64,000 nt of DNA. It comes from Macrostomum lignano. Its lineage: Eukaryota. The translations under genes and the position numbers were made by a program. The notes under the pieces were generated by a model. It ran no database searches. It saw only the letters and a program-made list of their open reading frames with translations, and was not told the origin of the DNA. Of this stretch, positions 1-64,000 are shown piece after piece. Each line of letters opens with the position of its first letter. The stretch's first letter is position 1. Location of the stretch: contig NIVC01003879.1 in the NCBI GenBank assembly GCA_002269645.1, positions 1 through 64,000 on the forward strand. The letters are read 5' to 3'.

Positions 1-428
1 TTTTCAGGCCCCGCTGAGAATCTCTGCCAGCTCGTCCGCTATACCTAAGGGCTACTGGGCGAGCGACCGTCCGCACCTCCTCCCTTAAAATCAAATTGAA
101 ATTCAAGTTCAAACATCTGAATGCGATAGTTAATAGGCATTGAGTTAACTGACTATTTTGGTTTGTATTTAGTGATGTTTAATAAGCGGCTTATCACCAC
201 TGGGTATAAGTAGACATACATGTAATCCCCAAAAAATCCTGTCTGAAAAAATTGTCGCCGAAAACTATTAAGACTTTAAAAGCGCTGTAACAGTATTTAA
301 AGATATTATTAAAGTTTCTCAGGTCAGCTCATCCACAAGTATCAGCCGGTGTTTCTAATCAGTTGAACAGTTGCTCGAATCGAAGTTGCAAAATATTTAT
401 TCCTTATAGATGAGGAGCTCGAAAGTCT

Positions 429-1367
429 TCATTGAGACGTTGAGATTCGCACGGTTCCAGAGTCGTAAAGGTAGTAGAATATGCCATCGTACTTGCCATC
501 AGAGTACATCTTGTAGACTCCGTTCGGGTTGATGGCCGCGCAGTGTCCATACCACCAGCCGGCTGACTTCTCGGCAGCGCAGCTGCCATAAAAGTGTGCG
601 TCATTGTCATATTCGGGCGTGCTGAACTGATGGTCATTTGGCAAATAAAGTGCTTCAGTTCGCTGTCCGACGCTTGACCTGCTCGCGTCCAGTGGTCCCA
701 TCGAGCACCTGTACTTATCGGCCACTGGGCTAACAGAGAACGGAGCATTCTCAGCCCAGTACCAATTGCCGTTGAAGTCACTGAACTCCCAGCGGACTCT
801 CCACACTCCAGTGGCGGTCAGCTGGTGGAGCTGCTCCAGTCCCATCCAGTAGTTGAGTCTCTCGCCCTGACCGAATCCATTCACGTAGTCCCCCCAGTTC
901 CGGTCGAAGCTGACGGAGCCGTCGACTCTGTGCTGGAACGTCGTCCAGCAGCTCAACGGTTCCTTGAACTGAAATTAACAAGAGATGAAGTTCGCGCATG
1001 AGAACTCAGCTACAACTCGACAGTATCCTGATCACTGAGCTGTGCTACTCACCCACAGCTTCGCCAGGCCAGGATCTCCCTCGTGCCGGCACTTTTGGCA
1101 GGCGTCCTTGCTGCCTCGGTTGCACACCAGCAGGGTGCAGTCACCCGACTCAGAGCTAAATGAGACAGCGTGAGCAGCTTCGGCTCTGCTCAGACAGTCG
1201 ATCTTGCTGTCACTCTTGAGCACTCGCAGCACCCTGTACTCAGAGATGTCACTGGACTGCAGCTTCCAATTCGAGAGGGAATTAGAAGAGTCAGCTGGCT
1301 CAGCAACCACAGCCAAGGCGATTGCAAACATCCAACAAGTACATGTAAGTCGCAGGTTGGGACTCAT
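429..1367 (-). CDS. Secreted fibrinogen-related protein (signal peptide + PAN/apple-like segment + fibrinogen C-terminal domain); exons 1367-1053 and 968-429
   Basis: Hydrophobic N-terminus (WMFAIALAVVA). Phase-0 intron TGG|GTGAGT...TTTCAG|TTC joins the two ORFs in frame (LW-FKEPLSCWTTFQHRVDGSVSF). FReD motifs: FQHRVDGSVSFDRNW, YWMGLEQLHQLT, FSTPEYDND, SCA...GWWYGHC..INPNG. Confidence 0.9.
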
Positions 1368-1954
1368 TCTGTAATTTTATTGATGACTGTCAGAGCTTTA
1401 TATTGGGTTGCCAATATCGAGAGGATACCGATTGGAGATCTTATGAGCTGTGTTCGCACCTCGCAAGCGAGTTTTCCCCTGCAAAATTGACTTGTATTTA
1501 TACATAGGGATAAATGCAACTGAAAGCTTTTCATTGTGAATCTGAATGCCGATTGTGTCCCATTAAAACCCCCGACAAAAAGGCTTCCAAACTGGGACCG
1601 ATAGCTTCATTTGTCTTTTTCTGCTCTGTCGCGCTTGCAAATTTCTGCAAAGAAATGCTTGCGCCACTGACGAAGCTGTGGAGATGTTTGGCTATTATGA
1701 AAAATTGCTCATCCACGAGGCGTTTGAAGCTGCGATGCTTTGAATTCGTTTCCAGCTCTCAGAGAACAGGCAGCAGTTCCAGCTCATTACCTGTTTAGAT
1801 AGAAACTCCATTGTTGAGCTGCAATGTGCAGTTCCGTTATTGTCTTCTTGTAGGCTGTAACAGTAACAGAATTCAGCTCTTTTTAAATGGAGCTCGACAC
1901 AGGTTCCTGCAGTTAGAGATGCAGGGGATCTGGGAGGGTGGCGATGGTGGGATA

Positions 1955-2033
1955 CCTATCTATCTATCTCTGTCCTGTCTGTCTGTCTGTCTGTCTGTCT
2001 GTGATCTGTCTGTCTGTCTGTCTGTCTGTCTGA
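1955..2033. repeat. (TCTA)n/(GTCT)n microsatellite
   Basis: Direct reading of the sequence. Confidence 0.9.
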
Positions 2034-2083
2034 CATAGAGGAGAGTGTCTGTCATGACAGTCTGTTATGACATCCACGAAGAG

Positions 2084-2705
2084 ATAGTGGCACCCACCAA
2101 GAGACAGTGGCACCCACCAAGAGACGGTGGCGCCCACCAAGAGACAGTGGCACCCACCAAGAGACAGTGGCGCCCACCAAGAGACAGTGGCACCCACCAA
2201 GAGACAGTGGTGCCCACCAAGAGACAGTGGTGCCCACCAAGAGACAGTGGCACCCACGAAGAGACAGTGGCGCCCACCAAGAGACAGTGGCGCCCACCAA
2301 GACACAGTGGCGCCCACCAAGAGACAGTGGCACCCACGAAGAGACAGTGGCGCCAACCAAGAGACAGTGGCGCCCACCAAGAGACAGTGGCACTCACCAA
2401 GAGACGGTGACACCCACCAAGAGACAGTGGCACCCACGAAGAGACAGTGGCGCCAACCAAGAGACAGTGGCGCCCACCAAGAGACAGTGGCACTCACCAA
2501 GAGACGGTGACACCAACCAAGAGACAGTGGCACTCACCAAGAGACAGTGGCACCCACCAAGAGACAGTGGCGCCCACGAAGAGACTGTGGCACCCACCAA
2601 GAGACAGTGGCGCCCACCAAGAGACAGTGGCACCCACCAAGAGACAGTGGCACCCGCCAAAAGACAGTGGCACCCACCAAGAGACAGTGGCGCCTACCAA
2701 GACAC
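2084..2705. repeat. 20-bp minisatellite GAGACAGTGGCGCCCACCAA (about 30 copies)
   Basis: Tandem units visible; explains the overlapping repetitive ORFs in both directions. Confidence 0.95.
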
Positions 2706-3853
2706 CAAGTGTTGGCACCCTTCAGGTTTGCGGTTACCCTTCAATCAAAATTAATCAGACCCACCGCTAATATACTTGATTTTCATTTAGACGCCTTGGT
2801 ATTTTATATACAATTGCTAGGTGACAAAGTTTAAAACGAATATGTACTCGCGCGTAAACAATTCAAGAAACTAATTCTTGAATTGTTTACAAGAATTACA
2901 TGTCATTATGAAGGCAGTGTGGGGTGCCAAGCAACAATCGAAATAATTAAGATAAAGTGAACATTTTACAACAACTTTTGAACTGATATTTTCAACTGAT
3001 ATTTAAAAAATCTAAAATTAGAAAAAATGAATATTTCCAGAATATTAGCAGCTTGCTGTGGATAAATATATAGAGTGAATAATGGCTTTGCAGCAGAATA
3101 ATGCATAGTCTGAATCTATACACAGTTTCATTTTTGGGCATTATTGTCATTCGAATTGTCCTGTGACTCATCGTCTGGGTCTCCTCCTCGTTTGTCCCCT
3201 CTTTCGTCTTGAGCGTCTTGCAGCCGACCGGTTTGTGTTTCAGCACTGATCTGCCTAAAACTATCCAAATAACGTAGCCGGCTGGCCAGTATAGCGCTCC
3301 TTGAGTTGTACTCGGATGCCTTAAAGCGGCGAACGGATCATATAAATGGTATTTTGTGCTCGATTTGGAACAGTGAAAATTGGATTTGTAAACCTATTGC
3401 GCAAATCTCTGGCATCCAAGCACTTGTCTAGATTTAGCCATATATTTTGAGGCTAATTGCATCAAACTGCTAATAAATCATACATATGCAAGCCAGGTGC
3501 AAAATTGCATGCTCATGGACACCTGCATTTGAAGTGAAACATTTTGGCTCTGAAACACTTCCATCCAATCTGAATGTTTTACCAACCAATGAATGCTCCA
3601 ACTAGCAAAAGCCGAGGTCGACGTCACCACCCAATGAAAAAGGATATGCACTATCGAAATTATTGACCATTGCGAGACTGTTGTTTTATCAAGTAAAGTC
3701 AGTTATTTGGCTCTCGCATTGATAATCAAAAGTGATTATCAAGCTATAGTGGTGTGAGAGTCCAGAAGACCAAGGACACTCAGCATAAAATACGCTGAAT
3801 TTCAAATTCTGATGGCTGCAGCGCTAGTTTTTATTTCATTTTTGCTTAACAAC

Positions 3854-4249
3854 TTAACACGACTTGAGTGCTCTGGGGAGTGAACCGAGGTCATTTCCTT
3901 TCCCAATAACCAAACAATTCCAGATCTCTTGTGTGCTCACATTATTCAAGTAGATTTTTGCGCATCGGGAGCCGGAAGCTGAAGCTAAAAGCACTTGCTG
4001 CTTCGTCACTTTGAAGCCGCACAGGTGCTTCTCAATCAAAGACACAACCGGTCCGAATTCATTTACCAGCTTCGGGCAGTCCACTATTTGGCCGTTTGCC
4101 GCTGTGACACCCAAGCAGCGAGTCTTGACAAGCTTGTCCACAGCTAGCGACTTGGCCGAAGCCACCGTCAGCGAGTTGTCATCATCCTCGGACACGAATA
4201 TAGCCCAGCGACGCACCTGCTGGGTCGCCCTCCAGCTCGGGTGTGACAA
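3854..4249 (-). other. Out-of-frame ORF overlapping the cGLR 3' end; possible frameshifted C-terminal extension
   Basis: 131-codon non-repetitive open frame overlapping the last 22 codons of the cGLR frame; no family recognised. Confidence 0.35.
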
Positions 4250-5629
4250 GCTGACCCATTTTGAAGAGGGCAGCGGCTCTGATGTAGGCTTTGCCGACCT
4301 GAGCGGTGTCTGGAATCTGACGCTCGACGTCCAACAAAAGCTGAGTCAATCTGCCAGACCGAGACCCGACCGGAGCTTCACTCCTGATGCTTAAACAAAG
4401 CTCAGTTGCCGTGTTCATTGTGGAAACGTGCTTCGTAAAGCTGAAATCACTGCATTCCAGTAACTCTACTGATAGAATGTAGTAAGAAAGAAACGAAAGG
4501 AGAATCACGTTGACAGAAAATTTAGGCAGAGACTCAGTGAACGGTTTCAGGTCGCTGAGCAGGTTGTCTGCTGACTGACGGACGGCTGCTACAATCCTCG
4601 ATTTTGAGTCGTGGTCTCGCTTGAGGAAAACACGGGCGTCACGCAAGAAAAAATGTCTCATGCAGACGTCCTCGGAGTCTGAGCTCTCCATCATTGCCAC
4701 GAGAATGTCCAATGACTGCTGCACCAGCGCCAGCAGGTTGTCCGGGTTCCAGTCTTTCGCCGGTGTCTCGTCAAGCATGTAGAACAGCAAGTTTTTGCCA
4801 ACGTACGTCTTCAGACCGCTCACTCGGCTGCTGATCACCCTCTTGATGAGGAACTTGACGAGGATGAAGAACTGGCCCTGCACGCTGGTAAGATTGTGCA
4901 TGACGGACCTTTCCAGCAGGGTTGTGCTCACTCGAAGTCGGCTGCCCTCCAGACCGGGCGGCGCACTGCTGACAGCGTGGCACCTTGGCGACTCGCCCAG
5001 CACCTCTTCTCTCAGCGCTCTCATGATGTCATCGGACATGCAAGTCCTGTATCCGGGCTCCAACAGCTCGATGTGAGGGTAGCGGCAGCAGGAATGCGCC
5101 AAAATCAGATCAATTGCAGGCATCAGCTCCGACTCTTCGAATGCGATATTCGGTGCTAAAACTGCATTTTGAGGACACGTGTAGATGATAAATTACGTTT
5201 CTGTGTGTAATTTTGGATAAATTAGTATGCCATTATAACGAGAATTTCCTTACTGCGAACGTGTGCCTTGACGTGCCCGTCCTCATACTCCGCAGGCTCG
5301 ATCTGCTCGCAGCCGTTGCGTCGAAATCCGGCCTGCTGGCCGTCAGCGACTTGCTGGTGAATGTGGATTTGCTGGCTCGCGTCTGTCATGATGTACGTCA
5401 CGTCGATGTCGGAATCTGGAGCGACGCTTCCATCGATGCAGAAAAGGTTGGCGCCCCAGCCGTCAGCGTAGCTGCCGAAGATGTGTAAACTTTTAGCCAG
5501 CAGTCGGAGCAGGTCCTCAGCTGCCATTGCGAAGCCGCTCTGCACCGCTGCGTTGGTTGAGCGAAACCCGGCAGTTCTCATGGCTGATGACAGCGATGCG
5601 CTGTGAGCTGCGAGCTCACGGTGAGCCAT
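4182..5629 (-). CDS. cGAS-like receptor / Mab-21 family nucleotidyltransferase; exons 5629-5254 and 5161-4182 (possible frameshifted extension to 3854)
   Basis: Phase-1 intron CGCA|GTAAGG...TGCAG|TT joins ORFs 5222..5629 and 4182..5123 in frame. Motifs: FGSYADGW...DSDIDV, third acidic residue in PAIDLI, RVSTTLLERSVM (like RxSFxxxEKxL), LKTYVGKNLLFY (like LSSYHxKTxxF), W...LLALVQQSL, HFFL. Confidence 0.85.
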
Positions 5630-6639
5630 ATTTACCGCTCATACAGAACTTGCGAAATTTTTTTGGAAACCATCCGAGGCGAATACCTTTTGTTGTTAAA
5701 CTTTTATACATTAATTAAAGAGCTCTGGATTGTACCATATCGGGGGTCCAGGGCACAATTTCTGGTTATTTACTTATAACTGGCAATTGTCCTATTTTTG
5801 AGTGCTTTGCAAGGTTCCTTATTAAGAGGTTGCTTTCACTAACGCAAAATTTCACAACCGCTAAATCATCTTTTTTTCATAAACGCGAAACTCAGGCCCT
5901 TGGCCTGGCCCCCAATTATGAGCTGGATAGGCGATGCCCTTGGGGTTGTAGCAATAGAGGTGTAGCTATGTCCGCCTGGAGTCTTCCCCTCGGAAACAAG
6001 CCTTCCAGACTCACTCCAATAGTTAGCCCTTTCCAAGACTTCTGGGTTTCCCGCTCTTGGACGGCTTTTCAGTAAAAATCCAATTCTGTTTTTCGCGCAC
6101 TCCCGAGGACCTGTCTGCTGGGGGGTAGCCTGGGTGGACTCGGTCCTAGCACCGTCCCTGATTCCACTGTTGGGTTGGCGGTGTCTTGTACCGTAGGCTT
6201 GAAGTCCCTCGCTCTTTCCCTAGCTTAAGCTGGGGCCCAATTCCATGTCTCGGGGTATCTCGGGCCCTGTACTACTAATGTCTGGGCCCCTGGTAGTGCC
6301 CCTCTGCGGCAGAGCCCCTCCCAGGGCTGATCCGCGGGTAGCCAAGCTTCCCACCCCCGTTTAACAACAAACTCAAAAATCACAACTGCTAAAATAACTA
6401 AATGTCAATTATGATTTGTTCTCCTCCTTTGCGCTTAACTGTCAATTTTCGTAACACTTGAAGCCTACTGCCTTATCCAAATGCCTAAAATATAATACTA
6501 CTTTGACTCTTAGTGCTAACCGAGCTTTCACGGCTTCTTGCTCCCTATTCTGGGTCTCTACGACCTCGATAACTCCCTATTTCATGCAGATTCCTACTCA
6601 GGGTCTCTATGGTCTTTATAAAGCGCCGCAATGCCGGGC

Positions 6640-7514
6640 AGGCACTCATTTTGGCGCCGCAGGTACTCATTTTGGCGCCGCAGGCACTCATTTTGGCGCT
6701 GCAGGCACTCATTTTGGCGCTGCAGGCACTCATTTTGGCGCCGCAGGTACTCATTTTGGCGCCGCAGGTACTCATTTTGGCGCTGCAGGCACTCATTTTG
6801 GCGCTGCAGGCACTCATTTTGGCGCCGCAGGTACTCATTTTGGCGCTGCAGGCACTCATTTTGGCGCTGCAGGCACTCATTTTGGCGCCGCAGGTACTCA
6901 TTTTGGCGCTGCAGGCACTCATTTTGGCGCTGCAGGCACTCATTTTGGCGCTGCAGGCACTCATTTTGGCGCCGCAGGTACTCATTTTGGCGCTGCAGGC
7001 ACTCATTTTGGCGCTGCAGGCACTCATTTTGGCGCCGCAGGTACTCATTTTGGCGCTGCAGGCACTCATTTTGGCGCTGCAGGCACTCATTTTGGCGCTG
7101 CAGGCACTCATTTTGGCGCCGCAGGTACTCATTTTGGCGCTGCAGGCACTCATTTTGGCGCTGCAGGCACTCATTTTGGCGCCGCAGGTACTCATTTTGG
7201 CGCTGCAGGCACTCATTTTGGCGCTGCAGGCACTCATTTTGGCGCTGCAGGCACTCATTTTGGTGCTGCAGGCACTCATTTTGGCGCTGCAGGTACTCAT
7301 TTTGGCGCTGCAGGCACTCATTTTGGCGCTGCAGGCGCTATGTTTTGTCGCCCTGCAGCAAAATGCATTCATTCAAAGCTGCAAAAATCAAAAATAAGCA
7401 GAAAGTCTACATTTTTAACTTAAAATGTGGAGGGGCTAGATACTAATACTGCCCCCCCCATTTTAAAAAGTTGGGGGGCATGACCCCACTGTCCCCCCGT
7501 TCCTACCGCCTATG
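6640..7514 (-). mobile_element. 21-bp minisatellite (GGCACTCATTTTGGCGCTGCA, 6640-7335) followed by a hAT-MITE-like terminus ending CCGCCTATG
   Basis: Unit is the reverse complement of the arrays at 26005-26150 and 37920-38580. Terminal segment GGGGGGCATGACCCC...CCTACCGCCTATG resembles non-autonomous hAT ends; no matching left TIR or TSD found. Confidence 0.6.
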
Positions 7515-8604
7515 CAAATTGTTAAAGAAACTCGAGCTCATCGAAAAAGTTAAGAGTTCTGGTCTAGCTATTTGGCTTGAGCTAGCGCCTTCATATAGAA
7601 TTTTTGGATGGATCATAAGCGGGCCGCTATTGGTGTTGGCACAATTAAATTAAATATACGGAAAATTATAACAAAGAAAAAAATAAAACAAAAGAGGTAC
7701 AGTGTAACATTCAAACAAAAGCATAGAAATTCGGTGATTAGCTGGGGGATTAATATGCAAAACCAACGCTACTAAAAGTATATTGCGAAATATTAAGCCC
7801 TACTATAGCCCCACATTGAGAAAATTTCTTGCACAAGAAATTCATTCTATAATATGGCTACTCTTGTTGTGAAGAAAAACTAATTAGGCTGAATGGCCCT
7901 TTGCCATGTTTTTCCGGCCCAGACGGCTTAGTGAGCGGCGCTTACCTTACCATAGATCGACCATATCTGCAGCCTGTCAGAGGGAGCGCACCTTCACGAC
8001 AACAGACAGAGAGCTGTTTGTTCTGAAGGGTGTGGGTCAACGGCTGCAAGAAAAGTTCTTTCTCGTTGTTCTCGAAATGCTAATAAATGTATTCACAGGC
8101 GCAGCTCGGATCAACAGCAACAAGAGAATACACTGTTAGCGTCACAGGGCGCGCTTCAAGGCCATGTCGCGAATGAACGCCACGCCACCGGCCGAATCCG
8201 GGGCGCCGGCGTCAGCCAGAAGGCAGTGCGCGCCTGCCCCCGCCGGTAGGGTGCCTGAAGCTGATGCAAATTAATCCTGTTTTAACTGCGATTTGAAGGT
8301 GCGAATGACTTATATGGCGGCCATATGGACCGGTGCAACGTACTATAGCCGCTTCAGAATGCATTTGACAGGGAGTTTTAAAGATTCAAGTTTTGACTTC
8401 AGAAAGTGACGGGTTTTTTAATTTGATCCTTGTATTAGGATCTGTCACTGTTTTTGTTTTTTTATTAGAGGCAGGGGGGGTTGTGTGCACCCTGGCGCAC
8501 TTTAAGCGACATCAACACACAACCGGCGAGAGGCATTACTTGCCCATTCCGCCGACTTCCCTGAGCAGGCACACAAGCGCGCGGATACGTACGCAGGCAC
8601 ACAC

Positions 8605-9280
8605 TCACACAGGAGTGTACAGCGGCCCTAACTTTATTTTATCGCTAGGCATGTACACTTCACTGCGCCTTGGGGGGTTGGCTCTCAAGGCCGTTAATTG
8701 CACGAGCAGAGCCAAGCCGAGATTCAAATTCAATATCAGGATGCTGATATCGGCAGGCATTTGTTTCAATGACCGTGGGCGATCGGTGCGTTTTCTCCTA
8801 TATTCAGAGCACGCGACACTGCATTTTTGCAAGGGCTTGTCCCGTTTCATCTCCAGGTAGCGCGGGACGGTGCTCTCGGACTTTTGACCCATAATAGCCA
8901 TGATCTCGCTCATTGAATGCCCTTCCGATTCCAGGTCGCACACCCTGCCAACTCTAGTCTAGAACGGAGCAGGAAACAAGACCAGGGAAATTCAAATTAT
9001 TTTCAATCATACAAACAAGCACATCGGAAAAGTCACATATACTTTCATCGACCCACTAACTCAACGCGATGCTGATTTGTGTATTCCTTCGGCAGCTGGA
9101 CTTCTTTACTCAGCGCCTTCACGAAGGTCCTTAAGTGCGAGGTAGTTGATTTTCTAGGTAGAGAGCTAGCTAGGTGCGAGGTAGAGAAAGAATTCCTCGC
9201 TTCTTTCTGCTTTGAAAAAAATGCCTGGTGCCTCCGACAATCGTCGTCAGTATCACTTTTCTCCAAGAAAGTGCAAGTTC
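8605..9280 (-). mobile_element. Crypton-type tyrosine recombinase, C-terminal half, split by a 107-nt intron (9065-8959)
   Basis: Splicing CGC|GTTGAG...TTCTAG|ACT gives KEYTNQHRTRVGRVCDLESEGHSMSEIMAIMGQKSESTVPRYL, which has the spacing of the YR HxxR...G.....IM...G(H)xS......Y signature. Upstream AFFSKQK and FVKALSKEVQLPKEYTN resemble Crypton/DUF3504-type segments. Confidence 0.65.
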
Positions 9281-9384
9281 AATATCATTTGAAAGGTAAG
9301 TTAGAGCATACAAAAATACAAAGAGAAAATTACAATATATAAAATGGAGATTCCATACTTTGATTGCAGTTGGCATGTTCTATT

Positions 9385-9975
9385 TCAAGCAGGCGCATTC
9401 AGACAGCCGCAGGCCCCAAGGAGCTGCTGGGCTGTGCGCGTATCGTTGTCGTACTCATTCCAAAACCGCACGAACTGTTCCTGTCGGCGGCGGATGTCCA
9501 CCCGCTGCAGGCGTCGAACTCCTCCCTGGGCAAGCAGCTGCACCTCAACAGTGACAGGTCGCCCTTCGTCGTGCAGCAGCTTCAGAAGCAGGTAGAACTG
9601 GAGCTGGCCACGCTGCGCTCGGTGGTTCAGCTTGCGGTGCCAGCCCTCTGTATCGTTGTTAGTGCGTATCGCATGACGATAGACCGATAGCTCCGCGGTG
9701 GTCCAGATGCTGCTTCGGATCCAAGTTGACTGCACATAGTCACACAACTGCTGCAGTCGCTCCGAATCCACACTTGCACGCAGCTCATAGAATGCTCGTG
9801 CGATGTTTCCACCAGCTGGCAGGAATGGCAAACCCATGAGCTTACGACAGAAGCTCTGTGTGCGGGTTATGCCTGTTGGAGTCCAATGGCCTGAACATGC
9901 CGCCACACAGCCTGGGTATAATGGAATGCGCAGCCACGAAGAGAAGACTCAGGGAATAATGAGAAGTCGAAGCCT
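9385..9975 (-). mobile_element. MULE (Mutator-like) transposase C-terminal fragment, frameshifted
   Basis: LFPESSLRGCAFHYTQAVWRHVQAIGL (CxFH motif) in one frame, then LMGLPFLP...DYVQSTW...RTNNDTEGWHRKLN in another frame; 5' truncated. Confidence 0.85.
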
Positions 9976-10507
9976 TTGATATTTGTATATTCAATATACG
10001 CGATATCCGTGTCTTATACATGTATGTGTGTCATTTGCACATATTGGTGTTCCTTGCCTTTGTGCATTTGTGCAATATGCAACATGATTGGCTGTTCACT
10101 GAAATCCAGGCAGAGCACAACGTGTCATTCGCACACACGGTATTCCTTGCCCTTGGCATTGCATTGTGCAATATGAACGTTAACCTCTGTATTTGTCAAT
10201 TATGTACATTGCTTACATGTGTGCATTCCTTACTCTGTCCCCAGTAAGATGTACGGAAGACCCAGTGCCTTTGCATGGTGTTACTAATCGGTGAACATGC
10301 ATCATTTTGTCCAGTGTCTCGACTCTCACCCATGCACTCATACGTATTATAGCAGGAGAAATGTGTAGAAATGGATATAAATTATTGTACATATTACAAG
10401 TTGAAATTTAATATCAAACATTTTACTTCACTTAAACAAATGCATTCAGCTCGTAGGCCTAGTCAGGAAAGGAATGCATAACGAATGTATGCAATCAAGC
10501 GAGTCAA

Positions 10508-10580
10508 GCAAAACCTTTCGCCGAAATGGCTTCGCCGAAATGTCCTTTCGCCGAACTGCCTTTCGCCGAAATGTCTTTTC
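10508..10580 (-). repeat. Five-fold TTCGCCGAA array ending GTGACTTGAAGCC; probable structured DNA-transposon terminus
   Basis: Motif repeated with 12-16 nt spacing, upstream of the MULE fragment on its coding strand; partner terminus not seen. Confidence 0.5.
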
Positions 10581-10824
10581 GCCGAAGTGACTTGAAGCCG
10601 TGTTGTCTCACCTACTTTATTTTGTATAGCCTGGTAGCTAATTGCTGAACTAGATTTTGTACAGAAACTGCCGCTAATGGAATTTCTTTCTGCATAATAA
10701 TATAATAAATAGGCTGAACGAGAGGCTTAATTTAAGTTAGCTATTTGTGATTAGGCCTGCTCAGTCCTAAGAATAAGATTAAGCTTAAAATAAAGTTGTG
10801 CTTTTTAATAGGCCTAGATTAGTC

Positions 10825-13274
10825 ATGGCCCCTTGTGGAATTTTTTTTACTGACAATGGTACAATGGAATCCTTAATTTGGAAGAATCTGAATTTCTTTT
10901 GCTATGATAATGCATTGTTTCTTGCTGAACATCTTTATGCACAAGATAAAACTGAATCAAGTGCATATATATTAGCAACATGTTTCCATAGGTGTAATCG
11001 GCCAAATCAAGCTAAAAAGCTTTTGCAATGTTCTGCATTAACACAGCCTTTGACAAGGTAGGTTAAAGAACCTAATAATTTAATATTTTTAAGCCTAGAA
11101 TTTAGTCTTTGTGTAAATGTAATGTCATGAGTAGGCCCTATTTGACTTGATACTTGAAAGTCTAGGCCTAATACTTGGCCCTATTTTTCATACTTAAAAC
11201 TATTGAGAAATTTTTTAGTAGTTAGATAGTTTCTAAAGCTGATTCAACTAGTAGATAAATAACAAGTTTAATAATAACTTATAATATTATAAATATATAT
11301 ATATATATATAATATAATAATATATCAATCCAGACTTGAGTCACTACCTATCTCTACCTATAAAAATCAAAACTCTGTTTGTCTGTCTGTCTGTGGACAA
11401 ATTACTTCGCTATGGACTTCAAAACCGCTCAACCAAATTACACCAAACTTATTACGGAGAATGTCTTTGGCTACCTTTAAATTTCCTAGACTCAAGTCTT
11501 CCTACCTAAAAGTACAAAAAACTGCTCAAAATGTGCAATTTTTTTCACTAGATCCTCCATAGCGCCGCTCCACTTCTATCGATTTTCTTCAAATTTGACA
11601 TAGATAATCTTAAACTTGGCACAACTTAAATTTAAACTTAAATTTTGGCACAATCATGTAAAATTTCGAGTTTCAAAGTTAATCCTAAGCGGTGCTATGC
11701 ACTTTTAAAGTTAGGCTGTTTTTTTCAGTGTAGCAACCACCCCAACCTCCGCCCGCCTGCCTCTCTTTCCCGATCTGGGCCCAGATGTGTAAAAGGGTTT
11801 CAAAATTGACTAAATTTCAGCTGCCATAAGTTTGCTCCACGTAAAGCAATTTATGTCAAACCTGACACAGTTCTTCATTAACCCATTCTCTATCTAAATG
11901 TAAAGTTTCAACTCTGTAACTCAACTGAAAAAGAAACTGTAAGCATGTGATATTTGTCTGCTTTTTCTGTTGTTTGTGCCATTCACTCACTCATTCCCCA
12001 GAGCCAGACGAAGGGTCAGGCGATAGGACTGAATGTACATAGCAAATGTACAGTGTTTTGGAATAATTTTATTTATAGCCTTCTCTGCACCCCGAGAGTA
12101 GAAAGGCTACATTTAGCCATAACAATTTAGTGAGAAATTCTAACCACTGTCCTAGCTCTGTATTGGCAAACTCTGCAGTAGTTTAACAGTGGATGGCAAT
12201 TGGCAATTGGCAAATAGAAAGAATCCACTATCCAGCATGGTTTGTAAAAGCGAAAGATTTATGAAAAGGCGATGCAATGCAATGCAATACAACCCTACTA
12301 AATTAGGCATACCATAGAAATTTTAGGTTTTGTTTAAAGGTACTATGTAAATATTAAATGACCTCCTAAGAAATGCATATTTCCTTGGTTGTTAGACTGA
12401 TGCAGACTGCAGTGGAGCTGAAAATACACAAATTCCTTTCAGGGCTGCAAATTGGCAAGAAAGATGACATGATCAAAGCATGAGAACAACCATGAGAGTA
12501 CTATGTCCCACAAACTGGCTTTCCAAGCAGGGATGGGCAGACTTTTACCTCAAAGTCCAGATAAAGAATCTAGCTCATAGCTGAAGGGCAGATGAAAGTG
12601 GAAAGAAGAAGGAATAGACGATTCGAGGAGAGGCAACAGAGGGGATAAAAGAAAAGATAAAAGATAATAGGAGAGATGAAGGGGTGAGGACGATGAGAGA
12701 GGGAGAGGGAGAAAAGAGGGGAGAGAGGAAAAGCAAGAGGAGAGAATAGAGATGAAAGAGCAGAGAGCTGCAGATGAGAGGTGAGAGGAGATAGCAGAGA
12801 GGAGAGCAGAGAGGAAACAGGTGAAAGAAGAGATGAGAGAGTAAAGGGAAGAGAGAAGAGATAAAGATACATCTCTACATCTCTAAGGTTGTAGAGATGA
12901 GAGGTGGAAAGAGAGATGAGAGATGAGAGATAATGGAGAGAGGAGAGTGGAGTGAGAGAAGAGAGGGAGACAGAGTATAGAAAAGGGAAGAGAAGAGAAA
13001 AGAAGAAAGGAGAAAGGAAAGTGAGTAGTCAAAAGAGGGGAAAGAAAAGAGTACAGAGGAGAGAGGTGAGAGAACATATAAGACATAGATGCGATATTAA
13101 AGAGGGGATGAGAGAGCAGAGATGAGAGTGAACAGATAAAAGATGGGAGAGTAGAGAGAACAGAGGAGAGGTTACAGAGACAAGAGGAGAGAGGAGAGAC
13201 AAAGGTAGAGAAGTGAGTGAGGAGAGAGGAGAGGAAAGAGGAGAATGGAAAAGGGAGAGATAAGAGAGAAAGAC

Positions 13275-13312
<38 letters not shown>

Positions 13313-13419
13313 GGCGCCTCCAATTTCAGGCATGGACGCGGTACATGTAAAAAGGACAAACAAGTCAAGTTGATTTAAGTTGCCGATATTTCAAATTAGG
13401 TAAATTCTTTGTCAGGGCA

Positions 13420-13510
<91 letters not shown>

Positions 13511-16500
13511 AGGAGGAGTAGAGAGAAATGAGAAAAGATAAAAGAAGAGAAAGGAAAGATGAGAGAGCAAAGACGAGAGAGAAAAGAGGTGCAGGAAGAG
13601 ACGAGAGAAAAGGGGAGAGATGAGAGAGTAGAGGCAAGAGTTAAGAGAAGAGAGAAAAGAATAGAAAGGAGAAGGAAGATAAGAGAGAAGAGGGGGTGAA
13701 AGGAGAAAGGAGAGGAGAGAGAAAAGAAGAGACAAGAGATGAGATAAGAGAGATCAGGGAAGATACAAGAGAAGAGGGGAGAGACGAGAGAGGAGAGATG
13801 AGGGATGAGAGAGATGAGAGGAAACAAAGAGACGATAGAAATTTTTAAGGATCCAAGGGATGTAGGGAGAGTTAGGGAGAGACCAGAGTTTAGCAATATA
13901 TGTTTTAGAGTCAGACAGACATTGCCTAACATTCTGCGCAATACCCCAGCCAACAATGTCTCAAACCCTAATTTTAAACAAATGTGCTCCATTTTATGTC
14001 TACCTCTATCCTACTAACTATTAACAAGTATTTGTTTGTGTATGGCCTTAGATTTCAGAATAAATGCAAAAGTAGTTCCGGGTATTGGAATTCCCCGGGT
14101 TCAAAATCTGCGGGTTTCAACAGCTTGTTATATATAATAGTGACTCAAGTCCAAAATCCAATATTCAAAGAATATTTGCTAAATTTATCATCCATAGTTC
14201 AGAAGGCAAAATGTATGCTAGGATTTCCTTGGGTACAACAAGGCCAAGGATCTTACTATTTTTTGTGTATATCAGGATATATCTAGACATATATGACATA
14301 GCAGATATATTATTATTATGTCAAATGAAAAAAATTGTTTTGGTGCACAAACCTGGTGTATAAACAAGGTCTCGTCATTTTTTTCCAGTATTAAACCCAG
14401 CCTATACTAATACTATGGCTTTTCATAAATAGGGCCTAGTTTTAGCTTTCTATCAATTTGCACTAAACTAAAGCCAAGGCATTTTCATTGTATATAAAAT
14501 ATTTATAGGCATAATGTTTTTGTTTTTTCTTTATTGTTGTAGCTTATTAATATATATACCCATAGGAAGATGTTTTTTTCATGGAAAATTTTGGTACAAA
14601 AGGAGATTAGACCTGCACTGCATTGGCAAATACTAGTGCGATAGTAGGCAAAAGAGAAAAATCTGGCACAGTATGGCACAGGACAAAAATTGGCATAATT
14701 TTATACAAGACAAAAGCTTCTGACAAGACAATATTTTCTCTGACAGAAAATTAGCATGTAATTTTTAGACTTAGTTATATAGATTTCTTTTTATTAGCAC
14801 TTTTGTTTGCCACAAATTGCCGACATATTGACAGCTTTTTAAAATTAATTTATGTTAACATTGCATTTTTTATGAAACAGATTCATATACAAGTTTTACC
14901 AATATTTTTCAAATAGAAAATTACTGCTTTTTCATTTTTTCAAAAAGTTGCAATACATAGTGCAAGCAAACTTTTTGATAAAAAATGATTTCTGGCACAT
15001 GGTGCAAACAAACTTTTTTGATAGGATCTTTACATGTAATGTTTGACAAATAGTTCTCAAATGGAAAGATAGAAAAATGGGAAAGATTACTATACTGTGT
15101 GACAAATTCATGCAAATACAACAAAATATACATAATTGTACACTGTAGCCATTTCAACATAAATTGATCTAGCCTACTCAACAAAAAGTTTGGGGCACCT
15201 AGTTTGAGACAAGTGAGTTGTGCCCCATGACCTTGCAGATGAAGGCTCTAGCCAGAGCATCATAGACAAACTTAATACCATGAAAATGCACATTGAAGGG
15301 TAAGTGCTTGAATAGAGGCAAATAGAAAACCTTTGATTTTGCTGCAGAAGTCACTTAAGTACTCATATAGTTGTGGTTTGCTCAAGCCAGCAAAGATAGC
15401 CACCAGAAAAGGCTAAAGTGAAACAGCTGATCTTTATGAGAATGGGCCAAATTTGGAATTTGGAGGACTTATAGACAGGCATCCATATTAACTGTCACAT
15501 AAAACATATGCACAGTTCTCAATTAGGTAGAGTTTTTGTGCTGTTCAGTTCCAGTAGGTTCTTCTTAATTAAGTAGGCTAGAGTTTTCTGGATAGACAGG
15601 TAGGCAAACCATCCTTCATTCCTACATGAGAAGTGTTAAACAAGAGCATGTATTGAACTAGGACATCATTTAGGGTGTCCAAGCTCTTTCTCTCAGGCTC
15701 ATACAAGTCACTATTGGTGTCTGATAGCGGATCCAGATCCTCATCAAAGCAGTATGTAGGCTCCTTGGCATCAGCTTCGCAGAAATCCACTTCTTCCATT
15801 AACCTAAAGTTGTCAATCTCCATCGCCTCGAAATTCAGTGTGCTTTTTCTAAATGTTAAATGTTAAATAATGTGATAAATGACAAAGCAGATACCTGTAA
15901 TGGTGTTATATTACATACATGCGCAACCTTGGGAATCACCTGGCCGTTTCTATTGGCAACACACACATGTAAGTCGCTATTGGCTGAGAGCAGTCACGTG
16001 ACTACTATTCTGTCCAATAGCGACTTACATGTGTATGTTGCCAATAGAAACGGCCGGGTGAATTCCTAAGTTGCGCCCAAGCATGTGTTATAATGTCAAC
16101 TAAGTGCATACATGAGTTTTTGAATTGGCCACCATAACGCCAACTGGCCATTGAATGGCCACCGATGGCATGAGCCAACATTACTTGCATTAGCATAGTA
16201 AAGTGGCGAGATATATCAAACTATTTAGCAAAATAGTCAATTCAATGCCTTAATATTCTGAATTCCTGATTTGTGATGCACACACTATCATATTGTGGGT
16301 CATACATGCGCAACAGTCGGCCGAGTCGGCCGATCTGGCCGACCGATTTGGCGACCAACCAAGGAAGTCGCAAAAATTCCCACCCGAAAAAATACCAAAG
16401 TAGTAGTACTAAGTAGCTGACGAGGCATTTTGACTTAATAAGACAGTCATAGTTACTCCTGCCGTTTATCCAAAGTTGCGTTAATTTTGAGTCAGGGTTT

Positions 16501-19500
16501 TTTTATATGTAAGTCGCATTTTTGGCCAAAAACTACGTCGCATTTTTGTTAAAATGAAGTCGCATGGCCGACCGAATTTTGGAGGTTGCGCATGTATGTT
16601 GTGGGTATATATGTGCATATGACTATGGTTATGGTGTTAAGAAATGCAGTTATAAGATGCTTGCCTGTCTCCCATACCCCAGGTACCTTTACGCCCAGTG
16701 CTGCCTAGAGACTGGCGACCTGAGCGCAGCAGAGGACGCCTTGATAAACAGCCGAACTGGCTTAGCATTTGCTCAGCCACAGGCTCAACAGACGCCAATT
16801 CAAACTGGATTGAATGCCAATGACGATCTATCTAGACTCTGCAGAGACTTTGGCGGCGATAATTCGGAAGATTCCACAGCTGTTGGATTTGCTTTGAAAC
16901 TTCTCGGCGACGTTTATCGTCGTACAGATCGAAATGAACGAGCCGCCGAGTGCTATAGGAGAGCGTTGGGCTTTAATCCTTATCTGTGGACCTGCTACGA
17001 GGCATTGTGCAGCCTGGGCGAGGCGCCAGATCCTGCTGTCGCGTTTCCGGTAGCTATACGATTTGCTTTATATTTGCCCTATCCATTGTTGAGTACATGG
17101 ACCACTAAATAAAATAGATGTGACTTGCATTGTAGTGTCCATGGACCACTAAGTACTCGTATAGTAAATGTGTGACCTGTATTTTATGGTTCATGGACCA
17201 CTAAGTGGAGTAGATGAGCATGCTTGGGCGCAACCTAGGGATTTACCCGGCCGTTTCTATTGGCAACACACACATGTAAGTCGCTATTGGACGGAATAGT
17301 AGTCACGTGACTGCTCTCAGCCAATAGCGACTTACATGTGTGTGTTGCCATTAGAAACAGCCGGGTGATTCCCAAGGTTGCGCATGTATGGTAGATGAGT
17401 GACCTGCATTGTTGGTTCCATGGATCGACTATCAAGTGGAGATAAGCAGTGTCCATGGACCATTAAGTAAAGTAGATGCGTGTGACCTGCATTGTTAGGA
17501 CCATGGATCACTAAACTGATCGACACTGTTTCTTGGAAGCTTTTAAAGGCTCACCTTAACCCTAGAATTCTTGAGAATTATAGCGAATTTTAGTTAAATA
17601 TTAAAAATACTTTAAATTATGCCCTCAGGTGCAGACAGCAACAGCAGGTCTGGACACCTCCTCGGCTTCCTCGTTGTCAGCTGACTGCGGTGGCTTAGGC
17701 GGTGATGCCAGTTCAGTTGGTATAGCTAATAATAACAGCAATAGTACTCGACAGTTCTCAGTGGAATCGGCGGCGTCCACGGATGCTTCTGGTTGGTTTG
17801 AATTTAATATAATTGCTTTATTGATGTTCCCTGACTTTTCTTATCTGGACTGGAGGCCCTGAATTCGACACTCTTGAACAAAAAATCTGGACTGGAGTCC
17901 CTGAATTCGACACTCTTGAACAAAAAATCTGGACTGGAGTCACTGAATTCGACACACTTAAACAAAAAATCTGGACTGGAGTCCCTGAATTCGACACTCT
18001 TAAACAAAAAATCTGGACTGGAGTCACTGAATTCGACACACTTAAACAAAAAATCTGGACTGGAGTCCCTGAATTCGACACTCTTGAACAAAAAATCTGG
18101 ACTGGAGTCCCTGAATTCGACACTCTTGAACAAAAAATCTGGACTGGAGTCACTGAAATCGACAATAGACACCCTTAAACATAGATTCAAGATTCTGGAT
18201 AGAAGTCCCTGAATTCGACACTCTTGAACAAAAAATCTGGACTGGAGTCCCTGAATTCGACACTCTTGTACATAAATATTGGATTGGAAACCCTCGGATT
18301 ACTAATCACTTATCACTGAACTGAAGACAAATGCTAACATAACATTTCTCTCTTATTACCCCAAAAATAGTTTCTGGCGCTGGTTTCGCTACCGTTTCGG
18401 TTGCCTCAGCCACCGCCGCCTCAGCTGCAGCTGCCACTCCAGCCGTTAGCGGAGTCATCCCGGCGCCGCCAGCCATCGCCGACGCGCCAATGCGACGAAG
18501 ACCTAGAAGCGGTCGGCAGCAGCAGCAGCAGCAGCAAATTGCTCCAGGAGCCGATTCGGCCGTTAATTTCCCCTACATTCTAGACTCGGCCTATTCAACT
18601 CCTTTGCCTTCGTCTATGGCTGCGTCCACCGCTGCCGCAATCGCCGCCGTCGCTGCGACACCCGCGGCATCCGCGGTAGCGACAGCAACGGTTCTCCCAG
18701 TGTCGACGCCTGTAGCGCAGAACTATCGTGCGCTGGCCATGTCGCCACTGGGCGCCAAGGAGAACAATCAGGGAGTGCGAACGCGTGCCCAGACGCGATC
18801 GCTGATGTCATCGCGGGCTGGCAATATTTCTAGGCGGAGTCGGTCGTTCCGGAGCAAAGATAATAGCTCAATGGAGGACGAGGTGAGTAGAAATTTTAAT
18901 TATTGCTATAATAGATTGCATGCATAGCAGTTGACTTGAGATATAGGTATTAATAGCGGCAACGGAGATTATTAGACTGACGAACATACCAGGTAGAGTG
19001 ACGGAGATTACAGGTAGAATTACGCATATTACAGGTAGACTGACAGACATTACTGATATTATATGTATGTAGAGTTACAGATATGACAGGTGGAATTACG
19101 GCTATTACAGGTAGAATTACGGCTATTACAGGTAGAATTACGGCTATTACAGGTAGAATTACGGCTATTACAGGTGGAATTACGGCTATTACAGGTGGAA
19201 TTACGAATATTACGGGTAGAATGACGGAGATTGCAGGTAGAATTACGCATATTAAAGGTAGACTGACAGACATTACAGGTGGAATTACTGATATTACAGG
19301 TAGCCTGAAGGAGAATGGAGATCACAGGTAGGATCACAGCTTAGAGGTAGACTGATGCAAAATACAGGTGGATTGACAGAGATTACAGCAGGTAGATTGA
19401 AAGAGATTACAGGTAGATTGACAGAGATTTCAGGTAGATTGACTGAGATTACAGGCAGATTGGTGGAGATTACAGGTAGATTGACAGAGATCACAGTTAC

Positions 19501-22500
19501 AGGTAGATTGACAGAGATCACAGTTACAGGTAGATTGACAGAGATCACAGTTACAGGTAAATTTACAGAGATCACAGTTACAGGTAGATTGACAGAGATC
19601 ACAGTTACAGGTAGATTGACAGAGATCACAGTTACAGGTAAATTTACAGAGATCACAGTTACAGGTAGATTGACAGATATTACAGGTAGATTGACAGATA
19701 TTACAGGTAGATTGACAGAGATTACAGGTAGATTGACAGATTACAGGTAGATTGACAGAGATTACAGGTAGATTGACAGATTACAGGCAGATTGACTGAG
19801 ATTACAAATAGAATGACAGCTTACAGATAGACTTATGAAGATTACAGGTAAAATATTACAACCACCCAATTAGATTGATATACAGTGAGGTGTATTCCCT
19901 TAATTATAAATATACCCTCAGCCCGAGAACAAGCCTCAGCAGCAGCAGCAACAGCAGCAGGTTTCGTCGCTTCTAGAAGAGCATAATCCAGCTGTCTCAG
20001 GCATAATTGGTGGCGATCTTCATCAGCAGCAACACAAACAGCAGCAGCGATTAGCTTGGCTAATACCCCAGCTCCATCAGCTAGCCAGCGCCTACCGGCA
20101 CCTATCCAATTGCCAATGGTCTGACGCGGCTAAACTATTGGAATCTCTGCCGCCCAAACTGCATTACAGTGGCCCGGCATTGCAGTGGCTGAGCAGGGCC
20201 TATTACGAATTAGAGGATTATCACGGTGCATGTAGGCTGTTTAGCGAGCTGCGCCAGAGACAGCCGTGGAATCTGCGCGGAATGGACGTGTACAGCAGCA
20301 CGCTGTGGTATCTGCAGAAAGAGGCCCAGCTGAGTTCGCTAGCTAGAGATCTGCTAGACTTGGACAGGTGCGCCGCTGTTGAGCCTTGGTGCGCTGCCGG
20401 CAATTGCTTCTCTTTGCAGAGGGAGCACGAGATTGCTTTGAAATATTTCCGACGGGCTACTCAGGTGAGTAGTATATTTTGTAGTGTTTAATGCTAGGAA
20501 TAATTCCCCCTGTAGCCTTAAATACCCCTTGATTGAATAATACCCTCGTAGCTCCAGATTCCCTGATATAGGAATACCCCCGTAGCTCCAGATTCCCTGA
20601 TATAGGAATACCCCCGTAGCTCCAGATTCCCTGATATAGGAATACCCCGTAGCTCCAGATTCCCTGATATAGGAATACCCCGTAGGCCGTAGCTCCAGAT
20701 TCCCTGATATAGGAATACCCCGTAGCTCCAGATTCCCTGATATAGGAATACCCCGTAGCTCCAGATTCCCTGATATAGGAATACCCCGTAGGCCGTAGCT
20801 CCAGATTCCTTGATATAGGAATACCCCCGTAGCTCCAGATTCCCTGATATAGGAATACCCCGTAGCTCCAGATTCCCTGATATAGGAATACCCCGTAGGC
20901 CGTAGCTCCAGATTCCCTGATATAGGAATACCCCCGTAGCTCCAGATTCCCTGATATAGGAATACCCCGTAGGCCGTAGCTCCAGATTCCCTGATATAGG
21001 AATACCCCCGTAGCTCCAGATTCCCTGATATAGGAATACCCCCGTAGCTCCAGATTCCCTGATATAGGAATACCCTGTAGCTCCAGATTCCCTGATATAG
21101 GAATACCCCCGTAGCTCCAGATTCCCTGATATAGGAATACCCCCGGAGCTCCAGATTCCCTGATATAGGAATACCCCCGGAGCTCCAGATTCCCTGATAT
21201 AGGAATACCCCCATAACTCCAGATAACCAACATGCAATGTAGGAATACCCTGTAGCTTAAGATTCCCTTATATAGGAATACCCCCCGTAGCTCCAAATAC
21301 CCTGATATAGGAATACCCGGTGACTTTCATTTAAAAATTCCCCAGAACCCTTGAATCTTTCCGTGACTTAACACTCCCCAGATACGGAATACCCCTCGTG
21401 GTTTTAAACTACCTCAAGGCTATAAATTCTTAAACAGTCTAACTACCCCCGATAACCTCGCTCCATCATTTGCCCAGGTAAATCCTAATTACGCATACGC
21501 TTACGTACTACTAGCCCTGGAGTACACTTCCATAGACCAGCTGGAGAAGGCTCTGGCAGCATTTCGCACCGCCGTTCGACTCGAACCGCGCGCTTACAAC
21601 GCCTGGTACGGCATTAGCAATGTATACTTTAAGCAGGAGAAGTTCGCCCTAGCCGAGTGTCACTTTATAAAAGCTTTGAGAATCTATCCGAATTCGGCCG
21701 TGTTGCTAACCAATTTCGGCGTCACTATGGCCAGGATGGGCCGTCTAAGCGAGGCGCTGGACTTGTTCACCAAGGCCAAGTCTTTGTCGCCAAAAATGCC
21801 GCTCTGCCGCTATCAGCGCGCTTCGGTGCTGTTCACGCTTGGTCGTCACCAGGATGCCCTCCAGGAGTTGAATAGTTTGCGTCAGCTGACGCCTAAGGAG
21901 AGTCGGGTGTTCTTCCTGCTCGGTCGGGTCTATAAAGCTTTGGATCAGGTGAGTGAATTTTTTATTTTTAAAAACGGCCCTTTTGAGGCACCGTTTTTGT
22001 ATTATAATATTAATTGTATTCTACTAGTTAGTATTCCTAATACTACTAGTACATAAACATTTGACGGTGTTTTTATGCATAGGAATTTTTACGATCGATA
22101 ATAATTGATAGAAATTATGTTATTATATATGTTCATCTATATTTAGTTAAAACGGCCTTTTTCGGGCCGTCACGATTTTCGATCGTGAATCTCGATTGTA
22201 CTATTTTGATATACGAGTAAACTATTAGTTTTGTGTTGTATCGCTAAAACGGCCCTTTTAAGGCGGACCAACATTGAAGCACTTTTTAGTCTTCGTTTAG
22301 TAGACTGCTTATTGAATTATAATCGAGCTATTGGCATGATTATAAAGCCACTTTGACGATTCTAATAAATTCTAATAAAACTATTTTGTTCAATCTGCCT
22401 TCAAAACGGTCCTGTCAAGGGCCTATCAAGGATATAAAAAATGAGCTATTTAATCTCCACTGTAGGATAATCAAGCCATGGTGTTCTTCAACTGGGCTAT

Positions 22501-22726
22501 GGATTTAGATCCGCGCGGAGTTAATCTGCAGCTTAACGACACCCTGGACATTGTCGCCGGTGGAGGAGGCGGCGGAGGTACCGACGCGGGTGCTTCGGAG
22601 AGCGACACAACTATGGACGTTTCCATGCAGCCGCCGCAGCAGCAGCAGCATCCGGGCTATCACATGGTAGCGCCCAGTGCAATGATGATGGACGAAATAC
22701 TGTCGGATCAGTCTTCTGTTGATTAG
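10825..22726 (+). CDS. CDC27: Cell division cycle 27 / APC3; exons 10825(or 10864)-11057, 16683-17049, 17629-17791, 18371-18882, 19922-20464, 21478-21948, 22466-22726
   Basis: All junctions are GT-AG and phase-compatible. Motifs: YDNALFLAEHLYA, YLYAQCC, NPYLWTCYEALCSLGE, GMDVYSSTLWYLQK, WCAAGNCFSLQREHEIALKYFRRA, YNAWYG, PKESRVFFLLGRVYK, FNWAMDLDPRG; long low-complexity linker between the N- and C-terminal TPR blocks. Confidence 0.95.
11348..12030 (+). mobile_element. Non-autonomous Helitron/Helentron-like repeat in CDC27 intron 1
   Basis: Starts CTATCTCTACCTATAAAA followed by a (TGTC)n tract and AAACCGCTCAACCAAATT...CACCAAACTT, a layout typical of this repeat class; 3' end uncertain. Confidence 0.45.
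12600..13830. repeat. GA-rich low-complexity tract including pure (GA)n at 13424-13505
   Basis: Direct reading; source of the Leu/Ser-rich minus-strand ORFs. Confidence 0.9.
14921..15823 (-). mobile_element. Degenerate CACTA/EnSpm-type transposase remnant in CDC27 intron 1
   Basis: Motifs across frames, in order: NMD...KSSKFQIWPIL, VAIFAGLSKP, KFVYDALARAFICKVMGHNS (like ICDAPARAF...GHN), LHEFVTQYSNLSHFSIFPFENYL; internal deletions, stops and frameshifts. Confidence 0.8.
15914..16085 (+). mobile_element. 172-bp palindromic MITE, family A
   Basis: Begins CATACATGCGCAAC; arms GGCCGTTTCTATTGGCAAC...GTAAGTCGCTATTGG are inverted around a central AGTCACGTGACT; no clean TSD. Confidence 0.85.
16301..16598 (+). 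mobile_element. 298-bp hAT-type MITE, family B
   Basis: Perfect 14-bp TIR CATACATGCGCAAC / GTTGCGCATGTATG and 8-bp TSD TTGTGGGT on both sides; second copy at 55048-55345. Confidence 0.92.
17219..17390 (-). mobile_element. 172-bp palindromic MITE, family A, inverted relative to the 15914 copy, in CDC27 intron 2
   Basis: Near-exact reverse complement of 15914-16085; flanked by a direct repeat GTAGATGA(G) of 8-9 bp. Confidence 0.88.
17847..18268. repeat. 42-bp minisatellite in CDC27 intron 3
   Basis: GGACTGGAGTCCCTGAATTCGACACTCTTGAACAAAAAATCT tandem units. Confidence 0.95.
18960..19850. repeat. 21/27-bp minisatellite with TTACAGGTAGA core in CDC27 intron 4
   Basis: Tandem units TTACAGGTAGAATTACGGCTA and TTACAGGTAGATTGACAGAGA(TCACAG). 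Confidence 0.93.
20505..21320. repeat. 33-34-bp minisatellite in CDC27 intron 5
   Basis: GTAGCTCCAGATTCCCTGATATAGGAATACCCC(C) units, with occasional GTAGGCC insert. Confidence 0.95.
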
Positions 22727-22944
22727 TGAGTGCGAGCTGTGCTGGCCAAATATAGAATGATGCCAGTTAATTCGGCTCACGACTCCGCTCACGAATCACG
22801 TGACTTCTCTCGCTCCTTATTTTGCCTTTATTGCTATTAGGTGCACAGCTTTAAAGGCGTTGCTTTTATTTTAATTGCCTTTAAATTCCTATTACCTGCA
22901 AACCTTGCGCTGTCAAAGTAGTTGATAAAAATACAACAATTAAA

Positions 22945-23275
22945 ATCGATATGGATATCCATGGACAAAGATTCTGAATTGGAAGCTTCGATTGAATTGG
23001 ATATCCATGAACATAGATTCTGGATTGGAATCTTTGGTTGAATTGAATATCCATGGACATAAATTTTGGATTGGAAACTTCGATTGAATTGGATATCCAT
23101 AGACATAAATTCTGCTTGGAAACTTTGATTGAATTGGATATCCATGGACATAAATTTTGGATTGGAATCTTTGGTTGAATTGGATATCCATGAACATAGA
23201 TTCTGGATTGGAATCTTTGGTTGAATTGGATATCCATGAACATAGATTCTGGATTGGAAGCTTCGGTTGAATTGG
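22945..23275. repeat. 46-bp minisatellite downstream of the CDC27 stop codon
   Basis: TTGGATATCCATGAACATAGATTCTGGATTGGAATCTTTGGTTGAA units, followed by AATAAA near 23281. Confidence 0.9.
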
Positions 23276-24019
23276 CTATAAATAAACGTCGATCAGTACA
23301 AAATTGATTAGCCTATTTAAAAAATAACCTATTATATATACTATGTCACTTGTAACACGTACTTTAAAGCTCTCTAAAACTTTATGCATGTATTATAAAA
23401 AAATAATTAATGCCTTTCTGTACTACTGAAGTTCCGACAGCCTACATATTCTCGTGACTTTCACAACACGGCAGTACCAGCTTGTCAGTTTTTATTCCGT
23501 ATAAATTTTTGTAAAATATTAAAGTAATTTTTTTTCAATTTCATTTCGTCAGTTTTACTTAATTTTCTTTTGTGGCTACTGACAAAAGCGTATGAAGGCT
23601 TTTTTGTTTGTTTTTATGTAGCTAGTTAAGCGCATTGTATGCTCATTATAATTATATTTAACTGTATGTAACACTTTATGATTGACGTTTTAGTTTTTAT
23701 TACTTATTTAAGGAAACAATTCGCATATTATATCACTCATTAGTAGTAAGCTCTCATTAATAATTTTCCATTTTCTTTAAACCAAAGCTCGTATTGGTGC
23801 AAGTGTTCGCAAATTTGAACAATTATATAATTTTATTGCAGTGAAAAACAATCAATAAATTTATTTCTTATACCACACCCGCAACTGCGTATTAATAATT
23901 TGAATAATCAAATTGAAGTGTAAAAAGCTGCATCCTGCGATTATCTCTGTGCAATTGGTTTAGCTTGTTTGCCTCTGATCTCAATTTCATATTGCTAAAA
24001 AGTTAGAGCGAGTCATATT

Positions 24020-24660
24020 TACGCCTCTACCCACTTCTCCCAGACCCCTCTCTACCTACATGCACTTCTCTCCGAGTCAACTCCACTTTCTACCCACTTC
24101 TCTCCCAGCCTCTCCCTCTCTACCCACTTCTGTCCCAGTCAACCCCCTCTCTACCCACTTCTCTCCCAGTCAACCTCTCTCTACCCACTTCTGTCCCAGT
24201 CAACCCCCTCTCTACCCACTTCTCTCCCAGTCAACCCCTCTCTACCCACTTCTCTCCCAGTCAACCCCCTCTCTACCCACTTCTCTCCCAGTCAACCCCC
24301 TCTCTACCCACTTCTCTCCCAGTCAACCCCCTCTCTACCCACTTCTCTCCCAGTCAACCTCTCTCTACCCACTTCTGTCCCAGTCAACCCCCTCTCTACC
24401 CACTTTTCTCCCAGTCAACCTCTCTCTACCCACTTCTGTCCCAGTCAACCCCCTCTCTACCCACTTCTCTCCCAGTCAACCCTCTCTCTACCCACTTCTC
24501 TCCCAGTCAACCCTCTCTCTACCCACTTCTGTCCCAGTCAACCCCCTCTCTACCCACTTCTCTTCGAGTCAACTCCCTTTCTACCCACTTCTCTCCCAGC
24601 CTCTCCCTCTCTACCCACTTCTCTTCCACTCACTCCATATCTCTACCCACTTCTCCCCGA
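24020..24660. repeat. About 31-bp pyrimidine-rich minisatellite ending at the TIMM10B upstream acceptor
   Basis: CTACCCACTTCTCTCCCAGTCAACCCCCTCT units. Confidence 0.93.
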
Positions 24661-24718
24661 AGGCACTGCGTATTCGTCAATCCGCCAAAAATAAAAAACA
24701 ATTGATGCCAACACAAAG

Positions 24719-24991
24719 ATGGACGAAATTGAAGCGGCCCTTCAAACTGCCAGCATGCGCGAGTTTCTCACGCACTACAACCAGATGGTGCAGTCCTGCT
24801 TCAGCAGATGCGTGCACACCCTGTGGGACAGACGGCTGACTGATTCTGAGCTGAGCTGCAGCAATAATTGCATAGCAACTCTGATCGCTAGTCAGGGTCG
24901 CATCAGCCAGGCCTACCTGACAGCCAGCGGCAAAACCTTTGCTAGGCAGCCCGCTTCTGGTGCGGAGGATTCCGCTGGGACTAGTAGTTAA
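24719..24991 (+). CDS. TIMM10B: Small Tim mitochondrial intermembrane-space chaperone, Tim9/Tim10B-like
   Basis: Twin CX3C (CFSRC, CSNNC); MREFLTHYNQMVQSCFSRCV and LIASQGRISQAY match the Tim10B pattern (LRDFLxxYNxMxxxCFxRC...LIxSNxRLMxAY) better than Tim9. Confidence 0.85.
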   Translation: MDEIEAALQTASMREFLTHYNQMVQSCFSRCVHTLWDRRLTDSELSCSNNCIATLIASQGRISQAYLTASGKTFARQPASGAEDSAGTSS

Positions 24992-25416
24992 TCCCAGTGA
25001 ATTAATCGCCATATAATCCCCATCCACAATCACCTTTCAAATGTGACTATAAGCATATAATTAAACCATCAATTGATTTTTTAAGTATTGAATAATGAGA
25101 TCAAAGTTCCCTGATTTCAAATAGTATCATTTTTATGTAGTTCACGCGCATGTAACTGTGTATATATTTGTTAATCATGCTACGAGTATTCTATGCATTT
25201 TTACTAGTTAATATAGTTAATTATATAGTCATGAGGGCACAGGTTTGTTTTAATGAGTGAATGAAGAAAAAAAGTTTGGCAAGATGCAAAATCTGTCATT
25301 GATTTTTTAATTGAAAAGGCAATATTTAACTTGAAGAAAATATAGCGCTATATACATCCTGGAAGTAACAAGCCGTCTAGCTGCATCATCTCATCGCATT
25401 CATACATCTCAAATCG

Positions 25417-28400
25417 TCAATTTTTCGCCTTTCTTCTCGACGCTTTCGTCCGTTCATGTCGAATTGTCTCGGCTTCTAAAGCCGACATCTCCACTAATCG
25501 CTGTACGAACGATGCCGGGCCTCCGATGGCCGCCTCGGCGAATCGGTACCTCTCCTCTGCAGTGATAGAGACCAGTGTTTAGGCTCAAGATTTCCTAGAT
25601 ATCACAGGGTTTTTTGTGCGATTCACACCTATAGGGATCAAGATTTCCTAGATATCACAGGGTTTTTGTGCGATTCACACCTATAAGGGCCAACCTCTAA
25701 GTGTACACGCTTGACCAGTAGAAAGTCGGGGGACCGCTGTACACCCTGTGTGAGCGTGTGTATTATTGCGTGCCTGCGTACAGTATTGGCGCGCTTGTAG
25801 GTGTTCAGGTTTCGAGATGGATTTCGCCTAAGCCGTTACGCCAGGGTGCCCACAAATGCATGCACATTAATACAGTAATACATATACGTGTTAGACTGTT
25901 GAACTGACAGCAGTTTGAGCATCTCCAGGGACATGCCAATGCTTTGTCCTTTCCCCACCCCACCTTGTGACTTTCTATGGAAATCGATCATTTTGCTTCA
26001 GGGCACCAAAATGAGTGCCTGCGGGGCTAAATTGAGTGTGCCTGCGGTGCTAAATTGAGTGCCTGCTGCGCTAAATTGAGTGCCTGCGGGGCTAAATTGA
26101 GTGCCTGCTGCGCTAAATTGAGTGCCTGCTGCGCTAAATTGAGTGCCTGCGAATGTACACTTGACTTTCTAATCGTCAGGCTCATAAGTGTGGCTTCGCA
26201 CTGCTGTCTGTTCACGCAGGGAGCCACAAATTCTCACCATCTGAGTTGGCCTGCTGATTCAGTCTCGAGTTTTGCCCGCCGCCAGTCTGCTGTAGCCTGG
26301 CGTAGCTTGGCCGCTGCAGAGCTCTTCTGTTGTTGCTTAACGCCTGTTTGTGCTGTTGTTGTTGTTGCTGCTGCTGCTGCTGCTGCTGGCTGGTCGGAGC
26401 GCCCATCATCTGAGAGTCACTAATTGGCGGATAGCTGGCGGTCTCTTCTGCAGTTGAAGTGTCCCCTGTTGCGCCTGTAACTGCTGCGTCGCCTGATTGG
26501 AATTTGTGGTTTTTTATTATCAGCCTGTGTTGCTTTTGCGTGCAATCTCACCTGTCAGACAAAACCAGCTGACAGAATCACACCTGTCAGACAGAACCAG
26601 CTGACAGAATCACACCTGTCAGACAAAACCAGCTGACAGAATCACACCTGTCAGACAAAACCAGCTGACAGAATCACACCTGTCAGATAGAACCAGCTGA
26701 CAGAATCACACCTGTCAGATAAAACCAGCTGACAGAATCACACCTGTCAGACAAAACCAGCTGACAGAATCACACCTGTCAGATAGAACCAGCTGACAGA
26801 ATCTCACTTGTCAGACAAAACCAGCTGACAGAATCACACTTGTCAGACAAAACCAGCTGACAGAATCTCACCTGTCAGACAGAACCAGCTGACAGAATCT
26901 CACCTGTCAGATAGAACCAGCTGACAGAATCACACCTGTCAGACAGAAACAGCTGACAGAATCACACCTGTCAGACAGAACCAGCTGACAGAATCTCACC
27001 TGTCAGACAGAACCAGCTGACAGCATCACATCTGTCAGACAGAACTAGCTGACAGAATCACACCTGTCAATGGAACAACACCCGTGATGAGGAAATGCTT
27101 TACAACTCACCAAACACGCTGGAGTCCCGAAGCCCCATTGCTCGTTGCGAGCTCGACTGCTTTGGATTTTTCCCCTTATTCCACAGCCTCCACTGCTCGG
27201 GGGTGCCGCTAGTCGCCATCGCGGATCCATTTGCCAGTCCGAAGCCGATTCCAGCGAGGTCCAGGGTTCGATTGCTGCCCCTGAGCAGCACTCGGGAGTG
27301 AGTGGGCGGCGGCGGAGGGCGCTGAAGAGTCGCCTGCTGTTGCGGCGCGTTGGCCATCCTGTGAGACGATTTTGCGCCATCGCCTTTGATCAGTGCTCCC
27401 GAGCTTGAAAAATAATTAGGATTTGAATAGATTATAGTTGGATTGCGAAATTCGTGTTTTCATCGAAAATCTACTTGATTATAGAAACTTTGGGTTAGTG
27501 GTAGCTTAGTTGATATTAGCGTGTACTTTTAATGGCTTCTTGATTTCTGAAATTACTTGTTTTTTTATCGTACTTATCCCAAACTACATGTATACTGTCC
27601 GTCAAAAGTTCCGGAACCCTTGCTACGATGTCTTCTAGCGGACATAATTTCAGTCCGTTTCAATTGTAACTTGATTCAAATGAAAGCTGCGGAGCGGATC
27701 TCAGCTCCATGATGTGGTCAAGAAAAAGTTTATTCGAAGGAGCGCGTGTGAACAGGCCAGTGTTATGTACATAAAGGTTAGAGAAAAAAGTGAGGAAAAG
27801 ACAAACAAGCAATTGACTCTCCCATGAAAGCTGACTGCACAAGAATCCATTAGAGCCTGTTGATTTCAACACAAGTTTTGGCCATAGACTAATGTTAGCC
27901 AGGCTGAACACTGCGCGCAAACCGATTCCTTCCCATGTGTGTTTGCTCCATAGACTCAGCAACCATAGACAATTGCTTGTTTGCCTTTTCCTCACTTTTT
28001 TTCTCTAACCTTTATGTGCATAGCACTGGCCTGTTCACACGCGCTCCTTCGAATAAACTTTTTCTTGGCCACATCATGGAGCTGAGATCCGCAGCTTTCA
28101 TTTAAATCAAGTTACAATTGAAACGGACTGAAATTATGTCCGCTAGAAGACATCGTAGCAAGGGTTCCGGAACTTTTGACGGACAGTATAATTGGCGATA
28201 ACAATAACTTGATCTATTATTATATAGTAACAGGAATTGTTTGTTGAATTAGATAGCAATAATGCGATCGGTGGCGGCAAAATGGGATTGGTGGCGGCAA
28301 AATGGTATCGGTGGCGATAAAATGGGATCTATGGTGCCAAAATGGGATCTATGGTGCCAAAATGGGATCTATGGCGCCAAAATGGGATCTATGGCGCCAA

Positions 28401-31400
28401 AATGGGATCTATGACGCCAGAATGAGATCCTGCGCCAAAATGGGATAGTGGCGCTTAAATGGGATCTATGGCGCCAAACTGAGATCGGTGGCGCCAAAAA
28501 AATGGGATCTATGGTGCTAAAATGGGACTGGGGGCGCCAACATGGAAACTATAGCTCCAAAAATGGGATCGCTATACGACGCCACAAAAAAGGATGCTTT
28601 GCAGGGGGGGGGTCCGTGCTCACAGCGCCGTTAAACTGTCTGCATCAGCTGGTTCACCAGCAGCGGTGGCAACTTTCTGGCCAAACAGTCGAGTCACCAG
28701 CAAGCTGCCCACCAGCAGCCGGCAGTTGCACTCGATTGTAGCCTCCTGCACTGTCAACTCAGACTGGCAGCACAGTCTGTGGTTCTTCTCTCGAATTTCA
28801 GGCAACCAGCCACTAGCAGCTGATAACTGCTTCTGCTCAATTGCACTTGTCGAGCTCATCATCATCTCCAGATGATGCTGATAGCCAATTAGCTGAAATC
28901 GTCGACCTTTTGACGAAGCCATTCTTTTGCTTGTGCTGAGTCCGTTAAGTATGGGATTGGCACATTTCTTATATATTCCACATCTATCAGAGACAATATT
29001 CCGCATTAATATTAACCAAAGAGTCACATCTCATGAACTATTCATACTGTACATATACGGATTGCTCAGGACTTGCATACGGCAGTTAGGAGCTTAAAGT
29101 TTCTGGTAAGAATAACTGACTATATAGCTTGCACTTTTAGGTAGCCACTAGCAACAGTGATAACGGCGGCTTCGGGACACGAGATTAAGTCTGTGGTAAA
29201 ACTCCCGTTTGATCCAGGGGTGGTAGATACGATCTTTCGTTTGAGGAGCGCCATTACATTCGAGGGGGGCGCCATTTCTTTCGAGGGGGGTGCCATTTCG
29301 ATCATTTGAGACGGGCGCCATTTCACTTGATAATGGCGCCATTTCTTTTGAGAGGGGCGCCATTTCTTTTGAGGGAGCGCCATTTCATTTGAGAGGGGCG
29401 CCATTTCTTTTGAGGGAGCGCCATTTCATTTGAGACGGGCGCCATTTCACTTTAGAGGGCGCCATTTCTTTTGTGGGAGCGCCATTTCTTTTGAGGGAGC
29501 GCCATTTCTTTTGAGAGGGGCGCCATTTCATTTGATAATGGCACCATTTCTTTTGAGAGGGGCGCCATTTCTTAGGAAGCGCCAATTCTTTTGAGGTAGC
29601 GCGATTTATTTTGAGAGGGGCGCCATTTCTTTTGAGAGGGGCGCCATTTCTTTTGAGGGAGCGCCATTTCATTTGAGAGGGGCGCCATTTCTTTTGAGGG
29701 AGCGCCATTTCATTTGAGACGGGCGCCATTTCACTTTAGAGGGCGCCATTTCTTTTGTGGGAGCGCCATTTCTTTTGAGGGAGCGCCATTTCTTTTGAGA
29801 GGGGCGCCATTTCATTTGATAATGGCACCATTTCTTTTGAGAGGGGCGCCATTTCTTAGGAAGCGCCAATTCTTTTGAGGTAGCGCTATTTATTTTGAGA
29901 GGGGCGCCATTTCTTTTGAGAGGGGCGCCATTTCTTTTGAGGGAGCGCCATTTCATTTGAGAGGGGCGCCATTTCTTTTGAGAGGGGCGCCATTTCTTTT
30001 GAGGGAGCGCCATTTCATTTGAGAGGGGCGCCATTTCTTTTGAGGGAGCGCCATTTCATTTGAGACGGGCGCCATTTCACTTTAGAGGGCGCCATTTCTT
30101 TTGTGGGAGCGCCATTTCTTTTGAGGGAGCGCCATTTCTTTTGAGAGGGGCGCCATTTCATTTGATAATGGCACCATTTCTTTTGAGAGGGGCGCCATTT
30201 CTTAGGAAGCGCCAATTCTTTTGAGGTAGCGCGATTTATTTTGAGAGGGGCGCCATTTCTTTTGAGAGGGGCGCCATTTCTTTTGAGGGAGCGCCATTTC
30301 ATTTGAGAGAGGCGCCATTTCTTTTGAGGGAGCGCCATTTCATTTGAGACGGGCGCCATTTCATTTGAGAGGGCGCCATTTCTTTTGAGAGGGGCGCCAT
30401 TTCATTTTAATGGGCGCCATTTTTAATATGAGGGAGCACCATTTTTGAGGGGGCGCCATTTCATTCCAAGGGGCGCCATTCCGTCTATTGGTTAGCTTAG
30501 TTATCAATGCTACGCTCTCCCAAACAATACAGCCAGGTGTACTGAGGAAAAAAAGCTACGGAGCTACGACACTGCTTCCTCTGAAAAGCCATCAAATTTT
30601 TTACGCTTTTGCTACAATGTGCCGTCAGGTAAAATGAAATGACGTTTCATGCAAAAGAAAGTTTGCATACATAAATATTGAGAGCCAAGATTCTTGAGTG
30701 CACCGGTTGTATGCGATATTGCGTGAAGTCAAAGCACGGTTGACAGTGATTGATGAAGGACGGAGGAACAAGCATATTGTGTCAGTAGGGACTGCAACCT
30801 CTTTGAGCTCTCTACAAGTCTAGCATGCATATCCAGCTGGTCATAGCGATTTGTAAAGCTAATGTGGGTTAATTGCAGATTGAAAATTTGAATTAGGGGA
30901 GGGAGAGACTTGATTGGTTGATAGAGAGATCGACAGATTGATTGTGAGACTAATGGATTGGTGGATTCATTGATAGATTGGTAGATTGATAGATATATTG
31001 ATTGATTGATTGATTGACTGATTAATGGAAAGATTGATAAATTAATGTAGATTGATAGATCATTTCATTGACTGATAGCATGGATAGATTGATTGATTGA
31101 TTGATAGATGAGAGATTGATTTATTGATGGAGATTAATGGTTTAGTAGTAAAAATAATGAAATAATATATAGATTGTCATTGACTCATACAGACATTGAT
31201 AGATTGATAAAGAGATCAAGAGTTTGATAGAGATTGACGAATTGATAGATTTATACAGAGATTATTTGATTAATTGATTGATATTAATATATTGAAAGAT
31301 TGATTGACCCAGATTGCAGGCTGTTGCAGAAAAAAGGGCTAGTTATGCCTTTTACAGATTTCCCTCACCATAATTTTCCTTTGTTAGCAAGGCTCAAAGA

Positions 31401-34400
31401 GGCCACACTGCTGCCTTCATCTAGATCAATCATCTCCGAGAGGTTAGCGTCATCTTCGTCCGGCTGTCTGTGGGATGTGACATCTTCGCCGACCTCAGCT
31501 GTCGCAGCCGCCGCAGCCAGAGTGGCCAACCGCCTACGAAAGTCAGCCAGCAGCCTTCGATATCCGCGCGACTCTCCATCATCCGCTTGATGGTCGGCCT
31601 CGTCTTCTTCGACTGTTGGAGAAGGATCGACATGAAGTCTCCGGGATCTGCGCAACTGCACCGACTGGACAATTAATGCCGAATTGCGGTCGCAGGTTCG
31701 ACTCGTGCAAGCGGTCTGACTGCTTCCCGTAGACATTAATTAGCACCTCCGGGATGGCTCAATATATGGCTGTTTTTCCAATTCCCAAGTCGGAAGAGCG
31801 GAACTGCCTTTTCTGCCTCCGGTGCTTCTCTCCAACCTTTTCCCATTGCTTTTATTTCCATCTGTTCCTCTCTCTTACCCCCCCCCCTTTTCTTTTGTTT
31901 TTGCAGCCTGCCCTCATTGGAGCAGCAAAATGCATGCGAGAAGGGGTGTAGAATAATACAGAATTGTATCCAAGGAAATCGTAGACCAGAATTGGGAGTT
32001 GCATTTCTATTTTTAAATCACCATTTTCAGGCGCTAAAGTCTCAACTGCGGCGCCAAATTTCTGGCGCTAAATTAGCGCTAAAATATGATAGCTGGGGGG
32101 GGGGGTTGGCTCACGAGACAGCCCTGCAGAAGAACACAGCAGAATCTCGTCTATCTGTTGACGGTAAACTCCAGATCCTGGTTCCCAGTCTCTTTGGCTG
32201 CTACACGTAAAGAGCTTTTAATTGCCTATGCGGCCTTCCGACTACAATGGGCTGCTTAGGTAAGTACGCGCTTAGATTGGTTAATGGTTTCCTTCATGCA
32301 GTGTTTTGCTCCATCCTAAAATCGTCATGCCGTTTGAAACAATTTCTATGGGAGTTTAAAAAGAACACTATTCACATAGTAATTATAGGACTTCTCTCGA
32401 TTGAGCCTATTGCTGATTTTTCTGTCCATCCGAAATGTGTACTTTTACGCAATTGAAAGTACAAATATGGACAACTGCAAGAGCAGGACTGTAAAACACA
32501 TTAAGCGAGATAACGAAGCTTTTTTTCTCAGCTAGCTGTTCCTAATCTAAAGTAGTCAAAAAAAGACTAATTAATTAGAGTTTGTTTGGGCAAGGGCCCA
32601 AAATGAGTAATATTTATAAGGCATATTGAGATTTAATTAGAGGGGGGTTCAGTGTAGATAAGACAAAGAGGGGTGGAGTGGGCGACGAAAAAAGAGGCGA
32701 GATCGAAGAGCCAATCAGAAGGCAGCGAGGGAGAGAGAGAATATTACAAGACTGAGCTAGACAGAGCGGGACAGAAATCAGAGTAAACAGAGACAAGTGC
32801 AGATGAACTAAGAAATGAATAATTGTAGAGTCGCGGTCGCAGATTTTTCTTGGGTGAATTCGTCTATGGCTAAACCCCATTCATCGTTAAGCCAGAAAGC
32901 TAATTTTCTCAGAACCCGCTTAGAAAACGCAACTTTTGATACTTTTTCAAGTATTCTTCTTGATTAGGTAATCCGGTAAAACAAATCTGATGAAAACTTC
33001 TATATCTTGCCAATGCATTTTTGTGTAGCTTTATATCGTGAGGTAGAAACTTCAGAAAATTAGGTTAGTAGCTATGATTTCTAGACACTTATTATAAGAT
33101 ACAAAACTTCAGATGACGGTTGGTTAATATAGTTATTAGTATTCTTAAATAAATTGTGTAGTAAAAGTTATTAATTAGTTATTTCATCTCAACCTGCTAA
33201 TACTGTCAATTTATTTTACCTGGACAGTAGCAACGAATCGCAACGCTTTTTAAGCTCTTCAATTTCTGTTTCCAATAGAGGATCGCTTCCATCAGTTGTG
33301 AGAAGCGATCTGAAATCTGTACAAAAAATAAATAACTACTTTAAATTGCATCTGAATGAAATCGTCTCGCGTGCAGCTTTTAAATTAAAATTTAGTCAGT
33401 ATATAGCAGTGCTGATTGGTGATCAAATGAATTTGTGCTTTTTGAGGATAAATAACGATAAAAAATGTGCTTTAGCTGTAAACATTTACACCGTGACATG
33501 CATGCAGGTATAGATAATAAAAGCATTAAAAATACACTTTCTTCATTATAAATCGCTTCCTCCCATTATTCTCTGATGCCTTGAGGACCACCCTCTCCTA
33601 GTTATTTTAGACAGCCACCCCTCCTCCCCAGTTATTTTTGACAGCCACCCCTCCTCCCCAGTTATTTTAGACAGCCACCCCTCCTCCCCAGTTATTTTTG
33701 ACAGCCACCCCTCCTCCCCAGTTATTTTTGACAGCCACCCCTCCTCCCCAGTTATTTTTGACAGCCATCCCTCCTCCCCAGTTATTTTAGACAGCCGCCC
33801 CTCCTCTCCAGTTATTTTAGACAGCCATCCCTCCTCCCCAGTTATTTTAGACAGCCACCCCTCCTCCCCAGTTATTTTAGACAGCCACCCCTCCTCCCCA
33901 GTTATTTTTGACAGCCACCCCTCCTCCCCAGTTATTTTTGACAGCCATCCCTCCTCTCCAGTTATTTTAGACAGCCGTCCCTCCTCCCCAGTTATTATAG
34001 ACAGCCACCCCTCCTCCCCAGTTATTAAAGACAGCCACCCCTCCTCCCCAGTTATTAAAGACAGCCACCCCTCCTCCCCAGTTATTTTTGACAGCCATCC
34101 CTCCTCCCCAGTTATTTTAGACAGCCATCCCTCCTCTCCAGTTATTTTAGACAGCCATCCCTCCTCCCCAGTTATTATAGGCAGCCGGCCCTCCTCCCCA
34201 GTTATATTATACGGCAGCCGCCCCTCCTCCCCAGTTATTTTAGACAGCCACCCCTCCTCCCCAATAATTTTAGGCAGGTGACCCTCCACTGCCATTTATT
34301 TTAGAAAGCTACCCCTCCTTGCTTTTATATTATAACCAATTTTAACGACCATTCTCTTAAGGAGTGAGTTTTCTGGAGCAAAGTAAAATAAAAATAAAAA

Positions 34401-34964
34401 GATGTGCTTGCAATACATACAAAAATGAAGTCTTATTTTTAAGAGCAATGCGCTATTCAAGACTTCGTGCGTTTAATTTTTTTCTAGGAAGCAGAAAGCG
34501 TAGTTTCTGACCAGCATACTTACATGTACCATTAGTTATCTGGTCAGATTGAAAGTACATATAGAACTGTAGATTTTCGCTGCAAATTATTATTGTGTAT
34601 AAACTTCTCAATCGCTGATAATAAAAGCGTATCAACTACTTTGCTGTTTATTGACCAAGAAAATCAAACTGCATATTGTTAACTCACTTCTATCTGGCAC
34701 AGGCGGCGGCAGCAAGCGAGGTCTTGTTCGATTTGTTGCCATACTCGACGCAGCTACCTGCTGAGATCCGTAGTCGTTTAGTAGTAGAAGCCGATGAGGA
34801 TGAAGCTTGCTTGATGCAGAATCCTTAACTGAGAATGGGTCGTTTGAGTCGTTCAAGCAATCGTTCTTGCCAGCTCTCTGCTGCTCCATGCGGACAGTGA
34901 CTAAAGTTGCTCGCAGCTGCGCTCTCATTGGTTGCTGCTGCTGCGATTCTGCCTTCTGATCAGT
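25417..34964 (-). CDS. Uncharacterised multi-exon protein; exons 34964-34688, 33316-33220, 32200-32115, 31612-31369, (uncertain 30858-~30735, ~29233-29135, ~28890)-28624, 27403-27111, 26492-26238, 25556-25417
   Basis: Chains of phase-compatible GT-AG junctions; low-complexity polyQ/acidic sequence; ends FVQRLVEMSALEAETIRHERTKASRRKAKN*. The 30860-28890 part is not firmly resolved. Confidence 0.65.
25588..25686. repeat. Tandem duplication of a ~50-bp unit
   Basis: TCAAGATTTCCTAGATATCACAGGGTTTTTGTGCGATTCACACCTATA x2. Confidence 0.85.
25687..25855 (+). mobile_element. Diverged copy of the region 3' of the Crypton-type recombinase (8481-8684, minus strand)
   Basis: Shared blocks in the same order: GCCAACC, AAGTGTACAYGC, CCGCTGTACAC..CTGTGTGAG, GCCTGCGTAC, CGCGCTTGT, CGCCAGGGTGCMCACAA. 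Confidence 0.65.
25925..26150 (+). mobile_element. Truncated copy of the minisatellite-bearing MITE at 37805-38707
   Basis: GGGACATGCCAATGCTTTGTCC...ATGGAAATC...CAGGGC shared with 37838-37912, then 21-bp AAATTGAGTGCCTGC.GCGCT units. Confidence 0.75.
26545..27070. repeat. 32-bp intronic minisatellite with an internal hairpin
   Basis: CACCTGTCAGACAAAACCAGCTGACAGAATCA; CTGTCAG and CTGACAG are inverted. Confidence 0.95.
27593..28188. mobile_element. Tc1/mariner-type foldback MITE, about 220-bp TIRs, TA target duplication
   Basis: TA|TACTGTCCGTCAAAAGTTCCGGAAC ... GTTCCGGAACTTTTGACGGACAGTA|TA; the arms are near-identical inverted copies. Confidence 0.92.
28275..28570. repeat. 20-bp minisatellite GGCGCCAAAATGGGATCTAT
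   Basis: Direct reading. Confidence 0.88.
29240..30480. repeat. 20-21-bp minisatellite GGCGCCATTTCTTTTGAGAG(G) with higher-order blocks
   Basis: Variant marker CTTAGGAAGCGCCAATT recurs at 29571, 29855 and 30201. Confidence 0.95.
30900..31310. repeat. Degenerate ATTGATAG/(ATTG)n simple repeat
   Basis: Direct reading. Confidence 0.8.
33600..34280. repeat. 30-bp intronic minisatellite
   Basis: GTTATTTTAGACAGCCACCCCTCCTCCCCA units. Confidence 0.95.
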
Positions 34965-35129
34965 CTGCAATTTGCCGAAATATACGCTTGAAAATATCCC
35001 TTTTTACTACTAAACCGAAGCCAATAGCCCAGTAGTACTATTAAAAGGAAATTGAAGGGACATACGAGCGTAAGTCTAAATTTCTCGTGAAGTCAATAGT
35101 GTGCGCGAAAACAGCATGATGTTGGGGCA

Positions 35130-36120
35130 GGGAGAAAGGTGGTAACATGGGGTGTTGGGCAGGGGGAGAGGAGGGTGCATGGGGTGTTGGGGCAGGAGGT
35201 GAGGAGGCAAGGGGTGTGAGGTGTTGGGGCAGGGGTGAGGAGGAACGGGGTGTTGGGGCAGGAGGTGAGGAGGCAAGGGGTGTGGGGTGTTGGGGCAGGT
35301 GAGGAGGAACGGGGTGTGGGGTGTTGGTGCAGGGGGTGAGGAAGAACGGGGTGTGGGGTGTTGGGGCAGGAGGTGAGGAGGCAAGGGGTGTGAGGTGTTG
35401 GGGCAGGGGTGAGGAGGAACGGGGTGTTGGGGCAGGAGGTGAGGAGGCAAGGGGTGTGGGGTGTTGGGGCAGGTGAGGAGGAACGGGGTGTGGGGTGTTG
35501 GTGCAGGGGGTGAGGAAGAACGGGGTGTGGGGTGTTGGGGCAGGAGGTGAGGAGGCAAGGGGTGTGAGGTGTTGGGGCAGGGTGAGGAGGAACGGGGTGT
35601 TGGGGCAGGAGGTGAGGAGGCAAGGGGTGTGGGGTGTTGGGGCAGGAGGTGAGGAGGAACGGAGTGTGGGTGTTGGTGCAGGGGGTGAGGAAGAACGGGG
35701 TGTGGGGTGTTGGGGCAGGAGGTGAGGAGGCAAGGGGTGTGAGGTGTTGGGGCAGGAGGTGAGGAGGCAAGGGGTGTGAGGTGTTGGGGCAGGAGGTGAG
35801 GAGGCAAGGGGTGTGAGGTGTTGGGGCAGGGGGTGAGGAGGAACGGGGTGTGGGGTGTTGGGGCAGGGGGTGAGGAGGAACGGGGTGTGGGGTGTTGGGG
35901 CAGGGGGTGAGGAGGAACGGGGTGTGGGGTGTTGGGGCAGGGGGTGAGGAGGAACGGGGTGTGGGGTGTTGGAGCAGGAGGTGAGGAGGCAAGGGGTGTG
36001 AGGTATTAGGGCATGGGGTGAGGAGGAACGGGGTGTGAGGTGTTGGGTGTGAGGTGAGGAGGCAAGGGGTGCGGGGTGTTGAGGCAGGAGGTGAGGAGGT
36101 ATGAAGGGGTGGGGTGTTGG
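35130..36120. repeat. G-rich composite minisatellite
   Basis: GGGGTGTTGGGGCAGGAGGTGAGGAGG units. Confidence 0.93.
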
Positions 36121-36949
36121 TGCATAGCTGCATGTGGTTTTTCTAGATCTACAAGTTTTTAGTGAATTTACCAGTAAAATTTGTACTGCTCCATGACTCG
36201 GAAAAAGAAAAAACAGAACTGAAATTCTAGGAATTGAAAAAGCTACTGATATGTTCAATACGAGCGTGATGTGTGGATATTTATGTATTACAAATTAATA
36301 GCCATTGACTACATTAAGTCAGTGCATGTGAAAAATACATTTTCAGAGTTTAATATCAGCAAGAGAATAGTGAAATGATTGTTACAGAGGACTAAGTAGA
36401 AAATAAAAAAAGTAATGGTACGCGCTCGTATTGGGCAGCATTGGCAGCAGAGAAAGTCAAACTGTTTTTGATCAAAAGAGGCAAAATTCAAACCACACGC
36501 AGCTATACGACCTAGTTGCGTTTCAGAAAGGTAGCTTAGAATTTCACATCCTTTGAAAAATGCTCATGATGTAAATTCATCTAACCCGGTTTTCTATTCA
36601 AATTGACATCTCATTCAGCATTTTAGCAGATAAGAAAAATCTATAAGAGCGCAATAAAGGCGCAAAAAATCTTTAAAGTCCATTTTAAGCTTTGTTATAA
36701 AAATGTCTTTCGCAAAATAGAGAAAATAATACCAAGAAGAGGACAGCAGATGATACAAAAGAAGATTCTAATACCGCATCAATAAATTGTCATTTCCATT
36801 ATACTGGTAAATTTGTAATCTAGAGCAGAAAATTGAATAATTCGTACAACCATACAGCTACTATAGATAAACATCCTAAAGGTCCACAACAAATCGCGAT
36901 GATAAATTAACCTTTGAAAAATCAAAACTCAAATGAACCTGCCCTTTGT

Positions 36950-37140
36950 AATCTTAAATTGGATCGACACTGGCCCTCTTTGATCTTTAATTGGGCCGAC
37001 ACCAACCCTCTTTGATCTTTAATTGGGCCGACACCAACCCTCTTTGATCTTTAATTGGGCCGACACCAACCCTCTTTGATCTTTAATTGAGCCGACATCA
37101 CTCCAGAGACTAATTAACGTAACGTAACGTAACGTAATCT
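36950..37140. repeat. 32-bp tandem repeat (about 4 copies) plus (TAACG)n
   Basis: TTGGGCCGACACCAACCCTCTTTGATCTTTAA. Confidence 0.85.
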
Positions 37141-37303
37141 TCTAGTGGTCCTTGCATCACTATTCTTTGATCTTTAATTGGAGCCGACATCACCTTAATT
37201 TGATCGTCAATTTGACTGAATTTTAGCCTTACTTAGATTTCATGCAAACTATGGTTTCAGTTTTTCAACCGTCACTGCACTAATCGTTATTTTTTATAGT
37301 TCG

Positions 37304-40300
37304 TTATGGTTCGTTATTTTTTGTTAAGCGTCTTTTGTCTTCCTCATCCTCCGTAGCCACATCGATTGCCTCTCCGCTTGAAGCTTCAACATTTAGCCAA
37401 CGAACGGTTCGACGATCAACCGACTTTGCGCTGAGCCAAGCCTGGCATGGGAATCTTCGTCGCTCGCCAGATGGCTCGACAATGTCCACCGACTGCAGAA
37501 ACCAGTGCGCGTAAGCTGAATCTCCTGGTCCATTAGCTAAGTGCTCAACTTTGATGCGTCTCAACTGGCCCACGTTTGGCAAGCCGGTCAGAAAAAACTT
37601 GTCGGTGCGACCTCGGGCAAACTGGCGTCGGTGGGTGCGGCTGTTGGACAGAAGTACCGGCTGCAAAATTCGGGGGGAAGGGTAGCGGAGCTCGGCTCTA
37701 ATGCCACATGCCAAAATAACAAACCATCAAAACCCATCGATCAGGGGCTGCTAATAGCTAAGCGATAACGCGTCCAACCCTTTAGTCGAAAACGTACATA
37801 GCCGCAGGGGCGTCGCCACCGGTGGGGGGGGACAAGGGGACATGCCAATGCTTTGTCCCCCGACCCCACTTTTGTTGACCTGTTATGGAAATCAATAATT
37901 TTGATTCAGGGCGACAAAAATGGGGCCTGCGGCGCTAAAAAAAGTGCCTGCATGTGGCGCCTAAATGAGTGCCTTTGGCGCCAAAAGGAGTGCCTGCGGC
38001 GCTAAAATGAGTGCCTGCGGCGCTAAAATGAGTGCCTTTGGCGCTAAAATGGAGCCTGCGGCGCTAAAATGAGTGCCTGTGGCGCTAAAATGAGTGCCTT
38101 TGGCGCTAAAATGGAGCCTGCGGCGCTAAAATGAGTGCTTGCGGCGCTAAAATGAGTGCTTGCGGCGCTAAAATGAGTGCCAGCGGCGCTAAAATGAGTG
38201 CCTGCAGCGCCAAAATGAGTGCCTGCAGCGCCAAAATGAGTGCCTGCAGCGCCAAAATGAGTGCCTGCGGCGCTAAAATGAGTGCCTGCGGCGCTAAAAT
38301 GAGTGCCTGCGGCGCTAAAATGAGTGCCTGCGGCGCTAAAATGAGTGCCTGCGGCGCTAAAATGAGTGCCTGCGGCGCTAAAATGAGTGCCTGCGGCGCT
38401 AAAATGAGTGCCTGCGGCGCTAAAATGAGTGCCTGCAGCGCTAAAATGGAGCTGCGGCGCTAAAATGAGTGCCTGCGGCGCTAAAATGAGTGCCTGCGGC
38501 GCTAAAATGAGTGCCTGCGGCGCTAAAATGGAGCTGCGGCGCTAAAATGAGTGCCTGCGGCGCTAAAATGAGTGCTCGCGGCTCTGAAATGATCGCTGAC
38601 AACACAGATTCTGCAAATAATGTACACGTAGAAATTTAGTCATGTAGATGTACGTGCAGAATTCTTGGCTTTGTCCCCCAACCATAAAATCCATGGCGAC
38701 GCCCCTGCGTGTAGGCTCTAGAAATTTTCAGAGATTTGGTTCACTATTTTCAGCATTTATAACTCTCTACGCTAAGCTTCAATCGCTGCGTTTACTTTGC
38801 GACGATATGTATCGATATTTTACTTCAGAATTAATTTAAAATCACTGGATATCGAAAGTTAAACAGAAGCAGCCGGCCGCTTACCTGCGAAGCGCCTCGA
38901 TCTCCACACAGAGTGAGCCGCACCGGGTGCCTCGTACCGGCGCCAACCCGATCTCCGGTCACCACGGTGACGGTGTAGTCATAGCAATGAGGACCAGGAG
39001 CCGTAGCCGGAGGATCGTTATAGTAGTTTTCGAAATCGTCAGATCCGCCATTAAGTGACGATGCTGCATCCTCCGGTGGCGCTACGATGTGCACCACCTG
39101 CGGCTCCTCGTCTGCGTAAACCGAAGCTTCCGAACTTTCTCCGCGACGACAACCTTCTTCGTCGCCGTCGCCTTCTTCAGCGGTTTTACCACCGCCCGAC
39201 CTTTTTCTACCGGTTGCCGCAACTTTAACAGTCTTCTTTTTGGCCAGGCCGGCCCTCCCGCGCGACTGTCTGTCGCAGCCATCGTTCCCGCCGCTTTTGC
39301 CGTCCACATCTTCGGAGTCGCCGTCGGCAGCCAAATAGGTGAGAATTTCGCCGCTGCTTCGCACTAGGAAGTCGCGCTCTCGCCGACTGCACGGCATTGG
39401 CGGCGCCGACCGCAGAAATCCGTTGCTGCCCGCTGAAGTGTGGGATTTTCGTGCGGGATTTTTTTCCAATTTGGGGATTTTTTGCGACTTGGGGATTTTT
39501 CGCGACTTGGGGATTTTTGTGCGATTTGGGGATTTTTGTGCGATTTGTGGATTTTTGTGCGATTTGGGGATTTTTGTGCGATTTGGGGATTTTTGTGCGA
39601 TTGCGGGGATTTATGTGCGATTTGGGGATTTTTGTGCGATTTGGGGATTTTTTGAGCGATTGGGGGGATTTTCGTGCGCTGGAGAGGACACAGTGAGATG
39701 GAGAGAACACAGTAAGGATGGAGAGGACACAGTGGGGATGGAAAGGACACAGTGGGGATGGAAAGGACACAGTGGGATGGAGAGGACACAGTGGGGATGG
39801 AGAGGACACAGTGGGGATGGAGAGGACACAGTGAGGATGGAGAGGTCACAGATGAGTATGGAGAGGACACACTGGGGATGGAGAGGACACAGTGGGATGG
39901 AGAGGACACAGTGGGATGGAGAGGACACAGTGACACAGTGGGATGGAGAGGACACAGTGGGATGGAGAGGACACAGTGGAATGGAGAGGACACAGCGGGG
40001 ATGGAGAGAACACAGTGGGATGGAGAGGACACAGTGGGGATGGAGAGGACACAGTGGGATGGAGAGGACACAGTGGGGATGGAGAGGACACAGTGAGGAT
40101 GGAGAGGACACAGTGAGGATGGAGAGGTCACAGATGAGTATGGAGAGGACACACTGGGGATGGAGAGGGCACAGTGAGGATGGAGAGGACACACTGGGGA
40201 TGGAGAGGACACAGTGGGGATGGAGAGGGCACAGATGAGTACGGAGAGGACACACTGGGGATGGAGAGGGCACAGTGAGGATGGAGAGGACACACTGGGG

Positions 40301-43049
40301 ATGGAGAGGACACAGTGGGGATGGAGAGGACACAGTGGGGATATAGAGGACACAGTGAGGATGGAGAGGACACAGTTGGGATAGAGAGGACACAGTTGGG
40401 ATGGAGAGGACACAGTACGGGGATGGAGAGGACACAGTGGGGATGGAGAGGGCACAGTGGGGATGGAGAGGACACAGTTGGGATGGAGAGGACACAGTAC
40501 GGGGATGGAGAGGACACAGTGGGGATATAGAGGGCACAGTTGGGATGGAGAGGACACAGTTGGGATGGAGAGGACACAGTTGGGATGGAGAGGACACAGT
40601 TGGGATGGAGAGGGCACAGTGAGGATGGAGAGGACACAGTGAGGATGGAGAGGACACAGTGAGGATGGAGAGGACACAGTGGGGATGGAGAGGACACAGT
40701 GAGGATAGAGAGGACACAGTGGGGATACAGAGGACACAGTGGGAATGGAGAGGACACAGTTGGGATGGAGAGGGCACAGTGGGGATACAGAGGACACAGT
40801 TGGGATGGAGAGGACACAGTTGGGATGGAGAGGACACAGTGGGGATGGAGAGGACACAGTGGGGATATAGAGGACACAGTTGGGATGGAGAGGACACAGT
40901 TGGGATGGAGAGGGCACAGTGGGGATGGAGAGGACACAGTGGGGATGGAGAGGTCACAGATGAGTACGGAGAGGACACACTGGGGATGGAGAGGGCACAG
41001 TGAGGATGGAGAGGACACACTGGGGATGGAGAGGACACAGTGGGGATGGAGAGGGCACAGTGGGGATGGAGAGGACACAGTTGGGATGGAGAGGGCACAG
41101 TACGGGGATGGAGAAGACACAGTGGGGATATAGAGGACACAGTTGGGATGTAGAGGGCACAGTGAGGATGGAGAGGACACAGTGGGGATGGAGAGGACAC
41201 AGTGAGGATAGAGAGGACACAGTGGGGATACAGAGGACACAGTGGGGATGGAGAGGACACAGTTGGGATGGAGAGGGCACAGTGGGGATACAGAGGACAC
41301 AGTTGGGATGGAGAGGACACAGTTGGGATGGAGAGGACACAGTGGGGATGGAGAGGACACAGTGGGGATATAGAGGACACAGTTGGGATGGAGAGGACAC
41401 AGTTGGGATGGAGAGGGCACAGTGGGGATGGAGAGGACACAGTGGGGATGGAGAGGTCACAGATGAGTACGGAGAGGACACACTGGGGATGGAGAGGGCA
41501 CAGTGAGGATGGAGAGGACACACTGGGGATGGAGAGGACACAGTGGGGATGGAGAGGGCACAGTGGGGATGGAGAGGACACAGTTGGGATGGAGAGGGCA
41601 CAGTACGGGGATGGAGAAGACACAGTGGGGATATAGAGGACACAGTTGGGATGTAGAGGGCACAGTGGGGATATAGAGGACACAGTGAGGATGGAGAGGA
41701 CACAGTGAGGATGGAGAGGACACAGTGGGGATGGAGAGGACACAGTGGGGATAGAGAGGACACAGTGAGGATAGAGAGGACACAGTGAGGATAGAGAGGA
41801 CACAGTGGGGATACAGAGGACACAGTGGGGATGGAGAGGACACAGTGGGGATGGAGAGGACACAGTGAGGATGGAGAGGGCACAGTGAGGATGGAGAGGA
41901 CACAGTGGGGATGGAGAGGTCACAGATGAGTACGGAGAGGACACACTGGGGATGGAGAGGGCACAGTGAGGATGGAGAGGACACACTGGGGATGCAGAGG
42001 ACACAGTGAGGATGGAGAGGACACACTGGGGATGGAGAGGACACATTGGGGATGGAGAGGGCACAGTGGGGATGGAGAGGACACAGTTGGGATGGAGAGG
42101 GCACAGTACGGGGATGGAGAAGACACAGTGGGGATATAGAGGACACAGTTGGGATGTAGAGGGCACAGTGGGGATATAGAGGACACAGTGAGGATGGAGA
42201 GGACACAGTGAGGATGGAGAGGACACAGTGGGGATGGAGAGGACACAGTGGGGATAGAGAGGACACAGTGAGGATAGAGAGGACACAGTGAGGATAGAGA
42301 GGACACAGTGGGGATACAGAGGACACAGTGGGGATGGAGAGGACACAGTGGGGATGGAGAGGACACAGTTGGGATGGAGAGGACACAGTGAGGATGGAGA
42401 GGACACAGTGGGGATGGAGAGGACACAGTGGGATAGAGAGGACACAGTGGGATAGAGAGGACACAGTGGGGATGGAGAGGACGCAAGTGGCGAGGACACA
42501 GTGAGGATGGAGAGGACACAGTGGGGATGGAGAGGACACAGTGGGGATACAGAGGGCACAGTGGAGAGGACACAGTGGAGAGGACAGAACACTTAGCGGA
42601 AACGGGCACTCACATCCACCGCCTCTCAGGGAATGCTTTGGCCTAGGCTGGGGTAGCACAAGTGGCCGTTGGCGATCCAATCTAGCTTCGATTCGCTTAG
42701 CAAAGTTAACCGAGCTGGTCGCGGTTCGCTCGCTTCCCCGGTGACTGTCAGCCTGACTTTCCCCTTCCTCCTCGACCTCGTCTGCCGTTTTGCTGTGGCT
42801 GTTTCGGCTCCCCTCGCTAGGATGCATCCGACGTAGTCGCGACCGAAGTTGCCGATCGCTGAACTGATGCTTTAACGGTTTGTCGTGTAGTCTACGAGCG
42901 CTGATGAGGCTGCCAGACGCGTCCCACAATGGCGGATGCAGCGGCGCCGGGTTCAGTGTGCCCGAATGGTCGAAGCCATCTTCAAGGCGTTGCACGCGTA
43001 AGTAGTGATCCAGCTGTCTGGACACAGCGCGAACAATCTCCTTAGACAT
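37304..43049 (-). CDS. PLAT/LH2 domain-containing protein; exons 43049-42614, 39432-38885, 37660-37304 (or spliced at 37361 into the 34964 exon)
   Basis: Phase-compatible junctions GGAT|GTGAGT..TTCAG|CG and CAG|GTAAGC..TGCAG|CCG. PLAT motifs: YTVTVVTGDRVGAGT..V.LTLCG, FARGRTDKF, VGQLRRIKVEH, WFLQSVDI, FPCQAWL. Confidence 0.8.
37805..38707 (+). mobile_element. hAT-like MITE carrying an expanded 21-bp minisatellite
   Basis: 14-bp TIR CAGGGGCGTCGCCA / TGGCGACGCCCCTG enclosing AAAATGAGTGCCTGCGGCGCT units; no TSD match in the flanks. Confidence 0.8.
39470..39670. repeat. 20-bp minisatellite GGGATTTTTGTGCGATTTGG
   Basis: Direct reading. Confidence 0.9.
39680..42590. repeat. 2.9-kb array of a 20-bp minisatellite GGAGAGGACACAGTGGGGAT with higher-order duplications
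   Basis: Marker GTCACAGATGAGTA at 39845, 40127, 40953, 41456 and 41919. Confidence 0.97.
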
Positions 43050-44165
43050 GCTTTCTTTTCGTTTCTGTGCTAGCTTAGCTGGAGCTGAAAGGAAAAAAGC
43101 AAAGGATATTACTTGTATTACTGTATTGTACCTTGATCAGTTTCTTTTGCCAAAAAAGCTATATAGACCATATTAAGCAAAATCTATTGGACTAGATTAT
43201 CGGTCTTTTTAGTGTGCCAATAAAACGTTTAACCTTACTTGTAAATGCGGTTATAGCCTGGTTTTTCGGCGCAGAAGCCCAAATAGTCTAGTCTAGAAAA
43301 AAATAGAAAACTTAGGCTCGGTACTTTTTGTTCCTAAATGTATTTTTAACACAAATCTAATTACGTTTAGGGATTCGATTTTCAAAAAAGCTACAGTTTG
43401 TCAATAAACTGATGTGGTAGTTTCGAACTAAACTTAGCAACTAAACTTTACATTGAAAATCTCAGCTAGTAAAAAGTGCATATATCTTTGCGTGGCCTGT
43501 CTCTGTTTGAAAACAGATTAATCAAGCAGCTATCAATTACTAAATCATTGCCTGATTTGATATTAAATGCATAAAATTTCTTAATTTAAACGACAGAAAT
43601 GGCACAAATTCAGCACACTTGATTGAAAATGAGATCGACTTATAACCAAGTGCAAACTATTCCGTTTAGTCCTAACTAATTCTCGCTTTGACGAGTATTA
43701 AAATAAAAGGAGAAAGTGAAGTTAAAATTATAAACCGACTCAGTCAAATAGCTTAGCAGTTTTATAGTTTTAAATTTTATGGACGATAAAATTGTTTATT
43801 AACTTCATAGCTTACAAAAATTAATTTTTTAGTGAAAACCTCAAAACAATACAGTTTAATTTGTTAAACACATAAGAACTTACAATTTTTTTGAATCATT
43901 CGCGTGATTTGCTCCGATTGATTTTGAAGCACCCATATGCTATAAAGCTCGTTAATATTAAGTAAAGCAATTAAATAGTGAGAAGGCCTATATTGCAATA
44001 CAATTCTTACCTATTTAGTCTGGTTTAGTAACTTTTGTTTTTAGAATTTAACTTTGTATCCAAAAATTAACATCACAATTTACACAGCTTATTAAACATT
44101 AAAGCCTTGGCCTGTAATTTATTTTTTTCTTGCCATTAAAAAGTTTTTTTATTTTAGTAAATACA

Positions 44166-47100
44166 ATGAGTGATCAGTTTGTTGTTTTATCAGGTGACTT
44201 TGTTACCATTAAAATTACTGGAAGTGCAAGCGATTTCACAAGTGAAAGACGCTTTCCAAAAGGCATGACAATATTTGAACTCAAGGTAGGCAGATTTGGC
44301 TGATTTGTAAATATGTTGTTTATTGGTAATTAATTTTCTTTGCTATTTCACTGACCCTTTTGGCTCTAAATATTAATTGTTTTTAAGTATACCTTATATG
44401 CTTTATTGAACAACAATAGGCCTACCTGATTTCTAATTGAATAGTGCATTTTTGAATGTATAAATTTGGCCAATTGGTTTTTATTGACAATGACATAAAA
44501 CCCATAGTCCGGATCATGCCAAACTAAAACTTGATGGATCCACAGTTTATACGCCAATGTATACCAAATTTTTTCTGCCTTCCCTAATTGTATGCCACTT
44601 CTACAGTACAGGTACAAATTTCTTACTTCAAAACTATTCCTATTTAACAAAAAATAGAGAATATCACAATTTAAATACAGTTACACCTATGTTATATATA
44701 TCCCTGTTATACTGCAAGCAAGTAAAATATGTATTATGCATCTAGCAGCAGGTTTTATTAGAATATTAAAATTATTCAATTGAACAATAGATGGGAATAT
44801 ATTTTGTTAGTGAGTCTATTTCTAACATAAATTCCATTTTTTAATTATTGTGCAAATTCCTAAAAAATACCAATGTTTATGTACATCCATGGTCAGGAAG
44901 GTGCAGCGTGTGCGCCGGAATAACATCCATCAAAATTTTTGCTGTGCGCCGCGTGCGCCGAGAAAAAAAAATTACTTGTGCGCCATGCGCCGAGAAAAAT
45001 ACACTTGAAAAAGCACCATCAAGTATTAAGTATCTAAATTGAATCAATATCAATGGAAGTTCAAGCAGTTCAATCATGGCTTCTATTTGCAAAATATAAG
45101 CAAAAAGACGCAACAAAAGCCGCGAAAGGCGCAAATTTGTTAAGTTTGTTAAGTCGATTAATGAAATTTGAAATAGAAACAACATTGGAAATAACGACTA
45201 TCGTATCGACTATCATTTATTTTATTGATTGATTGACATTTAATATACGTTTTTTTATTATTCATTATTATATTGTCACGTACACTGACGTACCTTGTGC
45301 GCCATGCGCCGAGCCATGCACCGATGCACCGAGCCATGCGCCGATGCGCCGAGCCCATGCGCGCGGCGCAGTGAAGTGTGCGCCGTGCGCCGGCAAATTG
45401 CTGATTTGCGCCGGAAAATTCCGAGGATTCTACCGTCTTCCTGGCTGTGGATGTACATTACATTGCAAGTTGCAATAGCAATAGCATATACGCCACTCAC
45501 ACCAATAGGTAGGGCCCAATTTTTTGGTTGTATGCCAATGTACGCCAATAGGCCAATAGGGTTAGCAAAGGGTGACTGTACGCCAAATTATACGCCAAAT
45601 TAATTTGGTGTACAGGCCATGATCTGGACTATGGCATAAAACCAATGTTAAAATGTACATAATGGGAGTGAGATGGCTGCCCACTTGATGACAAACAAAA
45701 TGAGATAGCTGACCAAAGGGTGAGACTGAGGGGTAAGCAAATCATTATGCTAAATTCTATCATTTTCTTATTTAATATATGGCTTACAATTAATTATACA
45801 TTACATCATTAGCTATATACCATACAACTTTATTTAAATTTTAACAATTCAATGTCAGTAAAAACCAATTAGCCAAAGCTATATAGGCCCCCTATATAAG
45901 ATTGAAGACAATTTGTAGAAATATTTTTTAATATTGATCATATAAATATTAATAAACCATTTTTAATATACCATAGTCTCGAATATGCACTGTGTATGCA
46001 GGAACATCTCCCGGCTATGCATGCTACACGCAGAAGGGAAGAGGCTGGGAAGGTAGGTCCATGTCGCACATTGACAGACTGGGAGGGTCTGCAGTCCGTG
46101 TTATATGCAGACAGACCAGGGAGTGACTTGGATAAATATATAAACAAATACCTTCTAGGCTTCACAGCGTGTCATAGTCACAGCATGTCATAGCATGATG
46201 ATTCACGAGTTGTTGCCTGCAGCAGCCTCTTGGTTGGCCTTCAACTTGGACTCAGGCTCTAGCTCTAGCACCAGTGGATAGCCAATGAACAGGCAGTAAA
46301 TTTAGTAAATTTAGTAGTAAACTTATCTACTTAGATCACTTAGCACTCTCCTATCTGGTTTCCTAGACTCTTTGTCCATCAACAAATTGAACAAACTACT
46401 TTAAACTACATTAAATAAAATACTTTCTTGTAACACAAAAGAACAATATTTTGTCTAAAGTAAACATTAAAACCTATAAAATTTTAAAATACTTGTATCT
46501 TTCCATTTTAAAGCACATTTTCTGTAAGCTAGTTTTTGTTTTTTAATTTTTAATTTTCTTGTCATTGTTATTATTATTTTTTTAACTTTAAAGTGCTATG
46601 TGGTGTGTGCGGTATCCAATGTGCCATGCCAGTGTGTGCATTGCATAGTGCACACCATGCACACAGTGCGTGTGGTTCACACTATGCACGTGGTGTATAC
46701 CAGCCCTAGACCTAGTTGTGTGCAAGAATAACCCCCACAGAATAACATACTTGGGAATGTTGTTAATATAGGCCTATAGGTATAATATATTCTATAGTCT
46801 ATAAAGTAGAGGTTGGATATGATCATAATTGTGATCATAGTTTTGTGAATTCATGACCATTTTTTCACCATTGTGATTTCCTTGAAACCTATTTATAGTG
46901 TTGTGAATTTTTGCTTACTTTTTTTTTAATTAATTAGGGGGCATAACTTTTCTATTTGATTTACTAAAATAAAAATATGAACATAAATGTGCAAAGCAAT
47001 AATAAATTTTACATTTAATTGACTTGACAATACTACTCAGTATCTATTACTTAATATATAATTATAGAGGGCCTAATAGTTTCTTGTTTTGTTATTTTTT

Positions 47101-50100
47101 ATACTTGAAACTTTTGAGCTCATAATATATGTATACATAGTAAATAAAGGAGAAATTCACATTCACAATCACACCTGACTTTGAAAATTTCATGAAATTT
47201 TATGCCCAACCAAAATTTTCTACTGGTCCAACCTTTATTAAAAAGTAGCCTTTATACTAAAAAATTATAAAGTATATTTTGCCTTTCTCTAAGAATCTTT
47301 ATATATATTAATATATTAAGATTGCATTAATGTCTAACATTGACATATTGTTGGTATACAAATATGGCTAAGTTCAAATTTGGCAAGTATAAGTAAATTT
47401 TGATCAAAAAAGTTCTTTATTCAAAAATAGAAACTTTTTTATGAAATTTGCTTGAAAGTAAAAAGGATAATAGTTTCTTAAAAAGAAATAGATGCATTAT
47501 AATTTATTAAGTATTTGTTTTCAAAATAATTTATTATAAAAAATATATGCAATATATAATCATCTTTAATGTTAGTATAAAAATTTCTCTTTCAATTTAC
47601 TTTAGCATATAATAAAAAATAGACTTTTGCTTGGTATGATCTAGATTATATATTATATTATATTGTATTGGTTGCCACTACATTATGTATACTATCTTTC
47701 CATTGAAAGAAACCCTAAAGCAAAAATTAACTTAAAAAAATAAAGATGTACCTATAACTGTCCTTTTAAGGCTAAATACTTTTTCATCTGATTAGTATGT
47801 AATAGACATGTAATTACTATGTCTATATTTTTAGATAGGCATTTTTGCAACTTACCTTGGCTGGGCTCCTTGCCTAGCTAGCTAGGTTGGCCAGGTGTTG
47901 CACATGTATTAGCGCATTCTAATGTTGGATTTAAAACTGCATTATAATTTTCAGCTTAAATTAATAGGTGCCTTTTATTCAATTAGGAAATTAGGTTGGG
48001 TATACCATTATTAAAATTGCTGGAATAACTAGATATGGGGTTATCTAGTTATCTAGACATATGGGGTTATCTAGTTAGCTAGACATATGGGGTTATCTAG
48101 TTTCTAGACATGTGGTTAAGAATAAAAAACAAGAATTTAACTCAATGTACACAAGTAAATGCAAGATGGATGAAATTCAGTCTAGAGAGCAGGTCTGAAT
48201 TTCAGCCAATCAGAGAGCAGTAAGGAGAGAGGTCAAAGTCAGACAAACAAAACAGCCTTGAAGTTAGGGTAGGCCCAATCCATCTCAGCCAATCAGAGAG
48301 CAGTAAAGAGAGAGGTCAGTCAGACAAACCAAACTCAGCCTAAGTGGGGCAGGCCCAATCTAGCTCAGCCAATCAGAGAGCAGTAAGAAGAAAGGTCAGT
48401 CAGACACGAGCAGGCAAGAGGCAGTCTAACTGGTTATTGGCTTATTACACGCACTGAGTTGGATGCAGGTGAAGATTCTACTTTTATGTGTCTGCTAGAG
48501 GCAACTGTTGCAGATTCAAAATATATCGTGTACAGTTTAGTAGATTCATTATATTAGACTATGCCGGTGTAGAATTATGCTAATTACCAAGTCTCTTACC
48601 CGACTGCGCAGAGCAAACTCGAACTAGTGACGGGATGCTCCTGCTCAACAATGACCCTAGAACTATACGACACCGAGGACAAACTAGTATGCACCCTATC
48701 TAACAATGACGCTATGCTGGGCTCCTATCCAGTCGAGGACGGCATGCGTATTCATGCCAACGATCCGGCTTCCAAGGGTGCTTTTGATTTTGCCGCTGCC
48801 GGAGCTTCGGCAGACGGTAAACCGCTCTACACTATGAGCGACGAAGAATACAGAAAGAAGGGCGACACGTTTCTGCAGTTTAAAAAGGCCAATAAATTGG
48901 GTGAATTTGCTAAAGTCGATCCCGAAGCGGAGCGAAAGAACCGCGAAGCCGAAGCGGAGGAGAAAGCTCTAGCCGAGACTTTCACTGTTGGAAGTCGGTG
49001 CGAGGTAAACAGTGATCCCAATTCTACTGTTTATTTGCATTCTTCATATGATAGTTAGTTGTTGCTTTTGTACAAATCCTTACTTATTCGAAATTTAAAT
49101 AAACTTAACAATTGACATCCCAGTCTTCATTGGCCCGAAACCCATGAATTTTTGTTGGCTGACACCAGTCCTCTCCCTGAACCTTCAGCTGACGCCAATC
49201 CCCTTCCTGAACCTTCAGCTGACGCCAATCCTCTCCCTGAACCTTTAGCTGACGCCAATCCCCTTCCTGAACCTTCAGCTGACGCCAATCCTCTCCCTGA
49301 ACCTTCAACTGACGCCGATTCCCCCCAGAACCTTCAGCTGACGCCAATCGTCCCCTTGAACCTTCAGCTGACGCCAATCCTCTCCCTGAACCTTCAACTG
49401 ACGCCGATTCCCCCCAGAACCTTCAGCTGACGCCAATCCTCTCCCTGAACCTTCAACTGACGCCGATTCCCCCCAGAACCTTCAGCTGACGCCAATCCTC
49501 TCCTTGAACCTTCAGCTGACGCCAATCCCCTTCCTGAACCTTCAGCTGACACCCATCCCCTCCCTGAACCTTCAGCTGACACCCATCCCCTCCCTGAACC
49601 TTCAGCTGACGCCAATCCTCCCCTTGAACCTTCAGCTGACGCCAATCCTCTCCCTGAACCTTCAACTGACGCCAATTCCCCCCAGAACCTTCAGCTGACG
49701 CCAATCCTCTCCCTGAACCTTCAGCTGACGCCAATCCCCTTCCTGAACCTTCAACTGACGCCAATCCTCTCCCTGAACCTTCAGCTGACACCCATCCCCT
49801 CCCTGAACCTTCAGCTGACGCCAATCCTCCCCTTGAACCTTCAGCTGACGCAAATCCTCTCCCTGAACCTTCAACTGACGCCAATCCTCTCCCTGAACCT
49901 TCAACTGACGCCAATTCCCCCCAGAACCTTCAGCTGACGCCAATCCTCTCCCTGAACCTTCAGCTGACGCCAATTCCCTTCCTGAACCTTCAACTGACGC
50001 CAATCCTCTCCCTGAACCTTCAACTGACGCCAATCCTCTCCCTGAACCTTCAACTGACGCCAATTCTCTCCCTGAACCTTCAGCTAGCTCCAATCCTCTC

Positions 50101-50451
50101 CCTGAACTTTCAGCTGGCTGACGCCAATCCCCTCTGAACCTTCAGCTGGCTTCATCCCCTTAACTCGTCAATATTTAACCCAGCACCGCTGTCACCCCTC
50201 CCCGTCCGCAGGTGTCCGTGCCCGGCCAGGCCTCCCGTCGCGGCGAGGTGGCATTCGTCGGCCAGACGAGCTTCAAGCCCGGCTGGTGGATCGGCGTCCG
50301 TCTTGATGAGCCGTTTGGCAAAAACGACGGCAGCGTAGCCGGCAAGCGCTACTTCCAGTGTCCGCCCAAATATGGTGGCTTCTTCAAGCCGAAAGATGTC
50401 GCCATTGGCGACTATCCCGAATTGGGATTAGACGAATTAGATGAGATTTAA
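44166..50451 (+). CDS. TBCB: Tubulin-folding cofactor B (Ubl + CAP-Gly); exons 44166-44285, 48612-49004, 50212-50451
   Basis: Three phase-0 joined exons: [51 protein letters not shown], and CAP-Gly [25 protein letters not shown] ending EEY/F-like DEI. Confidence 0.95.
44502..45634. mobile_element. Non-autonomous DNA transposon in TBCB intron 1, 8-bp TSD
   Basis: TIR CCATAGTCCGGATCATG / CATGATCTGGACTATGG; CATAAAAC on both sides; subterminal TACGCCAA repeats. Confidence 0.85.
44884..45453. mobile_element. MITE nested in the 44502-45634 element, TA target
   Basis: ATGTA|CATCCATGGTCAGGAAG ... CTTCCTGGCTGTGGATG|TACAT; internal TGCGCCG repeats. Confidence 0.8.
48195..48410 (+). repeat. Three ~80-bp tandem units each containing AGCCAATCAG
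   Basis: TCAGCCAATCAGAGAGCAGTAA at about 48202, 48285 and 48365. Confidence 0.8.
49150..50155. repeat. 30-bp minisatellite in TBCB intron 2
   Basis: CTGAACCTTCAGCTGACGCCAATCCTCTCC units. Confidence 0.95.
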
Positions 50452-50782
50452 GCTAGCCCTAGAAGACTGGATCAATTGGTATTGACTCCGCCCATAGTAG
50501 CCTAATAGTAGCCTCTAATTCCACGTCTTGCTTTTTTGCTTCTGCTGGCTATTTTTGTTAAAATATGTTTTTGAAGCTTGTAATTTAAATTGCTACTAGA
50601 GTAAAATATATATAGGCATAGAAAATACACTACTCTATAAGTAGTAGGCTTTGATTTTGATTTTCTTTTTTTTTCCTTTTTTCAGATAATTTTTCCTTCT
50701 TTTGTCAACTTTTTATCATAAGTATTAAAAAATTTAAAAACTTAAAAATTTAATAAATTATCTAAATTTCAGTCAAGAATAA

Positions 50783-53700
50783 ATGGCAGTTTTGTGCGAA
50801 TTTGAGCTGCAAATAATTGGCAAGTTCAATGAAGCGGCAACATCAAAGGGAAGCGATGGAGATGGACCTGACTGTCCGGAGAATTCTACATTCTTGGATG
50901 AGTTAAGGGTGGAAATTTGCGAAAAGTAAGGAAATTCTTCTTCATTCTTCATTAATCTTTTAATGGAGTAGCGGGACCCGCTGAAGGATCGAGGAGGGTG
51001 TCGGGACCCGCTGAAGGATCGAGGAGGGTGTCGGGACCCGCTGAAGGATCGAGGAGGGTGTCGGGACCCGCTGAAGGATCGAGGAGGGTGTCGGGACCCG
51101 CTGAAGGATCGAGGAGGGTGTCGGGACCCGCTGAAGGATCGAGGAGGGTGTCGGGACCCGCTGAAAGATCAGGGAGGGGTAGCATTGACCCACTGACGGA
51201 TCAGGGAGGGGTAGCATTGACCCACTGACGGATCAGGGAGGGGTAGCATTGACCCACGGATCAGGAAGGGGTAGCATTGACCCACTGACGGATCGGGTAG
51301 CATTGACCCACTGACGGATCAGGAAGGGGTAGCATTGACCCACTGACGGATCAGGAAGGGGTAGCATTGACCCACTGACGGATCAGGAAGGGGTAGCATT
51401 GACCCACTGACGGATCAGGAAGGGGTAGCATTGACCCACTGACGGATCAGGAAGGGGTAGCATTGACCCACTGACGGATCGGGTAGCATTGACCCACTGA
51501 CGGATCAGGAAGGGGTAGCATTGACCCACTGACGGATCGGGTAGCATTGACCCACTGACGGATCAGGAAGGGGTAGCATTGACCCACTGACGGATCAGGA
51601 AGGGGTAGCATTGACCCACTGACGGATCAGGAAGGGGTAGCATTGACCCACTGACGGATCAGGAAGGGGTAGCATTGACCCACTGACGGATCAGGAAGGG
51701 GTAGCATTGACCCACTGACGGATCAGGAAGGGGTAGCATTGACCCACGGATCAGGAAGGGGTAGCATTGACCCACTGAAGGATCAGAGAGGGGGTAGCAT
51801 TGACCCACTGAAGGATCAGGGAGGGTGTGGTATTGACCCACTGAAGGATCAGGGAGGGGGTAGCATTGACCCACTGAAGGATCATGGAGGGGTAGCGGTG
51901 ACCCACTAAAGGATCAGGGGGGCAATAGCAGCTATTGTAGGAACTCAAAGATTTGCTCATACAAGTCGCTAATCGATAGTGCAAATACCTTTAATTTCCA
52001 TTATTTGCAGGCACGGCAGTGTAGAGAATTACCTGGACCATCTATTAGACAGCTACATCCAGAGCAACTACTTGGGTCCAGTCGCGTCTGAGGCGGCTTC
52101 TGACACGCCTGGTTCAGTCAATAAGAAGTGCCAGGCCTACCTTCAGTCAGTCTGCTCCGAGCCCGTATCTGTCAAGTCGAAGCATTTGCACTGTTTAGCT
52201 CTTGGCCAATTTATTGTCGACAGTCTGCTGCTGCCGGCATTTCAACCAATGCATTGCTTGTATTCGGCTAGGCTAATAAGCTTGCTGCAAGATATGTTAG
52301 AAGATAAAGCTCCGGCTCTTCATAAGCGTCTGATGAGTATCGTTGAGAATGGTGTTCAATTAGACGGTTAGTTGGTTTCAGTGGTGCAACTTGATCGAAT
52401 TTATTGCTCTTAGTTCAGCACACATCGAAATTTCCCTGTTGCTAGGGTAGCTCATAGCTAAACCGTTTGTTGTTTATTGTGGGGGCTGGCCCGTTGCTAG
52501 GCAGTTGTTAAAGTAACTGTTATGTTGTTGCTAGACAGTTGCTAAGGTAGTTTTCCGTTGCTAGACAGTTACTAAGGTAGCTGTTCCGTTGCTAGGCATT
52601 TACTGCCATAACTGTTCCGTTGCTAGACAGTTGCTAAGGTAGTTGTTGCGTTGCCAAACAGTTGCTAAGTTAACTGTTCCGTTGCTAGGCAGTTACTAAG
52701 GTAGCTTTTACGTTGATATGTATTTGTTTCGTTGCTAGGCAGTTACTAAGGAAGCTTTCAGTTACAGTTACAGTTTGTTCCTAAGCTGCCGATCTATGAC
52801 TAAACAGTTCGTTGCTAAGGAAGCTGATCCGTTGCTAAGCGTTTTGTTGCTAGATAAGCTATCCGGGTTTTGTGTTGCTACCTGGTTTCTTATGTTGCTA
52901 ACCCGCTTCTATGCAGCGTCTCATTTCTGTTGCTATGCGAGCTTTCGCTCGTCGCTAATCTAAAATTACTGCTCCATCATGCAGACCCAGACGACGATTT
53001 GACCAGCTCGCCAGAAGCTGTCGCCAAATTCGAACGCTACTTTGAGCATCAGCTCCTGCTAGCGCAACTCTGCTTAGCCTATTTCGAATCTCGTCATGCT
53101 ATTCGGATTGTGACCGAGTGTCAGGCCCGCCTGGGATTGACGGCCAGTCTGAGCGGGGCTGCCGGAGTTCGAACTCGATTTCAGCAGACCAGCCACGCCC
53201 AGCTGTACCTGTCTATCGATGCCAGGCATGCCGGACTGCGGGATTATCAAGCTGAGCTGGAGACCTCTGGATCCCAGCTTCCCAGAGATGTTGCCCCTAC
53301 AGATGACACTTTGTTGCCGACAGTGAAATTCTCTGAGACCGATTCGGACGCCGAGTTGGCTAGATTAGCCGCCTCTAATCTGTCGCCAGTTGAGCAGGTC
53401 TGCCTGTTGGCCGCTTCGGACTGTCACAGGCGAAGTCGCGCTTCTGACGGCATTATCGAAGAGGAATTATTGGCCTACGCTAATGCCCTGTTGATTAGGC
53501 CAACTAGTTGGTCTGCGACTGCTGCGGCCTTGCTGCGAAGGAGTCGCATTGAACTGGGACTGCTGGGTGAGCCATTACCTTCGGGATTCATCTCGAAGCC
53601 TTTAGAGATTCCAATTCCAAAATCCCAGTGGGGAGAAATTGCGTTTAAAGATTCTAATTCCAAAATCCCAATGGGGAGAAATCTCATTTAAAAATCCCAA

Positions 53701-56700
53701 TGGGAAGAAATCTCATTTAAAAATCTCAATTCCAAAATTCCCATTGTGAGAAATCGCCTTTAAAAATCCCAATTCCAAAATTCCCATTGTAAGAAATCGC
53801 CTTTAAAAATCCCAATTCAAATTAATATTGAGAGAAATCTCATTTAAAAATCCCAATTCCAAAATCCCAAGGGGAGAAATCTCATTTAAAAATCCCAATT
53901 CCAAAATTCCTATTGGGAGAAATCGCCTTTAAAAATCCCAATTCCAAAATTCCCATTGGGAGAAATCACCTTTAAAAATCCCAATTCCAAAATTCCCATT
54001 GGGAGAAATCGCCTTTAAAAATCCCAATTCCAAAATTCCCATTGGGAGAAATCGCCTTTAAAAATCCCAATTCCAAAATCCCAATGGGGAGAAATCTCAT
54101 TTAAAAAATCAAAATCCAAAATCCCAATGGGGAGAAATCTCATTTAAAAATATCCCAATTCCAAAATTCCCATTGGGAGAAATCGCCTTTAAAAATCCCA
54201 ATTCCAAAATCCCAATGGGGAGAAATCTCATGTAAAAATCCCAAATCTAAAAACCCAAAGAAACTATGGAATATAAAATGAATGTCAACTTAAACTCCGC
54301 AGGCGGATCCGGTGGCAGCGGTGGCGCTTCATCTCGCCGTCTGGAGCGCGCCCTGCACCAGCTGGAGGAGCTGTCCAATCAGCTGGCAAAGCCCGACCCG
54401 GAATTCTACCCGTTTAGGCGTAGATTATTTTTTGCTTGCAGCCTGCCGCCAGTCTGGCGACTTCAGCTGGATTTAGCTGACGCACTGGTAGCTGTTGGAG
54501 CCGTGAGCTCAGCCTTGGATATCTATCTGCGCTGGGATAGCTATTCTCAAATTATTGCCTGCTATCAGAAATTGGACAAGCCCGCTTTAGCGGAGAAGAT
54601 TATTAGAGATCGATTGGCTGAGTCTGAGACGCCCGAGCTGTACTGCGCGCTTGCCGAGGTTACAAGGTGAGAGGGAGACGTTTTTTGAGAACGGTATGAC
54701 CGATGCAGGATCAAGGATAGTGTCCAGCGTCAAGAATCTGACATTAAAGTGTTCCCAATCTATTAGGTGCCATTTCCAATCTATTTAGTGCCATTTCCGA
54801 TCTTTTAGGTGCCATTTCCTATCTATTAGGGTGCCATTTTCTATCTATTAGGGTGCCATTTCCAATCTATTAGGTGCTATTTCCAATCTATTTAGTGCCA
54901 TTTCCGATCTTTTAGGTGCCATTTCCTATCTATTAGGTGCCATTTCCTATCTATTAGGGTGCCATTTCCTATCTATTAGGGTGCCATTTCCTATCTATTA
55001 GGTGCCATTTCCAATCTATTTGGTGCCATTTCCGATCTATTAGGGTGCATACATGCGCAACCTCTGAAATTCGGTCGGCCATGCGACTTAGTTTTAACAA
55101 AAATGCGACGTAGTTTTTGGCCAAAAATGCGACTTACATGTAAAAAAACCATAAAGCAAAATTAACGCAACTTTGGGTAAACGGCAGGAGTAACTATGAC
55201 TGTCTTATTAAGCCAATATGCCTCGTCAGCTACTTAGTACTACTACCTGATTATTTTTTCGGGTGGGCATTTTTGCGACTTCCTTGGTTGGCCGCCAAAT
55301 CGGTCGGCCGGATCGGCCGACTCGGCCGACTGTTGCGCATGTATGTTAGGGTGCCATTTCCAATCTATTTGGTGCCATTTCCGATCTATTAGGCTGCCAT
55401 TTCCAATCTATTTGGTGCCATTTCCGATCTATTAGGCTGCCATTTCCAATCTATTTGGTGCCATTTCCTATCTATTAGGGTGCCATTTTCTATCTATTAG
55501 GGTGCCATTTCCAATCTATTAGGTGCCATTTCCAATCTATTTAGTGCCATTTCCGATCTTTTAGGTGCCATTTCCTATCTATTAGGGTGCCATTTCCTAT
55601 CTATTAGGGTGCCATTTCCAATCTATTTGGTGCCATTTCCTATCTATTAGGGTGCCATTTCCAATCTATTTGGTGCCATTTCCGATCTATTAGGGTGCCA
55701 TTTCCAATCTATTTGGTGCCATTTCGATCTTTTAGGTGTCATTTCCGATCCATTATATTAGGATGCCGATTCTGATCTATTAGGGTGCCATTTCCGATAT
55801 ATTAGGTGCCATTTCCGATCCAGAGGTTCCATAGAGACATTGTTACTCACCCCCATGCCACTCCCACTGTCAGAGACTGGAACCACCTGCACACTGCCTG
55901 GCGCCTATCCAACGGTCGATGCGCTCGTGCCGCTCGTTCCCTAGGCTACGTTGCCATGGTAGCCGGGCAATACGCCGAAGCTATGCGCCAGTTCGAGCTG
56001 GCACTAGCCGCCAATCACCTGCAGCCGAAGGCCTGGTTCACCTACGGCTGCTGCTGTTTGCAAGCTGGCGAAATTGAAAAAGCCGAGCTTGCATTCCGCC
56101 GCTCCGCTCAACTGGAACCGGACAACTACGAGGCCTGGACCAATTTGGGCACCGCTATGGTTCGTCGGGGCAATAAAATTGGCGCCTGTTCGGCGCTCCG
56201 CGAAGCGCTCAAATCTAATTGGGAACAATGGCGCGTCTGGGATAATTATCTGGCTGTATGCGCCGATACTGGTCAGTTTAATGAGGCCATGCGAGCTTAT
56301 CATCGATTATTGGAACTGCGGCCCAAATATTGGGATCCTCACTCTGCCGGGGTGCTCATTCGGGCAGCTTCTTCTGATGAGGAACTGATTGAGGATTCCG
56401 CTGCAAGGGAAGACCTGCGCAGGCGCCTGTTGACTCTGTTTGCTCGGGTGGCTGCGCAGTCCAGCGGCGATGCAGAGTTCTGGTGGCTGTACGCTAAGCT
56501 GCTGAGTCTGACTGAAGAGGGAGAGACAGGTGAGTGACTGGGGGTGAGACTGCTTTGACATGTGAGTCAGGTAGCTGATAGAGTGAGAGTCAGGTAGCTG
56601 ATAGAGTGAGAGTCAGGTGGCTGATAAAGTGAGAGTCAGGTAGCTGATAGAGTGAGAGTCAGGTAGCTTATAAAGTGAGAGTCAGGTAGCTGATAGAGTG

Positions 56701-58325
56701 AGAGTCAGGTAGCTGATAGAGTGAGAGTCAGGTTGCTGATAGAGTGAGAGTCAGGTAGCTGATAGAGTGAGAGTCAGGTAGCTGATAGAGTGAGAGTCAG
56801 GTTGCTGATAGAGTGAGAGTCAGGTTGCTGATAGAGTGAGAGTCAGGTAGCTGATAGAGTGAGAGTCAGGTAGCTGATAGAGTGAGAGTCAGGTAGCTGA
56901 TAGAGTGAGAGTCAGGTAGCTGATAGAGTGAGAGTCAGGTAGCTGATAGAGTGAGAGTCAGGTTGCTGATAGAGTGAGAGTCAGGTAGCTGATAGAGTGA
57001 GAGTCAGGTAGCTGATAGAGTGAGAGTCAGGTAGCTGATAGAGTGAGAGTCAGGTAGCTGATAAAGTGAGAGTCAGGTAGCTGATAGAGTGAGAGTCAGG
57101 TAGCTGATAAAGTGAGAGTCAGGTAGCTGATAGAGTGAGAGTCAGGTAGCTGATAAAGTGAGAGTCAGGTTGCTGATAGAGTGAGAGTCAGGTAGCTGAT
57201 AGAGTGAGAGTCAGGTAGCTGATAGAGTGAGAGTCAGGTTGCTGATAGAGTGAGAGTCAGGTTGCTGATACAGTGAGAGTCAGGTTGCTGATAGAGTGAG
57301 AGTCAGGTAGCTAGTGAATGATATGTGAGCTGAGAGTCAGGTAGCTGATAGAGTGAAAGTCAGGTAGCTAGTGAATGAGATGTGAGGAGAGAGTTAGGTA
57401 GCGGATAGAGTGAGAGTCAGGTAGCTGATAGAGTGAGAGTCAGGTAGCTAGTGAATGAGATATGAAGAGGTGAGAATCAGGTAGCGGATAGAGTGAGAGT
57501 CAGGTAGCTGATAGAGTGAGAGTCAGGTAGTAGAGTGAAAGTCAGGTAGCTGATAGAGTGAGAGTCAAGTAGCTAGTGAATGAGATGTGAGGTGAGAGTC
57601 AGGTAGCTAGTGAATGAGATGTGAGGTGAGAGTCAGGTAGCTAGTGAATGAATGAGATGTGAGGTGAGAGTCAGGTAGCTAGTGAATGAGATGTGAGGTG
57701 AGAGTCAGGTAGCTAGTGAATGAGATGTGAGGTGAGAGTCAGGTAGCTAGTGAATGAGATGTGAGGTGAGAGTCAGGTAGCTAGTGAATGAGATGTGAGG
57801 TGAGAGTCAGGTAGCTAGTGAATGAGATGTGAGGTGAGAGTCAGGTAGCTAGTGAATGAGATGTGAGGTGAGAGTCGGGTAGCTAGTGAATGAGTGAAGT
57901 GAGAGTCAGGTAGCTAGTGAATGAGTGAGGTGAGAGTCAGGTAGCTAGTGGGTGAGATGTGAGAGTCAGGTTGATCCACCCCATCATCATCAGGCAAGGC
58001 CAGTCTGAACGCGGAGTTAAAAGGCCGCATCCTGCAGACGCTGCAGAAGTGCCACCGCTGCGACACTCAACAGTCAGATTGGTTCAAGTCCTCAGCCGAC
58101 AATCGAGACAGGGTGCTCAATAGGGCGGCCGATATTGCTCAGAGGTATTTGGATTTTGCCGAAGACTGCCCGCAGAGTCTGCTGTCGGCCAGGCTGATGC
58201 TTACCGGCCTGCTGGCTCGCCGGCTGGAAGATGGGCCGCCCATGCCGCCGCCTCCGGCTGAGCTGATGCAGCGTCTGCGAGAGCAACTGGAGTCGATCAA
58301 TTCGCTATTGAAGCCGGCGGTTTAA
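50783..58325 (+). CDS. TTC27: Tetratricopeptide repeat protein 27; exons 50783-50925, 52011-52366, (52419-52446 micro-exon), 52917-53566, 54303-54666, 55874-56529, 57994-58325
   Basis: RTRFQQ, ALLRRSRIE, RRLERAL, ETPELYCAL, ARAARSLG, WFTYGC, LEPDNYEAWTNL, WRVWDNY, GQFNEAMRAYHRLLELRPKY follow the TTC27/Emw1 pattern; junctions are phase-compatible if the micro-exon is included. Confidence 0.9.
50970..51920. repeat. Two related minisatellites (30 bp, then 32 bp) in TTC27 intron 1
   Basis: TCGGGACCCGCTGAAGGATCGAGGAGGGTG changing to GGGTAGCATTGACCCACTGACGGATCAGGAAG. Confidence 0.95.
52450..52900. repeat. Degenerate GTTGCTAG-core repeat in a TTC27 intron
   Basis: Recurring CCGTTGCTAGRCAGTTRCTAAGGTAG. 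Confidence 0.75.
53600..54245. repeat. About 43-bp minisatellite in a TTC27 intron
   Basis: AAAAATCCCAATTCCAAAATTCCCATTGGGAGAAATCGCCTTT units. Confidence 0.92.
54760..55810. repeat. 22-bp minisatellite GTGCCATTTCCAATCTATTAGG in a TTC27 intron, interrupted by a MITE
   Basis: Direct reading. Confidence 0.93.
55048..55345 (-). mobile_element. hAT-type MITE, family B, second copy
   Basis: Same 14-bp TIR as 16301-16598, reverse orientation; 8-bp TSD TTAGGGTG. Confidence 0.93.
56570..57970. repeat. 23-bp then 34-bp minisatellite in the last TTC27 intron
   Basis: AGTGAGAGTCAGGTAGCTGATAG changing to GTGAGAGTCAGGTAGCTAGTGAATGAGATGTGAG. Confidence 0.96.
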
Positions 58326-58344
58326 GACTAAATATTGGCGGAGC

Positions 58345-58768
58345 CATTTCCAATCTATTAGGGTGCCATTTCCAATCTATTAGGGTGCCATTTCCAATCT
58401 ATTAGGGTGCCATTTCCAATCTATTAGGGTGCCATTTCCAATCTATTAGGGTGCCATTTCCAATCTATTAGGGTGCCATTTCCAATCTATTAGGGTGCCA
58501 TTTCCAATCTATTAGGGTGCCATTTCCGATCTATTAGGGTGCCATTTCCAATCTATTAGGGTGCCATTTCCAATCTATTAGGGTGCCATTTCCAATCTAT
58601 TAGGGTGCCATTTCCAATCTATTAGGGTGCCATTTCCAATCTATTAGGGTGCCATTTCCGATCTATTAGGGTGCCATTTCCAATCTATTAGGGTGCCATT
58701 TCCAATCTATTAGGGTGCCATTTCCAATCTATTAGGGTGCCATTTCCGATCTATTAGGGTGCCATTTT
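58345..58768. repeat. 22-bp minisatellite immediately after the TTC27 stop codon
   Basis: Same unit as 54760-55810 but more homogeneous. Confidence 0.95.
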
Positions 58769-59389
58769 AGAAACCTTATGTGCCATCTGAGGTGATAAAA
58801 AAATAATAATGCCCTTTTCTAAATCCGTATTAGACGAAATCCCTTAATTGCCTTTTAAATGTGACGTGTGATCTTAAAATAAAAATGGCAATAAATATCT
58901 ATTCGAAAAAACAGTGTCCCTCTTTCCAAAATGAGTGATTCTATTTAAATTAGCATTTTTGTCCGATCATGCGCTACTTTGCAATGGCTGCTTAAGTTTG
59001 TCTATGTTTCTACTTTTAGTAGTTTACTATGAGCGCGTAGCTTACACTGTACCTTTGACTTTATTGCCTATTTTAAGACACTGAAACTGCCTTTAAAGTT
59101 AAATAGTTATAAACAAGATTTGGAGTGAAAATATTTTTTACAGAATTACTCAGAATTGTCTGTCTCTTTTGTTTTTAATTTTTGCTAAAAATGTTATGAT
59201 TTAAACCGGGAATCAGTACTTGTTTTAGTCGATTAAGTAGTATTTCACCTGTCCCATTGTGTCTGCTATATTTTATTAATAAAATATATATTACTAAGCC
59301 CTGGAATAATTCACCATTCCTTTATCTGGTTCACAATTAACTTAACACTGCTCATTGATTCGTTCAAATCGGTCAACTTTCACTGACAT

Positions 59390-59730
59390 AGTTCACCATT
59401 AGTTCACTGATTCACTTCCCTTCACAATTCACTCGTTAAATTTTCACCGATTCACTCACTTTATTTTACCGATTCACACACTTAGTTCACCGATTCACAC
59501 GCTTAGTTCACCGATTCACACACTTAGTTCACCGATTCACACGCTTAGTTCACCAATTCACACGCTTCGTTCACCGATTCACACGCTTAGTTCACCGATT
59601 CACACGCTTCGTTCACCGATTCACTCACTTAGTTCACCGATTCACATACTTTGTTTAACGATTCACACACCTCGTTAGCTATTCACTCAGTTCACCAATT
59701 CACTCATATAGTTCACCAATTCACCCACAT
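59390..59730. repeat. 21-bp minisatellite upstream of the RPS17 acceptor
   Basis: TTCACCGATTCACACGCTTAG units. Confidence 0.88.
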
Positions 59731-59777
59731 GATTCACCATTCCAGCCGCTAAGTCCCCATCGTGAACAACCGTAGCC

Positions 59778-60923
59778 ATGGGTCGAGTCCGCACCAAAAC
59801 TGTGAAGAAGGCCGCCCGGGTGATCATCGAGAAGTACTACACCAGGCTGGGCAACGATTTCCACATCAACAAGCGCGTCTGCGAAGAGGTCGCCATCATC
59901 CCGTCCAAGGCGTTGCGCAACAAAATTGCCGGCTTCCTCACCCACCTGATGAAGCGAATCCAGCGCGGCCCGGTGCGCGGCATCTCCATCCGTCTGCAGG
60001 AGGAGGAGCGCGAACGGCGGGACAACTACGTGCCCGAGGTGTCCGCTCTCGACGCCGAACAGCTGGAAGTTGATCCTGTCACCAGCCAGATGCTGCGGGC
60101 GATGGAGCTGAGCGTTGAGGTGCTCACTTATTTATGGCATTCACGCTGCCTGCATCTCGCTTTCCTGTGTCTGTTGGTGGCACTCAAGTCTCCCCCTCCC
60201 ACCGTGTCACTGTCCACGTCTCGGAAATCCGGGGACTACTTCACCTCTTTCTGCTGTTCTCTTTGTGTCACCTCCCACTTTCCCTCTCTCCCTCTCACTT
60301 TCCTCTCCTCACATTCCTCTCCTCTGCCTCTCCTCTCACTCTCACTCTCCTCTCTCTCACTCTCCCTCTCCCTCTCCTCACCCCCTCACTCCCTCTTCCT
60401 CTCCTCTCACTCTCCCTCTCACTCCCTCTCCCTCTCCTCTCACTCTCCTTTCGCTCTCCCTCTCACTCCCCTCTTCCTCTCCTCTCAATCTCCCCCTCAC
60501 TCTCCCTCTCCTCTTCCTCTCTTCTCCCTCTCCTCTTCCTCTCCTCTCACTCCCCTCTTCCTCTCCTCTCACTCCCTCTCCCTCTCTTCTCACTCTCCCT
60601 CTAGCTCACTCCCTCTCCCTCTCCTCTCACTCTCCTCTCACTCTCCCTCTCCTCTTCCTCTCTTCTCCCTCTCCTCTTTCTCTCCTCTGACTCCCCTCTT
60701 CCTCTCCTCTCACTTTCCCTCTCACTCCCTCTCCCTCTCTTATCCTTCTCTCTCCCTCTATCTTCTCACTCTCCGTCCCCCTCTCACTCTCCCTGTTCTC
60801 TCCTTCCCCTCTCCTGTTTTTTTCCCACTCATCCCACTGATCTAGGAACGTCACTCCTTTGCTCAATTTGGTAATTCATAGTCTAAAATACATTCAAATT
60901 TTCAGGTGACTGAAATCCAATGA
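59778..60923 (+). CDS. RPS17: 40S ribosomal protein S17 (eS17); exons 59778-60119 and probably 60906-60923
   Basis: [21 protein letters not shown]...RNKIAG...[30 protein letters not shown]. The 3' exon (VTEIQ*) is inferred from TTTCAG|GTG after a CT-rich intron and is less certain. Confidence 0.93.
60250..60830. repeat. CT-rich low-complexity tract (RPS17 intron)
   Basis: Direct reading. Confidence 0.88.
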
Positions 60924-61504
60924 GCATTAATTAGAAGACCGACTGTGCGACGGTTTCCATGGAAACGACTGTACGACGAGCGAGTCAGGAATGTTATATA
61001 AAGAATTTGACGCTAATAACGTTATGTAACAATCTTAATTATATAGTTTGATTGGCTTGTTAGAGGAGTGCTTCTGTATCGGCTGATGGCTGTTAATGGA
61101 GCAAAATATCCTGAAATAGTTGAGATTTTTGTTTTTTTCCTTTGTTTAATACATATGCACTAATCAGATGGCGAAGCATGCCCAAATGAAGTTGCAGCGA
61201 TATTTACTCCCGCCGTTTACCCTGTCAGTCGCATGTAGCTACAAGAGTAGATCAGAGAGATCTGTCGAAACAGAAATGTAGCGTCTGTAAATATAGGTTA
61301 AACTATAGAAAATATATAATTTCTACGACTTTACTATCAGATGAGTATAGAACATTGAAGTCAGCTGTGCCGGGTGCCTTTTGATTTGCCTAGATAACAT
61401 CCCCTCTCCTCACCCACAATTAAAACTTAAAAAATTAGTAGAATCAAAATGTATGGCGATCTGTCAAGACTTCGTCATCTGGAATTACCAAGGCCAACTA
61501 GTAT

Positions 61505-62480
61505 ATCTATAAGTGTCCCTGGGGTAGCTACGTGTACCAAGGACGACTGGATAAAGTGTCCCTAGGGTAGCTACGTGTACTAAGGAAAACTAGATAAATA
61601 CTTCCCGGGGGTAGCTATATGAACCAAGGTCAACTAGATAAAGTGTCCCTGGGGTAGCTACGTGTACCAAGGACAACTGGATAAAGTGTCCCTGGGGTAG
61701 CTACGTGTACCAAGGACAACTGGATAAAATGTCCCTAGTGTAGCTACGTGTACCAAGGACAACTGGATAAAATGTCCCTAGTGTAGCTACGTGTACCAAG
61801 GACAACTGGATAAAATGTCCCTAGTGTAGCTACGTGTACCAAGGTCAACTAGATAAAGTGTCCCTGGGGTAGCTATATGTACCAAGGTCAACTAGATAAA
61901 GTGTCCCTGGGGTAGCTATATGAACCAAGGTCAACTAGATAAAGTGTCCCGGGGGTAGCTATATGAACCAAGGTCAACTAGATAAAGTGTCCCGGGGTAG
62001 CTACGTGTACCAAGATCAACTAGATAAAGTGTCCCTGGGGTAGCTACGTGTACCCAAGGTCAACTGGATAAAGTGTCCCTGGGGTAGCTACATGTACAGA
62101 ACAACTAGATAAAGTGTCCCTGGGGTAGCTACATGTACCAAGGTCAACTGGATAAAGGGTCCGTGGGGTAGCTACATGTACCAAGGTCAACTGGATAAAG
62201 TGTCCCGGGGGTAGCTATATGAACCAAGGACAACTAGATAAAGTGTCCCTAGGGTAGCTACATGTACCAAGGTCAACTATATAGTGTCCCTAGGGTAGCT
62301 TCGTGTACCAAGGTCAACTGGATAGTGTCCCTAGGGTAGCTACGTGTACCAAGATCAACTAGATAAAGTGTCCCTGGGGTAGCTACGTGTACCCAAGGTC
62401 AACTGGATAAAGTGTCCCTGGGTAGCTACATGTACCAAGGACAACTAGATAAATACTTCCCGGGGGTAGCTACATGTACA
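61505..62480. repeat. About 43-bp minisatellite
   Basis: GATAAAGTGTCCCTGGGGTAGCTACGTGTACCAAGGTCAACTA units. Confidence 0.95.
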
Positions 62481-62535
62481 TGTACCAAGGAAATGTACAC
62501 TGCGTGTCCATGTATTGCAGCCTAATTTTTACTAG

Positions 62536-63305
62536 TGTTGTGTAATGCAAAATCTCCGGGGGGCGGCTCGTGATCCTCGAGCAGCTACGGCCTCCTAAGA
62601 CTAAATACCAGGGTACAAGTACCCCTTCAGGGTGGCGAGCCAGTGATGGCGTCCGACACTCTGACCGAGCTGCCGGTGTCGGGCGGTGCGTACCATCGCC
62701 TCTCGTTCCTAGCCAGCAGCTCGTCCCTACGGCAGTACCCGATACAGTATGTCTCGTACTGAACAATGAACAACACAACGAGACTCAAGTTCTTACTGAG
62801 GAATGAACACGGCGGCGAATTAGGACTAGCCGGTAGCGCGGATTCTCAGACGTTGCGTACCCGTAGGGGCGTCTCGGTTCTAATCGATATGGGCAGTGGA
62901 ATCTCAGAGCTGAGTTGGGTTGGAAGGTAGCAGCCAAAGTTGGTCCCTCACTGCCGCTACACCGCGCTAAATATATATTTGGGTTGGCCGGCTAGGCCGC
63001 GGGGAATCGCCCCCCGCGCCCACCCGACCAGCCACACAACCAGCTTAGCACATTACAGCGAGAAAGCTGCTGATTGGCCGGCGCGTGAGAGAGGCGGCCC
63101 GTACCAATCAGCAGCTGCGCAAGAGACGGAAAACTTGGGGGGGACGCGCTGAGAGGGGTGGCGCAGCCAGCCAAAGCCGGCTGGCTCAGACAGACTGGGG
63201 TGGGTGGTGCATAAACAACTGAGGAGGGAAAGTGCAGTGTCCCAGTGCGCCAATTAACTGCAAGCCTGAGATCGCTAGGCAGTGAAATTACACTACGGCA
63301 CAACA
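62536..63305 (-). mobile_element. 3' LTR (770 bp) of a minus-strand LTR retrotransposon
   Basis: Inverted termini TGTTGTG...CACAACA; polypurine tract GGGAGGGGGGAGGG (63306-63319) directly precedes the TG on the minus strand; TATA-like run at 62969-62980. Confidence 0.8.
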
Positions 63306-63455
63306 CCCTCCCCCCTCCCAAAAGAGAAGGAAACAAAAATGAAAAAAAAATTACTATAAAGTACCATAGACGAACCATACAAAAGATTAATAGTGCAAGG
63401 ACAGTGCAATGGCGAGACGAGCATTTGTATTTGTCTGCTGGCATTTTGCACACAG

Positions 63456-64000
63456 TTAAATATTATAAAATTCACGCGCAGCCGCAGCCAGTCGACCAGG
63501 TAGAGCCCCGTCGCTTCGCTCCTCAGTAAGCCAGGTCGCCGCCTTCCGGACATCAGTCGGCTTGCCCGGGTTTCCCGCGAATGGTGCTGATGATGCGACT
63601 AGCAGCCGGTCGGACGGTATCGCTGCGACGCATCGGGCATGCCATCGGCTGTTGGAGACCCGGGCGGTGACTTCAAATATCAGTCTTGGCAACGACGCTA
63701 GGTACAGGCTGAGGGTGTCTTTGGGCCAGTCGGAAGATTCGACAACTAGAATGCGACAGTTTGCAAAGTCCGACGACACTAGCAACCGTAAGAACTGGTG
63801 CCAGGCCGAGCCACCGGGTTCGACTGGGCTACGTCTACGCTCTCGCAAACGAACCAGGAGGGGTAGATCTCGTTTATTTGCTAGCCCAACCTGTAGCTCC
63901 AGGGCTGCCATTTGTTGCTCCACACTGATTGCAGTATTCTGGACGTCCAACTCGGCTTCACCGACAGCCACTACCCTTGTCCATTCGCCCGCTATGAAAC
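63456..64000 (-). CDS. 3'-most ORF of the LTR element internal region, function unrecognised, runs off the window
   Basis: 171+ codon non-repetitive ORF ending about 140 nt before the PPT; no RT, RNase H or integrase motif visible. Confidence 0.5.
   Translation of the reverse strand, partial: FIAGEWTRVVAVGEAELDVQNTAISVEQQMAALELQVGLANKRDLPLLVRLRERRRSPVEPGGSAWHQFLRLLVSSDFANCRILVVESSDWPKDTLSLYLASLPRLIFEVTARVSNSRWHARCVAAIPSDRLLVASSAPFAGNPGKPTDVRKAATWLTEERSDGALPGRLAAAAREFYNI

Follow-up and report, generated by a model that had tools for sequence, protein, structure and literature searches.

A compact cGAS/Mab21-family gene of Macrostomum lignano with conserved catalytic positions and an altered 3' end

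Structure of the BOX15_Mlig005485g2 gene

The window analysed in the present study (the whole stretch of 64,000 nucleotides, i.e. positions 1 to 64,000 of contig NIVC01003879.1, assembly GCA_002269645.1, of Macrostomum lignano) carries on its minus strand, at positions 4182-5629, the annotated coding sequence BOX15_Mlig005485g2, the product of which is PAA49439.1 (451 aa). The two-exon spliced model of this region was identical, residue for residue, to the GenBank protein PAA49439.1 (= P0158). The best matches of the spliced protein were solely M. lignano entries described as 'Mab-21 domain-containing protein' (82–97% identity). All of the features described below are located on the minus strand, and residues are numbered as in PAA49439.1 unless stated otherwise.

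Exon 1 (5254..5629), which was delimited by its translation and splice sites, begins with an ATG codon (5629-5627) and encodes residues 1-125 together with the first base of codon 126, up to the donor CA|GTAAGG. It matched both P0001 and P0158 at 100%, and it contains the spine helix, the GS motif (G52, codon 5476-5474; S53, codon 5473-5471), an insertion with the [DE]GWG signature, and the acidic residues D74 (codon 5410-5408) and D76 (codon 5404-5402). The following intron 1 (5162..5253; GTAAGG...TGCAG) is 92 nt long. Its acceptor TGCAG was chosen to agree with PAA49439.1 and with the spacing seen in the paralogs (RILAPN); another in-frame acceptor, TTTTAG, placed 6 nt downstream, is not used by the annotated proteins.

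Exon 2, in its annotated reading frame (4185..5161), encodes residues 126-451 and is identical to P0158. It includes (i) the codon of the third catalytic aspartate, D143 (5111-5109), (ii) the CC (150/151), CH (186/187) and RVSTTLLER motifs, (iii) the codon of K248 of the KTYVGK motif (4796-4794), (iv) the match to Mab-21_C (PF20266; residues 231-319, about 4847-4581), and (v) the beginning of the lineage-specific C-terminal region. A possible intron inside this exon, at ~4441-4508 (GTGATT...TTTCAG), was also considered and rejected: none of its candidate lengths (40, 59 and 68 nt) is divisible by three, the paralogs are coding in this part, and PAA49439.1 reads through it. The model of one paralog (P0003) skips the equivalent segment by means of an AG that is absent from BOX15_Mlig005485g2.

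Comparison with the sister copy and extent of the coding sequence

A sister copy of the gene, BOX15_Mlig005485g1 (PAA85217.1, 596 aa), is present on contig NIVC01000340.1, and at both loci an ANAPC3/TPR gene is found upstream. The two loci are 99.29% identical across 11.6 kb, with 21 gap openings and 22 mismatches, and there is no difference between them from position 5829 to 4196, i.e. over 1634 nt comprising the promoter-proximal 200 nt, exon 1, intron 1 and most of exon 2. We conclude that g1 and g2 are two copies (alleles or homeologs) of one stand-alone family member.

Pairwise alignment showed that at positions 4192-4195 g2 has ATTCGTGTCCGAGG in place of the ATTCGGTGTCCCGAGG of g1. Throughout the affected stretch (4182..4195) the g2 sequence reads ATTCG-TGTCC-GAGGATGATGA, with GG reduced to G and CCC reduced to CC with respect to g1. 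Both lesions are single-base homopolymer contractions, separated by 6 nt, and it is because of their total deficit of 2 nt that the TGA at 4184-4182 is in frame. The intact reading ...GYIRCPEDDDNSLT... is present in P0159 and P0161, and the WormBase-derived models of the same gene (P0001 and P0160) carry other frame changes in the lesion stretch. A 30-nt micro-intron (GTGCGT...CCGAG) that would bridge the frameshift was rejected, as it has the wrong phase and no acceptor, and as the sister copy displays a plain 2-nt difference.

Beyond the stop codon, the remainder of exon 2 (3941..4181) continues in another frame, within an open frame of 3854..4249, and encodes the DDDNSLTVASAKS...IYLNN part of the C-terminal domain, as far as the donor AAT|GTGAGC at 3940 (tblastn of P0001 residues 433-519, 98.9% identity). 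It is followed by intron 2 (3320..3940; GTGAGC...TTTAAG), which differs from that of g1 by seven substitutions and a 6-nt indel, and by the last exon (3128..3319), which encodes ASEYNSRS...NNAQK, ends with a TGA at 3130-3128, and can be reached only without the frameshift (tblastn of P0001 residues 518-580, 100% identity). No further stops were detected in these downstream exons. The homologous coding sequence of BOX15_Mlig005485g2 extends, therefore, past 4182 down to 3128. The preliminary description had placed the gene at 4182-5629, which corresponds exactly to the annotated coding sequence, although the stop that bounds it results from the 2-nt frameshift.

The 3' end of g2 is thus either artefactual or a genuine lesion. 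An error in the long-read consensus is at least as probable as a truncated allele that really exists, since gap openings are about as common as mismatches between the two contigs. In either case the catalytic core (about residues 1-346) is complete, and a truncation at residue 451 would remove the last part of the C-terminal domain. We also considered that the locus might be inactive, this copy alone being a null allele or a pseudogene in decay. The in-frame TGA after residue 451, which arises from the absence of one nucleotide at each of two sites in comparison with g1, and the short product annotated in GenBank would point in this direction. This seems rather unlikely, because the 1634 nt preceding the lesion show no difference from the intact copy, the downstream exons have remained free of stops, and two homopolymer contractions so close to each other, in a long-read assembly in which indels equal substitutions, are typical of consensus error; moreover, even a real lesion would leave the core whole.

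Assignment to the cGAS/Mab21 family

The only Pfam domain found in the protein was Mab-21_C (PF20266), with a score of 24.8 bits against a cut-off of 24.1, and the same domain was recovered in 12 of 13 family members. In the N-terminal half neither Mab-21 (PF03281) nor NTP_transf_2 was matched significantly in Pfam. Neither a Pfam search with the C-terminal domain nor searches of the PDB by sequence and by profile yielded a match.

More distant relationships were analysed by hhalign, in which a family profile of 65 sequences was compared with mouse and human cGAS and with cGLRs of cnidarians, bivalves and brachiopods; Table S3 of Li et al. was the source of these sequences. The aligned region, which begins at the strand of the third Asp and covers the whole helix bundle (residues 109-312 in the numbering of P0001, to which 16 is added to obtain that of PAA49439.1), gave a probability of 99.6% and an E-value of 5.5e-24; in it D143 lies opposite the Asp of SVDIIL in cGAS, and K248 opposite the Lys of SYHVK. 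For the N-terminal 118 residues alone the probability was 68.6% (E 4.6e-5), and with a 12-sequence profile this match was non-significant; the alignment of this part pairs GS with GS, and D74/D76 with the E/D of cGAS EFDVMF.

An AlphaFold2 model (mean pLDDT 72.8, pTM 0.78) was made for P0001, residues 1-428 of which are identical to residues 17-444 of PAA49439.1, after which the source is frame-shifted for 11 residues. Its secondary structure elements follow the order of a Pol-β-type nucleotidyltransferase (NTase), succeeded by a helical bundle and, from about residue 335, by a mostly helical region. In this model D58/D60 (P0001 numbering) start the strand 58-65 and D127 is placed within the strand 125-134, as expected for the NTase sheet. 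Comparison with the PDB by Foldseek returned 73 matches at E <= 0.001, the best of which were mouse, human and pig cGAS (E 6e-6, probability 1.00, ~376 columns, with a modest target-normalised TM of about 0.5); further matches included MAB21L1, the solved structure of Cv-cGLR1 (8GJW), and Sp-cGLR1 (8GJY).

These results were set against the published definition of cGLRs, which comprises the motif h[QT]GS X8-20 [DE]h[DE]h X50-90 h[DE]h, homology over both lobes, and similarity of AlphaFold models (PMC9980059). The order of motifs in the protein is I-F-G52-S53, 20 residues, D74-I-D76-V, 64 residues, I-D143-L, and then K243-T-Y-V-G-K248. This conforms to the published motif, with a spacer at the upper limit of X8-20 and with a Phe at the [QT] position as the sole deviation; in the M. 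lignano proteins accepted by Li et al. this position is occupied by M, L, F or T (PMC9980059). Homology of the C-terminal helix bundle was detected with both Mab-21_C and hhalign, and predicted structural similarity with the P0001 model in Foldseek. The product of BOX15_Mlig005485g2 belongs, therefore, to the cGAS/Mab21 (cGLR) nucleotidyltransferase family.

It does not qualify as an orthologue of vertebrate cGAS or of MAB21L1/2. The predicted fold is the same as that of vertebrate cGAS, and the catalytic G/S, E/D, D and D as well as the Lys of SYHVK align, but the identity is only 11–15%, and the Macrostomum protein has a longer GS loop, an extra C-terminal domain and an acidic core (pI 5.8 for the catalytic core vs 8.95 for the catalytic domain of mouse cGAS) instead of a basic DNA-binding surface. 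The H(X5)CC(X6)C zinc ribbon is missing, as had been claimed previously: in two alignments a gap of 12 residues is found opposite the thumb of mouse cGAS (CCESSGAKCC). MAB21L1/2, which are extremely conserved, single-copy developmental genes, belong to the same superfamily (Foldseek E about 5e-5; 13–16% identity in structural alignments), whereas the Macrostomum protein is part of a rapidly diverging, lineage-specific expansion, which comprises at least 75 clusters at 50% identity and shows neither the high conservation nor the single copy of MAB21L1/2.

Similarity was also observed to the bivalve, cnidarian and brachiopod cGLRs of the 'GSxxEG...SDxD' type (e.g. Mizuhopecten XP_021369834.1 and Crassostrea XP_022300897.1), with an E-value of 2.1e-23 for the part that starts at the strand of the third Asp and takes in the complete helical bundle. 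These proteins share with the Macrostomum family the hCxxWP and GCHhVP motifs and the absence of the zinc ribbon. The identity is, however, ~18%, and the Macrostomum family differs from them by the 10-residue insertion in the GS loop, the acidic core, and a C-terminal domain of roughly 250 aa.

Conservation of the catalytic positions

The preliminary description had recognized in this region a cGLR with an apparently intact catalytic site, and the present analysis upholds it: GS, D74/D76, D143 and K248 are all present and align with cGAS. The positions G52/S53, D74, D76, D143 and K248 correspond to G212/S213, E225, D227, D319 and K414 of human cGAS. The spacer between GS and DxD was correctly described as long, but it consists of 20 residues (from S53 to D74), not about 19. 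Profile-profile alignment revealed that its length is due to a family-specific insertion of 10 residues in the GS loop, which carries the conserved [DE]GWG signature.

An alignment of 13 family members showed no variation at S53, G57, W58, G59, S73, D74 and D76; D143 and K248 were retained in at least 90% of the sequences. The counts were extended to every paralogous domain recovered from the proteins collected (about 110), aligned with the family HMM. The Gly of the GS motif was found in 108 of 111 domains and the Ser in 110 of 111; the equivalents of D74 and D76 were present in 107/111 and 105/111, respectively (the latter position is occupied by Asn in five domains), those of D143 in 100/109 and of K248 in 144/147, and the Trp of the [DE]GWG signature in 110/113. 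In about 110 domains the catalytic residues are thus retained in 92–99% of cases. Such conservation is far beyond chance and, at the level of sequence, argues for selection acting on a metal- and NTP-binding site.

These counts bear directly on the possibility that the protein is a non-enzymatic scaffold of the Mab21 type, which would have kept the fold for protein–protein contacts, e.g. in the activation of a TBK1/IKKε-like kinase. There is a precedent in shrimp, in which Mab21 relatives of cGLRs bind no nucleic acid, make no cGAMP, and activate IKKε directly (PMC12928593). The acidic core, the ankyrin protein-interaction modules of most paralogs, and the fact that none of five screened M. 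lignano paralogs was flagged as active (PMC9980059) are consistent with such a role. Nevertheless, the G, the S and the three acidic residues are near-invariant over ~110 diverged paralogous domains, many of them less than 50% identical, and such a pattern would scarcely be expected unless selection maintained the binding of metal and NTP; we therefore regard a scaffold as an unlikely explanation.

The protein might also be an active nucleotidyltransferase with a chemistry other than that of cGLRs, producing linear 2'-5' or 3'-5' oligonucleotides in the manner of OAS, or carrying out nucleotidylation or tailing of protein or RNA. The GS...G...SDIDV core resembles the generic signature of Pol-β NTases, one paralog gave weak matches to NTP_transf_2, MTPAP-like and Polbeta profiles (E 0.07–0.17), and in its very long GS loop and additional C-terminal domain the protein departs from characterised cGLRs. 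On the other hand, these NTase Pfam matches are far under threshold and significant homology was obtained solely to cGAS, cGLR and Mab21 proteins, including the Lys of SYHxK, which makes such a chemistry distinctly improbable.

A lineage-specific expansion in Macrostomum

When 1.84 billion representative proteins were searched exhaustively with an HMM, 445 matches were obtained, of which 107 were below an E-value of 1e-10 and 75 below 1e-30 (these 75 are the clusters at 50% identity mentioned above). All seven strong matches whose source names were looked up originate from M. lignano. Among the weak matches (E about 1e-10, confined to the region from the third Asp to the bundle), one of three looked up was a protein of a bivalve (Mactra). 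Ankyrin repeats were identified in all seven multidomain members scanned, mostly as extended arrays at the N-terminus that can reach about 1000 residues, and the C-terminal domain of roughly 250 aa was not found beyond Macrostomum in this search or in Pfam. We conclude that the family is a species- or genus-specific Macrostomum expansion, in which most members are fused to ankyrin repeats, and that BOX15_Mlig005485g2 is a compact, ankyrin-free member of it.

Part of this expansion is already on record. According to Li et al. most platyhelminthes have no cGLR except for Mab21-like proteins (PMC9980059), yet five proteins of M. lignano (#89-93: PAA57558.1, PAA86972.1, PAA45980.1, PAA93208.1 and PAA68676.1) were included in their screen of 140 enzymes (PMC9980059), and ankyrin fusions of M. 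lignano cGLRs are given in their Table S2 (PMC9980059). The lineage is therefore not new ground for work on cGLRs. In Table S3 the 15 active enzymes are marked by notes such as '01, Pd-cGLR', and none of the five M. lignano rows is so marked (PMC9980059), which does not prove that these paralogs are inactive. The five proteins are from the same species and family, and they share with PAA49439.1 the pattern GS-[DE]GWG-...-SD[IV]D with its 20-residue spacer, the RVSTTxLER and LKTYxAK motifs, and the C-terminal extension. BOX15_Mlig005485g2 is a different paralog, devoid of ankyrin repeats; PAA57558.1 (= P0006), for example, is 46% identical to PAA49439.1. A search of the literature for Macrostomum together with cGAS, Mab21 or STING found nothing specific and no later paper on a Macrostomum cGLR.

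Predicted function and significance

Taking the above into account, we slightly favour the view that the full-length protein acts as a nucleotidyltransferase which is gated by a ligand and produces a nucleotide second messenger. In the predicted mechanism D74, D76 and D143 would hold two Mg2+ ions, and the enzyme would link NTPs to form a messenger that is either cyclic or a short oligonucleotide, in the manner of cGLRs. The likeliest regulatory elements would be the 10-residue [DE]GWG insertion of the GS (activation) loop and the lineage-specific C-terminal domain of ~250 aa. Nucleic-acid binding in the style of cGAS is disfavoured, because the core is acidic and the zinc thumb is missing, and the putative ligand probably makes no use of a basic surface like that of cGAS or of a zinc thumb.

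It is also conceivable, with a low probability, that the whole Macrostomum expansion represents a branch of cGLRs which senses a non-nucleic-acid ligand by means of its ankyrin or C-terminal modules, or which employs an uncharacterised nucleotide as the signal for some receptor different from STING. Searches for STING with human and multi-species seeds placed no M. lignano protein among the best 120 matches listed, which is not evidence of its absence.

In other flatworms, cGAS and STING have been reported as lost from Schistosoma (PMC4117786) and as not found in Schmidtea (PMC13563047), and the canonical partners of cGLRs may thus be missing. The gene described here has already been annotated, and its family has already been catalogued and sampled biochemically, so that BOX15_Mlig005485g2 alone adds little to the catalogue of Li et al. 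2023 (PMC9980059). Its value lies in being a compact member, free of ankyrin repeats and suited to expression, and for such work the 596-aa sequence of the sister copy is preferable to the 451-aa annotation. M. lignano is a genetically tractable flatworm, in which both transgenesis and RNAi can be applied. For this reason, the expansion of cGLRs with a conserved active site in this species offers a practical setting in which to study the stimuli detected by cGLRs and the partners to which the signal is passed.

Divergence between the two gene copies

Comparison of the cGLR-like gene of the window (BOX15_Mlig005485g2) with its sister copy (BOX15_Mlig005485g1) revealed 100% identity from position 5829 to 4196, and this tract ends exactly at the 2-nt frameshift (4192-4195). 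On the 3' side of the frameshift the two copies are separated by SNPs and small indels, and the alignment of the contigs that carry them (11.6 kb) contains 21 gap openings vs 22 mismatches. The coincidence of the tract end with the frameshift, together with this number of gaps, suggests residual consensus indels, or else a recombination or assembly junction.

Conserved motifs in paralogs

Two M. lignano paralogs, P0010 and P0012, contain an extra conserved C-terminal module (FLP[DR]...FP...INF.AL...), located beyond the region present in the cGLR-like gene. This module, common to some paralogs of the gene, had no match in Pfam. The conserved CC and CH pairs (C150/C151 and C186/H187 in the protein of the cGLR-like gene) also occur in the hCxxWP and GCHhVP motifs of bivalve cGLRs.

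Neighboring genes and tandem repeats

A minus-strand ORF at 429-956 strongly matches the Fibrinogen_C domain (E 1.2e-34); it lies beyond the 3' end of the cGLR-like gene, at a distance of approximately 2 kb. Fibrinogen-related proteins are a common kind of immune lectin in invertebrates; the proximity of this ORF to the cGLR-like gene may be a coincidence. The window also contains a coding exon of ribosomal protein S17e (59778-60115, plus strand; E 4.7e-59) and a minus-strand ORF (63456-63971) weakly resembling TatD DNase (23.7 bits, under the 27-bit cut-off).

Minisatellite arrays with units of 20-46 bp are dense across the whole window (54 TRF rows; e.g. 6638-7336, 29235-30480, 39680-42564 and 56564-57574), and one of them repeats a 20-bp unit 144 times. 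They give rise to long but spurious ORFs in every reading frame (e.g. 6458-7423 and 39611-42592). A 21-bp satellite unit, GCAGGCACTCATTTTGGCGCT (reverse complement AAAATGAGTGCCTGCGGCGCT), occurs in opposite orientations at three sites: 26008-26151, 37917-38592 and 6638-7336, the last being 1 kb upstream of the start codon of the cGLR-like gene.

Upstream of the cGLR-like gene, starting ~5 kb away and running on the opposite strand, is an ANAPC3/CDC27-like TPR gene (from ~10825, possibly to ~56537, plus strand; an 849-aa product in the gene calls of the contig), which also flanks the sister copy. Two TPR-coding ORFs (16564-17112 and 55806-56537) are candidate exons and may both belong to this gene, in which case its introns would be very long and filled with repeats.
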